Shown here: piece after piece, positions 1 through 64,000 of the stretch | How positions within the stretch are numbered: position 1 is the stretch's first letter | Layout of the letters: each line of letters starts with the position of its first letter | Source: Thermoanaerobaculia bacterium | Lineage (GTDB): Bacteria; Acidobacteriota; Thermoanaerobaculia; Multivoradales; JAIOJS01 | DNA: 64,000 bases | Direction: 5' to 3' | Assembly: GCA_030429235.1 (NCBI GenBank) | Contig: JAUIDB010000002.1 | Coordinates: forward strand, 176,769-240,768 | Notes under the pieces: generated by a model | Told to the model about the DNA's origin: nothing | What the model saw: the letters and a program-made list of their open reading frames with translations, nothing else | Database searches by the model: none | Made by a program: the position numbers and the translations under genes

Positions 1-1419
1 GGGGGTCCCCAGGACCATGGCGACTTCACCGTCCCGCAAGAGCATGGTCGGGGACATCGAGGAGAGCATCCGCTTTCCCGGTTCGATGGCGTTGGCTTCG
101 GCTCCGACGACGCCGTAGAAGTTGGGCACCCCCGGTTTGGCGCTGAAATCGTCCATCTCGTTGTTGAGGAGGAAACCACCCTTTTCGACCACGACTCCGC
201 TGCCAAAGCTGGCGTTGAGCGTGTAGGTGTTGGACACGGCGTTACCGTGGGCGTCGACGATCGAGAAGTGCGTGGTCTCGGGGCTTTCGGGGAGTCCGGG
301 GTGGACGCCCTCGAGGGCCGAGATCGCTTGCAGATCGACCTCGCTGGCCCGTCGCTGTGCGTAGGTCTCGTCGACCAGTTGGTCGATCGGGACGGTGACG
401 AAGTCGGGATCTCCCAGGTATTCGGCCCGATCCGCGAACACCCGCTTTTCCATCTCGGCGACGAGATGAACGTATCGCCCCGAATTGTGGGGCAACCCAG
501 CGAACTCCGGAGTGAGGCTCTCCTTCATCTCGAGGAGCTGAATCACCGCGAAACCACCCGAACTCGGAGGTGGCGCCGAGAGGATCTCGAACTGACGCCA
601 GGAACTGGTCACCGGGTCGCGCCAGACGGGCCGGTAGTTGGCCAGATCCGTGGCCGAGATCAGACCACCGCCCCGTTCCATCTCGTCGATCAGAAGATCC
701 GCGGTCTGGCCGTGGTAGAAGCCGTCTCGCCCCGAGGCGGCGATGCGCTCGAGCGTATGGCCGAGGTCGGGCTGCCGAAACCGCTGGCCCGTGGTGACCC
801 CTCCGAAGGTGGCGTCGAAGTTCGTACGGCCGGCGAGGCTGGCGCTCTTCTTGGCGATGTGCTCGATCAGCAGCGGAGGAGCTTCGAAGCCTTGGTAGGC
901 GAGCTCGACGGCCGGTGCGACGAGTCGCTCCCAGTCCAAGGTGCCGTAGCGGCGGTGCGCCTCCCACAAACCAGCCACCGTACCCGGCACTCCCGAGCCG
1001 AGATGACCGACGAGGCTGAGGTCGGGAATGACCGCTCCCTCCTCGTCGAGGTACATGTCCCGGCTCGCCGCGGCGGGCGCGACTTCGCGGTAGTCGAGAA
1101 AACTCGCCTCGCCATCGACGTAGCTCAGCAGGAAACCACCACCGCCGAGATTCCCCGCCTCGGGCAGGGTGACGGCGAGAGCGAAGGCCGTGGCGACCGC
1201 GGCATCGATGGCGTTGCCTCCCTCGCGTAGAACGGCCTCGGCGACGTCGGCCGCGTGGGGCTCGGGGATCGCCAGCGCGGCACGAGAAGGGGAGTGAGCC
1301 GTGGTTGCCGTGGGCTCCGAGTCGATCCGGCAGCCACCGAGGAGGAGCGAGACCAGGACGAGAGAGACGACGAGGGTGCGAGCACCGCCTCGTCTTTGGG
1401 GGGCGTGGTGTTCCGACAT
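1..1419 (-). CDS. ggt: Gamma-glutamyltranspeptidase, lipoprotein precursor; the 3' end runs off the left edge so the C-terminal ~100 aa are missing. The six-frame track omits it because the ORF has no stop inside the window.
   Basis: Reverse-complement of 253..276 reads TTHFSIVD, the GGT Thr-nucleophile motif. The same frame reads back to ATG (complement of 1417..1419) giving MSEHHAPQRRGGARTLVVSLVLVSLLLGGC..., a signal peptide with an LGGC lipobox. Downstream residues include DAHGNAVS...GSGVVV and GFLLNNEMDDFS. Confidence 0.8.
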   Translation of the reverse strand, partial: MSEHHAPQRRGGARTLVVSLVLVSLLLGGCRIDSEPTATTAHSPSRAALAIPEPHAADVAEAVLREGGNAIDAAVATAFALAVTLPEAGNLGGGGFLLSYVDGEASFLDYREVAPAAASRDMYLDEEGAVIPDLSLVGHLGSGVPGTVAGLWEAHRRYGTLDWERLVAPAVELAYQGFEAPPLLIEHIAKKSASLAGRTNFDATFGGVTTGQRFRQPDLGHTLERIAASGRDGFYHGQTADLLIDEMERGGGLISATDLANYRPVWRDPVTSSWRQFEILSAPPPSSGGFAVIQLLEMKESLTPEFAGLPHNSGRYVHLVAEMEKRVFADRAEYLGDPDFVTVPIDQLVDETYAQRRASEVDLQAISALEGVHPGLPESPETTHFSIVDAHGNAVSNTYTLNASFGSGVVVEKGGFLLNNEMDDFSAKPGVPNFYGVVGAEANAIEPGKRMLSSMSPTMLLRDGEVAMVLGTP

Positions 1420-1473
1420 TCCCGGCAGTATAAGCGGAACGGGTGGAGCTGCTGCCTCTCGGAGGTGGCGAGA

Positions 1474-1750
1474 TCAGCCGGCGTCGGCTCGGCGCCGGGC
1501 CTTGTGGCGATACATCGACCGGTCGGCCAGGTCGACCAGTTCGGCGGGCGATCCTGCCTCCGAGGAGAGCGCGAATCCGACGCTCACGCCGACCTCGAGC
1601 GGTCCGGAGTCGTGGTCGATGGGGGTGGTCATCGCCCCGACGATGCGACTCGACAGTTCGGCCGCCACGCCGCGACGATCGATGGTTCGAGCCAGGACCT
1701 GGAACTCGTCGCCCCGCAGCCGCTGGATCAGGTCCCCGGCACGGCAGCAC
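1474..1750 (-). pseudogene. Remnant of a diguanylate cyclase (GGDEF) C-terminus, cut off by an in-frame TAG 10 codons upstream of the RLRGDEF motif. Degraded N-terminal TM-like fragments may continue to about 2125.
   Basis: Minus-strand frame reads *CCRAGDLIQRLRGDEFQVLARTIDRRGVAAELSSRIVGAMTTPIDHDSGPLEVGVSVGFALSSEAGSPAELVDLADRSMYRHKARRRADAG, i.e. RxGDEF ... SIG ... ADxxMYxxK. It has no intact upstream DxDxFKxxND region, unlike the intact paralog at 15740..16993. The short minus ORFs at 1728..1952 and 1880..2125 are hydrophobic and TM-like. Confidence 0.5.
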
Positions 1751-2190
1751 TAGACGGCCGGCAGAGTCGAGGCTGAAGATTGAGGTCGTGGCCGCCAGGA
1801 AGAAAGCCTGGCCTTGGATCGTGGCCAGGTCGGTTCCGAGGAGCCACCGCACGGCTACCCACAGAGCCACAGAGGGTCGTCAGGCCGATCGTGAACCACC
1901 GGTTCGAAGCGGAGAAGCAGGGGAACGCGACGATGGCCAGACTGATGAACACGAGGTAGAGGTCGTGGTCAGGGTACTGGCCTGGGCGACGACGAAGGCC
2001 AGAGCGAGCGCGGGCTCCGCCCAGGGCGGGTCTACTCTACGCCCGCGGCCAGACTGCCGCTGCTGGGACGTGGAAAGCGTGTGCATCGCCGCAGACGGTG
2101 CCCTTCGTTGGCGCCAACATCGCACTGGGCATCGCTGACCTCCCTGATCGAATCTCAGGGCGCCAGGTCGGCAAACTCCTGCTTGTCAGA

Positions 2191-3354
2191 CTACGGCGCG
2201 TCCCATCCGCTGGTATCCCCGGACTCGAACCCATCGAAGAACACGGGCACGGCATAGTCCCAGTCGGCCAGACTAGAAAGGGAGACTACTAGTGGACCGG
2301 CTGGATTGAGGTTGGGATCGAACTGAACGCTGTAGTTCCAGGCCAAGAGTGGGTTCTGGGGGTACGAGTAGCCGATCTCCTGGTTCTGGCAGAGCCCTAG
2401 GTTGGGTGACATCCCGTAGCGAACTCTGAGGTCGTGAGCGTTGGTCCCGCATTCGCCCACATACTGCAGGGTCAGAGTGTAGTCGTCGGCAGTTCCTGCC
2501 AACCGATCGGCTCCGGTACGGGCCATTTTGATCATGTTGACATCATCAGCAGACAGCCCTGAGAAGAACTGGCCTGCGGTGGCGCCTGAGTACATTACCG
2601 ACTGGGCCTTGGCGTAGCCAAGGTGAAGGCCTACGAAACGGTTGGCGTTGGCTCCTCTGCGGTCCCCGGATGGATGGGAGGAGCGGGCGCTGGAGTAGGT
2701 GTCACGATCAATGAGCGTCGAGTCCAAGACAAACGGGTCATTGTCGCTCGTGCGAAACCATGAGACTGAGAGTGCCTCCTCCCCCATCGCGTCGATATGA
2801 AGGTCGTCTGCGGTCCCACGGATACCGTCGACGCCAGGAGAGATGCCGTTGGCAGCAGCGACCACTCCGAGAGATCTGGTAAAGCTCGTTTCCTCGAAGA
2901 CTCCATCCCATCCAACATCCCAGGGCCGATTCGGATGGCCAAGTCCAACCGCGCAATGACCTAGTTCGTGTAGGAGCACGGTCGCTGCAAACTTAGGTCC
3001 AGATGGGAAGGGAGTGTCCTCCCACGGATGGCACCCATGGCAGTTCCGAGGAACTGCGACTGCTTCGTTCCAGATCTTGATCGACCACTCGAGACCGGGA
3101 AGCAGTTCCATGGCATCGGAATCGAGGCAGATCCGGAGGTTGAGTGCATTCTGCGTTCCGTCGTAGCCCAGAGGGTGCACCACTGCAAAGGGCGTAACGG
3201 GGCAAGCTGGGCATTGAGCGGCCGGATTCGCCGGGAGGCTTTCTTGGCAGCCCAAGGTACTATTACAATCCGCAACATCAACATACGAGCCGCCGCTGCT
3301 AGGACTTGTCGCCACGAGCGTCCCTAAGATCAAAGCGCTGAGAAACTTCATCAC
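2191..3354 (-). CDS. Secreted metzincin-type zinc metalloprotease (HExxHxxGxxH) carrying the C-terminal DGFESGDTSGW tail.
   Basis: N-terminal signal peptide MMKFLSALILGTLVATS and motif LLHELGHCAVGLGH. C-terminus reads ...VPVFFDGFESGDTSGWDAP*. The coding sequence sits inside the low-GC islet. Confidence 0.8.
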   Translation of the reverse strand: MMKFLSALILGTLVATSPSSGGSYVDVADCNSTLGCQESLPANPAAQCPACPVTPFAVVHPLGYDGTQNALNLRICLDSDAMELLPGLEWSIKIWNEAVAVPRNCHGCHPWEDTPFPSGPKFAATVLLHELGHCAVGLGHPNRPWDVGWDGVFEETSFTRSLGVVAAANGISPGVDGIRGTADDLHIDAMGEEALSVSWFRTSDNDPFVLDSTLIDRDTYSSARSSHPSGDRRGANANRFVGLHLGYAKAQSVMYSGATAGQFFSGLSADDVNMIKMARTGADRLAGTADDYTLTLQYVGECGTNAHDLRVRYGMSPNLGLCQNQEIGYSYPQNPLLAWNYSVQFDPNLNPAGPLVVSLSSLADWDYAVPVFFDGFESGDTSGWDAP

Positions 3355-3965
3355 TGATTCTCACTGCTTTCGAAGATCGCCCGGAGAGCTGACACGAGCA
3401 ACACGAGACCCTCGGGCTGTCTCAGCTGTGGAGTCCGCTCGGCCTGTTCCCACGGGTCCACGATCGAATATTCGACTACAAGAGGGCCCAGAGCTGCTTC
3501 ATGCGTGAGGTAGCTTGCACGGAGCTGAACGACTATGGCGTCGGCAGAATCCGACCTGTTGTTTCCGATGGACTCCCGAAACTCTGACTCCGAAACAGCG
3601 GCCATGTTGGCGGAACTCACCAGGTCCATCAGCGTGAGGATCTGACTCCTATCGATCGTGTGTTCTTGACGGTCAAGTGGCTGATCCCGGTGTGCCTGAT
3701 TCACTTCGAGACGTACAACCCGACCGTCCCCGTAGAGGTAATACTCCGGAACGTTGGTTCCGAGGCCACCATGCCAGGTGAGAAACAGGATCTCATCATC
3801 GCCGTGATTGCTGACCACGAACGGCAGACTCGCTTCATCGGGTTGCTCGATCATGGCCAGGGCGCTCACAACTATGCCGATAGACAGGGCGACTGCCAGC
3901 ACGAGCAACTGTGTTCGCCTCACGCTGGGGCGCAAAGTCCGACTACTAGAACTCTTCACCACCAT
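3351..3965 (-). CDS. Hypothetical membrane-anchored protein; its stop overlaps the start of the metalloprotease, so the two look like an operon.
   Basis: A 204-aa ORF with an N-terminal TM helix (LLVLAVALSIGIVVSALAM). The 4-nt overlap with 2191..3354 suggests translational coupling. It lies in the low-GC islet. Confidence 0.5.
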   Translation of the reverse strand: MVVKSSSSRTLRPSVRRTQLLVLAVALSIGIVVSALAMIEQPDEASLPFVVSNHGDDEILFLTWHGGLGTNVPEYYLYGDGRVVRLEVNQAHRDQPLDRQEHTIDRSQILTLMDLVSSANMAAVSESEFRESIGNNRSDSADAIVVQLRASYLTHEAALGPLVVEYSIVDPWEQAERTPQLRQPEGLVLLVSALRAIFESSENQ

Positions 3966-4561
3966 CTCTTCTCCCCTGGAGCATTACTCGTATTCCAATA
4001 CTAGATAGTTACCTGTTCCAGTGCAACTGTACCGTGCCGCCTTTCGGCCTAGCCCTGGTCCTGGTTCAGGCAGCGGCGCTTGCCACCCACTCCCCAAAAC
4101 CGCGGATTGAACCCCATCTCGACCGTCCGCTCTTCAACCGTCCGCCCCGTCACCTACAAGTTCCCCTCCGCCGTCGCCCTCCCCCGCGACAGCGTCTAGA
4201 TCGCAGAGGGCACGCCGGTCATGGCGTTCGTCCCGCTCACCTTGTCCAATGGATCATTCGGCGTCGACCCATTCGTGTGGTGCACCAGCACCAAAGCGAT
4301 CCCCCTTCTTTTCGGCTGGGCTTCTCTTCATCACGGCGGCCGCCAGCGGATCAGTGGCCAGGCTACAGCGGAACTGTAGGGACTCACAGCTCGATTCTAG
4401 CGAAGGTCCGGTCGACGAACCGATCCTGGCGGGCAGAGGAGAGCGCTGCCTTCGAGGCACGTCAACTAGCGGCGACTCCCGGGGCTCGACTCTGGGCCCT
4501 AGATCGGACTGCCGACCCGCGGCGGTAACCTTTGGCCGCGCATTTCGTTAATACCATCGTG

Positions 4562-7201
4562 ATGTTTCAGTGCCGCGTTGTTGCCGTGGGATCGCTCTGT
4601 GCTTTCCTGATCGTCCCTCTCTTCGCCCAGGACCAGTCTTCGCGAACCTACGATACGCGGAGGATCGAGACTCGTCCGGTGATCGATGGTGCGCTCGACG
4701 ATGTGGCGTGGCAGGGCGGGGAGTGGACGGGTGGGTTCATCCAGCGGGAGCCGGTTGACGGCGACCCGCCGAGCGCCGAGACGGAGTTCAAGGTCGTCTA
4801 CGACGACGATGCGCTCTACCTCGCCTTTCGGGCCTATGACGATCCGACGCAGCTCTCCAGCATTCTGGCGCGGCGGGACCGATTCCCAGGCGACTGGGTC
4901 GAAGTCAATATCGACAGCTACCTCGATCGGCGGACGGCGTTCTCGTTCACGCTGAGTCTGTCCGGGACCCGGGGCGACGAGTTCATCTCGGAGAACGGCG
5001 ACAACTGGGACGAGCGCTGGGATCCCATTTGGGATGGCGCCACGGCAGTCGACGACGAGGGCTGGACGGCGGAGATGCGGATTCCCCTCTCGCAGTTGCG
5101 GTTCGACGCCGCCGACCAACAGACCTGGGGCCTGCAGGTACAGCGTCGCATCTACCGGCTGGAAGAGCGCTCGACCTGGCAACCGATTCCTCAGGACGTG
5201 GAAGGGTGGGTCAGCAACTTTGGCCAACTCTCAGGCCTCGAAGGACTGGAGCCGAAGCGGAAGATCGAAGTCGTGCCCTACGCCGTGGGTCGGGCCGAAG
5301 TGGCTCCCGAGGTGGCGGGAAATCCGTTTCAGACGGGTGGAGAGGAGACCCTCGAGGGAGGGATCGACGGCAAGATCGGAGTCACCTCCAGCCTGACCTT
5401 CGACTTCACGGTCAATCCGGACTTCGGCCAAGTCGAGGCCGACCCCTCTGAGGTCAACCTGACCGCGTTCGAGAGCTTCTTCGAGGAACGTCGCCCCTTT
5501 TTCATCGAGCGGCAGGACATCTTCGATCTCCGACTGGCGCCAGCGATCACCGGCGGAGCCTTCAGTCGCGACAGCCTGTTTTACTCGCGGCGGATCGGCA
5601 GACCTCCGACGTTCTTTCCCGAACTCGCCGACGGCGCCTACGCCGACCGACCCGACGCCACGACGATCCTCGGGGCGTTCAAGTTGACTGGCAAGACGCC
5701 CGGCGGGCTGGCGATCGGGATCCTCGATGCCGTAACCGACGAGGAGACAGCTCGAATCGATGACCGCGGGGTCCGATCCTCGGCTACGGTCGAGCCCCTG
5801 ACCAACTACTTCGTCGGTCGGTTGCAGCAGGACTTTCGCGACGGGGATACGCAGCTGGGTGGGATGATCACCTCGGTACATCGGGATCTCGATGGCCCGA
5901 TCGAGAACGCTCTGCGCCGCGAGGCCTACTCCGGTGGAATCGACTTCTCGACCCTCTTCCACGACCGAGACTATCGGTTCGAAGCCAGCCTGTTCGCCAG
6001 CGAGATTCGGGGTACCGAAGAGGTGATCGCCGACGCACAACGGTCTTCGGCGCGCTACTACCAGCGGCCGGACAACGACTCGGCCCGGTTCGACCCGACC
6101 CGGACCTCGTTATCGGGACACGCCGGGTCGCTGCGGTTCCAGCGGACCAACAACCACGACATCCGTTTCCAGACCGGGGTCGCTTGGCGCTCCCCGGGCT
6201 TCGAGATCAACGATGTTGGTTTCATGCGCCGAGCGGACGAGATCAACCAGTTCACCTGGGTGGGCTACCGCAAACGCAACTTCGGGCCGGTGGACCGCTG
6301 GAACCTCAACTTCAATCAGTGGCTCGATTGGGATTCGAGTGGCAACTTCCTCGGCGCTCGGTTCAACGTGAACACCAACTTTCAACTGTCGAGCAAGTGG
6401 AACACGGGTGCCTCCCTCGGTCGCGAGCAGGAGTACCTCTCCAACACCCAGCTGCGCGGCGGCCCCGCCTCGCGCTGGCCGGGGGGCTGGGACGGCGAGG
6501 TGTGGGTCAACAGCGACGACCGCAAGGTCCTGTCGTTCGGCGCGGGCATCTACCGCGATCAGGCCGACAGCGGAGCCGGATACTCGCAGTCGCAGTGGTT
6601 CGAAGTACGCTGGCGACCGAGCAGTTCGCTCCGGGTCACGGTGGAGCCGGTGTTGCGCACGTCCGAGAGGGAGATGCAGTACATCCGCACGCTCGACCTC
6701 GAGGGAGAGTCCCGCTACCTCTTCGGCCATCTCGACCAGGATACCCTGTCGCTCGAGGTTCGGGTCGACTACGCGCTCACTCCCAATCTGACGATCCAGT
6801 ACTACGGCGAGCCGTTCGCAGCGCGGGGGCGCTATTCCGAACTGAAGCGTATCGTCGACCCGAGAGCCGATCGCTACCGCGACCGCTGGGCTGCCTACTC
6901 TCCCACGCAGTTGGCGTACGACGCCACGACCCAGCAGTACCGTCTCGACGAAGACCGAGACGGGACCGTCGACGCCGTGATCTCGGACCCCGATTTCGAC
7001 TTTCGCGCACTCAACTCGAACCTCGTGGTCCGCTGGGAGTTTCAGCCGGGTTCGACCCTGTTCGTCGTCTGGTCCGAGTCCAGGATCGACACCGAGCTGC
7101 TTCCGGGTTCGTTGGATGCGGGGCGAGACTTCGAGCAGATCTTCTCGTCGGAACCGACCGACGCCTTTCTGATCAAGGTCAGCAAATGGCTCTCCTTCTG
7201 A
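4562..7201 (+). CDS. Outer-membrane protein with a CBM9-like N-terminal domain and a DUF5916-like β-barrel.
   Basis: Signal peptide MFQCRVVAVGSLCAFLIVPLFAQ and a long ORF. The layout and residue patterns (RIETRPVIDGALDDVAWQ..., FRAYDD) match the CBM9/DUF5916 family. Confidence 0.55.
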   Translation: MFQCRVVAVGSLCAFLIVPLFAQDQSSRTYDTRRIETRPVIDGALDDVAWQGGEWTGGFIQREPVDGDPPSAETEFKVVYDDDALYLAFRAYDDPTQLSSILARRDRFPGDWVEVNIDSYLDRRTAFSFTLSLSGTRGDEFISENGDNWDERWDPIWDGATAVDDEGWTAEMRIPLSQLRFDAADQQTWGLQVQRRIYRLEERSTWQPIPQDVEGWVSNFGQLSGLEGLEPKRKIEVVPYAVGRAEVAPEVAGNPFQTGGEETLEGGIDGKIGVTSSLTFDFTVNPDFGQVEADPSEVNLTAFESFFEERRPFFIERQDIFDLRLAPAITGGAFSRDSLFYSRRIGRPPTFFPELADGAYADRPDATTILGAFKLTGKTPGGLAIGILDAVTDEETARIDDRGVRSSATVEPLTNYFVGRLQQDFRDGDTQLGGMITSVHRDLDGPIENALRREAYSGGIDFSTLFHDRDYRFEASLFASEIRGTEEVIADAQRSSARYYQRPDNDSARFDPTRTSLSGHAGSLRFQRTNNHDIRFQTGVAWRSPGFEINDVGFMRRADEINQFTWVGYRKRNFGPVDRWNLNFNQWLDWDSSGNFLGARFNVNTNFQLSSKWNTGASLGREQEYLSNTQLRGGPASRWPGGWDGEVWVNSDDRKVLSFGAGIYRDQADSGAGYSQSQWFEVRWRPSSSLRVTVEPVLRTSEREMQYIRTLDLEGESRYLFGHLDQDTLSLEVRVDYALTPNLTIQYYGEPFAARGRYSELKRIVDPRADRYRDRWAAYSPTQLAYDATTQQYRLDEDRDGTVDAVISDPDFDFRALNSNLVVRWEFQPGSTLFVVWSESRIDTELLPGSLDAGRDFEQIFSSEPTDAFLIKVSKWLSF

Positions 7202-7347
7202 GGCACTGGGACCGTTTCGTTCCGGGCGTTGGGAGAGCGTAGTCGGCGGGAGAGCGGGGTGGCCGGGGGACGGCCTCGAGTGGCCGGCCACGATGCGGTG
7301 AGGTGACCGGTTGACCGTGGGCGCTCCGATCACGATAGGATCGCGCC

Positions 7348-9870
7348 ATGCAACAGGGCCCCCGGGAGTCGCGCCTGGTCGGGCGCCAACTGGGTCACTA
7401 TCGGATCTTGAAGGAGATTGGGCGTGGTGGCATGGGGGTGGTGTGTCTCGCCGAAGACACTCACCTCGGACGCAAGGTCGCCCTCAAGGTGCTCCCTGCG
7501 TCGATCGCCGAGGATCGCAAACGGCTCGACCGTTTCCGACGGGAAGCCAAGGCGCTCGCCTCGTTGTCCCACCCGGGGATCGTGACCCTCTACTCGGTCG
7601 AGGAGGAGGATTCTGTCCACTTCCTGACCATGGAACTGGTCGAAGGGCCGACCCTGGGCGACCTGATCCGGGAGGGCGAGCTGACGCTGGAGCGTTGTCT
7701 CGAGATCGGCATCGCCTTGGCCAGCGCCCTTCAGGCGGCCCATGAGCATGGGATCCTGCACCGCGACATCAAGCCCAGCAACGTCATGATCGGGCAGGGC
7801 AACTGGGTCAAGCTGCTGGACTTTGGACTGGCCAAGCTCTCGCCATCGATCGAGCTGACATGGGCGGATGGCAAGATGGTGGAGTCGGCCCTGACCCAGG
7901 AGGGAAGCGCCGTCGGCACCCTGGGCTACATGGCGCCGGAGCAACTCGTGGGTCGGCCGGCCGACGAGCGTTCCGACCTCTTCTCGCTCGGTTTGGTTCT
8001 CTACGAGATGCTGACCGGGGCCGCACCCTTCGCCGGCGAGACGTCGGCGGCGCGGGTTGCCGCGGTGTTGCGCGACGAACCCACTTCCCTGAGGGAACGA
8101 CGCGGCGACCTGCCGCGGGAGCTCGTGAGGACGGTCGAGAAGTGCCTCTGCAAAGCGCCCGAGAAGCGGTTCGCCAGCGCGGCGGAACTGCTCGAGGCGT
8201 TGGAGGAGGCACAGCGGGGACTGGAGATCGAGAAGCTACGGCGCTCGGACCCGAGCTTGGCCCGCGCCCAGCGAGATCCGAAGCACAGACTCGCCCTGGG
8301 CGGGCTGCTGGCCGCTGGCTTTGCGGTCGTGTTGATCGGTCTGGTCTGGATGAACCGTCCGGGAGAGCCCGCTGGTCCGCCAGAGTCGGGACCGGGAGCA
8401 CCGGCTTTGGGTTTGCTGTCCGCGAGCGCAGGGGCGAGCGCGAGCGCCGACGCGGTCGAGGCGCGTCCCGTGCTCGCGGTGCTGCCGCTGAGCAACCTGA
8501 CCGGCGACCCCGAGTACTTCGTCGAAGGCATGACCGACGCTCTGATCGGTTCTCTCTCTCGCAGCGGGACCTTGACGGTGATCTCGCGACAGTCCGCCAT
8601 GCGGTTCCGGGGTTCGAGTCTGCCGCTCGCCGAGATCGCGTTGCAACTGGGAGCCGAGTACCTGGTCGAGGGGACCGTGGCCCGCACGGGGGAGAACGTC
8701 CACCTGCAAGCGAGAGTGGTGCGACCGAGCCCCGAAGAGCAAGTGTGGGCCAAGGTCTACGACCGGCCGATCGAGGAGGTCTTCACCATGCACGACGAGA
8801 TCGCAGGCAGCGTGGCCGCCGCGCTCGGGGTGCCGCCTGCGACCGGCTTCGTCAGTCGCGCCAACCAGCGCAACGCCGTCGATCCGATGGCCTACGAGGC
8901 CTATCTGAAGGGACGGTACTGGGGGTCACGGTACTCCGAAGCAGATCTACGGAAGTCACAAGGGTACTTCGAGCAGGCCGTGGCCATCGACGACGGCTTC
9001 GCGCGCGGGTGGGCCGGGTTGGCCGAGTCGTTGCTGTCCCTGGCGGCACTCCATAGTGATGCAAACGAGACCCTGGCGCTGGCCGAGGCGGCGGCGCAAC
9101 GAGCCGAGCAGCTGGATCCCAGCCTTCCCGAAGCCCATGCCTTGCTGGGGGATCTTAGCCTTCAGCGCTGGCGTTGGGCAGAGGCCGAGCAGCGGATCAC
9201 CCAAGCGTTGGAGCTGGACTCCAACTCCGCCGTGGCGCAACGACGGTACTGGATGTTGCTCGCCTGTCAACAGCGTTTCAGCGAGTCGCGCCGCGCGGTC
9301 GAGGCTGCCCACCGGTTGGACCCCCTCTCCGCCCCAACTCTGGCCAACGTCGGGATCCAGCATCTGTTCGAGGGCCGAACCGAGCAGGCGGAGCGCGTAC
9401 TGCTCGAGGTACTCGAGGAGTCTCCCGACTACGCTCTGGCCCACGCCTATCTGTGGCTCCTCTACCATGATCAAGGAGTCGATCCGGCCCGCGGTCAAGC
9501 TCTAGCGGCCTACCTCGCGGGATTCGGCTACGCAGAGGTCGCGCAAGGAGTGCGGGACCGACTGGATCAGGAGGGCTACGACAAGGCGTTGGTCTGGGCT
9601 GCCGACCAGGTCGCACGACGCGAGGATCCGCAGGGGAAGTTCTCTGCGGTCGCCGCCGGCCTGCTCGCGGCCTCCGGACAGTCGGAACGGGCGATGCGTT
9701 GGCTCAACGCCGCCTACGAAGGGCGCGTGTGGGACCTGGCCTGGGTCGGGGTCTCGCTCGACTACGCGAGCCTCTGGAGCCGCGAGGACTTTCGTGATCT
9801 CCTCGCCCAGGTCGGCGTGCCGGCTCCGCGAGCCGCCGAGCCCGCTAGTCGAACTGCGTCCGAATCATGA
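7348..9870 (+). CDS. Ser/Thr protein kinase with a TM segment and a C-terminal TPR-repeat domain.
   Basis: GRGGMGVVCLAEDTHLGRKVALK (G-loop and Lys), HRDIKPSNVMI, DFGLAK and APE motifs. TM helix LALGGLLAAGFAVVLIGLVW. C-terminal TPR-like repeats. Confidence 0.85.
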   Translation: MQQGPRESRLVGRQLGHYRILKEIGRGGMGVVCLAEDTHLGRKVALKVLPASIAEDRKRLDRFRREAKALASLSHPGIVTLYSVEEEDSVHFLTMELVEGPTLGDLIREGELTLERCLEIGIALASALQAAHEHGILHRDIKPSNVMIGQGNWVKLLDFGLAKLSPSIELTWADGKMVESALTQEGSAVGTLGYMAPEQLVGRPADERSDLFSLGLVLYEMLTGAAPFAGETSAARVAAVLRDEPTSLRERRGDLPRELVRTVEKCLCKAPEKRFASAAELLEALEEAQRGLEIEKLRRSDPSLARAQRDPKHRLALGGLLAAGFAVVLIGLVWMNRPGEPAGPPESGPGAPALGLLSASAGASASADAVEARPVLAVLPLSNLTGDPEYFVEGMTDALIGSLSRSGTLTVISRQSAMRFRGSSLPLAEIALQLGAEYLVEGTVARTGENVHLQARVVRPSPEEQVWAKVYDRPIEEVFTMHDEIAGSVAAALGVPPATGFVSRANQRNAVDPMAYEAYLKGRYWGSRYSEADLRKSQGYFEQAVAIDDGFARGWAGLAESLLSLAALHSDANETLALAEAAAQRAEQLDPSLPEAHALLGDLSLQRWRWAEAEQRITQALELDSNSAVAQRRYWMLLACQQRFSESRRAVEAAHRLDPLSAPTLANVGIQHLFEGRTEQAERVLLEVLEESPDYALAHAYLWLLYHDQGVDPARGQALAAYLAGFGYAEVAQGVRDRLDQEGYDKALVWAADQVARREDPQGKFSAVAAGLLAASGQSERAMRWLNAAYEGRVWDLAWVGVSLDYASLWSREDFRDLLAQVGVPAPRAAEPASRTASES

Positions 9871-10057
9871 CGCCCGGTTCGACCGCGCCGAGGTAGTCCT
9901 TGAGTTTCGTATCGTCACCGGCCTCCAGCAGCTCGGCCTCCTCGGAGGTGAGATCGTATTCGTCGGCCACAGCCTTGGGGTCTTCGGAGAGACGCCGCTG
10001 CAGGGCGCGGGACGCCGAAAGGTCGATCAGAAGCCTGGTCAGGGATGACTTGGACAT
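9845..10057 (-). CDS. Small 70-aa Nif11/NHLP- or LigA-like protein with a strong RBS.
   Basis: MSKSSLTRLLIDLSASRALQRRLSEDPKAVADEYDLTSEEAELLEAGDD... matches the Nif11/LigA helical pattern (LQxxLxxDPxAxxxEYDLTxEE). Minus-strand RBS GAAGGAGGAAC lies 6 nt upstream of the ATG. Confidence 0.55.
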   Translation of the reverse strand: MSKSSLTRLLIDLSASRALQRRLSEDPKAVADEYDLTSEEAELLEAGDDTKLKDYLGAVEPGVMIRTQFD

Positions 10058-10162
10058 CGAGAGTTCCTCCTTCGTAAGGGATTCGAACCGTAAGGGATGA
10101 CCGCATCGTAGATCGGGTCAGGTAGAAGTTTCAACGCTCGGTAGGCGGCAGGAGGAAGTTCG

Positions 10163-10954
10163 ATGAAACAAGCGGGGGTTCGGCCGGGCTCCCTGACCGT
10201 CATCGGTACCGGAATGTCGGGGGCGGGACAGGTGACGGCCGAGGCACACTCGGCGCTCAGGGATGCCGAGCGGATCTTCTACCTGGTGCAGGATGCCGTG
10301 ACTCGGGCCTGGCTTCAGCAGTTCGAAGCCCCGATGGAGTCGCTCTTCGAACACTACCAGCCGGGGCGGGACCGGTCGGAGACCTACGAGAGGATCGTTA
10401 CGACCCTGGTCGAAGCGGTGCTGCGGGGCCAGCGGGTGTGCGCGGCCTTCTACGGTCATCCCGGTGTCTTCGTATCTCCCGGTCACGAGGCGGTGCGTCG
10501 GGTGCGAGCGGCTGGATTCCAAGCCGAGATGCTGCCTGGAGTCTCGGCGGTGGATTGTCTAGTGGCCGACCTGGGGTTTGATCCAGGGAGTCGAGGTACC
10601 CAGAGCTTCGAGGCGACCGATTTTCTCCTGCGGCATCGCGTCTTCGATCCGACGAGTCACTTGATCCTGTGGCAGATCGGTGGCATCGGGGTCCGCGACT
10701 ACCGTTCCGAAGCCCTGTGGAGCCGCCGGGGATTGGAGCACCTGGTCGACGTACTGACCGTGAGTTATCCCGACGATCACCAGGTAGTGGTCTACGAAGC
10801 CGCTCCGTTTCCACCGTTGACACCGCAGGTGGAACGCTGCCGGTTGGTTGATCTGGTCCACGGAGCGGTGACCGTGCGGTCGACGTTGTGGGTGCCACCC
10901 TTGGAGGACCGGGCGACCGATCGAGCCCTGCTCGAGAGGCTGACCGGCGAGTAG
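10163..10954 (+). CDS. SAM-dependent methyltransferase with a tetrapyrrole-methylase (TP_methylase) fold.
   Basis: N-terminal LTVIGTGMSGAGQVT (the VxGxGxG of TP_methylases). RBS GGAGGAAG upstream. Divergently transcribed from the Nif11-like gene. Confidence 0.65.
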   Translation: MKQAGVRPGSLTVIGTGMSGAGQVTAEAHSALRDAERIFYLVQDAVTRAWLQQFEAPMESLFEHYQPGRDRSETYERIVTTLVEAVLRGQRVCAAFYGHPGVFVSPGHEAVRRVRAAGFQAEMLPGVSAVDCLVADLGFDPGSRGTQSFEATDFLLRHRVFDPTSHLILWQIGGIGVRDYRSEALWSRRGLEHLVDVLTVSYPDDHQVVVYEAAPFPPLTPQVERCRLVDLVHGAVTVRSTLWVPPLEDRATDRALLERLTGE

Positions 10955-11007
10955 CCGCTCCTCGGCGGAGGGAGAAACCCGATCGGTGGCGGCAGCGTAT
11001 CTGTGGC

Positions 11008-11895
11008 ATGCGCAGCAGAATCTCCAGGGTGTGTCTTCTGTCGGTTCTATTCGGATGGGGAGCCCCGACGACCGCTCCGGCCGACGAACTGCGCGTGCTG
11101 TTCAGCCGTCAACAGAACCGCCAGGACGACCTCCTATCGATCGATCTGGAGGGGCGCGATCTCCAACGGCACACCTCACACCGGGCCAAGGACAGCCATG
11201 GTGTGGTCAGCCCTGACGGTCAGCGGATCGTCTTCAACTCGGAGCGTCGCGGTTGGTGGAAGGTATGGATCAAGTCAGCGAGCGGCCCGCCAGAGGGAGG
11301 GGAGATCGTTCAGCTCACCGAGCCACCTTCCGGCGCCGACTACTTTCCCTCCTGGTCGCCGTCGGGAAAAGAAGTCCTCTTCGCTTCCAGCCGCTCGGGT
11401 GGCGGGGACCTCTACGTGGTGTCTGCGGACGGTACCGGGCTCAGGCGATTGACTGCCGACCCGGCCGGAGAGAATCATCCCGTCTGGTCGGACGACGGGA
11501 GGTGGATCGCGTTCTCGTCTGAGAGTTCAGGCGACTGGAAGGTCCACTTGATCCGTCCCGACGGTACCTCGGAGCGCGCCTTGAACGGATGTGAGGGACA
11601 GGCACTGGAGCCTGCCTGGTTCCCCGACAGCCGCCGAATCGCTTTTCAGTGTTTGCTCGGTGAGCGGTCAGGTCTCTACTGGCTCGACATCGAGAACGGT
11701 GACGGGGGAGCCCTGATCACGGCAGCCCACCAGGATGAGCGGCCCAACGTCTCTCCTGATGGTCGTTGGGTCGTGTTCGAATCGGACCGCAGCGGAGGGA
11801 GTCAGATCTTCCTCCTGCGCGTCGACGATGGCCATGTCGAGCAGCTGACCACAGAGGGGTACAACTACGGCCCCACCTTTTTCGTCGCTCGGTGA
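11008..11895 (+). CDS. Secreted TolB-like β-propeller (PD40/WD40-like repeat) protein.
   Basis: Signal peptide MRSRISRVCLLSVLFGWGAPTTAPA. Repeated SPDG..IVF, SPSGKEVLF, SDDGRWIAF and SPDGRWVVFESDRSG units. Confidence 0.7.
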   Translation: MRSRISRVCLLSVLFGWGAPTTAPADELRVLFSRQQNRQDDLLSIDLEGRDLQRHTSHRAKDSHGVVSPDGQRIVFNSERRGWWKVWIKSASGPPEGGEIVQLTEPPSGADYFPSWSPSGKEVLFASSRSGGGDLYVVSADGTGLRRLTADPAGENHPVWSDDGRWIAFSSESSGDWKVHLIRPDGTSERALNGCEGQALEPAWFPDSRRIAFQCLLGERSGLYWLDIENGDGGALITAAHQDERPNVSPDGRWVVFESDRSGGSQIFLLRVDDGHVEQLTTEGYNYGPTFFVAR

Positions 11896-11913
11896 GTCCT
11901 CACTCTTCTGGCA

Positions 11914-12654
11914 CTACTTGGTCCGAGCGGTACAGTGCTCGATGATTCCTCGCAGGGCCTGGTAGCCGTCCACCAGACGCGGGGAGGGGCGGCCGAGGAA
12001 CGCCTCGCTGATCGAGAAGACCTGACGCTGGGTCACGAACTCCGTGGCGGCGTACGCTGGATGGCGGTAGATCACGTCGGGTCGGTACTTTTCGACCTCC
12101 ACTCCGCACCAGGCGAGAATCAGGATATCGGGGTCGAGCGCAGCGAGTTCTGTGGGCTCGAGGGGACGGCTCGCGACCTCCTCGTCGAGTGCGTTGGTTC
12201 CTCCTGCTCGCTCGATCAAGCCATGAACCCAACTGAGACGACCCGGAAGGATCGGTGGTTTGGGCCACCACTGCACGGCGATTCTCGGGCGCGGTGTACC
12301 GCTGGGCGGAGCTTCGCCTTCCAGTGCCTCTGCCATCTGTCGCGCGACCTCACGCCCGCGATCGGGTAGGCCGAGGGAGTCAGCGATCTGGTGAATATCG
12401 GCGTAGACGTCGGCGAGGGAGGTCGGGGCCGGGGCCAGATAGGGCAGCCCCGTCTGGTCCAGCGCTTCCACCACGCGTTCGTGCCCAGGCACCGTGAGCG
12501 AAGCCAGCACGAGATCCGGTTCGAGGGCGACCACGGCGTCGAGGTCGATTCCAAGGTCCGGTCCGACCCGGGGCAGGCCGGCCAGAACTTCGGGGGGGTA
12601 GTCGCTGAAGTCGTCGACCCCCACCAAGAGATGTCCACAGCCGAGTGCAGCCAC
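11914..12654 (-). CDS. BtuF/TroA-like periplasmic binding protein homolog without a recognisable signal peptide; possibly 5'-truncated or decayed.
   Basis: RVVSLTCSNTEIVAALGCGHLLVGVDDFSDYPPEV follows the BtuF N-terminal pattern. An in-frame TGA lies about 25 codons upstream, and no ATG or signal peptide sits between it and the GTG start. Confidence 0.55.
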   Translation of the reverse strand: MAALGCGHLLVGVDDFSDYPPEVLAGLPRVGPDLGIDLDAVVALEPDLVLASLTVPGHERVVEALDQTGLPYLAPAPTSLADVYADIHQIADSLGLPDRGREVARQMAEALEGEAPPSGTPRPRIAVQWWPKPPILPGRLSWVHGLIERAGGTNALDEEVASRPLEPTELAALDPDILILAWCGVEVEKYRPDVIYRHPAYAATEFVTQRQVFSISEAFLGRPSPRLVDGYQALRGIIEHCTARTK

Positions 12655-12840
12655 GATCTCGGTATTGGAGCAGGTTAGGCTGACGACGCGGCTTGGAGCA
12701 TCAGAGCATGATCTGTTCAGCGGTGGTTTCCTCGGATTGCGTCACGGTTCGGGAGTCACGTGGTTGCGAGACTATCCGACCTCACACGACGAAGTCTCAG
12801 CTTCCTGTCATAGGATGCGCCGAGGAGGCTACAGATTGGA

Positions 12841-13368
12841 GTGAACGTGAAGAATCTCAGCTACCCGATCGGAAGGTGGAAGCAGCCCGTGGCCCTGACG
12901 GACGTCGAACGGGCGTCGGCGATCGAAACCCTCGCGGCCACACCAGCCGAGTTGCGGTCTGCCGTAGCGGGTCTCGACGACGAGCAGCTCGACACGACGT
13001 ACCGTCCCGACGGTTGGACCGTGCGTCAGGTCGTGCACCACCTTCCGGACAGTCACCTCAATGCCTACGTTCGCTTCAAACTGGGGGTCACTGAGGACCT
13101 CCCGACGATTCGTCCCTACCGTGAAGCCGCGTGGGCCGAACTCCCGGACTCGCAGGGTCCGATCGAGGTCTCTCTCCGTCTCCTCGACGCCGTGCACGAG
13201 CGGTGGGTCGGGCTACTGCTCCGCTTCTCGGACGCCCACTGGGAGCGCCAAATCGATCATCCGGAGATCGGTCGCCTCAGGCTCGATGCCCTTCTGTCGC
13301 AGTACGCTTGGCACGGCCCACACCACGTAGCGCACATCACTGCCCTCCGAGCGCGCATGGGGTGGTGA
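12841..13368 (+). CDS. DinB/YfiT-family metal-dependent hydrolase or thiol transferase.
   Basis: WTVRQVVHHLPDSHLNAYVRFK ... AWHGPHHVAHI, the His triad of the DinB_2 fold. Confidence 0.7.
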   Translation: MNVKNLSYPIGRWKQPVALTDVERASAIETLAATPAELRSAVAGLDDEQLDTTYRPDGWTVRQVVHHLPDSHLNAYVRFKLGVTEDLPTIRPYREAAWAELPDSQGPIEVSLRLLDAVHERWVGLLLRFSDAHWERQIDHPEIGRLRLDALLSQYAWHGPHHVAHITALRARMGW

Positions 13369-13596
13369 GTTCTTTTCTCAGGAGGTGGAAGAGGACCGGC
13401 CTGCTGTGTTGCCGCTCTCGAATCCGTCGCTGAAGGAGGGTACCGTGGCCCCGAGCTCGTCGGCTCGTCGGCACCCTTCCAGAGCCCGTGCGATCGGACT
13501 GGCTAGGGGTTCTTGCGCTTGCCGTTGCGAGCAGTCTTCATGGGTAGGCCACCTGGACGGCTCTACGCCAGCTCAGCATCCCGTTGGGTTCTCGTT

Positions 13597-15678
13597 CTAC
13601 CAGGCTGTGGTGTCGCCACTCTCGAAACCATCTGAGAAGATCCCGGAACAGAGCACGGGCGGAGTGTCGTCGGAGCGAAGGGTCACCCCATCGACTGCCG
13701 CCTCGATCACGTCGCCACCGCCGACGTCACCCGCCGTAAAGCGGATGCGGAGCTGGTTCGTGGTGGAGACGAAGTCTGCCACGCGGAAGGACTGGCGGAC
13801 CCAGGCTCCATCGACCCCGGGGCCGATGGTCTCGAGGGTCGTCCAGTTCGATCCATTGTCATCGGAGATCTCGACCAGGAAGGTGTCGTCGCTGGGGTCC
13901 CCTGGGCCGCCGTCGTCCCACCAGCGCCAGTAGGAGATCTCGGCATCGGGGTCGCCGCTGGCGTCGAGGGTGGGAGACACGAGACGTGTCGCTCCGCCGT
14001 CGACGTCGGTGTTGCCGCCGGCAGGGTCGGTCAAGAAGGCGAGTCCATCACCTTCCGTGTCGGCATCCCAGGGCGGGTCCTGACGGAAGCCATAGCCCGA
14101 CGGCAGGCCGCGCTCCCAGCTGCCCGCAGTCAGGCCCGGGTCGTCGTCGACGGTCCACCCCTGATCGGATTCGAAGGTGTCGCGGAAGAGGACGTCGTAG
14201 CCGAAGCCGACCCAACGACGGTACCGTCGGTCGGTGGTCGGGTCCGCCGCAAAGGGATGGGACACCGTGGTGCCGGTCGTCGACTCCGCGTCGATACGGA
14301 CGCTGACCTCCGTGCCGCAGCCGAGGGTCGGAAAGTCGGCCTGCCAGATCCCGCCACCCTGGGAAACGAGCGGCACGACCTGGTCGCCGGCGCCGGCATC
14401 GTAGGTGAAGGTCGCGGAGTTCAGCGCCGCCGGGCTGCCAGCCCGGTCGAGGATCGCCACCTGGAAGGTGCTGCCGTCCGGGGCGATGGGAGCCTCGAGC
14501 GGGCTGACGGCCTCGATGCGCAGTGGGCGCTGACCGTCGGTACAGACTCCCAACGGGTTGGCCAGGGCGTTCTGGACGGCCGCGAGATCGATGTTGGTTC
14601 CGTTGTTGGCTCCTCCGCCGGCGCTACAACCGGCGTGGGTGTGGATTCCGATCGCGTTCCCCGAAGCCTCGTCGATGACGGGTGATCCAGAGTCGCCGCC
14701 GGTGGTGTCCGTGGCGTACTGCAGATTGGACGGCGTGACGACGGTCAACGGCCCCACGTGGGTGGTCTGGACCTGGCTCCAGGAAAGAGGAGTCCCCTGT
14801 GTGCCCGTGGTGGTGCCGAAACCGGTGATCCGGATCTCGCTACCCAACGGAAGCCCGGAGGGGGAGGTGAGGACGTAGGTCGAACCCTGGACCTCCACCG
14901 GAGCGAGCTGGGACTGGCTGTTGGGGAAGGCGCCGAAGTAGGACCAGTCGTTGCCGATCCCTCCATCCGTTCCCTGGACGGAAGAGAGGTCCACCGGGTA
15001 CTGATCGATCGGGGCGGGGTGGTTGATGGTGCCATCGGCGTCGGAGAGGGGCACGTTGAACTCGACGACATGAAGACTGCCGCCCGAGATGCAATGGCCC
15101 GCCGTGAGGAAGCAGCCTTCGGCGTCGTCGATCAGCCAGACCGTACACCCCACCGGCACCACGCGGGCGTTGCGCGGGTCGGCGGCCAGGATTCGGTCGT
15201 CGGTAGGACCGCAGATCGACTCCGGGATGGCGGCCGGTTCGCCGACCATGAGTTCGGCGATGGCCAGACGGCTGGAGCCGGCTTCGGGGGGCGACAGGAT
15301 CTCCACCCGCACCTGGTCCCCGTTGAAGAAGGCGCTCGAGTTCTTCCATTGCGCCAGCGAGGTCGCATCGAGGGTCTGCACGGCACCGTCTTCGATCGAG
15401 GTCAGACGGATGATGGCGCCCTCGCCGTCGGCCACTGCGCCGAGCTCGGCCTGGGAGAAGAAGAGTCGGAGCCAGGGCGCTCCGTCGAACTGCACGGTCT
15501 CGTCGTAGATCACCTCGAGCCCTCCACCCTCGGTGGGATCGGAAGTTCGGGCCTGAACCTCGCCGGAATCGAGCTGGTACGCGACCATCCGGTGAGGCGT
15601 CGGTTGTTGGGCCCATAGGGACGCTCCGCAACAGGTGGCGAGCGCCAGAATCGACAGGGATCGCAGGGAGTGGGGCAT
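13597..15678 (-). CDS. Secreted multidomain trypsin-like (S1) serine protease carrying the C-terminal DGFESGDTTAW tail.
   Basis: Signal peptide MPHSLRSLSILALATCCGASLWAQQ. LTAGHCISGG (His), GNDWSYF and GGDSGSPVID (Ser) motifs. C-terminus reads ...CSGIFSDGFESGDTTAW*. Confidence 0.8.
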   Translation of the reverse strand: MPHSLRSLSILALATCCGASLWAQQPTPHRMVAYQLDSGEVQARTSDPTEGGGLEVIYDETVQFDGAPWLRLFFSQAELGAVADGEGAIIRLTSIEDGAVQTLDATSLAQWKNSSAFFNGDQVRVEILSPPEAGSSRLAIAELMVGEPAAIPESICGPTDDRILAADPRNARVVPVGCTVWLIDDAEGCFLTAGHCISGGSLHVVEFNVPLSDADGTINHPAPIDQYPVDLSSVQGTDGGIGNDWSYFGAFPNSQSQLAPVEVQGSTYVLTSPSGLPLGSEIRITGFGTTTGTQGTPLSWSQVQTTHVGPLTVVTPSNLQYATDTTGGDSGSPVIDEASGNAIGIHTHAGCSAGGGANNGTNIDLAAVQNALANPLGVCTDGQRPLRIEAVSPLEAPIAPDGSTFQVAILDRAGSPAALNSATFTYDAGAGDQVVPLVSQGGGIWQADFPTLGCGTEVSVRIDAESTTGTTVSHPFAADPTTDRRYRRWVGFGYDVLFRDTFESDQGWTVDDDPGLTAGSWERGLPSGYGFRQDPPWDADTEGDGLAFLTDPAGGNTDVDGGATRLVSPTLDASGDPDAEISYWRWWDDGGPGDPSDDTFLVEISDDNGSNWTTLETIGPGVDGAWVRQSFRVADFVSTTNQLRIRFTAGDVGGGDVIEAAVDGVTLRSDDTPPVLCSGIFSDGFESGDTTAW

Positions 15679-15739
15679 GGTGAGACTCCTTCGGGTTGGA
15701 AGCGAAGAGTCTACTCGATCGATGCGCTCGACCCGGAAC

Positions 15740-16993
15740 TCAGCCTGATCGAGCCTCTGAAAGGCGGTTGCGACCGTTGCGTTTGGCTCGATAGAGGGCC
15801 TGGTCGGCGGCCGCGAGCACCTCGTGGCTGGAGCTCAGAGCCGGGCCGGAGCGGGCAAGGCCGATGCTGACGGTGACCGGCAGACGCCTCTTCGTGCCGC
15901 GGACACCGAACGGGCTGTTGGCGATACGCTCACGTAGTCGTTCCAGGCGTGGCTCGCAGGCCTTGACGTGGCGGCCGCGGAAGACGATCACGAACTCCTC
16001 GCCACCGTAGCGGAAGGACCGGCCTCCTCGCACGCGGGCGAGATGGGCCGCCACCTTGGCGAGAACCTGGTCGCCGACATCGTGGCCGTGCCGGTCGTTC
16101 ACTCGCTTGAAGTGATCGACATCGACCATGGCGACGGCGAATCGACGACCCAGCTCCGCGAGTTCGCGATCGAGGGCTCGCCGCCCGGGAAGTCCCGTCA
16201 GGGGATCTCGAAACGAGAGAGCGTGGGCCTCGCTGAGCGTGCCGAGGATCCAGACTAATGCCACGGCCGCCAGGGAGAGACGCGACGGGACGGAGGCGAC
16301 CACGACTTCGCCGAGCCCGGCCGCGAGCACCGGCAGACTCCACAGGGCGGCCCGCAGCAGGGGGCTGGGTCGTCGCGTGAGGAACACCAGAACGAGCGCC
16401 GCCGCGATCGAGAATCCCCAGCTGTTCCACGCTTCGATCGGCGCCAGATGCTCCCCGATCTGGTCTTCGACCCGACGCGCCCAGGTCGTCTGGACGACCC
16501 AGCCCGCGGCCAGCAGGCCGACGAGCGCGGTGAGGTTACGCCGTCGCCACGGGTGTCGGGGCGGCAGGGCGGCGATCGCGGTGAGTAGAACCGGCACCAG
16601 AGCCACGCCCAGCGGTGGGCGTTCGGGAGAGAACGCCAGCCAGGCGAGCACCAGTGCCGTCAGCGCGACCCGCCCCTGTCTGAGCAGCAGGGCCAGGGCG
16701 ACCAGGAGGAGGAGCAGACCGACGACCAACTCGTCGTCTCGGCCCCGTAGCCAGGCCCACATCGGAGCCAGATCGAGGGCGACCGGCGGGTTGGCGAGCC
16801 GGGGACTCTGGCTCCCCCACAGCAGGAGAACGGTCAGTCCGGGAAGGCCGACGAACCTTCGGATCAGGCTCAGCGCCCGACCGAATCCGAGGGCGAGAGC
16901 CGGCTCGTCGCCGCGCGGAACCTGCTTGCGGCCGGCGGAGCGTCGTCTCTTTCGGGTGCCGGTTCCGCCTCCGCGGGTTCGTGAACGCGCCAT
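15740..16993 (-). CDS. Membrane-anchored diguanylate cyclase (GGDEF, GGEEF variant).
   Basis: Several N-terminal TM helices. DVDHFKRVNDRHGHDVGDQVL, RYGGEEFVIVF and LYRAKRNGRNR motifs. Confidence 0.8.
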   Translation of the reverse strand: MARSRTRGGGTGTRKRRRSAGRKQVPRGDEPALALGFGRALSLIRRFVGLPGLTVLLLWGSQSPRLANPPVALDLAPMWAWLRGRDDELVVGLLLLLVALALLLRQGRVALTALVLAWLAFSPERPPLGVALVPVLLTAIAALPPRHPWRRRNLTALVGLLAAGWVVQTTWARRVEDQIGEHLAPIEAWNSWGFSIAAALVLVFLTRRPSPLLRAALWSLPVLAAGLGEVVVASVPSRLSLAAVALVWILGTLSEAHALSFRDPLTGLPGRRALDRELAELGRRFAVAMVDVDHFKRVNDRHGHDVGDQVLAKVAAHLARVRGGRSFRYGGEEFVIVFRGRHVKACEPRLERLRERIANSPFGVRGTKRRLPVTVSIGLARSGPALSSSHEVLAAADQALYRAKRNGRNRLSEARSG

Positions 16994-17020
16994 GGGGCGC
17001 GAGGATAGCCGAAAGCCGGC

Positions 17021-18184
17021 CTAGTCGGCTGGCGGGAGAGCGACGCGAAACTCCAGGGTCGTGGCGACCGCTCCGGCCGGCTCGCCGGCATCGCCGACCG
17101 AGCCGTGGGTTGCGAGGTCGAAGACCCGGTCGATGCGATTCCCGGCGACGTCTTCGAGACCCGGGTCGATGCGAATCTCGTAGCGCCCCGGTAGCCACCC
17201 GGCGGCGGGGCGAAACCGAATCTGTGAGCTGGTCTGAACCTCCAGTGAACCAGCCACTGCGCCCTGCGGACCCGCGATCTCGAGGCTGCGCCGGATCAGA
17301 GCCGAGTCCACAGGTACCGTCGGGCGGATCGTCACCGCATCCCCCGCGTTCCGAGGGACTACGATCGTCCACTGCTGTGGGACCAGCTTCCGGCGCAAGG
17401 CGGGTCCGGCCTGGAATCGGTGTTCGAAGGTGGCCACCGGACGTCCGGAACGATCGACCAGGCCGGGTCCCACCTCCAGCCGGTACCACTGGCCCTCGCG
17501 CAGGGGAGGCCCCTGGACCTGGTGGGGGCCGACTCCGCGCTTGATGCGTCCCGGGTGCAGCAGGAGGGTGAGCCGCTGTCCGGATGGATCCCATAGGCCG
17601 GAGGGGATCTCCACGAAGGCATCAGGGACTTCGCTCCCGGTCACCGCGTCGACCAGCCGGATCGAGCGGTGCAGGTCGTGACCACGGATCGGCCGCGAGA
17701 ACTGAAGGTAGAAGCGCAGTAGGTTCTCGGGAAGTTGCTTCTCGGCTGGCTGCAGCTCGACCACCTGGGCCGGGGCCTGCGCGGGAGCAGCGGGGAGCTG
17801 CGCACTTCGGAGTGAGTCGTCGAGCAGACCCGGGAGGCCGAGATCCCGCGCCAGGCGACGGCCCCGAAACTCCATCGAGATCGGCAACTGAGCGGCCAGG
17901 GGGAACCGAGGCTCGAAGCGCATTCGGTCTGCCTCCAGCACGGTGCGCCCGAGAATGGGTGGGAGCTCGCCGCCCTCGTCCGCCACCCGAACGACGAGGT
18001 AGCGGGCCCCGTCGAGCGGTCCGTGGTCGCTCAGGCCCCGGACGATCGCGGGCGGTAGGGGTTCGACCACCACTTGGCCGAACCAGGGATGCTCGGGGTT
18101 GGTCTCCAGGCGCGGCTCGGCGGCGCCGAGGTGGGCCGGGAAGCAGAACAGGCTCCCGGCGAGCAGCAGGAGGAGCGCCCTCAA
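17021..18184 (-). CDS. Secreted hypothetical protein.
   Basis: Signal peptide MRALLLLLAGSLFCFPAHLGAAEP. A 4-nt overlap with the upstream ORF suggests an operon. Confidence 0.45.
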   Translation of the reverse strand: MRALLLLLAGSLFCFPAHLGAAEPRLETNPEHPWFGQVVVEPLPPAIVRGLSDHGPLDGARYLVVRVADEGGELPPILGRTVLEADRMRFEPRFPLAAQLPISMEFRGRRLARDLGLPGLLDDSLRSAQLPAAPAQAPAQVVELQPAEKQLPENLLRFYLQFSRPIRGHDLHRSIRLVDAVTGSEVPDAFVEIPSGLWDPSGQRLTLLLHPGRIKRGVGPHQVQGPPLREGQWYRLEVGPGLVDRSGRPVATFEHRFQAGPALRRKLVPQQWTIVVPRNAGDAVTIRPTVPVDSALIRRSLEIAGPQGAVAGSLEVQTSSQIRFRPAAGWLPGRYEIRIDPGLEDVAGNRIDRVFDLATHGSVGDAGEPAGAVATTLEFRVALPPAD

Positions 18185-19332
18185 AGGCGACGAACGCTCA
18201 TCGACACCAGGTCCAACGTGCCTCCGGGCAGCCGCTGCAGGGCGACGAGCATCTCGTCTCCGTAGCGATCGAGTTGCTGGATTCCATTGCCCGATCGAAT
18301 CTCGTAGCGCACGCCCTCGGTGTATCCCGGCGTCTCCCGCGTGATGCTGCCCTCGTAGGCCTCGATGTCACGCGGGTCCACCAGCATGAGCGGTAGATTG
18401 CTGTTGGCGATCGCGATCTTCTCGACTCCCTGGTTGCGGTAGACCACCATGTCGAGCGGATAGTTGCCGGAGCCGAACTCCGCCACGGTCCGACCCTTGA
18501 CGTGAGCTCCGGCCGCGAGCGAGGCGCTCTCGAACGTCACCAGGGGCGTACAGAGATAGGCCGCCAGCAGATGGTCTCGCCCTTCGAGTCGGTAGGGTAG
18601 GAAGGTGCGAATCGGTGCGTGCGTTTCGTACTCGCCGTGCGCTCCGTGGAAGATCTCGAGCGTCGAGGCAGTGGCCTGCCCGTCGAAGGGGTAGGGGAGC
18701 TTCCAGAGGGTCGACGCGAACTCCTCGTTCGACAGTCCACTGACGTAGACCGTCGCGTTCTGGATCGCGATGTCGGTGATGGTGTCGACCCGCAGACTCG
18801 TGCCCTGCTTCCAGCGGTGCTGCTTGTCGGGTGCGACCGGATTGGGGAGTCGGCCCGAGGTCCAGGTGACGGCGGAGAGCTCCACCGCCTCGAGCTGCCC
18901 GGCCGCGTCCACTCGGATCAGGAGCGTGGCATCGGTGAGATCGTTGGGCAGCTGCCAGCGGTTGTCCCAGGTCGATCGACCGCGGGACACGGCGAGGTAG
19001 ACATCGGCCGAGACGGGGTCCGTCGCCAGGTCGTGGATCAACACCTCGCTGGCTCGGGTGCCGAGCAAGGCGGCGATCTTGGTCTCGATGTCGGTGACCA
19101 CCAACCGTTCGCTCGGGGTGTGGGTTGGTCGCTCGCCGAGGTCGAGGGCCCAGATCGTGGCTGCCTTACTGTCTCCGACGAAGAGGGTGCCGTCGGCGGC
19201 GAAGGTCAGCACGCTCATCGACTGGATGCCGGGTTCCGCGCCGGCGTCGTCCTGGGCGTAGATCCCGGAGCAGAACCACAGAGCGAGGCAGACGAGGAGG
19301 GAGAGTCGAGGGGAGATACGGGGTCGAGACAT
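18181..19332 (-). CDS. Secreted hypothetical protein, possibly a β-propeller.
   Basis: Signal peptide LLVCLALWFCSGIYAQ. Overlaps the downstream ORF by 4 nt. Confidence 0.45.
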   Translation of the reverse strand: MSRPRISPRLSLLVCLALWFCSGIYAQDDAGAEPGIQSMSVLTFAADGTLFVGDSKAATIWALDLGERPTHTPSERLVVTDIETKIAALLGTRASEVLIHDLATDPVSADVYLAVSRGRSTWDNRWQLPNDLTDATLLIRVDAAGQLEAVELSAVTWTSGRLPNPVAPDKQHRWKQGTSLRVDTITDIAIQNATVYVSGLSNEEFASTLWKLPYPFDGQATASTLEIFHGAHGEYETHAPIRTFLPYRLEGRDHLLAAYLCTPLVTFESASLAAGAHVKGRTVAEFGSGNYPLDMVVYRNQGVEKIAIANSNLPLMLVDPRDIEAYEGSITRETPGYTEGVRYEIRSGNGIQQLDRYGDEMLVALQRLPGGTLDLVSMSVRRL

Positions 19333-19510
19333 GGTGTCGTCCTCTCTGGGATGGGGCCGGCCTGGCCGTTCTGGGGTACTGACGGGAGTAGGTACGGTGC
19401 TGGCCTATCCAGGGTTGCGCCCCGGAACTACCCGTTGGGGCGGTCTGCGCTGCGGGAAGCCGAGGTAGGGTTTCTCCAAACGGGGCGAACACCCACGCAG
19501 AGGAGGAGCG

Positions 19511-19774
19511 ATGCCGATACTCAGTTACCTCGCCTACCCGGCCGCCGGGCGCCAGGCCGAACTGAAGCACCAGCTGAACTCGCTGCCCGAGTGCACCGTG
19601 CACGCGCCGGAGGCAGGGGGCGGAGAGGTCCTCGTCCTGGTCACCGACACGCCGGACGAGAAGGCCGAGAAGGACCTGCGCGTGCGCCTCGAAGGGATCG
19701 AGGATCTTCAGTGCCTCGCTCTCGTCTTCGGGCATCGAGAAACCGACGGCGCAGCGGTCGAAGGGGAATTGTGA
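19511..19774 (+). CDS. napD: NapD, the chaperone for periplasmic nitrate reductase.
   Basis: An 87-aa ORF with a NapD-like pattern (ISSLVV-type N-terminus, EVH, GVL). Its TGA overlaps the napA ATG (tgATGg). Confidence 0.7.
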   Translation: MPILSYLAYPAAGRQAELKHQLNSLPECTVHAPEAGGGEVLVLVTDTPDEKAEKDLRVRLEGIEDLQCLALVFGHRETDGAAVEGEL

Positions 19775-22083
19775 TGGATCTGACGCGAAGGACGATGATT
19801 CGGGGGATGGCGGCGCAGGCGGCCATGTTGATGGCGGCACGGCTGGTACCCGGAGTCCGGTTCTCGGCGATCGCTGAGGCTCGGCCAGCTGCACTGCAGT
19901 GGAAGAAGGCTCCCTGCCGCTTCTGCGGTACCGGCTGTGGAGTGCTGGTCGGCATCGAAGGTGGGAGGGCGGTCGCCGTCAAGGGCGACCCCGACTCCCC
20001 CGTGAACCGGGGCCTGCTCTGCGTCAAGGGCTACCACGTGGTGCAGGCTCTTTACGGTGAGGATCGGCTGCAGAAAGCACTGGTACGACGCGACGGAAAG
20101 TTCGTCGAAGTTCCGATCCAGGAAGCGCTCGACCTGGTGGCGAGCAAGATGAAGGAGTCGATCGAGCAGCGCGGCAAGGACTCGGTGGCCGTCTACGGCT
20201 CGGGGCAATGGACGATCCCGGACGGCTACGTCGCCTCCAAACTCGTCAAGGGGTGCATCGGTACCAACAACCTCGAAGCCAACGCACGGCTCTGTATGGC
20301 GAGCGCGGTCACCGGCTTCCTGTCGAGTTTCGGCCTCGACGAACCGATGGGGTGCTACCAGGACATCGACCACGGCGACACCTTCGTGCTGTGGGGCAAC
20401 AACATGGCCGAGATGCACCCCGTGCTCTTCTCGCGGATTCTCGAGCGCAAACAGGCGGATCCCCGAGTCCGGATCATCGACCTGGCGACGCGATCGACGC
20501 GCACCAGCCTGGCCGCCGACCGGTCGATGCTCTTCAACCCGCAGACCGATCTGGCGATCGCCAACGCCATCTGTCAGGAACTGATCGCCCAGGACCGGAT
20601 CGACCAGGGCTTCATGGAGCGTTTCGTCTCGATCCATCGGGGCAAGACCGACATCGGCTACGGCCTCGAGGACGGGTTCTCCTTCTCCGACGAGGCGACG
20701 CCGGCCAGTTTCGAGGAGTTGGTCGAGTTCCTGGCGGACTACACGCCAGAGGCGGTGGCCGAGTTGAGCGGTATCTCCGCCAAGGACATCCGGTATCTCG
20801 CTTCGCTCTACGGTGACCCCAACCGCAACGTCGTCTCGTTCTGGTGCATGGGGGTCAACCAGCACACGCGGGGCACGTGGATGAACAACCTCATCTACAA
20901 CATCCACCTGCTGGTGGGCAAGATCTCTCGCCCCGGCAACAGCCCCTTCTCGCTCACCGGACAACCCTCGGCCTGCGGCACGGTGCGGGAGGTGGGTACC
21001 TTGACCCACAAGCTGCCCAAGGGCGTGGTGATGAACGAGGAGCACCGCCAGAAGGCGGCCGACATCTGGCAGGTTCCCGTCGAGAACATCCAGCCCAAGC
21101 CGACCTATCACACGGTCGAGATGTTCCGGGCCCTCGACCGCGGTGACATCACCTTCCTGTGGGTCCAGGTGACGAATCCGATGGTCACGATGCCCAAGCT
21201 GGGTCGCTATCGGAGCGGTGCCGAGAAGGAAGGCCGTTTCCTCGTCGTCTCCGACGTCTACCCGACCCCGACCACCGACGTCGCCGACGTGGTCTTGCCC
21301 TCCGCGATGTGGATCGAGCGGGAGGGGTTCTACGGCAACTCCGAGCGACGCACCCAGCACTTCGAACAGATGCTCGAGCCCCCCGGCGAGGCGATGTCGG
21401 ACACCTGGCAACTGATCGAGGTGGCGCGGCGTCTCGGCTACGAGAAGCAGTTCCCGTGGTCCGAGGAGGAGCACATCGAGTCGATCTGGAACGAATACCG
21501 CCGCTTCCACGCCGGGCCCAAGCACGAGATGGCGACCTACGAGATGCTGCGGGAACGGCCCGGCGTGATGTGGCCCTGTCCCGACGGCAAAGAGACGCTC
21601 TGGCGCTACAACGCCACCTACGATCCGGCCTGCGAGCAGGGACCCTTCGACTTCTACGGCAAACCCGACCACCGCGCCTGGCTCTGGTTGCGCCCCTACG
21701 AAGTACCGCCCGAGGTACCGGACGACGACTACCCGTTCTGGCTCGACACCGGGCGGGTACTCGAGCACTGGCATACCGGTTCGATGACGCGTCGAGTGCC
21801 GATCCTGCACCGGGCGATGCCCAAGGCCTACGCCGAACTGCATCCGGACGATGCCGCGCGGCTCGGGGTGCGGCACGGCCAGCGGGTGCGTCTGACGTCA
21901 CGGCGCGGAGCGTTGGAACTCGAGGCGAGTGTCGGTGGGCGTGGCAACCCCAGCCCGGGTCAGGTCTTCGTCCCGTTCTTCGACGAGGGCTTCCTGATCA
22001 ATGAGCTCACGCTCGACGCCTTCTGTCCGATCTCCAAGCAACCCGACTACAAGAAGTGCGCCGTCCGCGTGGAGAAGGTGTGA
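19774..22083 (+). CDS. napA: Periplasmic nitrate reductase catalytic subunit NapA (Mo-bisMGD, [4Fe-4S], TAT-exported).
   Basis: TAT signal MDLTRRTMIRGMAAQAAM and CRFCGTGCGV cluster motif. The track's 18619..22083 ORF is a run-on; the true start is the ATG at 19774, coupled to napD. Confidence 0.9.
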   Translation: MDLTRRTMIRGMAAQAAMLMAARLVPGVRFSAIAEARPAALQWKKAPCRFCGTGCGVLVGIEGGRAVAVKGDPDSPVNRGLLCVKGYHVVQALYGEDRLQKALVRRDGKFVEVPIQEALDLVASKMKESIEQRGKDSVAVYGSGQWTIPDGYVASKLVKGCIGTNNLEANARLCMASAVTGFLSSFGLDEPMGCYQDIDHGDTFVLWGNNMAEMHPVLFSRILERKQADPRVRIIDLATRSTRTSLAADRSMLFNPQTDLAIANAICQELIAQDRIDQGFMERFVSIHRGKTDIGYGLEDGFSFSDEATPASFEELVEFLADYTPEAVAELSGISAKDIRYLASLYGDPNRNVVSFWCMGVNQHTRGTWMNNLIYNIHLLVGKISRPGNSPFSLTGQPSACGTVREVGTLTHKLPKGVVMNEEHRQKAADIWQVPVENIQPKPTYHTVEMFRALDRGDITFLWVQVTNPMVTMPKLGRYRSGAEKEGRFLVVSDVYPTPTTDVADVVLPSAMWIEREGFYGNSERRTQHFEQMLEPPGEAMSDTWQLIEVARRLGYEKQFPWSEEEHIESIWNEYRRFHAGPKHEMATYEMLRERPGVMWPCPDGKETLWRYNATYDPACEQGPFDFYGKPDHRAWLWLRPYEVPPEVPDDDYPFWLDTGRVLEHWHTGSMTRRVPILHRAMPKAYAELHPDDAARLGVRHGQRVRLTSRRGALELEASVGGRGNPSPGQVFVPFFDEGFLINELTLDAFCPISKQPDYKKCAVRVEKV

Positions 22084-22751
22084 AGGAGGGCCGCCGCTAC
22101 GGCATCATCGGGATCGCGGTCTGCCTGATGGCTGCCGGCGTCTGGGTGGTCGGCGAGATCACCGGCCAGGCGACGAGCGCCGGGGTGACGGTGGCGGCGT
22201 CGGAGGCTGTGACCACCGCGCCCCTGAGCCACCAGGAGGGGCAGTTCATTCCGCTCGGCCAACCCCTGCGCACCGCCCCGAGTCCACGTTCGTCGCGCGA
22301 CTTCGACCGCTACTACGAGCTGCGGGCCTACGACGGTGCGCCACCCGCCATCCCCCACCCGGTCGCCACCGAACAAGCCGCCAACGACGGCTGTTCGGGT
22401 TGCCACCAGTACGGGGGCTGGGCTCCGGAGTTCGCGGCCGAGGCGCCGCGCACCCCTCATCCCGAGCTGAGCGCCTGCCGCCAGTGCCACGTGCCGCAGC
22501 GGACGGAGGAGCTCTTCCGGTCCACTACCTGGCAGCGGCGATCTCCCCCCGAGATCCACCTCGCCGCCCTGCCCACGAGCCCCCCTCCGATTCCGCACGA
22601 GTTGCAGATGCGCGAGAACTGCCTCGGCTGCCACGGGGCTTCGGCGGTACCGGAGCTGCGCACCACCCATCCCGAGCGCCCCGGGTGCCTGCAGTGTCAC
22701 GTGCCCCAGGCGCCGGCCGGTACCTGGTCCCGCGGCGGAGGTGCGCCATGA
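22080..22751 (+). CDS. NapC/NirT-family membrane tetrahaem cytochrome c (quinol dehydrogenase).
   Basis: Start is a GTG overlapping the napA stop, or alternatively the ATG at 22056. TM helix GIIGIAVCLMAAGVWVV. Four CxxCH sites: CSGCH, CRQCH, CLGCH, CLQCH. Confidence 0.7.
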   Translation: MKEGRRYGIIGIAVCLMAAGVWVVGEITGQATSAGVTVAASEAVTTAPLSHQEGQFIPLGQPLRTAPSPRSSRDFDRYYELRAYDGAPPAIPHPVATEQAANDGCSGCHQYGGWAPEFAAEAPRTPHPELSACRQCHVPQRTEELFRSTTWQRRSPPEIHLAALPTSPPPIPHELQMRENCLGCHGASAVPELRTTHPERPGCLQCHVPQAPAGTWSRGGGAP

Positions 22752-23353
22752 TCCGTCGTTCCCTCCTCCTGCTGCTGCCGGTCTTGCTCTTCTCCGGCTG
22801 TCACGGCCCTTCTCATCACGGAGTACGGGAACGGATCGACCACGAACAGAGCCCCGACCAGGTCGAGATCTCTGGAGTCGAGTATTGGCTCGACGGGCTG
22901 CGCTACGAGCCGTACGGGGAGGGGGACTTCTTCGTACGGACGCGAAGTGACCAGCTGGTGCAGTTTCCCTGTGCCCGCTGTCACGACCAGCCCGGTTTCG
23001 CGGCGAGTCGGACCGACGGCGACCTGCCCGAGAGTGCCCACCTGCAGATCCTGCAACCGCACGGAGTGGCCGAAGGACTGGCCTGTGCCCACTGCCACGA
23101 CGGGGAGGATCCGAGCCAGCTGGTGGGCCAGAAGGGGCCGGTCGACTTCGATCGAGTCTACGACCTTTGCGGGACCTGCCACTTCGAGCAACGACGCGAT
23201 TGGGAAGCCGGGGCTCACGGCAAGCGACTGGCGACCTGGAGCGGTCCGCGCGTGATCGAGAACTGCACCGGGTGCCACGATCCTCATGCGCCCCGGTTCG
23301 AGACCCGCTTGCCCACCACCATGTACCCGGGGAGCGAAGGAGCCCGTCGATGA
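22748..23353 (+). CDS. Periplasmic tetrahaem cytochrome c lipoprotein.
   Basis: Signal and lipobox MIRRSLLLLLPVLLFSGC. Four CxxCH sites: CARCH, CAHCH, CGTCH, CTGCH. Confidence 0.65.
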   Translation: MIRRSLLLLLPVLLFSGCHGPSHHGVRERIDHEQSPDQVEISGVEYWLDGLRYEPYGEGDFFVRTRSDQLVQFPCARCHDQPGFAASRTDGDLPESAHLQILQPHGVAEGLACAHCHDGEDPSQLVGQKGPVDFDRVYDLCGTCHFEQRRDWEAGAHGKRLATWSGPRVIENCTGCHDPHAPRFETRLPTTMYPGSEGARR

Positions 23354-24372
23354 GTGCACGTCTACCGATTCTGGGCCAGGAAGCTCCGAACCACGGCTGC
23401 GGCAGCGGAACCTGTGGCTGTTCGTCCGAGGCACCGCCGGTCGTCGAAGAGAGGCTCGACACCGATGTCTCCCGCCGGCAGTTCTTCGGTCTTTTTGGTT
23501 CCCTGACGGCGGGAGTGGCCGCCGTGGCTTCCAGTGGCTGCGGCACTAAGTCCGCAGAGGCGGCCGAGAAGGCCAGCCTCGACTGGGAGGAGTACTTCAA
23601 GGGCAACTACCAGGTGATGACCGACGAGGAGAAGCGGGCCACGGTCGAGCGCCTCGAGCGCCGTTGGGAACTCGAACATGGAAGTCGCGTCGAGATCTCC
23701 GACCAGAACGCCGTGCCCGGCGTGCTCTACGGCTACGCCTTCAACATCTCCAAGTGCCAGGGCTACATGGACTGCGTCGATGCTTGTGTGAAGGAGAACA
23801 ACCTCGACCGCGAGTCCGGCATGCAGTACATCCGGATCTTCGAGATGGACGAGGGCACGATGCAACTCGGGGACGGTGACGGCCGCTTTTACCACGAGGT
23901 GCCAGCGGCCGGACACTTCTACCTCGGCACCCAGTGTTTCCAGTGCGACAACCCGCCCTGTACCAAGGTCTGCCCCGTGGGAGCCACCTGGAAGGAACCA
24001 GACGGCATCGTGGTGGTCGACTACGACTGGTGCATCGGCTGCCGCTACTGTCAGGCTGCCTGTCCCTACTGGGCGCGCCGCTTCAACTGGCAGGAACCGT
24101 TCGTGCCCGAGGACGAGGTCAACCAGGAACAGCACTACCTGGGGAATCGGCTGCGCAAGAAGGGTGTGATGGAAAAGTGCACCTACTGCATCCAGCGGAC
24201 CCGCAAGGGGCGGAACCCGGCCTGTGCCGAGGCCTGCCCCACCGGTGCCCGGATCTTCGGAAACCTCCTCGACCCGGACAGCGAGATCCGCTGGGTGTTG
24301 GCCAACAAGAAGGTCTTCCGGCTGAAAGAGGACCTCGGGACCGAGCCGAAGTTCTGGTACTTCATGGACTGA
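23350..24372 (+). CDS. TAT-exported 4x[4Fe-4S] ferredoxin subunit of the NrfC/PsrB/DmsB family.
   Basis: TAT motif SRRQFFGLF. Cys clusters CFQCDNPPCTKVCP, CIGCRYCQAACP and CTYC...CAEACP. ATGA overlap with the previous gene. Confidence 0.8.
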   Translation: MSARLPILGQEAPNHGCGSGTCGCSSEAPPVVEERLDTDVSRRQFFGLFGSLTAGVAAVASSGCGTKSAEAAEKASLDWEEYFKGNYQVMTDEEKRATVERLERRWELEHGSRVEISDQNAVPGVLYGYAFNISKCQGYMDCVDACVKENNLDRESGMQYIRIFEMDEGTMQLGDGDGRFYHEVPAAGHFYLGTQCFQCDNPPCTKVCPVGATWKEPDGIVVVDYDWCIGCRYCQAACPYWARRFNWQEPFVPEDEVNQEQHYLGNRLRKKGVMEKCTYCIQRTRKGRNPACAEACPTGARIFGNLLDPDSEIRWVLANKKVFRLKEDLGTEPKFWYFMD

Positions 24373-24393
24373 CGGACGAGCGGAGGAAGCACG

Positions 24394-25695
24394 ATGTCAG
24401 CTCGAACCAAGGTCCACGACGAGAACCGCCCGCGGCTCGGACATCCGGCGCTCGGCCTGTTCCGCGACGCTCTCCGGGAGGTCACCACCGGCGGGCCGCT
24501 GTACCACCTGTGGATGGGGGCCCTCACCCTGCTGATGCTCGGGGGAACCTGGGCCTACGTGCAGCAATTGCGTCACGGTCTGGCGGTCACCGGCATGAAC
24601 GACCACGTCAGCTGGGGGCTCTACATCTCCAACTTCACCTTCCTGGTCGGGCTGGCCGCCGCCGCGGTCATGCTGGTGCTGCCGGCGTACGTCCTCCACG
24701 ACGAGGACTTTCCCCGCGCCGTGCTGATCGGGGAAGGGGTCGCCGTCTCGGCTCTCCTCATGTGTCTGGCCTTCGTGACCGTCGATATGGGGGGGCCGCA
24801 GCGGCTGTGGCACATGCTGCCGGGGATCGGCTACTTCAACTGGCCCGACTCGATGCTGACCTGGGATGTCATCGTCCTCAACGGGTATCTGGCCCTAAAC
24901 TTGTTGATCCCTGCCTACATTCTCTACAGTCGCTACTGCGGTCGGCAGCCGAACAAGCGGTGGTACGTCCCGTTCGTCTTCCTGTCGGTCGCCTGGGCCT
25001 TCGGCATCCACCTCGTCACGGCCTTCCTCTACGCCGCCCTTCCGGCCCGCCCCTTCTGGAACAACGCCCTGCTCGGGCCACGCTTTCTCGCTTCGGCCTT
25101 CTCGGCGGGGCCGGCGTTCATCATCGTCCTGCTGCTGATCATCCGCCGTCAGACGCCGTACTCGATACCGGACGACACCATCCGCAAGCTGGCTCTGATC
25201 ACCACGGTGGCGGCGCAGGTCAACCTGATCATGCTGATCTCGGAACTCTTCAAGGAGTTCTATCACCCGACACACCACAGCGAGAGCGCGATCTACCTCT
25301 TCTTCGGGCTCGACGGTCAGGGCAAGTTGATTCCCTGGATGTGGACCGCCATCGGGCTCAACATCCTCTGTACCGCCCTCTTGAGCTTCCACCCCGTACG
25401 GCGCAACCACCGGTTCCTGATGCCACTCTGCGTCCTGCTCTTCGGAGCCATCTGGGTGGAGAAGGGGATGGGACTCATCGTGCCTGGCTTCATTCCCTCG
25501 CCGCTCGGCGAAGTGGTCGAGTACGCCCCGACCGGGATCGAGATGATGATCACGGTGGCGATCTGGGCCATGGGACTGTTCGTGATGACGGTGCTGGTGC
25601 GGGCGGCGATTCCGATCGAGATGGGGGTGCTGCGCTGGCAGCCCTCCGAGGCTCCGTCCGCCGACAGCGACTCGAGCCACCTTCACAACATCTAG
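24394..25695 (+). CDS. NrfD/PsrC-family polytopic membrane quinol-interacting subunit.
   Basis: A 433-aa protein with about 8-10 TM helices and a family-like sequence (WGLYISNFTF..., NGYLALN). Confidence 0.75.
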   Translation: MSARTKVHDENRPRLGHPALGLFRDALREVTTGGPLYHLWMGALTLLMLGGTWAYVQQLRHGLAVTGMNDHVSWGLYISNFTFLVGLAAAAVMLVLPAYVLHDEDFPRAVLIGEGVAVSALLMCLAFVTVDMGGPQRLWHMLPGIGYFNWPDSMLTWDVIVLNGYLALNLLIPAYILYSRYCGRQPNKRWYVPFVFLSVAWAFGIHLVTAFLYAALPARPFWNNALLGPRFLASAFSAGPAFIIVLLLIIRRQTPYSIPDDTIRKLALITTVAAQVNLIMLISELFKEFYHPTHHSESAIYLFFGLDGQGKLIPWMWTAIGLNILCTALLSFHPVRRNHRFLMPLCVLLFGAIWVEKGMGLIVPGFIPSPLGEVVEYAPTGIEMMITVAIWAMGLFVMTVLVRAAIPIEMGVLRWQPSEAPSADSDSSHLHNI

Positions 25696-25709
25696 GGAGT
25701 GCAGTCGAT

Positions 25710-26972
25710 ATGACCCGATGGATACTGACGACGATCGTTCTGGGGAGTCTGGCCTCGGCAGGGTTGGCCCTGCCGTCTCTCGAACCTGGGGGGCAGCCGC
25801 CGACCGACGCGCCCACCGAGGAGGAGCCGCGGACCTGGATCGAGGCCCTCGGGGGAGGAGAGTTCAGCCTCAACCTCCGGTACCGCTTCGAACGGGTCGA
25901 AGACGATGGATTCGACGAGGACGCTCTGGCGTCCACCCTGCGCACGACGCTGGGGTATACGAGCGCACCCTGGCGTGGTCTATGGATGGGAGTGCAGGCC
26001 GAGAACGTGTCCGAGATCGGGTTCTCGGACGAGTACCGTAACGCGGGCGCCGGATCGCTTAGCAACGGCGTGACGGACCGCCCGACGGTGGCGGATCCGG
26101 GCGTCACCGAACTCAACCACGCCTATCTCGGCTTCCGGTTGGCGTCCGGGGCGATCAAGGTAGGACGGATCGAGGTCTCGATCGCCGACCAGCGCTTCGT
26201 GGGTTCGGTCGGCTGGCGGCAACACCACCAGACCTTCGACGGCGCCGTGTTGAATCTCGACCTGGCCGACGACGCCGTCGGAGTCACCTACCTCTATATC
26301 GACCGGGCGCATCGAATCTTTGGCGACCGCAAACCGATGAGCTCGCACGCGTTGGACGTCACCTGGACACCAGAAGGCCTTCCCGAGTTCGGCGCCTACG
26401 CCTACCTTCTCGACTACGACCGGCCCGGTGATCAGGCCTTGTCGACCTTGACGGTCGGCTTGAGGGCATCGGGCCAGGTCCCGGTGGGCACCGAGAGCAG
26501 TTTCGGGTGGAAGTTGCAGGCGGCGCAGCAGGAGGACGCGGCGGACAATCCGTTCTCGATCGATGCAACCTACCTGATGGGAGAGGGGTCTGTGCAGACG
26601 GGCGAGTGGACCTTTGGACTCGGCTTCGAAGAACTCGGAGGCGAGCCAGGCGACGGCAGGTTCACCACGCCGTTGGCCACACTCCACAAGTTCAACGGCT
26701 GGGCCGATCGTTTTCTCGGCACCCCGAGCCACGGACTCCAGGACCTGCAGGCCTTTGCCGCTTGGAAGAGCGGCTCCTGGGCCAGTCGAGTGGTCTACCA
26801 CCGCTTCGATCCGGCCTCGGGTTCCGGGCACTACGGCGACGAACTCGACGGGCAGGTCTCCTACAAGACCAGCCTGGGTCCGCAACTCCTGCTCAAAGGA
26901 GCGCTCTACGACGCTGACCAACACTCGGTCGACGTGACCAAGCTCTGGCTGCAGGCGGCCTGGGGTTTCTAA
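25710..26972 (+). CDS. Outer-membrane β-barrel protein (alginate-export/porin-like) ending in an aromatic residue.
   Basis: Signal peptide MTRWILTTIVLGSLASAGLA. Alternating amphipathic β-strand pattern. C-terminus ...LWLQAAWGF*. It is only the 3' part of the run-on track ORF 23934..26972. Confidence 0.55.
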   Translation: MTRWILTTIVLGSLASAGLALPSLEPGGQPPTDAPTEEEPRTWIEALGGGEFSLNLRYRFERVEDDGFDEDALASTLRTTLGYTSAPWRGLWMGVQAENVSEIGFSDEYRNAGAGSLSNGVTDRPTVADPGVTELNHAYLGFRLASGAIKVGRIEVSIADQRFVGSVGWRQHHQTFDGAVLNLDLADDAVGVTYLYIDRAHRIFGDRKPMSSHALDVTWTPEGLPEFGAYAYLLDYDRPGDQALSTLTVGLRASGQVPVGTESSFGWKLQAAQQEDAADNPFSIDATYLMGEGSVQTGEWTFGLGFEELGGEPGDGRFTTPLATLHKFNGWADRFLGTPSHGLQDLQAFAAWKSGSWASRVVYHRFDPASGSGHYGDELDGQVSYKTSLGPQLLLKGALYDADQHSVDVTKLWLQAAWGF

Positions 26973-27011
26973 AGGGGACGCGGCGTCGCGCCGAACGGCT
27001 AGACTCGGGCC

Positions 27012-28052
27012 ATGCGAGCGATCACCTTCCATGGTGCCGAAGAGGTACGGCTGGAGCAGGTGCCCGATCCCGGGCTGCTCGCGGCTACGGATGTCGTGCT
27101 GCGGGTCGTGGCGGCCGGGATCTGCGGCTCCGACCTCCACGTCTACCACGGACGCGAGTCCGGTCTGGACTCGGGCACGGTCTTGGGACACGAGGTGGTG
27201 GGCGAGGTGGTCGAGGCCGGGCCCGAGGTCCGACACCTGCGCCGAGGGGACCGGGTGGTGGCGCCGTTTACCACCAGCTGCGGCGACTGCTTCTACTGCG
27301 TGGCGGGACTTACCGCGCGCTGTGAACGGGGTGGTCTGTTCGGATGGGTGGAAAAGGGCCAGGGTCTCCACGGAGCGCAGGCCGAATACCTGCGCGTCCC
27401 CTGCGCCGACGCCACGCTGGTCAAGGTCCCCGAGGGGCTGGACGAGACGTTGGCGCTGCTGGCCGGCGACGTGCTGGCGACGGGACTGTTCGCGGCCGAC
27501 CTCGGCGGGGTGATGGTGGGGCAGACGGTAGCGGTCGTCGGCTGTGGCGCCGTCGGCCTGATGGCGGCGGTGGGAGCGCTCGAGCGCGGCGCCGAGCGCG
27601 TCTACGCGATCGATCCCCTGGAAGATCGTAGGGCACGCGCCGAGCGCTTCGGCGCTTTGGGCCTCGCCCCGGGGGAGGTGGCGGCACAGCTGGCCGAAGC
27701 CACCGCCGGACGGGGTGCCGATGTCGTGCTCGAAGCGGTCGGAAACGCGGCGGCCACGCGTTCGGCCTTCGACGCCGTACGCCCCGGGGGTACGCTGGCG
27801 GCGGTCGGGGTCCACACCGAACCCCATCTCGCGGTCAGTCCTGCCGAGCTCTACGACAAGAATCTGACCTATCGCGCCGGTCGCTGCTCGGCCCGACGCT
27901 TTGTCGAGCCCGGCCTGAGCCTGCTCGCTTCCCGTCGGCGCCCCTTCGAGGAAGTGGTATCGCATCAACTCCCTCTCGACGAGGGGGTCGAGGCCTACCG
28001 ACGGTTCGCGGCGCGCGAACCGGGCTGTTCGAAGATCGTCCTCAGACCCTGA
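27012..28052 (+). CDS. Zn-dependent alcohol dehydrogenase (MDR family).
   Basis: GICGSDLHVY, GHEVVGEVVEAG and VVGCGAVGLMA (Rossmann fold). Confidence 0.85.
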   Translation: MRAITFHGAEEVRLEQVPDPGLLAATDVVLRVVAAGICGSDLHVYHGRESGLDSGTVLGHEVVGEVVEAGPEVRHLRRGDRVVAPFTTSCGDCFYCVAGLTARCERGGLFGWVEKGQGLHGAQAEYLRVPCADATLVKVPEGLDETLALLAGDVLATGLFAADLGGVMVGQTVAVVGCGAVGLMAAVGALERGAERVYAIDPLEDRRARAERFGALGLAPGEVAAQLAEATAGRGADVVLEAVGNAAATRSAFDAVRPGGTLAAVGVHTEPHLAVSPAELYDKNLTYRAGRCSARRFVEPGLSLLASRRRPFEEVVSHQLPLDEGVEAYRRFAAREPGCSKIVLRP

Positions 28053-28061
28053 GTCGCAAAC

Positions 28062-28433
28062 TCAGGCCTCTGGGGGCTGGCGTGCGGTCGAGGCTCGCCC
28101 CCAGGCGTCCATGGTGCGGAGCACTGGCTCCAGGCTCCGACCGTGGGCAGTGAGTGAGTACTCGACCCGCGGCGGCACCTCGGGGTAGGCCCGCCGATGG
28201 ACGATGCCGTCGCGTTCGAGCTCCTTGAGTTGCCTTGCCAAAGTGCGGTGGGAGATGCCAGCCAGTAGGCGCTCGAGTTCGTTGAACCGCTTGGTACTCT
28301 CGAGTAGGTGGTAGAGCAGGGGGACCTTCCACTTGCCCCCGATGACCGCCAACGTGGCCTCGACCGGACAGCCGAAGTCCGCTTCGGAAGTGGGTTGGAC
28401 GACCTCTTCGGTCCTTGGATCCGATCCCGCCAT
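28062..28433 (-). CDS. HxlR-family winged-helix transcriptional regulator.
   Basis: [22 protein letters not shown]...[30 protein letters not shown]. Confidence 0.85.
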
Positions 28434-28518
28434 GCGTACAGCGACGATACCAGGTTACGTCGTTGTGCGTACTCGACGGGTGGAGAGTCGTCCCCTATTC
28501 TGGTCCGGAAAGGAGACG

Positions 28519-29457
28519 ATGATGACGAACAGCACGATGACGAACAGCACGATGACGGACGACAGGAGGACCGACCGGACGGAGAACCCCCAGAGCAAGG
28601 CCTGGCAGACCGTACGCAAGGGGCCCTCGCGGCACTGGGTCGGTGACGGCTTCCCGGTGGCTTCGGTGCTCTCGCCCCAGCCGGGGCGTGACGGCGTCGA
28701 TCCGTTCCTGCTCATGGACCATGCGGGCCCCGCGGAATTCGCGCCGGCCGAGCGACCGCGCGGGGTCGATTCCCATCCCCACCGCGGCTTCGAGACGGTG
28801 ACGGTCGTGTTCCAGGGCGAACTGGAGCACCGCGACTCCGCTGGCAACTCCGGAAGCATCGCAGCGGGTGACGTGCAGTGGATGACCGCCGGCTCGGGGG
28901 TGCTCCACGAAGAGAAACACTCGGCGGAGTTCACCCGGCAGGGTGGGGTGCTGGAGATGGTGCAGCTGTGGGTCAACCTGCCGGCCCGCGACAAGATGAC
29001 GAGCCCCCGCTACCAGGAGCTGCTGGCCGACGATATCCCGACCGTGCCGCTGGGCGACGGAGCCGGCCAGATCCGGCTCATCGCCGGTGCCTTCGGTGAG
29101 GTCCAGGGCGCGGCCACCACCGTCACTCCGGTGACGCTCTGGGACGTGCGGCTGGCCGCGGGGGGCCGGGCGTCGCTACCCTCGCCGGAGGGTCACAGCG
29201 CTGCCGTCTACGTGCGTCAGGGGGAACTGCGGCTGGCCGCGGACTCCACGGTGGCCGCCGGCGAGCTGGCGATCTTCGAACGCTCCGGTTCGCAGGTCGA
29301 CCTCGAGGCGCTCGCCGACAGTGAGTTCCTCTTCCTGGGAGGGGAGCCGCTCGACGAACCGATCGCCGCCCATGGACCGTTCGTGATGAACACCCGCCAG
29401 GAGATCGTGCAGGCGATCGACGACCTGCGAGCGGGTCGCTTCGGGACGCTCGGCTGA
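28519..29457 (+). CDS. Pirin-family protein (bicupin).
   Basis: HPHRGFETVTVVFQGELEHRDSAGN motif. RBS AAGGAG upstream. The N-terminus has a tandem MTNSTMTNSTMT repeat. Confidence 0.85.
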   Translation: MMTNSTMTNSTMTDDRRTDRTENPQSKAWQTVRKGPSRHWVGDGFPVASVLSPQPGRDGVDPFLLMDHAGPAEFAPAERPRGVDSHPHRGFETVTVVFQGELEHRDSAGNSGSIAAGDVQWMTAGSGVLHEEKHSAEFTRQGGVLEMVQLWVNLPARDKMTSPRYQELLADDIPTVPLGDGAGQIRLIAGAFGEVQGAATTVTPVTLWDVRLAAGGRASLPSPEGHSAAVYVRQGELRLAADSTVAAGELAIFERSGSQVDLEALADSEFLFLGGEPLDEPIAAHGPFVMNTRQEIVQAIDDLRAGRFGTLG

Positions 29458-29526
29458 GTGCCGGGTCTCCCAGGCTGAGACACCCTGGAGCCCTGCGGGT
29501 CGGCGTCAGCCGCCCGTGGGGTTCGT

Positions 29527-30010
29527 TCAGCCGGCGGCGACGAGTCGCTCGGGCTCGGTGATTCCGAAGATCTGGGCGAGCACGTCGTAGCGCCGAGCCA
29601 ATCCCACGATCTGATCGCCCCGTACCACCGGCACGGTGTGGAGATGCCGGTCGCACATCAGGAGCGCGATCTCGGCCACGGTCAGATCCTCTTCGATGGT
29701 GACCACGCGACGGCACATCACCTCCCGGGCGGGCGTCGTGCCGAGGTCCTCGCGACCATCGAGATGGTCCGAGTTGACGAACTCGCCGAAGAGCGACGGC
29801 GCCTTCGCCCGCGAGTGTGGCAGCCCCTTCTTCTTCAGGAAGAGGTCGGCGTCCGTCACGATCCCGAGAAGACGTCCCTCTTCGACGATCGGCAGGGCGC
29901 GCATCTGGTAGGTGTGGAACAGGCGCATGAGTTCGGTGACCGGCGCCTCGGGGCCGGCAGCGACGAAGTCGCGGTACATGATCTCTCGGGCGGTAGTGTT
30001 GTGGGCCACG
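29527..30010 (-). CDS. CBS-domain pair protein.
   Basis: Two CBS motifs (VTDADLF...; HLHTVPVVRGDQIVGLARRYDVL). Likely GTG start with a GGGAGAG RBS. Confidence 0.65.
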
Positions 30011-30240
30011 GTACTCTCCCTATGCGCAACGGGGGCCTGACGGCGCGGCCCGAAGTGCGCTAGCTGTGATCTCCCTGAAACTCGTCTCGGACGGGGGCGT
30101 CCAAAGTGCCCTTGGGTGACTCCGGACGGCGAGATTGTACCACGCAGGCACAAGCTTCGACACCCCCAGATCCTCGGTCATGGCGCCGTCGGTCGAATAA
30201 ACTGCAAGGCCCAGCCGTACCCCACCCGAAAGGTCAACCG

Positions 30241-30969
30241 ATGCAGGAATTCTTCACTCTCCTCACCACGTTCCCGGTCGTACTGTTCAGCGCGATCATG
30301 GCGGTCGTCTTTCTCTACTGGATCCTGGTGATCCTGGGGACTCTGGACGTCGATCTCTTCGATCTCGACGGGGTGACCGAGGCGATCGATGGGGCGCTCG
30401 ACGGTGCCCTGGACGGTGCCATCGAGGGCGGCCTCGAGGCGGCGGACGGACTGGAGGGGGGAGCCGAGGGCGCCGGCGAGGGTACACCGTCTGGGCTGGC
30501 GGGTGTGATCCATGCCGTCGGGTTGCACGGCGTGCCGCTGACGATCTCGCTCAGCATTCTCTTCGGCCTCGCCTGGCTGTTGTCGATGCTCCTGATCGAG
30601 GGCGTACGCCTCAAGGCTCCCGAGTGGGTCGCCAACATCCCACTGCAGTTCGCGGTCCTCTTGGTGACGCTCACCGTGGCGGGCTTCTTGACGGCCCGCA
30701 TCATCCGTCCGCTGCGGCCGGCCTTTGCCACCGTCACCGCGCCCTCTCGGGGCTCGTTCACGGGGCGGGTGTGCACGGTGGTCAGCACCCGGGTGGATGG
30801 TGACTTCGGTCGGGCCGAGATCGACGACGGGGGCGCCGGGCTCCTGGTCGACGTGCGGTGCGCCGAAGAGAACACGCTGTCCCGGGGCGACTACGCCCTG
30901 GTCTACGACTACGACCGCGAGGCGGATGTCTTTCTCGTCAAACCGGCCGAGGATGGATTGTCGGCCTGA
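30241..30969 (+). CDS. NfeD/YqiJ-like membrane protein; flotillin partner with a C-terminal OB fold.
   Basis: N-terminal TM helices, an acidic Gly/Ala-rich linker and a C-terminal β-rich domain. Sits immediately upstream of the flotillin gene. Confidence 0.65.
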   Translation: MQEFFTLLTTFPVVLFSAIMAVVFLYWILVILGTLDVDLFDLDGVTEAIDGALDGALDGAIEGGLEAADGLEGGAEGAGEGTPSGLAGVIHAVGLHGVPLTISLSILFGLAWLLSMLLIEGVRLKAPEWVANIPLQFAVLLVTLTVAGFLTARIIRPLRPAFATVTAPSRGSFTGRVCTVVSTRVDGDFGRAEIDDGGAGLLVDVRCAEENTLSRGDYALVYDYDREADVFLVKPAEDGLSA

Positions 30970-31009
30970 ACGGCCGTAACTCCAGCAACTGAAAGGAATA
31001 GGGGAACAG

Positions 31010-32992
31010 ATGGGTAACCTAGGATTTATAGCGATCGTTGGGGTCGTAGTCGTCGTTGCGCTCGGGATCTTCGCCGCGGTGGCGGTCGCCAAGTTCTACC
31101 GCAAGGTGGAGCAGGGCAAGGCGTTGATCGTCAACAAGATGAAGAAGGACCCCGAGGTCACCTTCACCGGGGCAGTGGTGTTGCCGATCATCCACAAGGC
31201 GGAGGTGATGGACATCTCGGTCAAGACGATCGAGATCGACCGCCGCGGCAAAGAGGGCTTGATCTGTCAGGACAACATCCGGGCCGACATCAAGGTCACC
31301 TTCTTCGTCCGGGTCAACAAGACCCAGGAGGACGTGATCAAGGTAGCGCAGGCGATCGGCTGCGCCCGCGCCTCGGACCAGAAGACCCTCGAGGAGCTGT
31401 TCAGCGCCAAGTTCTCGGAGGCGCTGAAGACGGTCGGCAAGAAGCTCGACTTCGTCGATCTCTACACCAAGCGCAACGAGTTCCGCGACTGGATCGTCGA
31501 GATCATCGGGCGCGATCTCAACGGCTACGTCCTCGAGGACGCGGCGATCGACTTCCTCGAGCAGACCCCCCTCAGCTCGCTCGACGAGAGCAACATCCTC
31601 GATGCCCAGGGTATTCGGAAGATCACCGAGCTCACCACCATCGAGCACGTGCGGACCAACGAGTACACCAACAACGAGCGCAAACTGATCAAGAAGCAGG
31701 ACGTCGAGGCCGAGGAGGCGATCCTCGAACTCGAACGGCAGCGCGCCGATGCCGAAGCCAAGCAGCAGCGCGAGATCCAGACCATGAAGGCGCGCGAGCA
31801 GGCCGAGATCGACAAGGTGGCGGCGGAAGAGCGGCTGCGGTCCGAGACCGCACGCATCGCCGCCGACGAAGAGCTCGAGATCGCCGAAGAGAACCGCAAG
31901 CGGCAGGTCGAGGTGGCGGAGAAGAACCGCGAGCGGGTGGTCGCCATCGAGACCGAACGGGTGGAGAAGGCCCGAGCCCTCGAAGAGGTCGACCGAACCC
32001 GTGAAGTCGAACTGCAGCGCATCGAGATGGAGAAGCAGCTCGAGGAGGAGCGGCGGCTGATCGCCGAGGTCACGCGCGAGAAGATCGCGGTCGAGAAGAC
32101 GGTGGCCGAAGAGGAGGAGCGGATCAAGGAGCTGCGGGTGGTCGAAGAGGCACGCCGCACCAAGGAAGCGACCGTGATCGCGGCCGAAGCCGAGGCCGAA
32201 GAGGTCTTGATCAAGGACATCAAGGCGGCCGAGGCCTCCGAGGCAGCGTCGAAGTTCAAAGCCAAGGAGCGCCTGGTCCTGGCCGAGGCCGAACTGGAGG
32301 CCGCCGACAAGGAGGCCAAGGCCAAGATCCGGCTCGCCGAGGGAATCCAGGCCCACGAAGCCGCCTCCGGCCTGGCGCAGGTCCGAGTACAGGATGCCAG
32401 CGCTGCCGCCGTCGAGAAGGTCGGTTTGGCCGAAGCGCGGGTGGTGCGCGAGAAGGGCGAGGCGGAAGCGGAAGCGACACGCTTGGCGATGACGGCCGAA
32501 GCGGCCGGCATCACCGAGAAGGCCGAGGCGATGAAGCTCCTCGACGAGTCGACCCGCGACCACGAGGAGTACCGTCTGCACCTCGAGAAGGACCGCGAGG
32601 TCGAGCTGGAGGCGATCAACGCCCACCGGGCGGTGGCCGAACAGCAGGCGATGGTGCTGGCGGAGGCTCTCAAGAACGCCAACATCGACATCGTGGGCGG
32701 CGAGAGCGTCTTCTTCGACAAGATCGTCAACGCGATCTCGATGGGCAAGTCGGTCGACAGCTTCATGGGGCGTAGCGAGACGGCCCAGGCCCTGGTCGGC
32801 GACTACCTGAGCGGGCAGGCCAACCTGCCCGACGACATCAAGGAGGTCCTGTCCAATCCGGCGCTTTCCGCCGGGGACGTGCAGAATCTTGCCATCTCGA
32901 CCTTGCTCGGCAAGCTGGCCCTGTCGAGCGGCGCCGACAAGCGGGACAAGCTCGAGAAGCTGATCGAGTCGGCTCGCGAGCTGGGCCTCTGA
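31010..32992 (+). CDS. Flotillin/SPFH (band-7) family protein, YqiK-like.
   Basis: N-terminal TM, then an SPFH domain (LIVNKMKKDPEVTFTGAVVLPIIHKAEVMDISVKTIEID). Long EA-repeat coiled coil. Confidence 0.85.
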   Translation: MGNLGFIAIVGVVVVVALGIFAAVAVAKFYRKVEQGKALIVNKMKKDPEVTFTGAVVLPIIHKAEVMDISVKTIEIDRRGKEGLICQDNIRADIKVTFFVRVNKTQEDVIKVAQAIGCARASDQKTLEELFSAKFSEALKTVGKKLDFVDLYTKRNEFRDWIVEIIGRDLNGYVLEDAAIDFLEQTPLSSLDESNILDAQGIRKITELTTIEHVRTNEYTNNERKLIKKQDVEAEEAILELERQRADAEAKQQREIQTMKAREQAEIDKVAAEERLRSETARIAADEELEIAEENRKRQVEVAEKNRERVVAIETERVEKARALEEVDRTREVELQRIEMEKQLEEERRLIAEVTREKIAVEKTVAEEEERIKELRVVEEARRTKEATVIAAEAEAEEVLIKDIKAAEASEAASKFKAKERLVLAEAELEAADKEAKAKIRLAEGIQAHEAASGLAQVRVQDASAAAVEKVGLAEARVVREKGEAEAEATRLAMTAEAAGITEKAEAMKLLDESTRDHEEYRLHLEKDREVELEAINAHRAVAEQQAMVLAEALKNANIDIVGGESVFFDKIVNAISMGKSVDSFMGRSETAQALVGDYLSGQANLPDDIKEVLSNPALSAGDVQNLAISTLLGKLALSSGADKRDKLEKLIESARELGL

Positions 32993-33013
32993 TCTCGGTT
33001 CCCGCCGGTCGGG

Positions 33014-33043
33014 GTCCGGCCCAGCGCAGGCCGGGCCGGACCT
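33014..33043 (+). terminator. GC-rich 10-bp inverted repeat hairpin (ggtccggccc...gggccggacc) between the flotillin and giant genes. It has no U-tract, so it may be an attenuator or RNA-processing site rather than a terminator.
   Basis: A perfect 10-bp stem with a 10-nt loop, read directly from the sequence. Confidence 0.3.
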
Positions 33044-33083
33044 CCCATTCGTCTCGAACTCCCTCTGGAGGAACCCACTGCCG

Positions 33084-36000
33084 ATGACCGATGTCGCTCC
33101 CACCGCTTCCTACGATCTGCTCCTGGCCCGCTTGGCCGAGCAGGCCGAGGGACTGGCCGAACGAGCCGAGGCCCTCAATCGTCGCAGGATCGAACTCTTC
33201 GGGGGTACCGAGAGTGAGATCCTCGGCACCGAGCGGCTGCGCACGGTCAACAACTGTGTTCCCCGTGACATCGTCGCCCTCGGCCACCGGTTCCTCTTTG
33301 GCTACAACGTCTTTCTCGGACTTCGGCAGACCACCGACGTCGACGACGTCTTCGCGGTGCACTCCCTGGTGGAGGAAGAGGGACAGATGCGGTTGGTCGA
33401 GGTGCCAGCTTCGGAGACCGAGGATCTTTTGGGAGGCGCGGAGTTCCGGCGCGACTTCGGTGAGCTCTTCAAGTACTACAAGGAAGCCAGGCTTCTCCAG
33501 CTCCGCAAGGTCGATGGCAAGTTGCTGGCGGTGTTCCAGACCGGGCAGCTGGTGGGCGATATCAAGGTCCTGCGCTGGTCGGTGGCTCCGGACGGTACCG
33601 CCACCTACATCGACAACCGCGGGGAACGCGACCACGTGTTTCCCCCCAGCCACGACTTCGAGTGGATCCGAGCCACGCGCGAGAACTTCGTCCTGGGACG
33701 ACACCCCCACGTGTCGATTCTCGACGAGGTGTTCGTGGAGGCGGTCGGCGGAGACCTGACGGTCAAGGTCGAGAACAACACCGAAGACGGACTGGGAATC
33801 TACCGCGAACCGGTCGACGATCCGGACCAGGGGCTGGACGACGGCGAGATCCGCTACGCCAAGCTCGGAGGGCTGATCCTCATCGAGGTCCTCCCCTTCG
33901 GGGAGACCCAGCGGCGCTACCTGGTCTTCGATACCCGTTCGCAGAGGGTCGAACGGATCGACGCCATCGCCCACGCCTGCCAACAGCTGCCCGAGGACCA
34001 CGGCATCGTCTTCCCCGGGGGCTACTTCCTCCAGACCGGGGTCTCCAAGCAGTTCGACGGTGAGGTACAGGGTCTCGAGTTCAGTCGGTCGATTCGCTCG
34101 CCGAACGGGGAGGATGTGCTCTACGTCTTCCATCGACGCGACGAGGGACGGTACCTCCTGTTGCCCTACAACCTGATCCGGCGGCAGGTGGATAACCCCA
34201 TCCACTGCCACGGCTACAGCCTGTTCGGCGACGGCCGTCTCCTGGTGTTCCGCTCGACCAGCGAGGAGCCCACCCGGGTGCACCCGGTCCAACTCTGGCA
34301 GACCCCGTTCGTCAGCGCGGAGCACGCGGCGCAGCAACCGAGTTCGGGCAGCTACCTCGAGGGTGTCGGCAACGCCGATCTGGTGCGAGGCATCAGCGAA
34401 GCGCTGGGCATCCGCCGGGAAGCCACCGAGGGAGAGCCGTCGCGCCACACCTACGAAGACCTGGTGGCGCAGACCACGCGGATGCTCGATGCCTTTCCCT
34501 GGCTGGGGCACGACGAGGTCGCCCTGGCCCCGGCGCTGCAGGAGATTCGGACCACCGCCGGTCTGGTGCTCGACGAGTACGAGAAGGTGGTCGTGCTCCG
34601 CGACGAGGCCGCGCAGGCGGTGGCGGCGGCGAGCCACGAGCTCGAAGAGCTGGTTCGGCACCTCCAGCCCGATGCCTGGCACGAGGTGGAGCCGTTCGTC
34701 GACGCCCTCTCGTCCCTGCGGCGCCAGCGCGGACATCTGATTTCGCTCCGTGACCTGCGGTACGTCGATCTCGAGCGAGTGGACGAACTCGAAGCGGAGA
34801 CGGTCCGACGCTTCGAGGAATTGAGCGGCGATACCGTCGGCTACCTGCTGCAACCGGATGCCCTGAAGCCCTATCGCGAGCGGATTCTGGCCCTCGAGGA
34901 ACGGGTCGGGGCGGTCGAGAAGAACACCGAGCTGCGGGAGATCCTCACCGAGATCGAATCGACGGGCGACGCTCTGGAACTGCTCACCGAGGTGGTGGGC
35001 ACGCTGGAGATCGACGACGCCACCCAGCGTACCGATATCCTGGAGGCGATCTCCGAGGCCCTGGCGAGTCTCAATCGGACCCGAGCCCTGGCCACCGCCC
35101 GCCGCAAGGAACTCTTTCGCCACGAGGGAGTGGCCGAGTTCGCGGCCCAGTTCAAGGTGTTCGGGCAGACCGTAGCCAGTGCCCTGGCGCTCGCCGACAC
35201 TCCCGACAAGTGTGACGAGCAGCTGGCGCGCTCGATGATCCAGCTCGAAGAGTTGGAGGGCCGCTTCTCGGAACTCGACGAGTTCCTGGAACAGCTCGCC
35301 ATCAAGCGCGAGGAGGTGTACGAGGCCTTCGAGGCCCGTAAGCAGCAGTTGCGGGACGAGCGGGGGCGGCAAGCCGAGCACGTCAATCGGGCGGCAGATC
35401 GGATCCTGCAGGCCATGGTCCGGCGGGCCGGCAGTCTGGGGTCGATCGACGAACTCAACAGTTACTTCGCCGCCGATCCGATGGCGGTCAAGGTTCGCGA
35501 CCTGGTCGCACGGCTGCGGACGCTCGAAGAGCATGTTCGGGCCGACGAACTCGAGGCTCGCCTCAAGGCCAGCCGCGAGGAAGCGACGCGCTCCCTGCGC
35601 GACCGCCTCGACCTGTTCGAGGATGGAGCCGCGGTCCTCAAACTCGGCCGCCACCGGTTCGCCGTCAACACCCAGCCGCTAGAGCCTTCGCTGCTGCCTC
35701 GAGACGAGGGACTGGTATTCCATCTCGCGGGCACCGACTACTTCGATCCCGTGCCGGAGGGGATGCTCGACGCCGATTCCAGTCTCTGGCAGCAGACCCT
35801 GGTGTCCGAGACTCCCGACGTTTACCGGGGCGAGTACCTGGCGTCCGAGATCCTCGCCGCGGCCGGTTCCTCGGCGGGGGCGGCGACGCGCGAAGAGCTC
35901 CGCCGGGCTGCCCTGGACGACGGAGGGCTGCTCGAGCGGGTGCGGAAGTTCGCACTCGAGCGTTACGACGAGGGGTACGAACGGGGCGTGCACGACGCCG

Positions 36001-38582
36001 ACGCCGCGTTGATCCTCGAGAAGATCCTGGGTCTGGAAGAGACCGCCGATCTGTTGGCCTACGCCCCGTCGGTGCGGGCCGCGGCGCTGCTGTACTGGGC
36101 CTACGAAACGGACAGCAACCAGCGACGATCGTGGGTGCGCCAGGCCGAGAGCCTCGGGCGCCTGCGCCAGACCTTCGAGCGCGCTCCGGCCGCGCTGGCG
36201 TTCGAGCGCCAGTTGGCCACGAAGATCGCAGCGTTCCATCGCGACGTGGTGGGGCGAGAGCTGGACGAAGGTCTGTCGACATCGGGCGGTCGCTACCTCT
36301 TCGAGGAACTCGCCCGGGGTGGGCGCCGATTCGTCGTTTCCGGGCCGGCGGAGGCCCTGCGGAGTGCGCTCTGGTCCCATCTCGAGGCCGAAGACCTGGC
36401 GCGCGGGCTGCAAGAGGACCTGCGCAATCTGCGCGAGGACCTGGCGGCCAGTGTCCGTCTGGCGTCGGCCTGGGTCGAGGGGTTCGTGGCGCGCAGCGAC
36501 TCCTCTCCGGGAGAGGAAGCACCCTACGTCGACGAGGTGATCGCTCTGCTACTGGTCGAGGGGCGCCAGGAGGTCGAAGTCTCGAACGCCCTGACCGAGG
36601 TCGAAATCGAAGGACTGTTGGGACAACATCCCCGCATCGAGGGCGGCACGATGCCCTTGCGTCTGGCCGAGTTTCTGACCCGACTCGACCACTTCCGGTC
36701 CCACCAGGTACCGCAGTTCCGGGCCTACCTGGACGCTCGCCGCAAGGTGTTGCACGCCGAGCGCGATCGACTCCGCCTGGCCGAGCTGCAACCACGGGTG
36801 ATGACGTCGTTCGTCCGCAACCGCCTGATCGACGAGGTCTACCTTCCCCTCATCGGCAACAACCTCGCCAAGCAGATCGGTTCCCTGGGCGAGGGCAAAG
36901 TCTCGGATCGCTCGGGTCTGCTCCTGTTGGTCTCGCCTCCCGGCTACGGAAAGACCACCCTGATGGAGTATTTGGCCAGTCGGCTGGGACTCGTCTTCGT
37001 CAAGGTCAACGGTCCGGCCCTCGGCCACGCCGTGACTTCGCTCGACCCGGCCGAAGCGCCCAACGCCACGGCACGGCAGGAGGTCGAGCGGATCAACTTC
37101 GCCTTCGAGATGGGCAACAACGTGCTGCTCTACCTCGACGACATCCAGCACACCCATCCCGAGCTGCTGCAGAAGTTCATCAGTCTCTGCGACGCGCAGC
37201 GCCGCGTCGAAGGGGTCTGGAAGGGGCGGACGAGGACCTACGATCTGCGGGGTAAGCGCTTCGCGGTCTGCATGGCGGGCAATCCGTACACCGAGTCGGG
37301 AGAGCGGTTCCAGGTTCCCGACATGCTGGCGAACCGCGCCGATATCTACAACCTGGGGGACGTCCTCGAGGGCAAGGACGAGCTCTTTGCGTTGAGCTAC
37401 CTCGAGAATTCATTGACCGCGAACTCCGCCCTGGCCACGCTGGCCAGCCGCGGGCCCGAGGACGTGCTACCGCTGATCCAGATGGCGCAAGGCCGGGACA
37501 TCTCGCCGGATCAACTGACCCACAGCTACTCCGCGGTGGAACTCGAGGAGATTCAGTCGGTCCTGAGTCAGCTCCTCGTGGTGCAGGAGCTGCTGCTGGT
37601 GGTCAACCAGCAGTACATCGCCTCGGCGGCCCAGGACGACGCCTACCGCACCGAACCGGCCTTCCTGCTCCAGGGCAGCTACCGCAACATGGTCAAGATC
37701 GCGGCCCAGGTGGTGCCCGCCATGAACGCGGAAGAGCTGCAGTCGGTGATCACCGACCATTACGTGGGCGAAGCCCAGACGTTGACCAGCGGCGCGGAAG
37801 CGAACCTGCTCAAGCTGGCGGAGTTGCGGGGGCGATCGACGCCGGAGGAAGCGGCGCGCTGGCAGAGCATCCGGACCGAGTATCGTCGCCGCCAGCTGGT
37901 CGGGGGTTCCGACGACGACCCCACCACCCGGATCGTCGGTGGACTGAGTGCGCTCTCGGAGAGAGTCGGTGGCATCGGCAAGGCCCTCGTCGAAGCGCAG
38001 GAGCAGGCCCGAACCCAGGCTGGCGCGTCGGACTCCGAGGCGGAAGCAGCGCACCGAGCGTCTCTCCTGAAGACGGTCGAGAAGGTCGGCAGGTCGCTGG
38101 CGGCCCAGAAGAAGCAGCCGATCGCACTGACTCTGCCCACGGAGCTGGAAGAGCAGCTCCCTCGGCTGATCGCAGGGGTCGAGGCAGTGGCGGCAGGGGT
38201 CTCCGCCACCGCGGCCACGGCCGGTGGGGCTCGTTCGGAGACGAGCCAGGAACTCGGCCCGTACCTGGAGAAGCTCGAGTCGGTCCTCGGGCAGATGGCG
38301 GCCCACATCGCGGCGGCTCCCAGTCAGGTCGCCGGCACCCGCGTGGTGCAGACGCTCTCTCCGGGGGTCCACGACTTGATGCGAAAGCTGGTCGACTCGA
38401 TCTCCAAGGGACTGATCCCCAGCGTGCGGGGAGTGGAGAAAGAACTCGCCAAGCAGGGTGTCGAGCCGGGCAAGCGCCTGAGCGATCTGATGGATCGCTC
38501 GCTCAAGGATCTCGACCTGTTGCGCGATCTGGTGGAGGCCTTGAAGAAGATTGATACCGGTCGCCTCGAGACCTCGGACTAG
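33084..38582 (+). CDS. Giant 1832-aa protein with a MoxR/AAA_5-like AAA+ ATPase domain near residues ~1270-1450. The rest has no domain I recognise.
   Basis: RBS GGAGGAAC upstream. Walker A LLLVSPPGYGKTTLMEY, Walker B VLLYLDDIQ, and AVCMAGNPYTESGERFQVPDMLANRADIY typical of MoxR-like AAA+. One uninterrupted ORF. Confidence 0.7.
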   Translation: MTDVAPTASYDLLLARLAEQAEGLAERAEALNRRRIELFGGTESEILGTERLRTVNNCVPRDIVALGHRFLFGYNVFLGLRQTTDVDDVFAVHSLVEEEGQMRLVEVPASETEDLLGGAEFRRDFGELFKYYKEARLLQLRKVDGKLLAVFQTGQLVGDIKVLRWSVAPDGTATYIDNRGERDHVFPPSHDFEWIRATRENFVLGRHPHVSILDEVFVEAVGGDLTVKVENNTEDGLGIYREPVDDPDQGLDDGEIRYAKLGGLILIEVLPFGETQRRYLVFDTRSQRVERIDAIAHACQQLPEDHGIVFPGGYFLQTGVSKQFDGEVQGLEFSRSIRSPNGEDVLYVFHRRDEGRYLLLPYNLIRRQVDNPIHCHGYSLFGDGRLLVFRSTSEEPTRVHPVQLWQTPFVSAEHAAQQPSSGSYLEGVGNADLVRGISEALGIRREATEGEPSRHTYEDLVAQTTRMLDAFPWLGHDEVALAPALQEIRTTAGLVLDEYEKVVVLRDEAAQAVAAASHELEELVRHLQPDAWHEVEPFVDALSSLRRQRGHLISLRDLRYVDLERVDELEAETVRRFEELSGDTVGYLLQPDALKPYRERILALEERVGAVEKNTELREILTEIESTGDALELLTEVVGTLEIDDATQRTDILEAISEALASLNRTRALATARRKELFRHEGVAEFAAQFKVFGQTVASALALADTPDKCDEQLARSMIQLEELEGRFSELDEFLEQLAIKREEVYEAFEARKQQLRDERGRQAEHVNRAADRILQAMVRRAGSLGSIDELNSYFAADPMAVKVRDLVARLRTLEEHVRADELEARLKASREEATRSLRDRLDLFEDGAAVLKLGRHRFAVNTQPLEPSLLPRDEGLVFHLAGTDYFDPVPEGMLDADSSLWQQTLVSETPDVYRGEYLASEILAAAGSSAGAATREELRRAALDDGGLLERVRKFALERYDEGYERGVHDADAALILEKILGLEETADLLAYAPSVRAAALLYWAYETDSNQRRSWVRQAESLGRLRQTFERAPAALAFERQLATKIAAFHRDVVGRELDEGLSTSGGRYLFEELARGGRRFVVSGPAEALRSALWSHLEAEDLARGLQEDLRNLREDLAASVRLASAWVEGFVARSDSSPGEEAPYVDEVIALLLVEGRQEVEVSNALTEVEIEGLLGQHPRIEGGTMPLRLAEFLTRLDHFRSHQVPQFRAYLDARRKVLHAERDRLRLAELQPRVMTSFVRNRLIDEVYLPLIGNNLAKQIGSLGEGKVSDRSGLLLLVSPPGYGKTTLMEYLASRLGLVFVKVNGPALGHAVTSLDPAEAPNATARQEVERINFAFEMGNNVLLYLDDIQHTHPELLQKFISLCDAQRRVEGVWKGRTRTYDLRGKRFAVCMAGNPYTESGERFQVPDMLANRADIYNLGDVLEGKDELFALSYLENSLTANSALATLASRGPEDVLPLIQMAQGRDISPDQLTHSYSAVELEEIQSVLSQLLVVQELLLVVNQQYIASAAQDDAYRTEPAFLLQGSYRNMVKIAAQVVPAMNAEELQSVITDHYVGEAQTLTSGAEANLLKLAELRGRSTPEEAARWQSIRTEYRRRQLVGGSDDDPTTRIVGGLSALSERVGGIGKALVEAQEQARTQAGASDSEAEAAHRASLLKTVEKVGRSLAAQKKQPIALTLPTELEEQLPRLIAGVEAVAAGVSATAATAGGARSETSQELGPYLEKLESVLGQMAAHIAAAPSQVAGTRVVQTLSPGVHDLMRKLVDSISKGLIPSVRGVEKELAKQGVEPGKRLSDLMDRSLKDLDLLRDLVEALKKIDTGRLETSD

Positions 38583-38670
38583 TCCCCTTCGGACCGGCTT
38601 CCCGACCCGACCGGAGAGGAACCGAACGGTTCAGGTACAATCCGCCAGAATTTTCTCTGGAGGGATAGCG

Positions 38671-39198
38671 ATGCTGCGATCTGTCAAGCGTACTCCGGGC
38701 CTGTGGCTAGGCCTTCTTCTCTGGTGCCTTCCTCTAGGCGCTCAGCCTCCGGCCGAGACCTGTGGTGTTGGCGATTCCCTGGGCGGAACCGACATGTTGC
38801 CCTTCCTCGGATCGCTGAACGTCACCGGCGACGACTTCACGATGACGGGTACCGGGTGCACCGAGCAGGGAGAGGACCACGTGACCTGTCTGACCCCGGC
38901 CAATTCCTGCACCGTCAACGCGACCTGCCGCGACGGTTTCTCGAAACCCGAGACTTCGGGGCTGCAGGTGGCGGTCAATGCCTTCCAGGGTTCTTGTAGC
39001 ACCTCTCCGGCGAGCTGTCTGGATAGCGACGGCGGAACCGGGTCGGGGACCATCAGCGGACTCGCGCTCACCGCCGGCGTGACCTACTGTTTCGTCTGCG
39101 AAGCGGGGACGGGGCTGGATCTGGAACTCGAGATCAACGCCGTGGCCAGCAGCTGTGGCGCTCTTCCGGTGGAACTCGAGACCTACTCCGTCGACTGA
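38671..39198 (+). CDS. Small secreted Cys-rich hypothetical protein.
   Basis: Signal peptide MLRSVKRTPGLWLGLLLWCLPLGAQP with RBS GGAGGGA. About 14 Cys residues. Confidence 0.5.
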   Translation: MLRSVKRTPGLWLGLLLWCLPLGAQPPAETCGVGDSLGGTDMLPFLGSLNVTGDDFTMTGTGCTEQGEDHVTCLTPANSCTVNATCRDGFSKPETSGLQVAVNAFQGSCSTSPASCLDSDGGTGSGTISGLALTAGVTYCFVCEAGTGLDLELEINAVASSCGALPVELETYSVD

Positions 39199-39214
39199 TC
39201 GACCCGGTCGCGCG

Positions 39215-40153
39215 TCACCAGTTCGTCGAGTCGCCGCTCTCGAAACCATCGGCGAACAGCAAGTCGCCGTCCGCCGCGGCGAAGAGCACCGCGTTGACCA
39301 GGATCTGAAAGTTCGGTCCGCCGGGACCGAGAGCGTGGGGTTCGTGCTCGCCCGGTTGGTACATCAGCACGATGCCATCCCACTCGGGGCGCCGCTGCAC
39401 GTAGCCCAGGAGGTGGGTGCCAGAGTCGTAGTCGCTGGCGAACAGGGGTTCGATCAGACCGCCGCCCGGGAGCAGGTCGAGGTTCGGATACCGTTCGTCG
39501 GGAGTGTTGTTGAACATCGGGTAGTTGGCCAGGGGGATGCCGTTCGCCGGATCTTCGTACAGCACCGAGTCCCCGTAGGCGACTCCGTAGGCAGCGACGA
39601 AGTGCTGCGGCGCGACGGCGATGACGTTCTGCCCTTCGACGGTGTTCCAGGGCACGGCTCCGGTGGCCTCGGCCCCGAGCAAAGCTTGCATCGCCTCCTT
39701 GCCCGCCGTGCGGTAGATCCCGTGGTGGAAGGAGAGGACGCTGCCTCCGTCCGTCAGGAACTGATCGACCGCGGCCACGAAGTCCGCCTGCCGCTGGGCC
39801 GCGTCGGCGCCGTTGGGGATTCGGTGGGCGAAGTAGATCAGCACGTCGTAGGCCAGAGGGTCTCCCGGGGGAAGTTCCAGCCAGGCGGTGGCGAGTTCCA
39901 GGCTGTCAGTCGGGATCTCCAACACGGGGTCGGGCCCGGCGAGCTGGAGCCCGCTCAAGGCGAGGAGGGCCGTCGAGATCTCGCCGGGCTGGGTCAAGTC
40001 CGCCGGAGGCAGCCCGTGGGGGTTGACCTCGTCGCTCACGATCAGGATCCGCAGAGGGGCGTGCGGGGCGACCGTCTGAGCACCGAGTGGTGCGACCGAG
40101 CTCGAGACGATCAAGAAGGCCGAAGCCAGGAAAGCAGCCGAGAAGTGCGCCAT
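39215..40153 (-). CDS. Secreted ThuA-like (class-I glutamine-amidotransferase-like) protein carrying the C-terminal DGFESGDSTNW tail.
   Basis: Signal peptide MAHFSAAFLASAFLIVSSSVAPLGAQ. C-terminus reads ...GDLLFADGFESGDSTNW*. Confidence 0.55.
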   Translation of the reverse strand: MAHFSAAFLASAFLIVSSSVAPLGAQTVAPHAPLRILIVSDEVNPHGLPPADLTQPGEISTALLALSGLQLAGPDPVLEIPTDSLELATAWLELPPGDPLAYDVLIYFAHRIPNGADAAQRQADFVAAVDQFLTDGGSVLSFHHGIYRTAGKEAMQALLGAEATGAVPWNTVEGQNVIAVAPQHFVAAYGVAYGDSVLYEDPANGIPLANYPMFNNTPDERYPNLDLLPGGGLIEPLFASDYDSGTHLLGYVQRRPEWDGIVLMYQPGEHEPHALGPGGPNFQILVNAVLFAAADGDLLFADGFESGDSTNW

Positions 40154-40268
40154 GCCGCACACTCTATCGCGCTACCCCCTGCGGCGGGGCGCCGGGGCTT
40201 TCGGGCGGTCGAGCTACAATCAGACGGTGTCGAAGTGCTTTTGATCGATCGACCTTCAAGGTCCTCAC

Positions 40269-41924
40269 ATGACGAACGCCGGTGCCGAGCCCCCTGAGTT
40301 TGGAGCGTCCCGAGCTGCCGACGGTGGGCTGCCGCAAGAGCAGCTGGAGGCGCTCTGGGAGATCGCGCGCCTCGCCAATGAGGATCTCGAACTCCAACCG
40401 ATGATGCAACGCATCACGGACGGCCTGGCCCGACGCTTCGGCTGGGACCTCGTGGCCCTGGTTCGCATTCTTCCCGAAGAGAATCGCTTCGAGTGCCAGG
40501 CGGTGACGACGCACCTCGATACCCCGGTACGGGCGGGGTACTCCCGTCCTCTGGGCAGCGGAGTGGTCGGTCGGGTGGCGTTGACCGGCGAGACGATCTG
40601 TCTCGACGACGTCAGCGAGTTCTCCGGTTTCGTGGAGACCCTGAATCGGACGGCATCGGAGATCTGCGTGCCGGTGCGTCACCAGGGTCGGGTGGTGGCG
40701 GTACTCAACGCCGAGAGTTCGCAGCCGGCCCATTTTGCGGGACAGCAGCTCCTGTTCGAAGCGGTGGCCGAGCAGATCTCGGGCGCCGTGGCCCGAGGGT
40801 TGCTCTACGAGCAGGTGCGCGCCCGGTCCGAGGTCCTCGAGACCCTGGCCGAGGTCTCTCGCCGGGTCGTAGACGGTCGGGCGCTGCAGGACCGACTCGA
40901 GGATCTGGTCGACTACCTTCGCTCTCGCTTCGAACTACTGCTGGCCGCGGTGATGGTCTCGGACGACGAGGGCCAGTATTGGCAGGAACGTGCGATCTCC
41001 ATGATTCCGAGGGTGCCGATCCATCGTCGACAGTGGCCGATCGGCGCCGGCATCGTCGGTCGGGCCGTGACCCAGGGACGGACGGTGGTGGTCGAGGATG
41101 TGCGGGAGGATCCCGAGTACATCGCCCTCAACGACGAGACCCGCGCCGAGGTCGTCGTGCCGCTGAAGTTCGGCGGGCGCGTGTTGGGCGCCCTCAACGT
41201 CGAGATGGGGGACGCAACCCATCTGTCGGAGGCCAGTATCGGCACCTTCGAGGCGATCGCCAACCAGGTCGCCGGCGCGATCGAACTCGCGGTTTCGAAT
41301 CGGCGTTTGAGCGAGAAGGAACGCCAGCTGGCCGACGCCAACCGAGAGCTCAGTCTGGTCAACGAGGAACTCAGTCGGCTGGCCGGTGTCGACGAACTGA
41401 CCAGCCTGGCCAATCGCCGGCGTCTGGACCGCTGCCTCGCCGACGAATCCCGCCGAGCCCAGCGGCACGGCGAGGTGTTGACGCTGGCCCTGCTCGATGT
41501 CGACTTCTTCAAGGCGTTCAACGACACCTACGGCCACCCCGCGGGTGACGAGTGTCTGAGGAGGGTCGCCTCCTGCTTGCGATCCCACGCCGTCCGCGCC
41601 GGGGAACTCGTGGCCCGCTACGGCGGCGAGGAGTTCGCCTTCGTCATGCCCCGTCTTCCGCTCGAGGAAGCGGAGGCCTTCATCGACCGCACCCGGCGAG
41701 CGGTGACCGAACTGGAGATCCCTCACGCCAGTTCGACGGTGTCGGAGTTCGTGACCCTGAGTGCCGGCGTGGCCTCGCTCAGGCCCGCCGAGGACAACGA
41801 GGTCAGCGACCTCCTCGCGCGGGCCGATCGGGCGCTGTACCAGGCGAAGGAGAGTGGGCGCAACCGCACCTGTCGGTGGACGCCTCAGCTCACGGAACCG
41901 CGAGCTACCGAGCCTGAGACTTGA
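40269..41924 (+). CDS. GAF-GAF-GGDEF diguanylate cyclase.
   Basis: Two GAF-like regions, then GGDEF (RYGGEEFAFVM; ...ALYQAKESGRNR). Confidence 0.85.
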   Translation: MTNAGAEPPEFGASRAADGGLPQEQLEALWEIARLANEDLELQPMMQRITDGLARRFGWDLVALVRILPEENRFECQAVTTHLDTPVRAGYSRPLGSGVVGRVALTGETICLDDVSEFSGFVETLNRTASEICVPVRHQGRVVAVLNAESSQPAHFAGQQLLFEAVAEQISGAVARGLLYEQVRARSEVLETLAEVSRRVVDGRALQDRLEDLVDYLRSRFELLLAAVMVSDDEGQYWQERAISMIPRVPIHRRQWPIGAGIVGRAVTQGRTVVVEDVREDPEYIALNDETRAEVVVPLKFGGRVLGALNVEMGDATHLSEASIGTFEAIANQVAGAIELAVSNRRLSEKERQLADANRELSLVNEELSRLAGVDELTSLANRRRLDRCLADESRRAQRHGEVLTLALLDVDFFKAFNDTYGHPAGDECLRRVASCLRSHAVRAGELVARYGGEEFAFVMPRLPLEEAEAFIDRTRRAVTELEIPHASSTVSEFVTLSAGVASLRPAEDNEVSDLLARADRALYQAKESGRNRTCRWTPQLTEPRATEPET

Positions 41925-41950
41925 CAGGGCGCGCTGCGGGCGACGGCGAC

Positions 41951-42919
41951 TCAGGGAACCGCGGTGAACTCGAGGGTGAAGACCCCGGTTTCGGGCAGGG
42001 GGAGTACCTCCTGGCCGCGTCCGATCCACAGCAGGACGGTACCGGTTGGGTGCCGCTGCTCTAGGATCCAGTCGAGGTTGGTCGTCACCTCGCGGGCTTC
42101 GAAGCCGGGATCCTCGGGAAGCTCCCCAGCCCGGATCTGTTCGAGTGTGAGAAAGGTCGGCACGTTGTCGAGCAGCTGTTGTTCGAACCTCACGCGGGCC
42201 TCGCCGTGCCGGGCCACGAGAACCTGCCGCTGGCGCGTGAAGGCTTCGGCCAGGCGCTCGTAGGCGGCCGCAGCCCGCTTCCGATCGTCGGCAGAGGCCC
42301 GGCTCAGGCGCTCGGTGCCACCGAACGCCTGCCGGAATTCGTCCAGGATCGGGGCGGGGAGTGCGTCGCCGAGGAACTCCTCGAGGTGATCGGGGTAGAG
42401 GGACTTGCCCACGGCGTGGAAACGGCAGAGGGTCCCCAGGACTTCGAGGTCGGTCTCGGTGCCGAGGGTCCGGAGCAGGGTCAGGAAGGCAGGGTCCTCG
42501 CGCCACACCCGGTAGACCGTGCGGGCCGCCTCTTCGGGGGGAGCTCCGCGGCGCAGGGATCGATCGATCCAGTGGCCCTCGAAGATCCCGACGGGAAGGA
42601 GGAGTGCTTCGAGATCGACGGCGCGCTCCAGTGCCACTACCAACCGCCGGTGGGCCGTGAAGTCGGCCTCACCCCGCACCGCGATGATCCGATGGCGGCC
42701 CGCCTCGGAGAGAAGCTCGGCGAGGGGAGGGGGCGGGGAGCGGTCCTCCCAACTCGCGTCGACCACGATGCCGTTCGCAGCGACCCGGGGAGAGTCCGAG
42801 GCCAGGGACGACGTGGCCCAGAGGCTGATCAGAAGGGTGGCGAAGGGCCGGCGCCACCGGCGGGTCGATGTGAAGCGCTGGGCCCCGTCCGGCTTCGGCC
42901 GCGGGGGTGCGTAGGGCAT
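41951..42919 (-). CDS. Hypothetical protein, possibly exported.
   Basis: A 322-aa ORF with a hydrophobic N-terminal region. No confident family assignment. Confidence 0.4.
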   Translation of the reverse strand: MPYAPPRPKPDGAQRFTSTRRWRRPFATLLISLWATSSLASDSPRVAANGIVVDASWEDRSPPPPLAELLSEAGRHRIIAVRGEADFTAHRRLVVALERAVDLEALLLPVGIFEGHWIDRSLRRGAPPEEAARTVYRVWREDPAFLTLLRTLGTETDLEVLGTLCRFHAVGKSLYPDHLEEFLGDALPAPILDEFRQAFGGTERLSRASADDRKRAAAAYERLAEAFTRQRQVLVARHGEARVRFEQQLLDNVPTFLTLEQIRAGELPEDPGFEAREVTTNLDWILEQRHPTGTVLLWIGRGQEVLPLPETGVFTLEFTAVP

Positions 42920-43068
42920 GGGTCTTGTACGGTCCTCGCGTGCTGGAGGTTGCCGGCCAGGCGGACTTGGGTTCCGGCGCGTGAGCCGCTACAGTGGTGC
43001 CACCTTCAGATTGTCGAATGCCCGCGGGGTCCACGATCAGGTGGTGATCCGCTGGGTGGGAGAAAACG

Positions 43069-46000
43069 ATGAGCGCACCAGCCCGGGTGACGGGATCCGA
43101 CGTGGTACTGGTCAAACTACGCCCCTCGGCGCAACGGGCGGCCCGTCCCTCGCGGGTCGAACTCGAACCCCTCCACCGCTCGTCGGGTCCCGCAGCGGAG
43201 TTCGGCCTGGACGAAACCCCGCGCTGGTACCTCGCTCATGCGATCGAGGCGGCGGAGTCGCCCTGGGATCAGGCCCACGGTCGCGTGGCCCGCCAGCTCG
43301 GAGTGGCGGCGGAGGATCTGCTCTTCGTCGAGCCCGATCTGGTGCACTCGGTCTTCGTCGCCCCGGACGAGATCGGAGGACGAGACGCCGATCGACGAGC
43401 GGTGGGTGGGGACTGTACTCCTCGACCTCAGGATGGGAGGAACCGCAAGGCGAAGGGACCCGACGAGTTCGCCTGGCACCTGGGACGGCGCTACAGCGAT
43501 CTGGGCCGTGCCCGCGAGGCGGTCTCCTTCGCCGCGCCTCGCACCCGGATCGCTCACATCGACACCGGCTACTATCCGAGCCACGAGACGGCCCCGAGGC
43601 ACGCGCTGCCTTCGCTGGAGCGCAACTTCGTGGCCCGGGATTTCGATCCGTCGTCGGCCAGCGATCCCGACAACTGGCGGCTGCTGCTCGACAATTCGGG
43701 GCACGGAACCGGGACCCTCTCCATCCTGGCCGGGGGCGCGGTCTCCGCCCACGACGACTTCGTCATGGGCGGTGCCCCCGAGGCCGAGGTGGTGCCGATT
43801 CGGGTCAGCGACAGCGTCGTCCTCCTCCGAACCAGCTCCCTGGCCCGCGGCTTGCGCTACGCCGGCGAGAGCGGGTGTGCCGTGGCGACGCTGAGCATGG
43901 GGGGAGTTCCCACCCGAGCCTGGGGAGATGCCGTAGACGAGGCCTACGAACTCGGGCTCTGTCTGGTGGCGGCGGCTGGGAACCATGTCGGCAACCTGCC
44001 ACCCCGCAAGCTGGTCTACCCGGCCCGCTACCAGCGCGTGATCGCAGTGTGTGGAGTGATGGCGGATGGTCGCCCCTACAAGGACCTCGGAGGGCGCGCC
44101 CTCGAGGGCTGTTTCGGCCCCAAGTCGGCGATGCGCTTCGCCTTGGCGGCCTACACCCCGAACATCCCCTGGGCTCGTTTCGGCTGCCCCGAAGCGGTCC
44201 GCCTCAACGGTGAGGGCACCTCCAGTGCCACGCCGCAGGTGGCGGCGGCCGCTGCGCTCTGGATCGAGAAGTACAAGGATCTGCTGCCGAGCGACTGGCG
44301 TCGGGTCGAGGCGGTGCGGCACGCCCTCTTTACGAGCGCCAAGACCAAGGCGAAGACTCGCTACTTCGGCCAGGGCATCCTGCAGGCCCATCGCGCGCTG
44401 TCGGTGCGGCCCGACCTGACCCGACCCAAGTCGGCGCGCAGCGACAGCTCCTTCGGGTTTCTCCGCGTACTCACCGGCCTGGGGCTCGACGGTCGCACCA
44501 CCCGGGAGGAGATGTTCAACCTGGAACTCGCGCAGCGTTGGTTGCTCAGCGAGACCCTGCAAGAGATCGTGCCGGATCCGGAAGTCGCGCGGGACCTGCC
44601 GCGAGCCCGGCTGGCGCAGTTCGCCGAGGCGGTGATCGAGGACCCGGCGGCCTCTCGGGCGCTGCGTCGCCATCTGCTGAAGCGCTACGCGGTCTTGACC
44701 GGACGCAGACCGCCGCGCGGCCCCGAAGTGGAGAGCCTGCGGCCCGAGCCGCCTCCGGTCGCGGTGGCCCGGCCAGAGATTCCGACGCCGGCCCACCGGC
44801 GAATTCGGGTCTACGCCACCGATCCTGGTCTGTCGGCGGCCTTCGAGACGGCCGCGGTGGGAGAGGTGACGCTGCGGGTGCGCTGGGAGAACCTGCGCAA
44901 GGGTCCGGTGGGGGAATACCTGGCGGTCGAGGACACGGGGCCACGGCGGTACGAGGGAGTCAACCTCAACCACCGCAGTCTCTTGGCGCAGGACGGTTGG
45001 ACGCCCTCGGAAGGCAACCCTCAGTTCCACCAGCAGATGGTCTATGCCGTGGCGATGAAGACGATCGAGCACTTCGAAGGAGCGCTGGGGCGTCCGATCC
45101 TCTGGCGGCCTCGGCCGCGGCCCGACGACCCGAATGACGACAGCGAGTTCGTGCGTCGGCTGACCGTCCATCCCCACGCCCTGGAGGAGGCCAACGCCTA
45201 CTACAGTCCGCAGCAGATCGCTCTGCTCTTTGGCTACTTCGAACCCTCGGAGGCTCGGGGACGAGCCCGGAACGCGCCGGTCTACACCTGTCTGTCGCAC
45301 GACATCATCGTGCACGAGACGACGCACGCGATTCTCGATGGGATGCACCGTCGGTTCAACGAACCTTCGAACTTCGACGTCCTGGCCTTCCACGAGGGGT
45401 TTGCCGACCTGGTGGCGTTGCTCCAACACTTCACGATCCCAGAGCTTCTGGAGTACGAGATCGGACGCACCCGGGGCGATCTCGAGGCGGAAACGCTGCT
45501 CGGCAAGCTGGCGGTTCAGTTCGGCCGCGGCATCGGTAGCCGCGAGGGGCTCCGCAGTGCCATCGGCACCGTGCGGGATGGCGAGTGGGAACGTTCGACA
45601 CCCGATCCGGGAGCGCTCGACCGGCAGACGACGCCCCACGGCCGCGGTGGGGTGTTGGTGGCTGCGGTCTTCGACGCCCTGCTGGCGATCTATCGGCGCC
45701 GCATCGCCGACCTCCTGCGGATCGCCACCGGGGGTACCGGGGTCCTCCCCAGTGGAGCGATCCACCCCGACCTGGTCAAGCGCCTGGCGGCCGAGGCCTC
45801 GAAGGCCGCGGGCCATGTGCTGGGCATGTGCGTGCGGGCGCTGGACTACCTGCCGCCGGTCGACGTGACCTTCTTCGACTTCTTGCGCGCCCTGATCACG
45901 GCCGACTTCGAGATCGTGCCGGACGACCGCCGGGACTACCGCGTCGCTTTTGTCGAGGCGTTCAGTCGTCGCGGCATCCGGCCGGGGGAACACGACGAGC

Positions 46001-46629
46001 ACTCCGACGCGGCGGCGGCCCTGTCGGTCGACACTCTGCGCTGGCCGGGCTTCGACCGGTCTCGGATCGCCGCCGAGGAGCGCGACGAGATCCTAGGCCA
46101 CTACGGCAGGATGGTGGAGCAACTCAAGGAGTACGCCGACCGCTGCCTCTACCTCGGGGACCGGGAGGAGCTGTTCCAGGAGACCCGTCGGCAGCGCATC
46201 GTGCTCCACGCCCGCCTGCAGAAGGCGTTTGCGGCGGCGCCTGGCTTCGCCCGTTCGTTGGGGCTCGACGCCGAGCGTGGCTTCGAGGTGCACTCCCTCC
46301 GCCGCGCCCTGCGGTTCCGTCTGGATGGACGGGCGATGCCGCAGGTTTTCGTGTCGGTGACCCAGTCCGAGACGGTGGCGGCCGAACCCGATCGCGGCGT
46401 ACCCCGTCATACCCTGCGGGGAGGTGCCACGCTCGTGCTGGATCTAGCTGAACCGGACGAGCCTCGCTACCTGATCGGCAAGCAGCTGCGGAACTTCCGT
46501 CGTCGACGGGCCGTGGCTGAGTTCCACCGCCAGGTCCAGGCTGATCCGTTGCGCCGACTCTTCTTCGCGGCCCACCGACTCGAGCCCTTCGCGGCACTGC
46601 ACGACCTGGCGGAACACGATCGATCCTGA
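43069..46629 (+). CDS. Cytoplasmic 1186-aa fusion protein: an N-terminal S8 subtilase domain plus a C-terminal HExxH gluzincin-like metalloprotease domain.
   Basis: No signal peptide. S8 triad contexts AHIDTGY (Asp), DNSGHGTGT (His) and GTSSATPQVAAAAAL (Ser). Then IVHETTHAILDG...AFHEGFADL (HExxH plus downstream Glu). Confidence 0.75.
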   Translation: MSAPARVTGSDVVLVKLRPSAQRAARPSRVELEPLHRSSGPAAEFGLDETPRWYLAHAIEAAESPWDQAHGRVARQLGVAAEDLLFVEPDLVHSVFVAPDEIGGRDADRRAVGGDCTPRPQDGRNRKAKGPDEFAWHLGRRYSDLGRAREAVSFAAPRTRIAHIDTGYYPSHETAPRHALPSLERNFVARDFDPSSASDPDNWRLLLDNSGHGTGTLSILAGGAVSAHDDFVMGGAPEAEVVPIRVSDSVVLLRTSSLARGLRYAGESGCAVATLSMGGVPTRAWGDAVDEAYELGLCLVAAAGNHVGNLPPRKLVYPARYQRVIAVCGVMADGRPYKDLGGRALEGCFGPKSAMRFALAAYTPNIPWARFGCPEAVRLNGEGTSSATPQVAAAAALWIEKYKDLLPSDWRRVEAVRHALFTSAKTKAKTRYFGQGILQAHRALSVRPDLTRPKSARSDSSFGFLRVLTGLGLDGRTTREEMFNLELAQRWLLSETLQEIVPDPEVARDLPRARLAQFAEAVIEDPAASRALRRHLLKRYAVLTGRRPPRGPEVESLRPEPPPVAVARPEIPTPAHRRIRVYATDPGLSAAFETAAVGEVTLRVRWENLRKGPVGEYLAVEDTGPRRYEGVNLNHRSLLAQDGWTPSEGNPQFHQQMVYAVAMKTIEHFEGALGRPILWRPRPRPDDPNDDSEFVRRLTVHPHALEEANAYYSPQQIALLFGYFEPSEARGRARNAPVYTCLSHDIIVHETTHAILDGMHRRFNEPSNFDVLAFHEGFADLVALLQHFTIPELLEYEIGRTRGDLEAETLLGKLAVQFGRGIGSREGLRSAIGTVRDGEWERSTPDPGALDRQTTPHGRGGVLVAAVFDALLAIYRRRIADLLRIATGGTGVLPSGAIHPDLVKRLAAEASKAAGHVLGMCVRALDYLPPVDVTFFDFLRALITADFEIVPDDRRDYRVAFVEAFSRRGIRPGEHDEHSDAAAALSVDTLRWPGFDRSRIAAEERDEILGHYGRMVEQLKEYADRCLYLGDREELFQETRRQRIVLHARLQKAFAAAPGFARSLGLDAERGFEVHSLRRALRFRLDGRAMPQVFVSVTQSETVAAEPDRGVPRHTLRGGATLVLDLAEPDEPRYLIGKQLRNFRRRRAVAEFHRQVQADPLRRLFFAAHRLEPFAALHDLAEHDRS

Positions 46630-46647
46630 GTCTGCTATCTTGGGTAG

Positions 46648-47178
46648 ATGAAACGAAACCACCTCTCGGCGCTGATCCTCGGAACTGCCTGCTTCTTCGG
46701 GGCGCTGGCGGCCCAGGCCGAGCGCCCCGCGGTCGGTGACTCGGCACCGGCCCTCGAACTCGTCGACACCGACGGGGTGTCGCATACCCTGAGCGAGGCC
46801 GGGGAGGGACCGCGGATCATCATCTTCTTTCGGGGCTCCTGGTGACCGCACTGCCGCAAGCAGCTAGTTGAGCTGCAGGCAGTGAAGGATCAGTTGGACG
46901 CCCTCGGGGCGGAGATCTGGACGGTCGCTCCCGACGACCCGACCAAGCTCGGCCAGCTGCGGGAGAGCGAGGGACTCGACTTCCCGGTTCTGGTCGATCC
47001 GGACTGTGGGGTGATTCGCGCCTGGGGTCTGCTCAACGAAGCTTCCGGCAAGGTGCCCCATCCGAGGGCCGTTGTGGTCGACCGCGAGGGCGTCATCCGC
47101 TATCTGCGCGTCGACGAGGACTACAGGGTCCGACCCCGAGCGGAGGAACTCGTCGAGGCCGTCCGCGACCTGCCCTGA
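46648..47178 (+). CDS. Secreted thioredoxin-fold (AhpC/TSA-redoxin-like) selenoprotein with an in-frame UGA (Sec) at 46843..46845 in a U-x-x-C active site.
   Basis: Track ORFs 46648..46845 and 46882..47178 are in the same frame (both ≡1 mod 3), separated only by a TGA that falls at the first position of the redox motif: ...IIIFFRGSW[U]PHCRKQLVELQ..., the canonical WCPxC of redoxins. Signal peptide present. Candidate SECIS hairpin immediately downstream. Confidence 0.6.
46851..46882 (+). promoter_or_regulatory. Candidate bacterial SECIS stem-loop, 6 nt downstream of the UGA.
   Basis: CUGCC-GCAA-GCAGCU-AGUUG-AGCUGC-A-GGCAG: an extended stem with an internal bulge, and an apical loop AGUUG (G/U present) 21-25 nt after the UGA. 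Confidence 0.5.
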
Positions 47179-47214
47179 GGGGGTGATCGGTCGCAGCGAC
47201 CGTCAGGAGCGCGC

Positions 47215-47436
47215 ATGGAACGGGCGATCACCGGCTACCACCAGGACGACGAAGGGCACTGGGTGGCGCAGCTCGAGTGTGGTCACCACCAGCACGTGCG
47301 ACACGATCCGCCCTGGACCCTGCGGCCGTGGGTGGTCACCGCCGCCGGGCGCCGCGACAAACTCGGCTTGCTCCTGGACTGCCTGAAGTGCGACCGGGGC
47401 GAACCGCGGGACCGGCCGCTCGCCGAGCCGGTCTAG
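47215..47436 (+). CDS. DUF3565-like small protein.
   Basis: ITGYHQDDEGHWVAQLECGHHQHVRHDPPW pattern. A 73-aa ORF. Confidence 0.5.
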   Translation: MERAITGYHQDDEGHWVAQLECGHHQHVRHDPPWTLRPWVVTAAGRRDKLGLLLDCLKCDRGEPRDRPLAEPV

Positions 47437-47440
47437 CTCC

Positions 47441-49110
47441 CTACAGCTCGAAGGCTATGAACCGGCCCCAGCAGGAGGCGAGCTCCATGCCGCGCTGCAG
47501 GAACGCCGCGATGTAGTAGCGGCCGGTCGAAGCCTCGGCGATCGCCCCGCCGAGGTTCTCGGCGTGGACGATGCCCTTGGGGAAAAGGTTGAGGTGCATG
47601 TCCTGGTAGTACTGGTCCAGGGGATACATGCTGTCCCAGTCCTGACCGAACTGATCGATCAGCTTCTGGTTGGCCTCGGCGAAGGTCTTCGGGTGCATAC
47701 GCCGTTGGATGGTGTTCATCGGGTGCTCCATGGCCACGCAGTCGATGCCGAGCCAGCGCACCTGCCGCTCGATACACCAGGCGGCGAAGTCGGGAGACGG
47801 ACCGGGGTGCCGGATCATGTAGCGGAACTCGTCCGAGTCGGGGCTGTTCCAACCGAAGCGGTGCCAACCCGTCTTGATCAGCAGGATGTCGTGCGGTCGC
47901 ACCTCGATCCGATCCTCGATCATCTGCGGGGTGTAGACACTGCAGTCGCTGACCTCCTCGGAGATGTCGACGATGACTCCTTCGCCGTGCCAATGGTCGA
48001 GCGGTACCTCACCGAGGGTACGGCCCGCGGCCCAGAAGTGCTTTTCGCCGTCCATGTGCGTCGCGAGGTGGAAGCTAGCGCGGCAGTGGGCGTTGTTGCG
48101 CCCGAGGCCGAAATCGAGGCCGCCGACGCGCTTGGTGTACTTCAAACTCAACGGCTCGTAGTTGGCCCACTGCGGCGTCTGGACGCTGAAGGGCAGGGTC
48201 AGGTCCATCGCCTCGCAGTGGTCGAGATCGCCGTAGAACGACTCCTCGTCGTGGTCGTCGGGAGGCGTCAGCGCTACCACCCGGCACCAGGCTGACTCGA
48301 CCTCCATGAAGGGGATCGGCTGCACCATGACCCAGGCCCGGCGGCTGCCCAGGTTGGCGAGGTCACCGCCGAGGGACTCGGCCAGCAGCAGCCCGGCCTT
48401 GGGCAGCGTGGTGTGGGTGAGGCGCTGGTATTCGTGGGGCGGAAAGACCTCCTCCCAACTCTGGCCGGTCGCAGCGCGCAATGCGGCTTCGGCCTTGTCG
48501 AACTCGTTCGGATGCAGGAAGCGGAGGTTGGTGTTCATCGGATGCTCGGCGCTGCCGCAGTCGACGGCCACGAGCTTGAGCTTCCGCTCCAGGGCCCAGG
48601 GGAAGAAGTCGGGAGAGGGGCCGGGGTGGCGCAGGTAGTAGCCGAACTCCTTGTTCTCGACCCCTCCCTGGGCCTTGGGGTTGGCGACGTCGGGATGATC
48701 CCAGGTGTAGCGGTGGTAGCCGGTGTTGATGACCAGGATGTCGCCTTCGCGCACCTCGACCCGTTGTTCGATCATCTCGGGGGTGTAGAAACCGTAGTCC
48801 GAAACCGCGTCCGAAAGATCGACGATCGCGGTCGGGCCGCAGAGCCGGTCGAGCGAGATCTCCGCGATCGACTCGCAGCCCGAGTGGAAGGCGCGCGGCC
48901 CTACCAGGTGCGTACCGGTGTTGTTCGACCATTCGATCAGCTGCCCGTTGGCTCCCTGTCCGCCTCCCCACGATCCCGTCAGGCGCTTGAAGAAGTGAAC
49001 CTGCAACGGCATCTCGCCGGGCCAGGGTGGGGTGAAGATGCTGAGCGGTTGGGTGAGGTCGTGCCAGTGGGCTCGCGTCAACGGATGGGGGGTAGTCGCT
49101 GATTCGTTCA
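47441..49110 (-). CDS. Tandem double cyclase-family (kynurenine-formamidase-like) protein.
   Basis: Two repeats of about 270 aa, each with an HxGTHxD-type motif (SNNTGTHLVGPRAFH and FHLATHMDGEKHF) and the conserved stretch RHPGPSPDF. Confidence 0.65.
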
Positions 49111-49308
49111 TGGGGTCTCCGAGGTCATGAGTGCCGATTCTACGGCGTACGTTCCCTGAGGCGAGTTGGCCCGGTCCGAGAAGCCCGGCCGAGGGTGGAT
49201 CTCCGTAACAAATGCCGCCTGCGACCGTCTCGAAGTCGCTATCCTGAAGCCACAACGTAGCGAACCAGCGACGAGGTACCAGCAAGTGGGGTGGGGGGTG
49301 AAAAGAAG

Positions 49309-50827
49309 CATGGTCGGTGATCGATTGGAGTGCCGTTTCGAGGTCTGCCCGCGGATCGGGCGGGGCGCGGTGCGGACGAACCTGCTGCTCGCCTTGCTAC
49401 TGTTACTCGCCGGTCCTTCCGGGGCCCAGAGCGAAGTCCGGGCGGACCTGCCCGCGTCCGCGGTCGATCTCCACACCCACGTCTTCAACGCGGGGTACCT
49501 CCCCGTGGAGGGGATCATGGTGTCCCGGGGCGTGCCGAAGGTGGTGGCTCGGCTGCTGGCTCGCTTCCTCGAGTCGCGGGTCGAATTCGCCGACCTCTCG
49601 CAGAGCCGCGACGAACTGTTTGCCGCCGACCTGCTCAATCCGCTCGAACTCAGTGAAGCGCAGGCCAAGGCCGAGCTGTTCAACCGCGGCGACCTGCCCG
49701 ACCTGACTTCACGGCAGCGCCGCCAACTGCGCCGCTACCTGCTCGAGGCCAGTCCCGAGGCGGATCAGGACCTCGATCGTCTCTCCGACGAAGAGCTGGT
49801 CGCCCGCGGGCTCGAGGAGGCGCCGTTGACGGCCGACGGAGGTAAGAACACCTTCCGCTTCCTGCTGTTACTGCTGCGGGACGAGGTCACCATCGTGCGG
49901 ACTTTGCGGGACGAGTACCCGATCGGGCGTTTCGTCCACCACATGATGGACCTGGAGAAGGCCTACGACGACCGGCCGATCCTGGAGTTCCGCGACGAGC
50001 AGATTCCGCGCATGCAGGCATTGGGCGAGATCTTCCCCGACGAACTGGTCTGGTTCGTCGCCTTCGATCCCTTCCGACGCGATCAGTCACTCGAGATCGT
50101 CAAGGCCGCAGTCCGGGGCGGGGCCGCGGGGATCAAGTTCTATCCCCCCAGCGGTTACCGCGCGGCGAACAACGACATCCCGAAGAAACCGCGCTGGTAC
50201 CAACGCGCGAAGAGGAAGCAGTGGAAGTCCCGCTATCGTGATCTGAGGGACGCGGACCTCGACCGGATCAACGACCGGCTCTTCGCCTGGGCCGCCGAGC
50301 GAGGGGTCCCGATCCTCACCCACTGCACCCCCGCCGGGTTCGAGGCCTCCAAGGGGTACGGGAAGATGAGCGACCCGGACCACTGGAAACCGGTCCTCGA
50401 CAAGTACCCGAACCTTCGCATCGCCTTTGGGCACGGGGGCGGGGGAGAGGGGTGGTTCGCCGAGGCGCCTTGGGACCTCGCACGTCCGGCGACCTACGGC
50501 GAGAAGGTCTACGCCCTGGTCACCCAGTACGAGAATGCCTACCTCGGGGTCGGCTACTGGGACGAGATCCTCGACGGCGACCCCGCGAAGGACTACCGCG
50601 GCCACCTGCAGCGCCGGCTGGAGCGGTTGATCGACCGTTCCGGCGACCCCTACCGCCTCGGCGACAAGATGCTCTACGGCACCGACTGGCACATGGTGTC
50701 GAAGCTCGACGACCGCCGCCGCCTGCTCACGGAGTTCCTCGACCTCTTCGATCAGCCGCAACTCCGCCCGTGGCGTGACCGGCTCTTCGTGGGCAATGTC
50801 GAGCGCTTTTTGAACCTGACCGAATGA
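49309..50827 (+). CDS. Secreted amidohydrolase-superfamily (TIM-barrel metallo-hydrolase) protein.
   Basis: Signal peptide LLLALLLLLAGPSGAQS and a DLHTHVF metal-binding motif. Confidence 0.65.
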
Positions 50828-50854
50828 CCTAGCTCAACCCAGGAGGTCCCATCG

Positions 50855-52507
50855 ATGAAGAAGCAACGACTCTCTCTCCCGACGCTCTCGACCCTCCCGA
50901 CCCGGACGAACCGAAGCAGGCTGCGTTTCGGGCCGACCCTACTGCTTCTCACCTTGGCCAGCTCGCTGGTGGCGGCGCAGACCCGTGGTCAGGCTCCGAA
51001 CCTGTTCGAGTTCCTCGATGCCGGTGACGTGCAACTGACCGAGGACCAGACCGGCCGGCTGCAGGCGTTCGAGGAGGACCCGACTGCCGGCGACGTCCAA
51101 CTCGTGTTGATCGACCTCGGACTGGCCGACATGGCGGACTCGATGAATCTGAATCTCATTCCCGGTCACGAGATTCCCCTGACTACCACCCGTCGCGATG
51201 AGCGGAAGGCCGGCGACTACAGTTGGTTCGCCGAGGACCGAGACAGCGGGAGTTCGGCCATGTTGGTGGTGCAGGGCGACGAGATCGTGGGCACCGTGCG
51301 GTCCTCCGGGCAACTCTTCCAGGTGCGCCCCCTGGGGGACGGCATCCACGCGGTGATCGAGGTCGAGCAGGACAAACTGCCGCCGGACCACCCGGAGGAG
51401 TACGACGAGCTGGACCCACAGCAGATGGACCCGGGGCCGGCGGGTGATCAAGGGGACGCGGCGATGGCGGACGCCTGTTCACCGATCGACGTCATCGTGG
51501 CCTATACCCCGGTCGCCGAAGCGCAGGCCGGCAACATCGGCGGTCTCATCCAGCTGGCGATCGACGAAACCAACCTCTCGTACGCCAACAGTGCCATCCA
51601 ACCCCGTCTGAACCTGGTCCACAGCTACGAGACCAACTACACCGAGTCCGGCAGCATGAGCCAGGATCGTGACCGCTTCCGCATCGTAGGGGATGGCCAC
51701 ATGGACGAGATCCACGGATTGCGAGATACCCACGGCGCCGATGTCGCGGTGTTGGTCACAGGGCGGGGCGGCTTCTGTGGCATCGCCGCCGACATCGGTG
51801 CCGTGGCCTCGACCGCCTTTGCGGTGGTGGGCCAGAACTGCGCCACCGGCTACTACTCCTTCGGCCACGAGATCGGGCACCTACAGGGTGCACGACACAA
51901 CCCGGAGGCCGATCCCACTCCTACCCCCTTCCCGTTTGGTCACGGCCTGTTCCACGCCCCCGACAGCTGGCGTACCGTGATGTCCTACAACTGCCCCGGC
52001 GGTTGTACGCGCGTCACGCAGTGGTCGAATCCCGATGTCGACTACCAGGGTACGCCCACCGGGACGGTGGCGGGGAACGACAACGCCCGAGTCCTCGACG
52101 AGACCGCGTGCACGATCGCAGGGTTCAGGAGCACGGCGCTGGCCGGGATCACGGTCACGCTGGCGCCCGACAGCCTCTCCCTGGGCTCCTCGGAGAGCGC
52201 GACGGTGGTGGCCACGGTCTTCGACGGTGGGAGTCCTCTGGCCGGGGAGTCGGTCTCCTTCTCCAGTGGAGATCCCGGCGTGGCGACGGTGACGGCGATG
52301 GGCACGACGGATGCCAGCGGACGTGCCTCCGGGACCGTGGAGGCGGTCGGCAAGGGTGAGACCGCGGTCGAGGCCTCGATCCAGGGGAGTACGGCTCGGT
52401 CGGAGGTCGAGGTCGTACCCGGCGCGTCCCTGGTCAGCCTGTCGCTGGGGCTGCTACTGGCCCTGCTCTTCCTGTGGAGGCGGGACCAGACGCTCGCGGC
52501 GCGATGA
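50855..52507 (+). CDS. Secreted metzincin (M72/reprolysin-like) protease with Ig-like (Big_2-like) repeats and a PEP-CTERM-like sorting tail.
   Basis: Signal peptide. GHEIGHLQGARH (HExxHxxGxxH). C-terminus reads EVEVVPGASLVSLSLGLLLALLFLWRRDQTLAAR*: a short motif, a hydrophobic helix, then an Arg cluster. Confidence 0.75.
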   Translation: MKKQRLSLPTLSTLPTRTNRSRLRFGPTLLLLTLASSLVAAQTRGQAPNLFEFLDAGDVQLTEDQTGRLQAFEEDPTAGDVQLVLIDLGLADMADSMNLNLIPGHEIPLTTTRRDERKAGDYSWFAEDRDSGSSAMLVVQGDEIVGTVRSSGQLFQVRPLGDGIHAVIEVEQDKLPPDHPEEYDELDPQQMDPGPAGDQGDAAMADACSPIDVIVAYTPVAEAQAGNIGGLIQLAIDETNLSYANSAIQPRLNLVHSYETNYTESGSMSQDRDRFRIVGDGHMDEIHGLRDTHGADVAVLVTGRGGFCGIAADIGAVASTAFAVVGQNCATGYYSFGHEIGHLQGARHNPEADPTPTPFPFGHGLFHAPDSWRTVMSYNCPGGCTRVTQWSNPDVDYQGTPTGTVAGNDNARVLDETACTIAGFRSTALAGITVTLAPDSLSLGSSESATVVATVFDGGSPLAGESVSFSSGDPGVATVTAMGTTDASGRASGTVEAVGKGETAVEASIQGSTARSEVEVVPGASLVSLSLGLLLALLFLWRRDQTLAAR

Positions 52508-54579
52508 CCAAGGCCGGCCCTCGACCCGCCCCCGAGTGGCGCCGTTTCGCTTTGGTGGTAGGGCCGGTGACCCTCGCCCTGGTCGGGCTCTACCTGGCCC
52601 GGGTCGAGCTGCCGTTCCTGGCTCCGCTGGGCGTGGCGACGGCCGAGATCGCCGGCCGGATCCTCGCGCTGTCGGGGATCGAGACGTTGCGAGCGGGCGA
52701 CGTTCTCAGCCACCCTTCCGGGTTCGGCTATCAGGTCGCCTACTCCTGTACCGGGCTCTTCCAGTGGGTCTTTCTGGTGGCTGGCCTCCTCGGGCTCCGC
52801 TTGACGGGGCGCTCGCGCTGGCTTCGTCTGCTGGTGGGCACGGGAGTTCTCGCGGCCGTCAATCAGCTGCGCCTGGTGGTTCTCTTCTGGCTCGGGTTGT
52901 TCGCTCCCCACTGGTTCGATTTCGCGCACGAGGTCCTCTTTCGGTCCTTGATGCTGGCAGTGGTGCTCCTGGTCTGGTTCTGGCGTCCCGCGCCGCCGCC
53001 GACAGACGCCGCGGTCACTTCGCCCCCAGGGGTCGGTTCCGAGAGTCGATCGTGGGGGCAATCGATGGCGTGCCTCGGGATGCTCCTGTCGGTGCTTTTG
53101 GCCGCCCCGGCCTGCGCGCAACCCCAGGAGACCACCGCCTCGGAGCAGGCCGAGCGCGAGCTCATCTCTCTGGAACGCGTGCAGAGTGAAGTAGCGGTCG
53201 AGCTCCGCCAACGCAGTCTGGAACGGGTCGACGGAGCCGTCTTTCAGGCCCTGACCGAGGCCGTGTCGCGAGAGCAGATCCTCTCCCAGGTGCCACTGGA
53301 TCGGGCCGAGGTCGGGGGATTCTTCGATTCGGCGGAGGGTTTGCAGGTCCTGGCCATTCTGCAGGATCCGGCGGTGTCGGAGTTGCAGCTGGTGCGAGCG
53401 GACCTCGCGGCGCTCCGCGAGCCGTCGGGGTTGATCGAAGAGCGGGACCTCGGCAATACCGCCAGCCTGCTGGGATTCGAGGTTCTCGACCCCCGATTCT
53501 CGGCCGTCGACGACCACACCGTGGCCTGGCAGGGTTCGTTGGCCGGCGAGAACGACGGCGATCTCGTACTGGTGGTGGACGAGGCGGGGGTCTCCGGCTT
53601 GATCCGGCGCGGCTCCACCCTCTACTCGGTGGTGCCGATGGGTCGTGAACTGCACGCCATCACTAGCTCCGAGCCCGCGGTCGGACTGCGCTCGCTCGAC
53701 GACGCTGGACCGCCCGGCGGCGAGGCGGGCGATGTCGACTCTGGAGATCAGGCCGAGACTCCGCCCGGCGAGAATGGGGCGGGGGCCGAGGCCACCGCAC
53801 CGGACGATGAAGGAGACGAGGCCCCGGTGGCGGACGATGCGCCCGATCTCTGCGCGGCCGGCTGGGTCGGCCCACCAGTGGAGATCGAGATTCTGGTCGG
53901 CGCGACTGCGCTCGCTCGAGAGCAGGCCCGCCGCCGAGGACGCCACCTCGACACCTTGATCCAGCTGGCCAAGTTCGTCGCCGACACCACCTTCAGCAAC
54001 AGCGAGATCCCGGTCACCGTCCGCCTCGTCGGGATCGAATCGGTCGACTACGAGGAAGAGTGCTCCCAGCTCTTCCAGTGCGCGCGGGACCTCGCACGAC
54101 CGGTCGAGAGCCTGGAGAATCTCATCGAGCGACGTCGCGAGACCAAGGCCGACGTGGTGATCCTGGTCCTTCACGAGGAGGACGACACCAACTGTGGCTG
54201 GGCCTCGGGGATCGGGGTCGAGGCCGGTCAGGCCCTGGCTGTCGTCAACTGGCAGTGCCTCAATGATCGCTTCTCGTTCATCCACGAAGTCGGTCACCTC
54301 ATCGGGGCCTGGCACAACCAGGAAGCGATCACCAGTCCGTTGCCCAAGGACCCGCGGTTCGCCCACGGCTTCGTCGATTGCTCGGAGAACCCGTTCTCGA
54401 CCGTGATGGGCGCTTCGAACTCCTGTCCGGGCGGCGTGGGACGACTGCTCGCCTGGTCCAACCCGGCGGTGCCCCACGCCGGACGCGCCACCGGCGTCAA
54501 GGAGAGTAGCGATGTCGCCTGTCTTTGGTCGTTGCGCGCTCGAGAGGTGGCGGGGTTCGGGGAACAGCTGACCCACTAA
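52504..54579 (+). CDS. Fusion protein: an N-terminal exosortase/archaeosortase-like polytopic membrane core (~170 aa) plus a C-terminal periplasmic metzincin domain paralogous to the previous gene.
   Basis: ATGA start/stop overlap with 50855..52507. N-terminus has four predicted TM helices, a Cys in AYSCTGLF and NQLR about 40 aa later, consistent with the Cys/Asn/Arg signature of exosortases. C-terminus has FIHEVGHLIGAWH and CPGG...WSNP, as in the neighbour. Confidence 0.55.
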   Translation: MTKAGPRPAPEWRRFALVVGPVTLALVGLYLARVELPFLAPLGVATAEIAGRILALSGIETLRAGDVLSHPSGFGYQVAYSCTGLFQWVFLVAGLLGLRLTGRSRWLRLLVGTGVLAAVNQLRLVVLFWLGLFAPHWFDFAHEVLFRSLMLAVVLLVWFWRPAPPPTDAAVTSPPGVGSESRSWGQSMACLGMLLSVLLAAPACAQPQETTASEQAERELISLERVQSEVAVELRQRSLERVDGAVFQALTEAVSREQILSQVPLDRAEVGGFFDSAEGLQVLAILQDPAVSELQLVRADLAALREPSGLIEERDLGNTASLLGFEVLDPRFSAVDDHTVAWQGSLAGENDGDLVLVVDEAGVSGLIRRGSTLYSVVPMGRELHAITSSEPAVGLRSLDDAGPPGGEAGDVDSGDQAETPPGENGAGAEATAPDDEGDEAPVADDAPDLCAAGWVGPPVEIEILVGATALAREQARRRGRHLDTLIQLAKFVADTTFSNSEIPVTVRLVGIESVDYEEECSQLFQCARDLARPVESLENLIERRRETKADVVILVLHEEDDTNCGWASGIGVEAGQALAVVNWQCLNDRFSFIHEVGHLIGAWHNQEAITSPLPKDPRFAHGFVDCSENPFSTVMGASNSCPGGVGRLLAWSNPAVPHAGRATGVKESSDVACLWSLRAREVAGFGEQLTH

Positions 54580-54598
54580 CCGCGAGAGGAGAGGAACG

Positions 54599-55702
54599 GT
54601 GACGGAAGCAGAGAGTTCGAGATCGGATCGGCAACGGACTAGGTTTGCAGTGGGTCTGACCGCATTGGCCTTGATCGGAGTGTCCTTGGGAGGTCGGGCT
54701 GCGGCGGGAGAGGCCGCTCGTTCCGACCTCTCGGCGACGCCGTCCCTCGCCGCCGTCGAGTGTCTCACCTACTCGCAAGAGCGCGGACTCTTCTCGCAGC
54801 TCGGCACGGCCTACGAGGTGCTGGACGACCAGTTCGCACGCAGCGATGCGATCGTGGCTTCGGAGATCGTCTTCGGGGCCGACAGCCGATTGGTGTTCCC
54901 CCGGATGGAGTACTCCAAACGGGGACCCTCCCACTGCGCCGATCTCTATTTCGTGGTGGCGGATCGGTTGACCAGCGACGAGGCGGCTGCGGCCACCATC
55001 ACCTGGGATCGGGCGTTCCCGGCCGATCCTCCGCTCGACCGTGGCTGGGCGCCGGCGGGAGCGGGAGGCGTGGCTCCGGGCGAGGACGGCAGCGACGGCT
55101 CTCCCGGAGGGCCCGGCAACGCGGGCCGCGACGGCGCGCACGCGCCCAATCTCCTGGTCATCCTGGGGGAGCTCACAGGCCCGCTAAGCCTCGACTTGCG
55201 GGGACAGGATGGAGGCACCGGAGGAGTGGGGCAGAGCGGTGGCCCGGGTGGAGCTGGGGCCAGCGGCCGCGCGGCGGTCCCCGGATTGCTCGACTGCCGG
55301 AAAGGACCGGGGGCGGGAGGCGACGGTGGTGACGGCGGCCTAGGAGGCCGCGGGGGTCGCGGTGGCAACGGCGGTTTGGGGGGCACGGTGATCGTGATCG
55401 CTCCCGAAGAGCAGGCGGCGACCATCGATGAACTGCTCGACGTGACCGTCGATGGCGGGGCCGCGGGCGAAGGCGGCGCGCCAGGCATTGGGGGCACGGA
55501 AGGACGTGCCGGACGAGAAGGCAGAGCCACGCCCCCGTGCCGATCGGCTCGTCGCGATGGAAAGACCGGGCAGAGGGGGGGCGACGGGGTGGAAGGGGAG
55601 GATGGTGACCCCGGAGAGTCGGGGGACTACTACCTGCTTCCCCTACCGGCCGAGCAGTTCGAGGAAGTTCTCGGGGCGGCCTTTGGTCGAGCCGCCGAGT
55701 GA
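54599..55702 (+). CDS. Secreted Gly-rich protein with collagen-like G-X-X triplet runs.
   Basis: GEDGSDGSPGGPGNAGRDGAH, GQDGGTGGVGQSGGPGGAGASG and GKTGQRGGDGVEGEDGDPGESGD are perfect G-X-X repeats. Hydrophobic N-terminus. Confidence 0.5.
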   Translation: MTEAESSRSDRQRTRFAVGLTALALIGVSLGGRAAAGEAARSDLSATPSLAAVECLTYSQERGLFSQLGTAYEVLDDQFARSDAIVASEIVFGADSRLVFPRMEYSKRGPSHCADLYFVVADRLTSDEAAAATITWDRAFPADPPLDRGWAPAGAGGVAPGEDGSDGSPGGPGNAGRDGAHAPNLLVILGELTGPLSLDLRGQDGGTGGVGQSGGPGGAGASGRAAVPGLLDCRKGPGAGGDGGDGGLGGRGGRGGNGGLGGTVIVIAPEEQAATIDELLDVTVDGGAAGEGGAPGIGGTEGRAGREGRATPPCRSARRDGKTGQRGGDGVEGEDGDPGESGDYYLLPLPAEQFEEVLGAAFGRAAE

Positions 55703-56688
55703 AGACGGGGGCCGTACTGCTCGTGTTCTGGCTGGCGCCCACCGTCCTGTGGGCGCAGCCCGAGGACGAAGTCGCCTACCTGGCGGAGCTGCTGCTGCAG
55801 GCTTCGGAGCTGCCGAAGCGCGCCCTGGTGGTAGGGGTGGAGAGCTACGATGACCTCCCCGACGTGACCAACGCCACCAGCGATGCGACGAGAGTCTCGC
55901 TGGCGCTCAAGGACCTCCAGTTCGCGGTCACCCCGGCCACCGACCTCAACCGGCGCCAGTTCTTCGAACACCTCGACGACTTCGTCGATCGCTCGCTCGC
56001 CGTCTCGCTTCCCGAACAGGCGGTGGTGGTCTTCTACTTCTCCGGCCACGGCTTTCGCTTCGGGGACGACAACATGCTGGTACCGGCCGATGCCGCAGCG
56101 ACTGGCGAGAGCCTGGTCGACAAGGCCGTGCCCCTCTCCCACGTGGTGCAGCGGATCGTGGACAAGAACGTGGCCCTGGCCCTTTTCTTCATCGATGCCT
56201 GCCGCACCGAGCTCACTAGTTTGCAGGAACTCGAACTCGAGGTCGGCTTCGCGGAGCCGCTGGTGCGGCACAACACCTACTACGGCTTCGCCAGCGGCTA
56301 CGGCAAACCCTCCTTCAGTTTCGTGCGGGAGGGGGACGCCAACAGTCCCTTTGCGAGGTCGCTGGCCACTCGGTTGACGATGCCGGGGGTCGAACTCCAC
56401 AGTCTCTTCGAAGGGGTCCGTCAGGAAGTGGCCAACCTCAGCGAGCAGCGTCAGGTGCCCCACGAACACAAGGACTTCTTCGGTGACTACTACTTTGCCT
56501 TGACGCCCCAGCATCGGAACGCTCTCAGGGGACAACTGTCTACGGCCCTCATTCTCGCCGCCCTGCGTGGACCGGGGTGCGTGCGCTCGTATCTCGCTTC
56601 CGATCCCGCGAGTGAGTTTTCGACCGCCGCCCGCGCCTGGCTTCTGGACCAGAACGAGCCGCTGAAAGGTAGCGTCCATTGCGAGTGA
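55699..56688 (+). CDS. Secreted caspase-like (peptidase C14) domain protein.
   Basis: Signal peptide MKTGAVLLVFWLAPTVLWAQP. RALVVGVESYDD, FYFSGHG (His) and LFFIDACR (Cys) dyad contexts. Confidence 0.65.
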   Translation: MKTGAVLLVFWLAPTVLWAQPEDEVAYLAELLLQASELPKRALVVGVESYDDLPDVTNATSDATRVSLALKDLQFAVTPATDLNRRQFFEHLDDFVDRSLAVSLPEQAVVVFYFSGHGFRFGDDNMLVPADAAATGESLVDKAVPLSHVVQRIVDKNVALALFFIDACRTELTSLQELELEVGFAEPLVRHNTYYGFASGYGKPSFSFVREGDANSPFARSLATRLTMPGVELHSLFEGVRQEVANLSEQRQVPHEHKDFFGDYYFALTPQHRNALRGQLSTALILAALRGPGCVRSYLASDPASEFSTAARAWLLDQNEPLKGSVHCE

Positions 56689-57536
56689 TGGGACCGCTTT
56701 CCCAGGTGCGGCTGCGCGGTGGCCTCGGCTGGCTGCTGCTGGTGGCGTTGACCGCTCCGGCCGGCGCCGAATCGGAACCGATCGCCAAGGCCCGGCAGAT
56801 GGCGCGCGAGAACCTAGAACCCAAGATCGTCTTGGGGGAACCGGTCCCTCTGGAAGAGCGCCCCTGGCAGGTAGCTCTGGTGCTTTCGGAGCTGACGGAC
56901 GACTACCGAGGGCAGTTTTGCGGTGGAACCCTGATCGTTCCGGACTGGGTGTTGACCGCGGCCCACTGCGTCGACGGCGACACCACCACCGAGGAGGTCG
57001 AGGTCCTCTTCGGGAGCGCGACGCTGGATCAGAGCGGCAATCGGATCGCCGTTCGTCAGATCCGCCTCCATCCGGCCTGGAACCCCGCCACCCGAGACCA
57101 CGACGCGGCGCTACTCCAACTCTCGGGCGCCGTCCGCAGCCAACCCCCGCTCGCGCTGGCCGCCTTAGAGCAGCTGACCGCGGCCGAAACCCTGGAGGTG
57201 TCCGGCTGGGGCAAGACGGACGAGTTCGTCGTCTTCAAGTCCCGGGGCCTTCTGCAGGTGCAGCTCCCCCTGGTCAGCCACGAGGACTGCACCCAACCCG
57301 ACAGCTACGGCCAGGCGATCACCCCGGCGATGTTCTGCGCCGGTCGCCGCGAGGGAGGGGAGGACGCCTGTCGCGGTGATAGCGGGGGCCCCGCCACGGT
57401 CACCGTCGAGGGGGAGGAGCGGTTGGCCGGCATCATCAGTTGGGGCGAAGGCTGTGGCCGGGCCAAGAAGTACGGCGTCTACACCACGGTGCCCCAGGTC
57501 GCCGACTGGATCCGCTCCGTGCTGTCGTCAGGGTAG
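56688..57536 (+). CDS. Secreted trypsin-like (S1) serine protease.
   Basis: LTAAHC, DAALLQL and GDSGGP triad. Signal peptide. ATG overlaps the upstream stop (tgATG). Confidence 0.85.
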   Translation: MGPLSQVRLRGGLGWLLLVALTAPAGAESEPIAKARQMARENLEPKIVLGEPVPLEERPWQVALVLSELTDDYRGQFCGGTLIVPDWVLTAAHCVDGDTTTEEVEVLFGSATLDQSGNRIAVRQIRLHPAWNPATRDHDAALLQLSGAVRSQPPLALAALEQLTAAETLEVSGWGKTDEFVVFKSRGLLQVQLPLVSHEDCTQPDSYGQAITPAMFCAGRREGGEDACRGDSGGPATVTVEGEERLAGIISWGEGCGRAKKYGVYTTVPQVADWIRSVLSSG

Positions 57537-57713
57537 AGCTGGCGAGGCCTCAGGCAGAGCTGGCGAGGCTTCAGCCGTTTCGCAGGGATCGATCGACTTT
57601 CCCGAGACCTCAGCCGTTTCGCGGGGTTCGATCCCGTGCCTCCATCACGAACGGCTCGCGGAGCGGACTCCTGCTATCCTCCGCGGCGTCGGAACCAAAC
57701 CAGACGATCCACG

Positions 57714-59039
57714 ATGCGAGCACGCAACCACCACCGACGACACCGTCCGCTTCTCTTGGCCGCCTCGCGGGTGGCCGTGGGTGTGGCTCTGCTGTCGGCC
57801 GCGGCAGCGGCCCCCGCCGCGGCCTCGCCGCTCGGACCCGGTACCGAACTCTGGATCACCCTCGGCGCTGATGCCTTCGATCTTCTGGCCGGTCAGGCCG
57901 ACCACCAGGGCCTGGAGCGCCTCGAGGAGCAGGACGGGGTGGTGCTGACGCAGGTCCGATTCGGGGATCTAGCGGGTCTCTCGGCCTCGCTCCACGAATC
58001 GACCGGCCGCTGCGCCGGGTTCCTGGCTCACCGCACGCTGGCGCAGGCCCGCGCCGCCCTGGCGGTACCGCGCACCAGGAGCTCCCTGGCGGGTGGCGTG
58101 TCGTACTCGATCAACCAGACCGAATGGGTCACGAGTCTCGAGGCCGATCTGGACAAACCCTCGATCCTGGCCACCATCGATCACCTGTCGACTGCCTACC
58201 ACAACCGATACCACGCCTACTCTTCGGGGGCCGAGGCGGCGGAGTGGATCCGCGACCTCTGGCGGAGTTACGCAGAGACGCGACCCGAGGTCACGGTGGA
58301 ACTGGTGTCCCACCCCGGCATCAATCAGCCGTCAGTGGTGTTGACGATCCCCGGTTCGACCTTCCCCGATCAGCACGTGGTGCTGGGAGGACATCTCGAC
58401 TCCGTCAGTCCGGGGACCAGCAACCCGAACTTCCTGGCGCCGGGGGCCGACGACAACGCCTCCGGCATCGCTGTGCTCGGCGAGATCGCGCGCGTCGTCC
58501 TGGCGGCGGACTTCCGACCCCAGAGGACGGTCCAGATCATGGGCTACGCGGCGGAGGAGATCGGTCTGGTGGGATCGCAAGATATCGCCGACGGCTACGA
58601 GGCGGCCGGCCGCGACGTGGTGGCGGTGCTGCAGTTCGACATGACCGACTACTTCGGATCGGTGGAGGACATGGCCTTCCTCAGCGACTACACCAACGCC
58701 GATCTCACCGCCTTTCTCGGGCAGCTGGTCGACACCTACCAACCGGTACTCGCCTGGACCACCAGCGCCTGTGGGTACGGCTGCTCGGACCACGCGGCCT
58801 GGCATCGGGCCGGCTATCCCGCCTCTATGTCGGCCGAAGCCCGCTTCGGGCAGCACAACCCCGCCATCCACTCCACCTCCGACACGTTGGCGACGCTCGG
58901 CCACAACGTGGACCACGCCTTCAAGTTCGCCCGCCTGGGTCTCTCCTTCCTGATCGAAATCGGCAATCCGGAACGGTTCCTCTTCCGGGATGGTTTCGAG
59001 ACGGGATCGACCGAGGCCTGGTCCCAGTCGGTGCCTTGA
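57714..59039 (+). CDS. Secreted M28-family zinc aminopeptidase carrying the C-terminal DGFETGSTEAW tail.
   Basis: HLDSV, ADDNASGIAVLGE, GYAAEEIGLVGS and DM..DY metal-ligand motifs. C-terminus reads ...ERFLFRDGFETGSTEAWSQSVP*. Confidence 0.85.
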   Translation: MRARNHHRRHRPLLLAASRVAVGVALLSAAAAAPAAASPLGPGTELWITLGADAFDLLAGQADHQGLERLEEQDGVVLTQVRFGDLAGLSASLHESTGRCAGFLAHRTLAQARAALAVPRTRSSLAGGVSYSINQTEWVTSLEADLDKPSILATIDHLSTAYHNRYHAYSSGAEAAEWIRDLWRSYAETRPEVTVELVSHPGINQPSVVLTIPGSTFPDQHVVLGGHLDSVSPGTSNPNFLAPGADDNASGIAVLGEIARVVLAADFRPQRTVQIMGYAAEEIGLVGSQDIADGYEAAGRDVVAVLQFDMTDYFGSVEDMAFLSDYTNADLTAFLGQLVDTYQPVLAWTTSACGYGCSDHAAWHRAGYPASMSAEARFGQHNPAIHSTSDTLATLGHNVDHAFKFARLGLSFLIEIGNPERFLFRDGFETGSTEAWSQSVP

Positions 59040-59052
59040 CCGAGGTCCCCCG

Positions 59053-59760
59053 ATGACGGATCGGAGCCACGCTCCGCAATGCTCCGGTCGACGGAGCCCG
59101 CCCAATCGCTGGGTCCAGGTCCAAGCCGAGAAGATGATCGGTCAACACGGTTTCCTCGGCGTGCCGCGGGAGACCTTCCAGGAGGGCGGATCGGCCCACT
59201 TTCAGCGGCTCCTGGCCCACGGGTTAGGCCCCGATTCGAAGGTCCTGGACATCGGCTGTGGTGTCCTCCGGATCGGCAGCTGGTTGATTCGCTTTCTCGA
59301 ACCTGGTGGTTACGCGGGGATCGAACCCGCCCGCGACCGGGTGGAACTCGGCTGTCGGTACCTACTGAGCCCGGAACTCCTGGCCGAAAAGAGACCCCGC
59401 TTCGACCACAACGCCGTCTTCGACAGCTCGGGGTTCGAGGATCAGTTCGACTTTTTCCTCGCCTGCTCGATCTGGACGCACTGTGGCAAGGCGCAGATCG
59501 CCACCCAGCTCGAGGGGTTTGCCCGCCATACCGGGCCGAGCGGAGTGTTCCTAGCCTCCTACCTCCCGGCGACCGACCCGGAGGAGGACTACCAGGGGGA
59601 TCACTGGGTGGGAACTAGCCACGAGTCGACCATCCCCGGGATCGTGCGCCACTCGCTGGATTGGATCCGTTCTGCCTGCGTTCACCATCAGCTCCGTGTG
59701 ACCGAGCTGCCGGGGATCGATTGCGACAGTCAGTACTGGCTCCGCGTGGACAAGTCCTGA
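59053..59760 (+). CDS. Class-I SAM-dependent methyltransferase.
   Basis: VLDIGCGVLRIGSWL (motif I). Confidence 0.65.
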   Translation: MTDRSHAPQCSGRRSPPNRWVQVQAEKMIGQHGFLGVPRETFQEGGSAHFQRLLAHGLGPDSKVLDIGCGVLRIGSWLIRFLEPGGYAGIEPARDRVELGCRYLLSPELLAEKRPRFDHNAVFDSSGFEDQFDFFLACSIWTHCGKAQIATQLEGFARHTGPSGVFLASYLPATDPEEDYQGDHWVGTSHESTIPGIVRHSLDWIRSACVHHQLRVTELPGIDCDSQYWLRVDKS

Positions 59761-59787
59761 CGACAGGCCGTGCGCGGCCGCTGCCCG

Positions 59788-61590
59788 TCAGTCCTCCGAG
59801 ACCGACGCGAGATTGGCACGGAACACCGACAGGTAGCCCTCGGGGTCGCCGGCCGCCTCGGTGAGTTCTATCGCTTTGGCGTACATCGACCGCGCCTCGG
59901 CGGTGCGACCGGCGGCCTTGAGGCCGTCGCCGAGCGAGTCGTAGACGTTGGCGCTCTCCGGGTAGAGATCACGGTTGAGCTCGAACACCGTCACCGCGCG
60001 CTCGGGCTGGCCGGTCTGGAGGTATTCGTAGCCCAGGTTGTTGAGCTCCGAGGGGTCGAGGTTCACGCTTTCGGGGCCCAGCTCTCGCGCCTCCTGCCAG
60101 CGTGCCTGGGCGGCTTCGGTCCCGTTGCTCTCCAGCGCCTCGCGGACCCAGGCCGCGATCGACGGTCGGGCCATCTGGGTCGCCAGGGCCTCGAGCGCGG
60201 CGTCGAACTCGGCCTTCCGGTGCACGCGACCGTCGGCGACCACGGCGCGGATCTCGCGAACGTTTTCGATGTCGTCGAGCGGGTCGCCGTCCAACAGCAC
60301 GAGATCCGCCAGTTTCCCGACCTCCACCGTCCCGAGTTCGGCCTCCCGGTCGAAGAAGGTGGCGGGGGCCAGGGTAGCGGCCTGGAGTGCGGCCAGCGGG
60401 GTCAGGCCCGCCTCCACCAGCAGGGCGAGTTCATCGTGCAGGCCCGAGCCGGGGAACGCCCACGGGTTCGGGGTGTCGGATCCCGCCAGGATGGGAACAC
60501 CGACCTCGGCCATCAGCCCCACCAGTTTCATCTCGTGGGCGTAGAAGGCATGAGCGGCGGCGATCTCGGCTTCGGGGTGTTCGTACCCCGGGGGCGGATA
60601 CCAGGAGAGGGTGTCGGACGAGGCGAGGTAGCGCAGACGCTCGTCGCCGGCCGCGGCGAGTTCCTCGAAGAAGGCGTTTCCGCGCAGAGTGATGAGCGTT
60701 GGCACCTGCCAGACCTCCCGTTCTCGCAGGAGCTCGAACAGGGCGCGGCAAGTCGGCTCGTCATGCCCTGCTCGAACTCGATCGAGCAACCCTCGCTGCC
60801 CGGCGGAGCGGTCGGAGCGGTAATAGGCAGACCAGGCTTCCTGCAGTTCCGCCGGTTCGGTGGTGCAGGCCTCGGCGATCTGGGTCAGGTGTTCGACCGA
60901 CCGCTGACCGGCCTCGGCCGCTTCCTCCACGGTCACGGCCAAGGGGATATGCCCAGCGAAAGGGATCCCGAGTTCTTTGGTGCGCTCGGCGATGGCGAAG
61001 TACGCCTCGCGCGAGAGTTTGGCGTAGACCTTGATGAAGGGGGACCCGTCGGCGTGCAGCTGGTCGACCAGAGCGCGGGCCTCTTCGGCATCGGCGGCCA
61101 CGTTCGAGCCGGGCCACACTGGATTCGGGCCGTCGACCAGGTTGCCCGCGATCACCCTCCGCGGTGGTCCGAGCACCTCCCCCCGGGCGATCTCGTCCGC
61201 CCGGCTGCGATCGAACCGCAGGTTGCCCCAGGTGTCGCGGATCCCCGTGACGCCGTGGGCGAGGAGCTGCAGGTAGTACGACTCCAGCCACTGCGTCGAC
61301 GCTGCGTGCACGTGGGAGTCCCATAGCCCGGGGATCAGGAAACCACCCGCTCCGTCGACTACCTCGTCGGCTCGCACCACGTGGCTCGGATCCGTGGGGA
61401 CGATGGCGGTGATCTTGCTGCCGTCGATGACGACCGTCTGATGTGGCAGCCGGCTGCCATCCCGGGTGTCGATCACGGTGGTGTCGGCGATGACCACGTC
61501 GCCGGTCAGCTCGACGGGTTCGGGGCCACAGCCAAGGACGAGGCTACCGGCGAGGATCAGGGTTGCGAAGAGTGGAATGGGTCGGCGCAT
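59788..61590 (-). CDS. Amidohydrolase-family lipoprotein with a C-terminal TPR region.
   Basis: Lipoprotein signal MRRPIPLFATLILAGSLVLGC with RBS GGGAGAC. HVHAAS...H metal motifs and a TPR-like C-terminus. Confidence 0.7.
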   Translation of the reverse strand: MRRPIPLFATLILAGSLVLGCGPEPVELTGDVVIADTTVIDTRDGSRLPHQTVVIDGSKITAIVPTDPSHVVRADEVVDGAGGFLIPGLWDSHVHAASTQWLESYYLQLLAHGVTGIRDTWGNLRFDRSRADEIARGEVLGPPRRVIAGNLVDGPNPVWPGSNVAADAEEARALVDQLHADGSPFIKVYAKLSREAYFAIAERTKELGIPFAGHIPLAVTVEEAAEAGQRSVEHLTQIAEACTTEPAELQEAWSAYYRSDRSAGQRGLLDRVRAGHDEPTCRALFELLREREVWQVPTLITLRGNAFFEELAAAGDERLRYLASSDTLSWYPPPGYEHPEAEIAAAHAFYAHEMKLVGLMAEVGVPILAGSDTPNPWAFPGSGLHDELALLVEAGLTPLAALQAATLAPATFFDREAELGTVEVGKLADLVLLDGDPLDDIENVREIRAVVADGRVHRKAEFDAALEALATQMARPSIAAWVREALESNGTEAAQARWQEARELGPESVNLDPSELNNLGYEYLQTGQPERAVTVFELNRDLYPESANVYDSLGDGLKAAGRTAEARSMYAKAIELTEAAGDPEGYLSVFRANLASVSED

Positions 61591-61730
61591 GGTCGGGTCT
61601 CCCAGGGGCTGGGGCTGTTCCGAGGGCCTCGGAGTTGGGGAGCTACCTGAGGAGGCCAGGTCAGGTCGCTCCAAAGCGGCTTCGGCTCGGCTGGCCGACG
61701 GTCGCCACGCACTGGTGGCTTGACACGGGA

Positions 61731-63242
61731 TCAAGGGTTGGAGTTCCAGGCTGAGAGCGTACCGCTTTCGAAGCCGTCGGCGAAGAGGGGTTTGCAGCTG
61801 GGAAAGGAGGCGGCAGTGACCGAGGTGGCCCAGTTCCAGTGCACAGCAGGGGGAAGATCTTTGCTGTAGATCCCGGCGTACCAGAAGGTAGTGCCCGCGG
61901 GATCGATCGTCATCCCCGTGGACTCACCCCAGCGATTGGGGTTGCGGTACGGAGTCTCTCCCGGTTGGACCAGGATCTCTGGTCGCAGTGTGCCCGGGGC
62001 ATCAGTGGCCAGCCTTCCGGCCACGGCCGTCGAGGGGAACTCTGAGGGTGAGAATCGCGTGTATCCAAGGGCGACGTTGCCACAGGCGTCGACGGCCAGA
62101 TCCCCATAGGCCCTCGAGCTGTCTTCGCTCCCGAAGACTCCAGCCTCGATCGCCGTCCGAGTGGCCAGCTCGATCTTCGCCCACTGCAAGCAGTTCATCG
62201 GAAGCCCGTTTTGATCGCAGGCCGCGTGGTTGACGGTCCACCCATAGCCGTGGCGGTACTCGAAGTCGGTGAGGCGGGAATCGCCCCCCGAGATCGGGCC
62301 GGTCCCTCCTGCTTGAGGGTTGTCGAGAGGGGGAGAGAGGCTGATGCCGTGGAGAGCCTCGAGGTCGAGGTTGGTCTGGAGGCTCAGGATGTTGCTACCG
62401 AAGGGATCGGTCCAGCTGATGATCCCCAAGTCGCTAGGGGAATCCACGGATGGAATCAGCAGGAAGTAGTGTTGGTCGCCTTCCGGCCAGCTACCGTCCC
62501 GCCATCCGTGGAGATGCAGGGGCACCGGGAAGTCCGTGGTCGAGCGGATCTCCTTCTGCACCCAGCTCGCTGGGTCCCCGGCGTACATCTCCTCTTTGTC
62601 GAAAGCAAAGACGGCGGGGCGGCCAGCCGATAGATCGATACCAGCCATGAATATGGCCTCGGTACCGATTCCCGCTCTCATCAACTCCCAGTAGCCTTCG
62701 GCGAAGGGAAAGACGTAGCCGTACCAGGTCGCGGTAGGGTCCGAGGTCGCGGTCACGGCCATGCAGTAGAAGTCTCCGGCCGAGGCGCCGACTACGAATC
62801 GATCACTGCGTTCGTCGTAGAGGGCCTCGGGAAAACTGTGGTTCTGGCAGGGAGGCGCCCCAAAGAAGAGCCCCGGTAGGTCGGTCGAGAGCAGGGGCTC
62901 TCCATCGGTCGAGAAGACCTCGACCGAGCGCACTGTCGTCACCACGACGTGGTTCGGACCGACCGCGATGTCGGGTTGGCTGGGACTGGAACCACCGGGT
63001 CCGGGGCAGCAGGTCTCGGCGTCGGCTGCTGGAAAGCTCGTTTCGATTTCTAAGTTCATGCCGGCACCTCCGAGGAGAACAGGCTCTGATTCGCCGATGC
63101 TTTGCCCAGGGGCCGGGCCGGTGAGTGCAGCCAGCCAACTCGGACCCAGAAGGAGCAGGCCAAGGCCCAGCCCGGTACGAACCTCGGTACGTAGGCGGTC
63201 GAAGGACAGTGTGAAGGTGGAATCTATACAGCGGTGGACCAT
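61731..63242 (-). CDS. Secreted hypothetical protein carrying the C-terminal DGFESGTLSAW tail.
   Basis: Signal peptide. C-terminus reads ...CKPLFADGFESGTLSAWNSNP*. Confidence 0.5.
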   Translation of the reverse strand: MVHRCIDSTFTLSFDRLRTEVRTGLGLGLLLLGPSWLAALTGPAPGQSIGESEPVLLGGAGMNLEIETSFPAADAETCCPGPGGSSPSQPDIAVGPNHVVVTTVRSVEVFSTDGEPLLSTDLPGLFFGAPPCQNHSFPEALYDERSDRFVVGASAGDFYCMAVTATSDPTATWYGYVFPFAEGYWELMRAGIGTEAIFMAGIDLSAGRPAVFAFDKEEMYAGDPASWVQKEIRSTTDFPVPLHLHGWRDGSWPEGDQHYFLLIPSVDSPSDLGIISWTDPFGSNILSLQTNLDLEALHGISLSPPLDNPQAGGTGPISGGDSRLTDFEYRHGYGWTVNHAACDQNGLPMNCLQWAKIELATRTAIEAGVFGSEDSSRAYGDLAVDACGNVALGYTRFSPSEFPSTAVAGRLATDAPGTLRPEILVQPGETPYRNPNRWGESTGMTIDPAGTTFWYAGIYSKDLPPAVHWNWATSVTAASFPSCKPLFADGFESGTLSAWNSNP

Positions 63243-63391
63243 GAGGAAGCTCTCTGGATGGAGATGGGAAGTACCTGGTCATTGAAACGTCCGGCGAGCC
63301 CAAACCGCACACGCGGTGCCTTGGATAGACTCGGATCGATGCGCACCGAGAGGGAGCCTGCCTTGGGATCAGGTGGTCGAGGAAGGAGCTG

Positions 63392-64000
63392 ATGGCGGCC
63401 CTCGGCGCGAGCCCGCGCATCGTGGTGGTGGGGGCAGGGATCCTCGGCCTGTGGACGGCGCGCCAGCTGCAGCTGCGCGGGGCCGAGGTGACGTTGGTCG
63501 ACGCTCGAGGACCGGGCAACGACCTCGGTAGTTCCGGAGACTCGACGCGTATCTGGCGCACGGTCTACGGCGGCGACCGCCTCTACCAGGAGCTCGCCCA
63601 GCGCGCGAAGCCCGCCTGGCTGGCGCTCGACTCGTCGACGTCGACTCCGCTGTTTCGTCCCACCGGTGTCCTCTGGTTGCTCCGGGCCGAAGGGGAGAAG
63701 TACCTCGGCCGGGCGCGGGCCGTGGGGATCGAGGAGGCCACCCGGCTGGAGGAGCTCTCGCTCCCTGAGGCCCGGCGGCGTTGGCCGGCCCTCGACCTAT
63801 CCGACGTGTCGCGGGTGGTCTTCGAGCCCGAGGCCGGCGTGCTCGCAGCGCGGGACTGTTGCCTGCAACTCTTCGCCCAGTTGGAGGCCGCGGGTGGAAG
63901 ATACCACCAGGCGTCGGTGCAACCCGGCGCCTGGGTAAGGGGCCGGCTCCGAGAGGTGGTAGAACGCGACGGGACCGCGCTGTCGGCGGACGCCTTCGTC
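63392..64000 (+). CDS. FAD-dependent oxidoreductase (DadA/glycine-oxidase-like); 5' part only, running off the right edge.
   Basis: RBS GGAAGGAG. MAALGASPRIVVVGAGILGLWTARQL (a GxGxxG Rossmann fold). Confidence 0.6.
   Translation, partial: MAALGASPRIVVVGAGILGLWTARQLQLRGAEVTLVDARGPGNDLGSSGDSTRIWRTVYGGDRLYQELAQRAKPAWLALDSSTSTPLFRPTGVLWLLRAEGEKYLGRARAVGIEEATRLEELSLPEARRRWPALDLSDVSRVVFEPEAGVLAARDCCLQLFAQLEAAGGRYHQASVQPGAWVRGRLREVVERDGTALSADAFV

What the first reader, a model, noticed from the sequence alone, without database searches (positions are those of the whole stretch)
49309..59760. Co-directional island of seven secreted hydrolases of four catalytic classes
About 10 kb on one strand encodes, in order:
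- an amidohydrolase
- a metzincin
- the sortase-like-metzincin fusion
- a collagen-like Gly-rich protein
- a caspase-like C14 protein
- a trypsin-like S1 protease
- an M28 aminopeptidase (with the DGFE tail)
- a methyltransferase

Several boundaries have overlapping or tightly spaced stops and starts: ATGA at 52504, GTGA at 55699, tgATG at 56688.

A secreted caspase-fold protein and a collagen-like protein inside a protease operon is unusual. The island may be an extracellular protein-degradation or predation/defence cassette whose parts are co-regulated.
Basis: partly seen in the sequence, partly recalled or inferred. Interest (0 to 1): 0.65.

Follow-up and report, generated by a model that had tools for sequence, protein, structure and literature searches.

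The report
Three protease gene modules side by side
The "island" is real, but it is three separately conserved gene modules placed next to each other: a membrane sorting enzyme with its protease cargo (here uniquely fused to a second protease), an undescribed glycine-rich/caspase-like/trypsin-like trio, and an aminopeptidase pair.

Summary
All eight listed genes exist on the + strand in the stated order, with the stated families and exact stop/start overlaps. All but the methyltransferase carry signal peptides. The run is not one conserved cassette.

Module A (49286-54579) holds a secreted Amidohydro_2 protein and a pro-metzincin with a C-terminal VPGAS / membrane helix / RR sorting tail. It also holds an XrtH-like exosortase. 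A tail-bearing protein sits directly upstream of this exosortase clade in 6 of 6 informative loci. Only here is the exosortase fused in frame to a second, paralogous pro-metzincin. Among 1.84 billion representative proteins, only a 98% identical strain variant shares this fusion.

Module B (54599-57536) is a glycine-rich solenoid protein with no Pfam or NCBIfam family, followed by a C14 caspase-like and an S1 trypsin-like protease. The Gly-rich gene has both proteases beside it in 5 of 7 contexts, always in unrelated neighbourhoods. The Gly-rich domain is also found fused to either protease.

Module C is an M28 aminopeptidase plus a methyltransferase, after a 177-nt spacer.

No other locus combines the modules. 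Co-transcription of A and B in this organism remains plausible. The protein called "collagen-like" is not collagen, and "sortase-like" means exosortase.

The parts
49286..50827 (+). Module A: secreted Amidohydro_2 metal-dependent hydrolase. The likely start is ATG 49310, and the signal peptide reads ...LLLALLLLLAGPSGAQ|S.
   Evidence: Pfam PF04909, 48.2 bits. A 46% identical homologue sits directly upstream of the metzincin/exosortase pair in L009. Sequence read.
50855..52507 (+). Module A: pro-metzincin 1, the putative exosortase cargo. It has a signal peptide, a propeptide, the HEIGHLQGARHN catalytic domain, a Big_1 stalk and a C-terminal sorting tail.
   Evidence: Reprolysin_5 55.5 bits and Big_1 30.9 bits. 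Partial match to Mep72. Homologues lie upstream of the exosortase in L002 and L009.
52403..52504 (+). Tripartite C-terminal sorting signal of metzincin 1: EVEVVPGAS - LVSLSLGLLLALLFLW - RRDQTLAAR.
   Evidence: It is the only real gene in the 64-kb window with a hydrophobic tail followed by a basic cluster. Equivalent tails (VPTVSPWG..RR, VPAGAAWA..RR, APALSTWS..RRR, VPAASAWG..RR, VPGLSDAG..RR) lie upstream of the related exosortases in L002, L004, L009, L018 and L019.
52504..53013 (+). Module A: XrtH-like exosortase domain (aa 1-170 of the 691-aa fusion). Four membrane helices; Cys82, Arg123 and His142.
   Evidence: TIGR04178 37.9 bits (cut-off 23). XrtH 59.6 bits (cut-off 86, so below). C82, R123 and H142 are invariant in alignments A1 and A2. 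Hydropathy.
53014..53121 (+). Fusion linker plus relic signal peptide of metzincin 2 (MACLGMLLSVLLAAPACA|Q). There is an internal ATG at 53065 with a GGGGG run 7 nt upstream.
   Evidence: Stand-alone homologues P0002 and P0003 begin with their own signal peptide and align from aa 211 or 225. DNA read, hydropathy. 4 of the 13 substitutions in strain variant P0001 fall in the linker, and the frame is kept.
53122..54579 (+). Module A: pro-metzincin 2 (HEVGHLIGAWHN), a paralogue of metzincin 1, fused to the exosortase.
   Evidence: Reprolysin_3 42.9 bits and Reprolysin_5 33.9 bits. 32% identity to metzincin 1, E 7e-33. 35-38% identity to stand-alone P0002 and P0003.
54599..55702 (+). Module B: secreted Gly-rich solenoid protein from an uncharacterised family. 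It has an N-terminal beta domain, five blocks of Gxx triplets and two invariant Cys.
55699..56688 (+). Module B: secreted caspase-like C14 peptidase. His in FSGHG, Cys in IDACR.
   Evidence: PF00656, 89.8 bits. Signal peptide MKTGAVLLVFWLAPTVLWAQ. 48% identical neighbour of the Gly-rich homologue in L013.
56688..57536 (+). Module B: secreted S1 trypsin-like serine protease. It has TAAHC, DHDAAL and GDSGGP, with Asp six residues before the catalytic Ser.
   Evidence: PF00089, 190.6 bits. 55% identical in L013 and 38% in L016, L021 and L022.
57532..57633 (+). Spacer between modules B and C. It holds two pairs of direct repeats (21 nt x2, 31 nt x2) and could contain a promoter or operator.
   Evidence: No significant RNA structure (z = 0.05).
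57714..59039 (+). Module C: secreted M28 (LapA-like) aminopeptidase ending in ...FRDGFETGSTEAWSQSVP.
   Evidence: PF04389, 119.9 bits. LapA model 217.6 bits, below the equivalog cut-off of 600.
59053..59760 (+). Module C: putative class I SAM methyltransferase with no signal peptide.
   Evidence: Methyltransf_12 29.1 bits (cut-off 30) and the VLDIGCG motif.

Best explanation
The 10.4-kb run is a lineage-specific juxtaposition of three units, not one system.

**Module A: a dedicated exosortase sorting system.**
- Metzincin 1 is exported by Sec and held in the inner membrane by its C-terminal helix.
- The adjacent XrtH-like exosortase (Cys82/Arg123/His142 at the outer face) then cleaves it at the VPGAS motif. 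The protease is released or transferred to the cell surface.
- In this organism a second, paralogous pro-metzincin gene downstream lost the intervening stop codon and is now translated as one chain with the exosortase.
- The old signal peptide of metzincin 2 acts as a fifth membrane helix and puts the protease domain outside. It may be cut at ACA|Q by signal peptidase.
- The conserved upstream secreted Amidohydro_2 protein has an unknown accessory role.

**Module B: a conserved operon whose genes overlap (translationally coupled).**
- It encodes an extracytoplasmic beta-solenoid / polyglycine-type protein plus a caspase-like and a trypsin-like protease.
- Both proteases are predicted to cleave after basic residues.
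- The solenoid most likely serves as scaffold, stalk or substrate for the two proteases.

**Module C: an M28 aminopeptidase and a methyltransferase,** probably with their own promoter.

**Shown:** gene content, motifs, conservation patterns and the fusions. **Inferred:** cleavage by the exosortase, membrane topology, the fate of the fusion and the role of the solenoid.
For: **Module A**
- The exosortase signature is passed and the catalytic triad is conserved.
- The only sorting-tail-like C-terminus in the window belongs to the gene whose stop overlaps the exosortase start.
- In all 6 loci of this exosortase clade where the upstream gene is visible, it ends in [VA]Pxx[S]-helix-RR. These are the window, L002, L004, L009, L018 and L019.
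- The cargo is a metzincin in three loci, an S8 subtilase in L019 and an unknown 937-aa Big_1 protein in L018.
- Homologue P0033 passes the XrtH cut-off. Its cargo tail approaches the IPTL-CTERM and midcut-by-XrtH models.
- L009 repeats the order amidohydrolase, metzincin, exosortase.
- The dedicated one-enzyme/one-target concept is described in 10.1101/2023.06.07.544157.

**The fusion**
- Among 1.84e9 representatives, only P0001 (98% identical) spans both halves. The nearest relatives are stand-alone exosortases of 159-199 aa and stand-alone metzincins of 502-786 aa with their own signal peptides.
- The frame is kept in two strain variants and four contigs.
- The topology is consistent with an outside protease domain.

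**Module B**
- The order Gly-rich, C14, trypsin, with overlapping stops and starts and signal peptides, recurs in L013, L016 and L021. L014 and L017 hold the same proteins on further contigs. In L022 the trypsin gene is divergent.
- The Gly-rich domain is fused to C14 in P0202 and to trypsin in P0204 (hhalign probability 99.8%).

**Composite nature**
- No module A locus has module B genes, and the reverse also holds.
Against: - No transcript or protein data exist.
- The window's own tail (VPGAS) matches no curated sorting-signal model, and the exosortase scores below the XrtH cut-off.
- Several module A loci are short contigs, so the absence of module B there is informative only for L009.
- The amidohydrolase link rests on two loci.
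- A 19-nt gap and the lack of a terminator between modules A and B mean they may be co-transcribed and functionally coupled in this organism.
Confidence: 0.7

Rival explanations
1. The whole 49.3-59.8 kb run is one co-regulated extracellular protein-degradation or predation cassette, and its components act together.
For: All genes are co-directional. Gaps run from -4 to +27 nt up to the trypsin gene. No terminator-like site lies on the + strand. Seven of the eight products have signal peptides. The genome is protease-rich: an S8 at 43069-46629 and a Trypsin_2 protein at 13597-15678.
Against: The modules are conserved separately and never together in the other loci. A 177-nt repeat-containing spacer precedes the M28 gene. 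The methyltransferase is cytoplasmic. Nothing marks an island: no composition anomaly, tRNA or integrase.
Confidence: 0.2
2. Module B (Gly-rich, caspase-like, trypsin-like) is a conflict or anti-phage system, like the caspase- and trypsin-type effectors of gasdermin, Avs or EACC1 systems. It merely landed next to the exosortase module.
For: There are weak hits to the EACC1-associated caspase model and to the PADLOC caspase, LmuA and Avs1b protease models. In L016 the trio lies about 1.7 kb from a run of genes that includes Prok-E2, ThiF/JAB and PNP_UDP_1. In L021 it lies next to a phage-type integrase. Its neighbourhoods vary, which suggests mobility.
Against: All three proteins carry Sec-type signal peptides in every locus examined. 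They therefore act outside the cytoplasm. There is no NTPase, sensor or pore-forming partner, and no PADLOC system-level match. The domain hits are generic protease-fold matches far below family cut-offs.
Confidence: 0.12
3. The exosortase-metzincin fusion is an assembly or sequencing artefact, or a recent pseudogenising read-through. In reality there are two separate genes.
For: A relic signal peptide, an in-frame ATG and a G-rich Shine-Dalgarno-like run are retained at the junction. All other relatives are unfused.
Against: The exact 691-aa product is called on four contigs from public assemblies. A 98% identical variant from another assembly keeps the same length and frame despite 13 substitutions, four of them in the linker. 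GC3 is 0.83 across the ORF.
Confidence: 0.04

Closest known systems
Exosortase H (XrtH, TIGR04177) with IPTL-CTERM cargo; more generally the exosortase/archaeosortase family (TIGR04178) and Haft's 'dedicated' sorting systems
   Same: A small polytopic exosortase core of about 160 aa with conserved Cys/Arg/His. The best-scoring specific model is XrtH. The cargo carries a tripartite C-terminal signal (short motif, helix, Arg cluster). In relative L002 that tail resembles IPTLSxWG (VPTVSPWG). The enzyme and its single target are adjacent, as in dedicated systems.
   Different: The score is below the XrtH cut-off (59.6 against 86). The window's tail (VPGAS) matches no curated CTERM model. The relatives found are in Acidobacteriota (Thermoanaerobaculia). 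From my own knowledge, XrtH is mainly a proteobacterial family. The arrangement is one target per enzyme, not many. The exosortase is covalently fused to a metzincin, an architecture seen in no other representative.
Reprolysin-like / Mep72-type (MEROPS M12B/M72-like) secreted bacterial metzincins
   Same: The HExxHxxGxxH motif, a Met-turn, a long propeptide and a signal peptide. Pfam Reprolysin_3/4/5 scores are above cut-off.
   Different: Only a partial match to the Mep72 equivalog (81 bits against 645). No solved structure is detectable by sequence. One copy carries Big_1 plus an exosortase tail, and the other is fused to the exosortase.
Bacterial orthocaspases (C14) paired with trypsin-like domains
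   Same: A p20 domain with a His/Cys dyad, associated with an S1 trypsin-like protease. p20-trypsin fusions are reported in Alphaproteobacteria (PMC6426788).
   Different: Here the genes are separate and each product has a signal peptide. The dyad is the canonical HC, not QC. There is an obligatory third partner, the Gly-rich solenoid, which I did not find described in the literature searches.
Polyproline/polyglycine-II helical bundle proteins (springtail antifreeze proteins, PE_PGRS PGII models) and beta-helix adhesins (EtpA, HMW1, autotransporter passengers)

Membership tests
Exosortase/archaeosortase family (TIGR04178) | Signature HMM above the curated cut-off | tested here: met
   37.9 bits against a cut-off of 23, covering residues 86-170 of the 701-aa ORF used as query.
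Exosortase/archaeosortase family (TIGR04178) | Conserved Cys, Arg and His residues in a polytopic membrane core | tested here: met
   C82, R123 and H142 are invariant in A1 and A2. Four hydrophobic segments place Cys and His at the outer face. That this is the catalytic triad comes from my own knowledge of the literature.
Exosortase/archaeosortase family (TIGR04178) | A cognate protein with a tripartite C-terminal sorting signal | tested here: met
   Metzincin 1 has the tail VPGAS / helix / RR. Analogous tails lie upstream in 6 of 6 loci.
Exosortase/archaeosortase family (TIGR04178) | Actual cleavage or transpeptidation of the cargo | not testable with these tools
   This needs C-terminal proteomics or mutagenesis.
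Exosortase H (TIGR04177) / IPTL-CTERM system | XrtH model above the curated cut-off of 86 bits | tested here: not met
   The window scores 59.6 bits. Relative P0033 scores 87.5, P0083 67.7 and L009 55.5.
Exosortase H (TIGR04177) / IPTL-CTERM system | Cargo tail matches IPTL-CTERM (TIGR04174, cut-off 20.5) | tested here: not met
   The window tail has no hit. The L002 tail scores 18.6 bits, and 24.9 bits to midcut-by-XrtH, both below cut-off.
Metzincin metallopeptidases (Reprolysin-like) | HExxHxxGxxH zinc motif, a Met-turn and a Pfam Reprolysin model above cut-off | tested here: met
   HEIGHLQGARHN and HEVGHLIGAWHN, followed by TVM. Reprolysin_5 scores 55.5 and 33.9 bits against a cut-off of 27.
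Peptidase C14 (caspase/orthocaspase) | Pfam model above cut-off and a His/Cys dyad | tested here: met
   89.8 bits against 21.4. The motifs SGHG and DACR are read.
Peptidase S1 (trypsin) | Pfam model above cut-off and a His/Asp/Ser triad | tested here: met
   190.6 bits. TAAHC, DHDAAL and GDSGGP are present, and the Asp at the S1 pocket position is read.
Bacterial collagen-like proteins | A long uninterrupted G-X-Y repeat and a Pfam Collagen hit | tested here: not met
   No Collagen hit. The longest run is 9 triplets and the blocks are interrupted by strands. AF2 gives a compact monomeric solenoid with pLDDT 87.8.
Known anti-phage defence systems (PADLOC) | Component models that match at system level | tested here: not met
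   Only generic protease-fold hits were found (caspase 33.8 bits, LmuA 23.7, Avs1b 19.1). The Gly-rich protein has no hit.
Operon (single transcription unit 49.3-59.8 kb) | A continuous transcript across all junctions | not testable with these tools
   Only gaps and pattern scans are available. Gaps are -4 to +27 nt except for 177 nt before the M28 gene. No + strand terminator-like site was found.

The most novel reading that the evidence does not exclude
Module B is a previously undescribed, widely distributed extracytoplasmic three-component machine. A polyglycine/beta-solenoid protein would be the scaffold or proteolytically activated substrate of a paired caspase-like and trypsin-like protease, forming a bacterial extracellular protease cascade. 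In this organism it would have been recruited into one transcription unit with an exosortase that is physically fused to a metzincin. The sorting enzyme would then itself nucleate a cell-surface proteolytic apparatus.
Probability: 0.15. Interest if true: 0.75.

Novelty: new variant of a known kind. Interest (0 to 1): 0.48.

Why it matters
**Exosortase biology.** Exosortases are among the least understood protein-sorting enzymes, and no bacterial one has a defined acceptor or structure.
- A clade that always sits next to a single protease cargo gives a minimal two-gene system. That is the easiest setting in which to test cleavage and anchoring.
- The covalent exosortase-metzincin fusion gives a natural handle for topology and co-purification work.

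**The module B trio.** It defines a new glycine-rich protein family with more than 100 members and no Pfam or NCBIfam model. Its genomic and domain-fusion links to secreted caspase-like and trypsin-like proteases suggest an uncharacterised extracytoplasmic role for bacterial caspase homologues. These homologues are usually discussed as intracellular death or defence effectors.

**For genome scanning.** A striking run of similar functions can be a chance juxtaposition of independent modules.

Tried and rejected
- **Word-indexed homologue searches.** Searches with the fusion and with the exosortase domain alone returned almost nothing. The exhaustive representative search was needed.
- **Genome contigs.** A scan with the whole fusion found nothing. 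The four-sequence alignment A1 was too divergent to seed, while A2 worked.
- **Excluded relatives.** Five hits in Bryobacteraceae and Solibacteraceae are a more distant exosortase clade. Their upstream genes have no tail and they share a different downstream partner, so I left them out of the tally.
- **Metagenome contigs.** A scan with the caspase found nothing.
- **1832-aa ORF.** An exact-sequence look-up failed.
- **Cluster look-up.** It gave no organism names.
- **Unavailable resources.** The 2012 exosortase paper is not held, and the afdb50 fold library was unavailable.
- **Transcription signals.** Promoter and terminator scans and RNA folding of the spacer were uninformative.
- **Module B accessory genes.** The proteins of about 357-596 aa flanking module B in other loci are not homologous to each other or to the M28 protein. 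I rejected a four-gene module.
- **Collagen reading.** Rejected.
- **Mobile-island reading.** No tRNA and no GC shift were found.


Full report
**1. Observation**

The window is about 67% GC with no composition break at the region. Nine plausible + strand ORFs fill 49.2-59.8 kb. All have GC3 of 0.74-0.87.

Pfam assigns the following:
- Amidohydro_2.
- Reprolysin_5 plus Big_1.
- Reprolysin_3/5 in the C-terminal half of a 691-aa protein.
- Nothing for a 367-aa Gly-rich protein.
- Peptidase_C14, Trypsin and Peptidase_M28.
- A weak class I methyltransferase signal.

NCBIfam shows that the N-terminal 170 aa of the 691-aa protein are an exosortase-family domain. TIGR04178 scores 37.9 bits (cut-off 23). 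The best specific model is XrtH at 59.6 bits, below its cut-off of 86.

The same genes are called on an identical public metagenome contig, Logan ERR3428545. Seven of the eight products begin with a signal-peptide-like segment, and the methyltransferase does not.

**2. Module A: an exosortase and its cargo**

I scanned every ORF of the window for a hydrophobic C-terminal helix followed by a basic cluster. Only one real gene qualified: metzincin 1, with the tail ...EVEVVPGAS-LVSLSLGLLLALLFLW-RRDQTLAAR. Its stop overlaps the start of the exosortase gene.

The exhaustive search of 1.84 billion representatives found two stand-alone small exosortases as the closest relatives of the N-terminal half. 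These are P0033 (199 aa, 44% identity) and P0083 (159 aa, 43% identity).

| Locus | Gene directly upstream of the exosortase | C-terminal tail |
|---|---|---|
| window | metzincin + Big_1 | VPGAS...RR |
| L002 (P0033) | metzincin + Big_1-like stalk homologous to metzincin 1 | KVPTVSPWGLLLLAALGSLLLRRH |
| L004 (P0083) | Big_1-like stalk homologous to metzincin 1 (contig cuts off the rest) | VPAGAAWALLLLALIAYLALRRQ |
| L009 (Thermoanaerobaculia MAG) | metzincin, 47% identical | APALSTWSLLLLAGAAPLALRRRARA |
| L018 | 937-aa Big_1 protein | KKVPAASAWG...RR |
| L019 | S8 subtilase + Big_1 | VRVPGLSDAG...RR |

In L009 a secreted Amidohydro_2 protein (46% identical) precedes the metzincin, and the exosortase is a stand-alone 177-aa protein.

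So in 6 of 6 loci where the upstream gene can be seen, this exosortase clade follows a secreted protein, usually a protease, that carries a [V/A]Pxx[S]-helix-RR tail. Cys82, Arg123 and His142 are invariant. P0033 passes the XrtH cut-off, and its cargo tail scores just below the IPTL-CTERM cut-off. This fits the "dedicated system" pattern described by Haft (10.1101/2023.06.07.544157).

Five more distant exosortases in Bryobacteraceae and Solibacteraceae have a different context, and I did not count them.

**3. The fusion**

Only P0001, a 98% identical strain variant, spans both halves of the 691-aa protein. The best matches to the C-terminal half are stand-alone secreted pro-metzincins: P0002 (502 aa) and P0003 (786 aa). 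They start with their own signal peptides and align from residue 211 or 225. Their contexts have no exosortase.

In the fusion, residues 185-206 (GQSMACLGMLLSVLLAAPACAQ) are a relic signal peptide. The in-frame ATG at 53065 still has a G-rich run 7 nt upstream.

Hydropathy and the positive-inside rule give four helices for the exosortase core with a cytoplasmic C-terminus. The relic signal peptide then forms a fifth helix that places the protease domain outside. That is a workable topology.

Strain variant P0001 has 13 substitutions, four of them in the linker, and no frame change. An artefact is therefore very unlikely. Metzincins 1 and 2 are paralogues at 32% identity, E 7e-33.

I infer stop-codon loss between an exosortase gene and a downstream metzincin gene. 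I cannot tell whether the product stays tethered or is cut at ACA|Q.

**4. Module B: the Gly-rich, caspase-like and trypsin-like trio**

The Gly-rich protein has more than 100 homologues of about 330-380 aa, none with a Pfam domain or an informative name. Alignment A3 shows these features:
- A signal peptide.
- A beta-rich N-terminal domain.
- Five blocks of 7-9 Gxx triplets.
- Two invariant cysteines.

| Context | Arrangement around the Gly-rich gene |
|---|---|
| window | Gly-rich, C14, S1; stops and starts overlap |
| L013 (and L014) | same order; 43%, 48% and 55% identity |
| L016 (and L017) | same order |
| L021 | same order, next to an integrase |
| L022 | trypsin gene divergent; a second Gly-rich paralogue after C14 |
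| L020 | Gly-rich, unknown 435-aa protein, Trypsin_2 |
| L015 | Gly-rich alone |

All products examined keep signal peptides. The Gly-rich domain, including the Cys motifs, is fused C-terminally to a C14 domain in P0202. It is fused to a trypsin domain in P0204, with hhalign probability 99.8%.

The flanking genes differ in every locus and are not homologous to one another. The conserved unit is therefore the trio.

Both proteases have intact catalytic residues. The trypsin has Asp at the S1 pocket position (read). Orthocaspases cleave after basic residues, and trypsin-p20 fusions are known (PMC6426788). There is no PADLOC system match.

**5. Module C and surroundings**

A 177-nt spacer with two pairs of direct repeats precedes the M28 gene. 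It shows no significant RNA structure. The methyltransferase follows after 13 nt and lacks a signal peptide. I could not test conservation of this pair.

The wider window is ordinary chromosomal DNA. It encodes a Ser/Thr kinase with TPR repeats, a GGDEF protein, NrfD and a DUF3686 AAA ATPase, plus further proteases (S8 and Trypsin_2). It has no tRNA.

**6. Synthesis**

None of the module A loci carries module B or C genes, and none of the module B loci carries module A or C genes. The "island" is therefore a lineage-specific juxtaposition.

Co-transcription of A and B in this organism remains plausible, given the 19-nt gap and the absence of a terminator-like site. A functionally integrated cassette is not supported.

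**7. Novelty and score**

The gene families are known. Two things are new variants:
- An Acidobacteriota-type, one-cargo XrtH-like exosortase whose cargoes are proteases with a Big_1 stalk. In this lineage it carries a unique covalent fusion to a metzincin.
- A conserved secreted Gly-rich/C14/S1 trio built around a protein family without any model. I did not find it described in four literature searches.

Interest is moderate at about 0.48. The original "seven-hydrolase island" framing is weakened, but the two sub-systems are concrete and testable.

Noticed in passing
window 57532-57633: The spacer between the trypsin and M28 genes holds two pairs of direct repeats: 21 nt x2 (GG.AGAGCTGGCGAGGC.TCA) and 31 nt x2 (CGAG.C.TCAGCCGTTTCGC.GGG.TCGATC). 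They could be an operator or promoter region. There is no significant RNA fold.
   Followed up: partly
window 58977-59036: The M28 aminopeptidase ends in ...FLFRDGFETGSTEAWSQSVP. It has no hydrophobic helix, so it is not an exosortase-type signal. Its meaning is unknown.
   Followed up: no
window 53040-53067: Inside the fusion ORF, an in-frame ATG (53065) is preceded by GTGGGGG about 7 nt upstream. This looks like a relic ribosome-binding site. Metzincin 2 might also be made as a separate protein.
   Followed up: partly
window 47441-49111 (- strand): This divergently transcribed gene has two tandem Cyclase (PF04199, arylformamidase-like) domains. It shares a promoter region of about 175-200 nt with the Amidohydro_2 gene.
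   Followed up: no
window 31010-38582: A 660-aa ORF with no Pfam hit is followed by a 1832-aa protein with DUF3686, DUF7902 and AAA domains. This could be a large NTPase conflict or repair system.
   Followed up: no
L016 1-6351 and 8001-10965: In this unrelated contig, the Gly-rich/C14/trypsin trio lies about 1.7 kb downstream of a gene run that includes Prok-E2, ThiF/JAB and PNP_UDP_1. The neighbourhood looks like a defence island.
   Followed up: partly
L022 4011-8234: This is a variant of module B. The trypsin gene is divergent, and a second Gly-rich paralogue (357 aa) follows the caspase gene.
   Followed up: partly
L006, L008, L010, L011, L012: A more distant exosortase clade in Bryobacteraceae and Solibacteraceae (motif FDFAHLYLWESL). 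In four of the five loci it is followed, with a short overlap, by a conserved membrane protein of about 250 aa (SPQLR[FY]LLR...). No tail-bearing gene lies upstream.
   Followed up: no
window 13597-15678 (-) and 43069-46629 (+): The same window also encodes a 693-aa Trypsin_2 protein and a 1186-aa S8 subtilase. The genome is protease-rich, which lowers the surprise of several peptidase genes lying close together.
   Followed up: partly

Follow-up and report, generated by a model that had tools for sequence, protein, structure and literature searches.

Within the exosortase/archaeosortase superfamily, the ArtA / PGF-CTERM branch is the only one in which removal of a C-terminal helix and attachment of a lipid have been demonstrated experimentally; ArtA of Haloferax volcanii processes substrates with three-part signals, with lipid anchoring (PMC7157517). 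The Cys/Arg/His triad and dedicated one-to-one systems with adjacent genes, such as JDVT-CTERM with MrtJ, were described by Haft (10.1101/2023.06.07.544157). Outside this superfamily, VesB of Vibrio cholerae is reported to need its GlyGly-CTERM domain and rhombosortase (PMC6219818; PMC3237569).

The locus compared with these systems lies in a 64-kb stretch of DNA (the window), and all of its features are on the forward strand. Gene A (50855..52507) encodes a secreted pro-metzincin (M72/adamalysin-like) that is a predicted exosortase substrate, and gene B (52504..54579) is a single 691-aa ORF in which an XrtH-like exosortase domain is followed by a second pro-metzincin. The reading preferred here, with a probability of roughly 65%, is that A and B constitute a one-enzyme-one-substrate sorting pair of a branch that is sister to XrtH, and that the metzincin fusion is a lineage-specific event.

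Relationship to described systems

Like the dedicated systems of Haft, A and B would pair one target with one enzyme, encoded by consecutive co-oriented genes, and the homologues of the target elsewhere are tail-less or carry another sorting domain: those of A in other lineages have no tail, or have T9SS Por_Secre_tail, CARDB or FG-GAP. The JDVT, MYXO and Synerg systems employ CPBP glutamic intramembrane proteases, whereas B is a Cys/Arg/His exosortase, and the fusion of the enzyme to a paralogue of its cargo is found in none of the dedicated systems that Haft describes. Rhombosortase and VesB resemble B and A in combining a secreted protease cargo, a three-part C-terminal signal and a polytopic membrane enzyme, but rhombosortase, a serine protease of the rhomboid type, has no relationship to exosortases; it acts on many targets and, unlike B, is not fused to a protease. 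ArtA belongs to the same superfamily as B and is the model for the chemistry proposed for B, although it is archaeal, larger, and acts on many substrates with a PGF motif.

Among the subfamily models, XrtH (TIGR04177) gives the highest scores to B and to all of its close relatives, one of which (P0033) barely passes (87.5 bits versus a cutoff of 86), and the sortases of the two kinds are alike in being small (~160-200 aa) with Cys, N-x-x-R and His at the same positions. In contrast, B (60-63 bits) belongs to a clade distinct from that of the canonical XrtH enzymes in Bryobacteraceae and Solibacteraceae, whose loci have an XrtH-associated membrane protein downstream and no adjacent protease, whereas the B clade has one adjacent protease target. 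The sortase of B represents a divergent sister group to XrtH, and a curated model is still lacking for this branch, sister of XrtH / IPTLxxWG-CTERM. XrtH does not share the fusion to a metzincin. XrtE (exosortase E/protease in TIGRFAMs/NCBIfam; VPEID-CTERM system), which joins an exosortase to an intramembrane protease of the CPBP type, would set a precedent for combining an exosortase core and a protease domain in one polypeptide; its partner would be a membrane-embedded CPBP domain, whereas the partner in B is a soluble, exported, prodomain-bearing metzincin and a paralogue of the cargo.

The secreted protease and its sorting tail

The product of gene A (550 aa, preceded by a strong Shine-Dalgarno sequence, aggagg) is the secreted HExxHxxGxxH protease recognized by the first-pass annotation, with a signal peptide (aa 1-41; 50855..50977; VAA|Q cleavage after residue 41 predicted by inspection of the sequence), a zinc-binding motif, HEIGHLQGARH (aa 338-348; 51866..51898), and Pfam matches that are all above cutoff (Reprolysin_5, 55.5 bits versus 27; Reprolysin_3, 44.7 bits; Reprolysin_4, 36.2 bits). 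Some of its 805 homologues are called peptidyl-Asp metalloendopeptidase by JGI. A Big_1-like Ig domain (52154..52408; 30.9 bits, slightly under the cutoff of 34.9) stands ahead of the sorting tail, and the same Ig-plus-tail module (37-51% identity) is found on the proteases of loci L009-L012.

The tail (52415..52486) has the three parts of a sorting signal: the VPGAS motif (aa 521-525; 52415..52429), a 15-residue hydrophobic helix, LVSLSLGLLLALLFL (aa 526-540; 52430..52474), and WRRD (aa 541-544; 52475..52486). While this layout was correctly described at first pass, the tail is not PEP-CTERM-like; by its motif, it is a divergent or degenerate relative of IPTLxxWG-CTERM. Within the A clade, [VAT]P-x-x-S-x-W-[GAS] followed by a helix and RR is present in at least 18 proteins; the motif has Pro 2, Trp 7 and Gly/Ala/Ser 8 in common with IPTLxxWG (TIGR04174, PF18203). 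On the IPTL models, tails of the relatives reach 12-20 bits and in some cases come close to the cutoffs, for example 20.2, 18.6 and 18.0 bits on the IPTL-CTERM model (cutoff 20.5) and 19.9 bits on that of Pfam (cutoff 20.8).

Within its family, the window tail has degenerated furthest: VPGASLVS is without the Trp found at motif position 7 in 14 of 18 related tails, and none of the curated sorting-signal models matched it. Against an HMM trained on 17 other tails, the window tail still scores 14.3 bits versus 6.8 ± 2.2 for motif-shuffled controls (0 of 500 reach 14.3), and A is the only real ORF within the window with a hydrophobic-plus-basic C-terminal tail. Over its final 219 codons, A differs from its counterpart in L001, an independent assembly from another run with 98.3% identity, by 11 synonymous and 0 non-synonymous substitutions.

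The exosortase domain of gene B

The ATG of gene B at 52504 overlaps the TGA of gene A (gcgcgATGAcc), the ATGA arrangement noted at first pass, and would thereby couple translation of the two genes. The XrtH-like domain (aa 11-162; 52534..52989) contains the four transmembrane helices expected (~aa 14-36, 78-96, 109-134 and 140-162 by hydropathy, followed by a fifth at 187-205); helices are present in the AF2 models too. Its similarity to exosortases, previously proposed from short motifs, is borne out by TIGR04178 (37.9-41.1 bits, cutoff 23, E 1.6e-9 to 1.7e-10); the best subfamily match is to XrtH (59.6-63.1 bits, cutoff 86, E 3.5e-16 to 2.9e-17), one of the lowest scores on this model among clade members. 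Pfam Exosortase_EpsH, the second model proposed for the comparison, did not match the window protein, and neither did models of CPBP and rhomboid proteins, the membrane families put forward as alternatives.

The predicted catalytic residues are Cys82 within YSCTG (tgt, codon verified; 52747..52749), Arg123, which together with Asn120 belongs to NQLR (aa 120-123; 52861..52872), and His142 of FDFAHE (52927..52929). The earlier doubt that the Cys and the Asn/Arg residues might vary among homologues did not hold, as Cys, Asn-x-x-Arg and His show no variation across 12 homologues, which range from canonical XrtH to the protease-linked clade. Compared with L001, the sortase domain has 7 synonymous and 0 non-synonymous substitutions. 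On its sequence, the N-terminal ~160 aa of B is a member of the exosortase/archaeosortase family; AF2 models it with low-to-moderate confidence (pLDDT 57 from a 3-sequence alignment, 60-75 inside the full-length model), and so the geometry of the triad and the topology of the domain remain predictions.

A conserved pair of genes

A tail-bearing protease is encoded directly 5' of a small exosortase in all 10 of the loci with upstream DNA, namely the window and L005, L009, L010, L011, L012, L014, L015, L016 and L017. Synteny with L005 extends from an amidohydrolase through the orthologue of A (63% identity, catalytic domain) to the sortase. The cargo proteins across these loci are of three protease types (metzincin, S8 subtilase and an HEFGH enzyme) whose common features are limited to the tail and a Big_1 domain. 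Since orthologues of A with similar tails lie directly 5' of a small exosortase in at least nine other loci, the dedicated target of the exosortase is very likely the product of gene A, and the first-pass idea of a single target adjoining its enzyme extends to related genomes, in which the sortase and the upstream tail-bearing protease recur and the fusion does not. No second protease accompanies the pair in the at least nine other loci, and in L005, L011, L014 and L015 the gene that follows lies on the opposite strand.

In the proposed mechanism, a Sec signal peptide would export A, and the C-terminal helix would hold it in the inner membrane with its RR cluster in the cytoplasm and the VPGAS motif at the outer face, toward which Cys82, Arg123 and His142 of the four-helix domain would also be directed. 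The exosortase of B would cut A at or near the motif, thereby removing the helix, and may transfer A to an acceptor, by analogy with archaeosortase A. The cleavage itself is proposed by analogy because no experimental work on XrtH systems was found in the literature.

The fused protease

The two halves of B are joined by a Pro-rich linker (aa 163-187; 52990..53064; pLDDT <50) that probably consists of the old C-terminal tail of the sortase and the old intergenic spacer; of the 13 non-synonymous changes relative to L001, 4 lie in this linker, which ends in tgggggcaatcg, just 5' of an ATG at 53065. The fifth helix (53065..53118) is an internal signal peptide, MACLGMLLSVLLAAPACA, with a signal-peptidase-type site (ACA|Q) and a possible internal start at Met188, and it aligns with the N-terminal signal peptides of P0002 and P0003, the standalone relatives closest to the protease half of B. 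It is followed by a prodomain that aligns with that of A (aa 206-400; beta-rich, pLDDT ~85-94) and an acidic disordered linker (aa 401-445; 53119..53838 for both), and by the metzincin catalytic domain (aa 446-691; 53839..54576; Reprolysin_3/5/4, pLDDT >90), which includes HEVGHLIGAWH (54283..54315), matches 6o38 and ADAM/adamalysin structures in Foldseek searches, and has 2 non-synonymous changes relative to L001. The paralogy of the two proteases asserted at first pass is confirmed (32% identity over 407 aa, BLASTP E 7e-33, covering both prodomain and catalytic domain), and the protease half of B falls in a clade without a sorting tail. The sequence features of genes A and B are far beyond chance.

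An exosortase and a metzincin in one protein were found in B alone, both among the best 150 of 4584 matches (1.84 billion representatives) and among 267 proteins fetched. The protein cluster of the fusion has 2 members, and the other sortases of the clade are all standalone (159-212 aa); the fusion is confined to the lineage of the window. It looks like a read-through into a 3' protease gene that retained its signal peptide. From positional correspondence alone, the stop codon of the sortase would have been lost, with translation continuing across the short old spacer into the next gene, the signal peptide of which would have become the fifth helix. Placed after four helices, this helix would have the correct in-to-out orientation, such that the pro-metzincin would still be exported. 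B probably retains a site for signal peptidase I (ACA|Q) following residue 205 and therefore, once inserted in the membrane, may either split into its two halves or keep its protease tethered.

Alternative interpretations

A variant of this explanation, rather than an exclusive alternative to it, is that the protease half is made mainly from the internal ATG at 53065 with a leftover ribosome-binding site and is then an ordinary secreted pro-metzincin, full-length B being a minor or tolerated product. Met188 opens a canonical signal peptide, corresponds to the start of P0002 and P0003, and follows, at a distance of 7 nt, a weak Shine-Dalgarno-like site rich in purines at the end of the linker; but GGGGG is much weaker than the aggagg of gene A or the gagaggagagg of gene C, and with no upstream stop codon any ribosome that translates the sortase also makes the fusion. 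Two products from one ORF are a tentative proposal.

Less probable, and on balance unlikely, is a functional coupling in which the metzincin of B, tethered by the sortase site, acts on A or the reverse (e.g. by prodomain removal), which would merge sorting and protease activation into one step and have the fusion maintained by selection. The paralogy of A and B in both domains, their translational coupling and a predicted topology that places the protease of B on the same side of the membrane as A and the sortase active site are consistent with it, as is the purifying selection on both halves in two diverged assemblies; however, a neutral fusion, too, would be expected to leave each half under such selection. 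The fusion is limited to a single lineage while at least nine other loci manage without a second protease, the protease of B is not from the clade of tail-bearing cargo, and the signal-peptidase-type site after the fifth helix is kept. The "self-contained protease sorting and activation module" suggested by the first-pass annotation is not upheld by a fusion in one lineage with a 2-member cluster, a tail-less protease clade and an AxA signal peptide of its own. Given these features and the standalone relatives, a read-through fusion that is neutral or under weak selection accounts for the data without functional coupling.

That the tail of A is simply a C-terminal membrane anchor, and the N-terminal domain of B a degenerate, inactive sortase anchoring the protease, is suggested by the degeneracy of the window tail, which curated models miss, and by the low XrtH score of B. 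This is improbable, as Cys, Arg and His are all kept, neither the sortase domain nor the tail has an amino-acid change over 1.7% nucleotide divergence, the motif fits its family better than shuffled controls do, and it would be difficult to account for the adjacency of the genes in 10 loci if their products were not enzyme and substrate. The joining of two separate genes by a missed stop or frameshift, raised at first pass, found no support and is negligible because third-position GC is continuous in a single frame (0.74-0.92 throughout 52535 to 54455), the identical 691-aa protein occurs on 4 contigs from different assemblies, and L001 keeps the ORF despite 52 substitutions, with no indels.

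Implications

With the sorting pair and lineage-specific fusion as the preferred reading, the fusion is unusual and may have no additional function. The dedicated sorting pair of a secreted protease and a small exosortase is well supported, and the gene pair is present in many Acidobacteria-type bacteria.

A secreted metzincin with a C-terminal sorting tail

Gene A (50855..52507, + strand, 550 aa) has an aggagg ribosome-binding site and encodes an N-terminal signal peptide, a prodomain, and a metzincin catalytic domain with the zinc site HEIGHLQGARH at aa 338-348. Its product matches the Pfam families Reprolysin_5 (55.5 bits), Reprolysin_3 (44.7 bits) and Reprolysin_4 (36.2 bits), all over cutoff, and has a Big_1-like immunoglobulin (Ig) domain (30.9 bits versus a cutoff of 34.9). 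Gene B (52504..54579, + strand, 691 aa), the ATG of which overlaps the stop codon of A (gcgcgATGAcc), encodes an exosortase domain fused to a second metzincin. The two co-oriented genes have high third-position GC contents (0.84 for A and 0.81 for B), typical of coding sequence here. On the Mep72 equivalog model (NF052434) they score 81.2 and 26.6 bits, respectively, and do not reach the cutoff of 645; both are only distant relatives of Mep72.

The product of A ends in a three-part tail (VPGAS - LVSLSLGLLLALLFL - WRRD-QTLAAR). A six-frame scan of the window for ORFs ending in a hydrophobic stretch and then basic residues retrieved only A and one spurious antisense ORF, and no other ORF of the 64-kb window carries a sorting tail. 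The tail does not match the PEP-CTERM model TIGR02595, its motif being VPGAS with no P-E-P before the helix, and the IPTL-CTERM models (TIGR04174, cutoff 20.5; PF18203, cutoff 20.8) give nothing at E <= 10. It scores 14.3 bits on an HMM built from 17 other tails, compared with 6.8 +/- 2.2 bits when its pre-helix part is shuffled (0 of 500 shuffles reach 14.3). With VPGASLVS it keeps the V, P and S of the motif and has Val for Trp, making it the most degenerate of the set, matched by no curated model. The last 219 codons of A, tail included, differ from those of an independent assembly of the locus (L001) by 11 synonymous and no non-synonymous substitutions. In other homologs of A the tail is absent or replaced by different C-terminal modules (T9SS Por_Secre_tail, CARDB, FG-GAP/VCBS), as expected of a sorting signal.

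The exosortase domain of gene B

The first-pass annotation had likened the N-terminal part of B to the exosortase/archaeosortase family, and this assignment holds: the score on TIGR04178 (exo_archaeo) is 37.9 bits for full-length B (E 1.6e-9) and 41.1 bits for the N-terminal 209 aa (E 1.7e-10), over a cutoff of 23, and neither CPBP nor rhomboid nor any further membrane-protease family came up in NCBIfam and Pfam searches with this domain. The best subfamily match is exosortase H (TIGR04177; 59.6 bits for the full protein and 63.1 for the domain, E about 1e-16), short of the cutoff of 86; ArtB, XrtX, XrtM and others are weaker NCBIfam matches. The Pfam model named in the same annotation, Exosortase_EpsH (PF09721), does not match the domain of B at E <= 1; precomputed matches to it exist for the standalone homologs P0033 and P0083 and for the sortases of three related loci (L014, L015 and L017).

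The Cys and Asn/Arg residues singled out from the sequence proved to be conserved. C82 (codon tgt at 52747..52749), N120, R123 and H142 are invariant in an alignment of 12 sequences comprising canonical XrtH proteins and relatives of the window protein, and the Cys, Arg and His are likewise kept in L014, L015, L016 and L017. Cys/Arg/His is the putative, nearly invariant catalytic triad of the superfamily (Haft preprint, 10.1101/2023.06.07.544157).

Hydropathy places helices of B at about aa 14-36, 78-96, 109-134, 140-162 and 187-205. The positive-inside rule is consistent with an inside location of the N-terminus (K3, R7, R13, R14), of the Arg-rich loop RLTGRSRWLR (aa 97-106) and of the end of the four-helix core, and with outer helix ends for Cys82 (helix 2) and His142 (helix 4). 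AlphaFold2 (AF2) models show the sortase helices at pLDDT 57-75 only (56.8 for a model from a three-sequence alignment), and a PDB sequence search with the sortase domain found no relative (best E 0.17, an unrelated enzyme). A word-indexed protein search with full-length B found only its own 98% variant and with the sortase domain alone nothing, probably owing to a candidate list crowded with hydrophobic words.

Conservation of the sortase and its adjacent protease

An exhaustive phmmer search with full-length B against 1.84 billion cluster representatives gave 4584 matches. Among the best 150 of these, the sortase half was matched, besides by the B variant P0001 (98%), only by P0033 (199 aa, 44% identity) and P0083 (159 aa, 43%), the remaining matches covering the protease half only. 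P0033 and P0083 are each encoded directly 3' of a gene fragment with a metzincin domain, an Ig domain and a tail (...TTVVKVPTVSPWGLLLLAALGSLLLRRHVRSTDV and ...EVEVPRDVPAGAAWALLLLALIAYLALRRQEGRAALGG, respectively). Further loci were found by scanning genomes and metagenomes with an alignment of three sortase domains and by looking up homologs of A.

In a Thermoanaerobaculia metagenome-assembled genome (L005), the gene order is that of the window, namely amidohydrolase (46% identity), metzincin (63% in the catalytic domain of the A ortholog; tail KAPALSTWSLLLLAGAAPLALRRRARA) and sortase (37%), the 177-aa sortase being joined by a GTGA overlap. Metzincins with a Big_1 domain and a tail lie upstream of sortases of 168, 212 and 170 aa in L014, L015 and L017, respectively, and a metzincin with a tail lies upstream of a sortase detected by tblastn in L016. 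Two loci have other enzymes directly before the sortase: a 936-aa HEFGH enzyme with Big_1 and the tail VPAASAWGLAILALL...RR in L011, and an S8 subtilase with Big_1 and the tail VPGLSDAGLLVL...WRR in L012. The Big_1 Ig domains and IPTL-like tails of these two proteins (L011 1803-4613 and L012 232-2136) are 37-46% identical to those of the window, and the catalytic region of the 936-aa enzyme has no Pfam match. Found on both an S8 subtilase and a HEFGH metalloprotease, Big_1 plus tail behaves as a movable cassette.

The survey of related genomes proposed with the initial description thus shows sortase and tail-bearing protease recurring together: the protease gene is directly 5' of the sortase gene at all loci with upstream DNA (10/10, the window included). 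Such adjacency marks a dedicated one-to-one sorting system in the sense of Haft (10.1101/2023.06.07.544157).

Relation to the XrtH/IPTL-CTERM system

Bryobacteraceae and Solibacteraceae contributed five further sortases to the genome scan. Two of these, scanned on TIGR04177, score as true XrtH at 132 bits (L002) and 121 bits (L007), compared with 55.5-87.5 bits in the protease-linked clade, where P0033 alone passes 86. In a neighbor-joining tree the canonical and the protease-linked sortases fall into separate clades, with the window protein nearest to that of the syntenic L005. In the five canonical loci with upstream DNA, no tail-bearing protease gene directly precedes that of the sortase. 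At three of the five (L002 6494-7246, L003 6434-7189 and L006 5106-5861) an ORF of about 250 aa overlaps the end of the XrtH gene; the products from L002 and L006, the two scanned, score 23-30 bits on the XrtH-associated membrane protein model NF041730, under its cutoff of 35, and the curated model may be drawn too tightly for Acidobacteriota. Unlike canonical loci, which have this membrane protein downstream, the window has no match to NF041730 in B or in the following gene C.

The aligned tails follow the pattern [VAT]-P-x-x-S-x-W-[GAS], helix, RR(R), which shares with IPTLxxWG the Pro at position 2, the Trp at position 7 and the Gly at position 8. On TIGR04174 the tails of the relatives score 12.2-20.2 bits, several of them near the cutoff (20.2, 18.6, 18.0 and 16.2 versus 20.5), and on PF18203 a score of 19.9 was obtained versus 20.8; several also match the 'midcut-by-XrtH' model. 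Hence, of the original description of A as a single dedicated target with a PEP-CTERM-like signal, the dedicated target is sustained by the tail-bearing protease at 10 of 10 loci, but the signal is to be reassigned as a relative of IPTLxxWG, TIGR02595 having no match. On these comparisons the system is best placed as a sister branch of XrtH/IPTL-CTERM that current enzyme and signal models miss, not as a PEP-CTERM system.

In the 'exosortase E/protease' family, the exosortase partner is an intramembrane protease of the CPBP type. Literature searches turned up no account of a soluble metzincin fused to an exosortase and nothing on VPEID-CTERM or XrtE; on exosortase fusions, XrtH and IPTL-CTERM they gave a single passing reference, to an S-layer protein with IPTL-CTERM (PMC8671808). 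A precedent for proteases as C-terminal sorting cargo is VesB with rhombosortase (PMC6219818). In archaeosortase A, the only experimentally studied relative, cleavage is coupled with lipid attachment (PMC7157517).

The fusion and its protease half

That B is one continuous ORF and not two genes joined by a frameshift is borne out in several ways. Each 150-nt segment between 52535 and 54455 has a third-position GC of 0.74-0.92 in the frame of B, the linker between the halves included; the exact 691-aa protein is encoded on four contigs (one 267-kb NCBI contig and three Logan assemblies); and L001, from another sequencing run (SRR24075716), has the same ORF at 98.3% identity over 3117 nt, with 52 substitutions and no indels. 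The continuous frame and the independent contigs exclude an assembly artifact for practical purposes. Relative to L001, the sortase domain (aa 1-160) has seven synonymous and no non-synonymous substitutions, and the ten linker codons for aa 164-173 hold 4 of the 13 replacements in B, a pattern that indicates purifying selection on both halves.

The fusion is confined to a narrow lineage. Of 267 proteins examined with the sortase-domain HMM, just the window protein and its 98% variant are long proteins containing the domain; the 90% cluster of the fusion protein has two members, and all other sortases of the clade are standalone proteins of 159-212 aa. The gene after the sortase is not conserved, being on the opposite strand in L005, L011, L014 and L015 and encoding a patatin in L017.

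The C-terminal ~480 aa of B were rightly recognized at the outset as paralogous to A (32% identity over 407 residues, E 7e-33, covering prodomain and catalytic domain). The zinc site (HEVGHLIGAWH) is intact, and the half matches Reprolysin_3 (42.9 bits) and Reprolysin_5 (33.9 bits), both over cutoff. In the full-length AF2 model of B (mean pLDDT 76.7), the prodomain (aa ~245-400) is confident, the catalytic domain (aa 446-690) has a pLDDT above 90, and aa 161-209 and 409-443 are disordered linkers. Foldseek aligned the model best with 6o38 (E 3e-12), then with ADAM17, ADAMTS4, ADAM33 and snake-venom metalloproteinases (E 1e-6 to 1e-5), and the modeled catalytic domain has an adamalysin-type fold; PDB sequence searches with the proteases of A and B found no relative. 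The protease half of B is not a recent tandem copy of A, to which it is less similar (32% identity) than to the standalone secreted proteases P0002 and P0003 (35-38%). Of the 149 other listed matches to B, only P0053 bears a sorting tail, and it belongs to the clade of A; the clade of the B protease does not carry one.

Residue 26 of P0002 aligns to residue 211 of B, so that the N-terminal signal peptide of P0002 occupies the position of the fifth helix of B (MACLGMLLSVLLAAPACA). This helix begins at Met188 (53065), with tgggggcaatcg before it, and its A-C-A|Q-P end fits the classical -3/-1 pattern of signal-peptidase sites. The length of the 25-residue linker before it corresponds to about that of a standalone sortase's cytoplasmic tail with some seven codons (SRSWGQS) added. 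In the simplest history, a secreted-protease gene, now at the head of a run of hydrolase genes on the same strand, would have come to adjoin the 3' end of the sortase gene, after which the stop codon of the sortase was lost; no intermediate form was found. In the metagenomic relative L010 (871-1062), the gene after a standalone sortase overlaps its stop codon by ATGA and encodes a lipoprotein signal peptide (LLAGC), a tight arrangement of the kind from which a stop-loss fusion like that of the window could arise. With a cytoplasmic end expected for the four-helix core, the former signal peptide would still insert in-to-out and export the pro-metzincin, and the fusion would be topologically harmless.

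Proposed function of the pair

The best account of the locus as a whole, to which we give a probability of roughly 0.65, is that A is exported, held by its tail, cut by the exosortase domain of B, and then released or transferred. Following export, A would be retained in the inner membrane by its tail; the exosortase domain (Cys82/Arg123/His142) would cut at or near VPGAS, removing the helix; and the cut protein would be either released or handed to an acceptor. The protease half of B would be a passenger, freed by signal peptidase after Ala205 or remaining tethered, and it may be translated separately from Met188. The eye-catching fusion may be an evolutionary accident.

The proposal of a combined sorting and activation module is unsupported and improbable, since at least nine sister loci do without a second protease. 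An adaptive fusion, with the metzincin tethered by an uncleaved fifth helix and with tail removal coupled to prodomain processing of A, is likewise improbable; if true, an exosortase would here for the first time be physically linked to a soluble partner enzyme. In a more modest version, the protease-linked clade would constitute a new exosortase subfamily, minimal in size (about 170 aa) and serving single secreted proteases.

Two other roles were considered for the region between the halves. The linker and fifth helix (SRSWGQS-MACLG...) do not constitute a 'midcut-by-XrtH' internal sorting signal: they give no match, and the predicted in-to-out orientation, with no basic cluster after the helix, is the wrong way round. 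A lipoprotein fate of the fifth helix is unlikely, as A-P-A before the Cys misfits a lipobox.

Genomic neighborhood

A and B belong to a tight same-strand run (49166-59039, + strand) of secreted hydrolase genes, comprising amidohydrolase, A, B, Gly-rich gene C, caspase-like C14, trypsin and M28 peptidase genes. Gene C (54599-55702; 367 aa) has no family match; C14 is joined by a GTGA overlap, and the trypsin gene overlaps too. No terminator-like site was found on the + strand in the scanned region 46600..60000. An S8 subtilase gene (43048-46629) and a Trypsin_2 protein gene (13597-15834, minus strand) lie further off in the window, and the organism looks strongly proteolytic. None of the other hydrolases and neighbors in the window (amidohydrolase, C, C14, trypsin, M28, S8, Trypsin_2) has a sorting tail.

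The trypsin-M28 intergenic region (57532-57633) contains two 21-nt direct repeats (starts 57532 and 57553) and a second family of two 31-nt repeats (starts 57564 and 57603, 87% identical); the 23-nt repeat core occurs nowhere else in the window (0.01 chance matches expected). Elsewhere, an overlapping pair (30980-38582) consists of a 670-aa ORF with no Pfam match and a gene for an 1872-aa protein with DUF3686 ('ATPase involved in DNA repair', 668 bits), DUF7902 and an AAA domain, and a 614-aa ORF with two tandem Pfam Cyclase domains (PF04199) lies at 47441-49285 (minus strand).

Significance

Bacterial exosortases are widespread. To our knowledge, their chemistry is essentially uncharacterized with regard to release versus transfer of the substrate and the identity of the acceptor. 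The general picture of exosortase systems is unchanged by this locus, which holds no surprise in mechanism; what is new is an uncurated, protease-dedicated sister of XrtH/IPTL-CTERM and a lineage-restricted fusion. The natural fusion provides a constraint on topology, in that the next signal peptide can be expected to export the protease only if the four-helix core ends on the cytoplasmic side, and a test case for whether sortase-protease fusions function. The system is conserved and very small, with a sortase of about 170 aa and one adjacent substrate that is an assayable protease; it is seen in at least 10 loci with three protease types as cargo, and no curated enzyme or signal model fits it. 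It is therefore a convenient model pair and a candidate for an NCBIfam-style subfamily with its own signal model. If the protease-linked clade is indeed a minimal subfamily dedicated to single secreted proteases, it would offer a simple enzyme-plus-reporter pair for finding what exosortases attach their substrates to.
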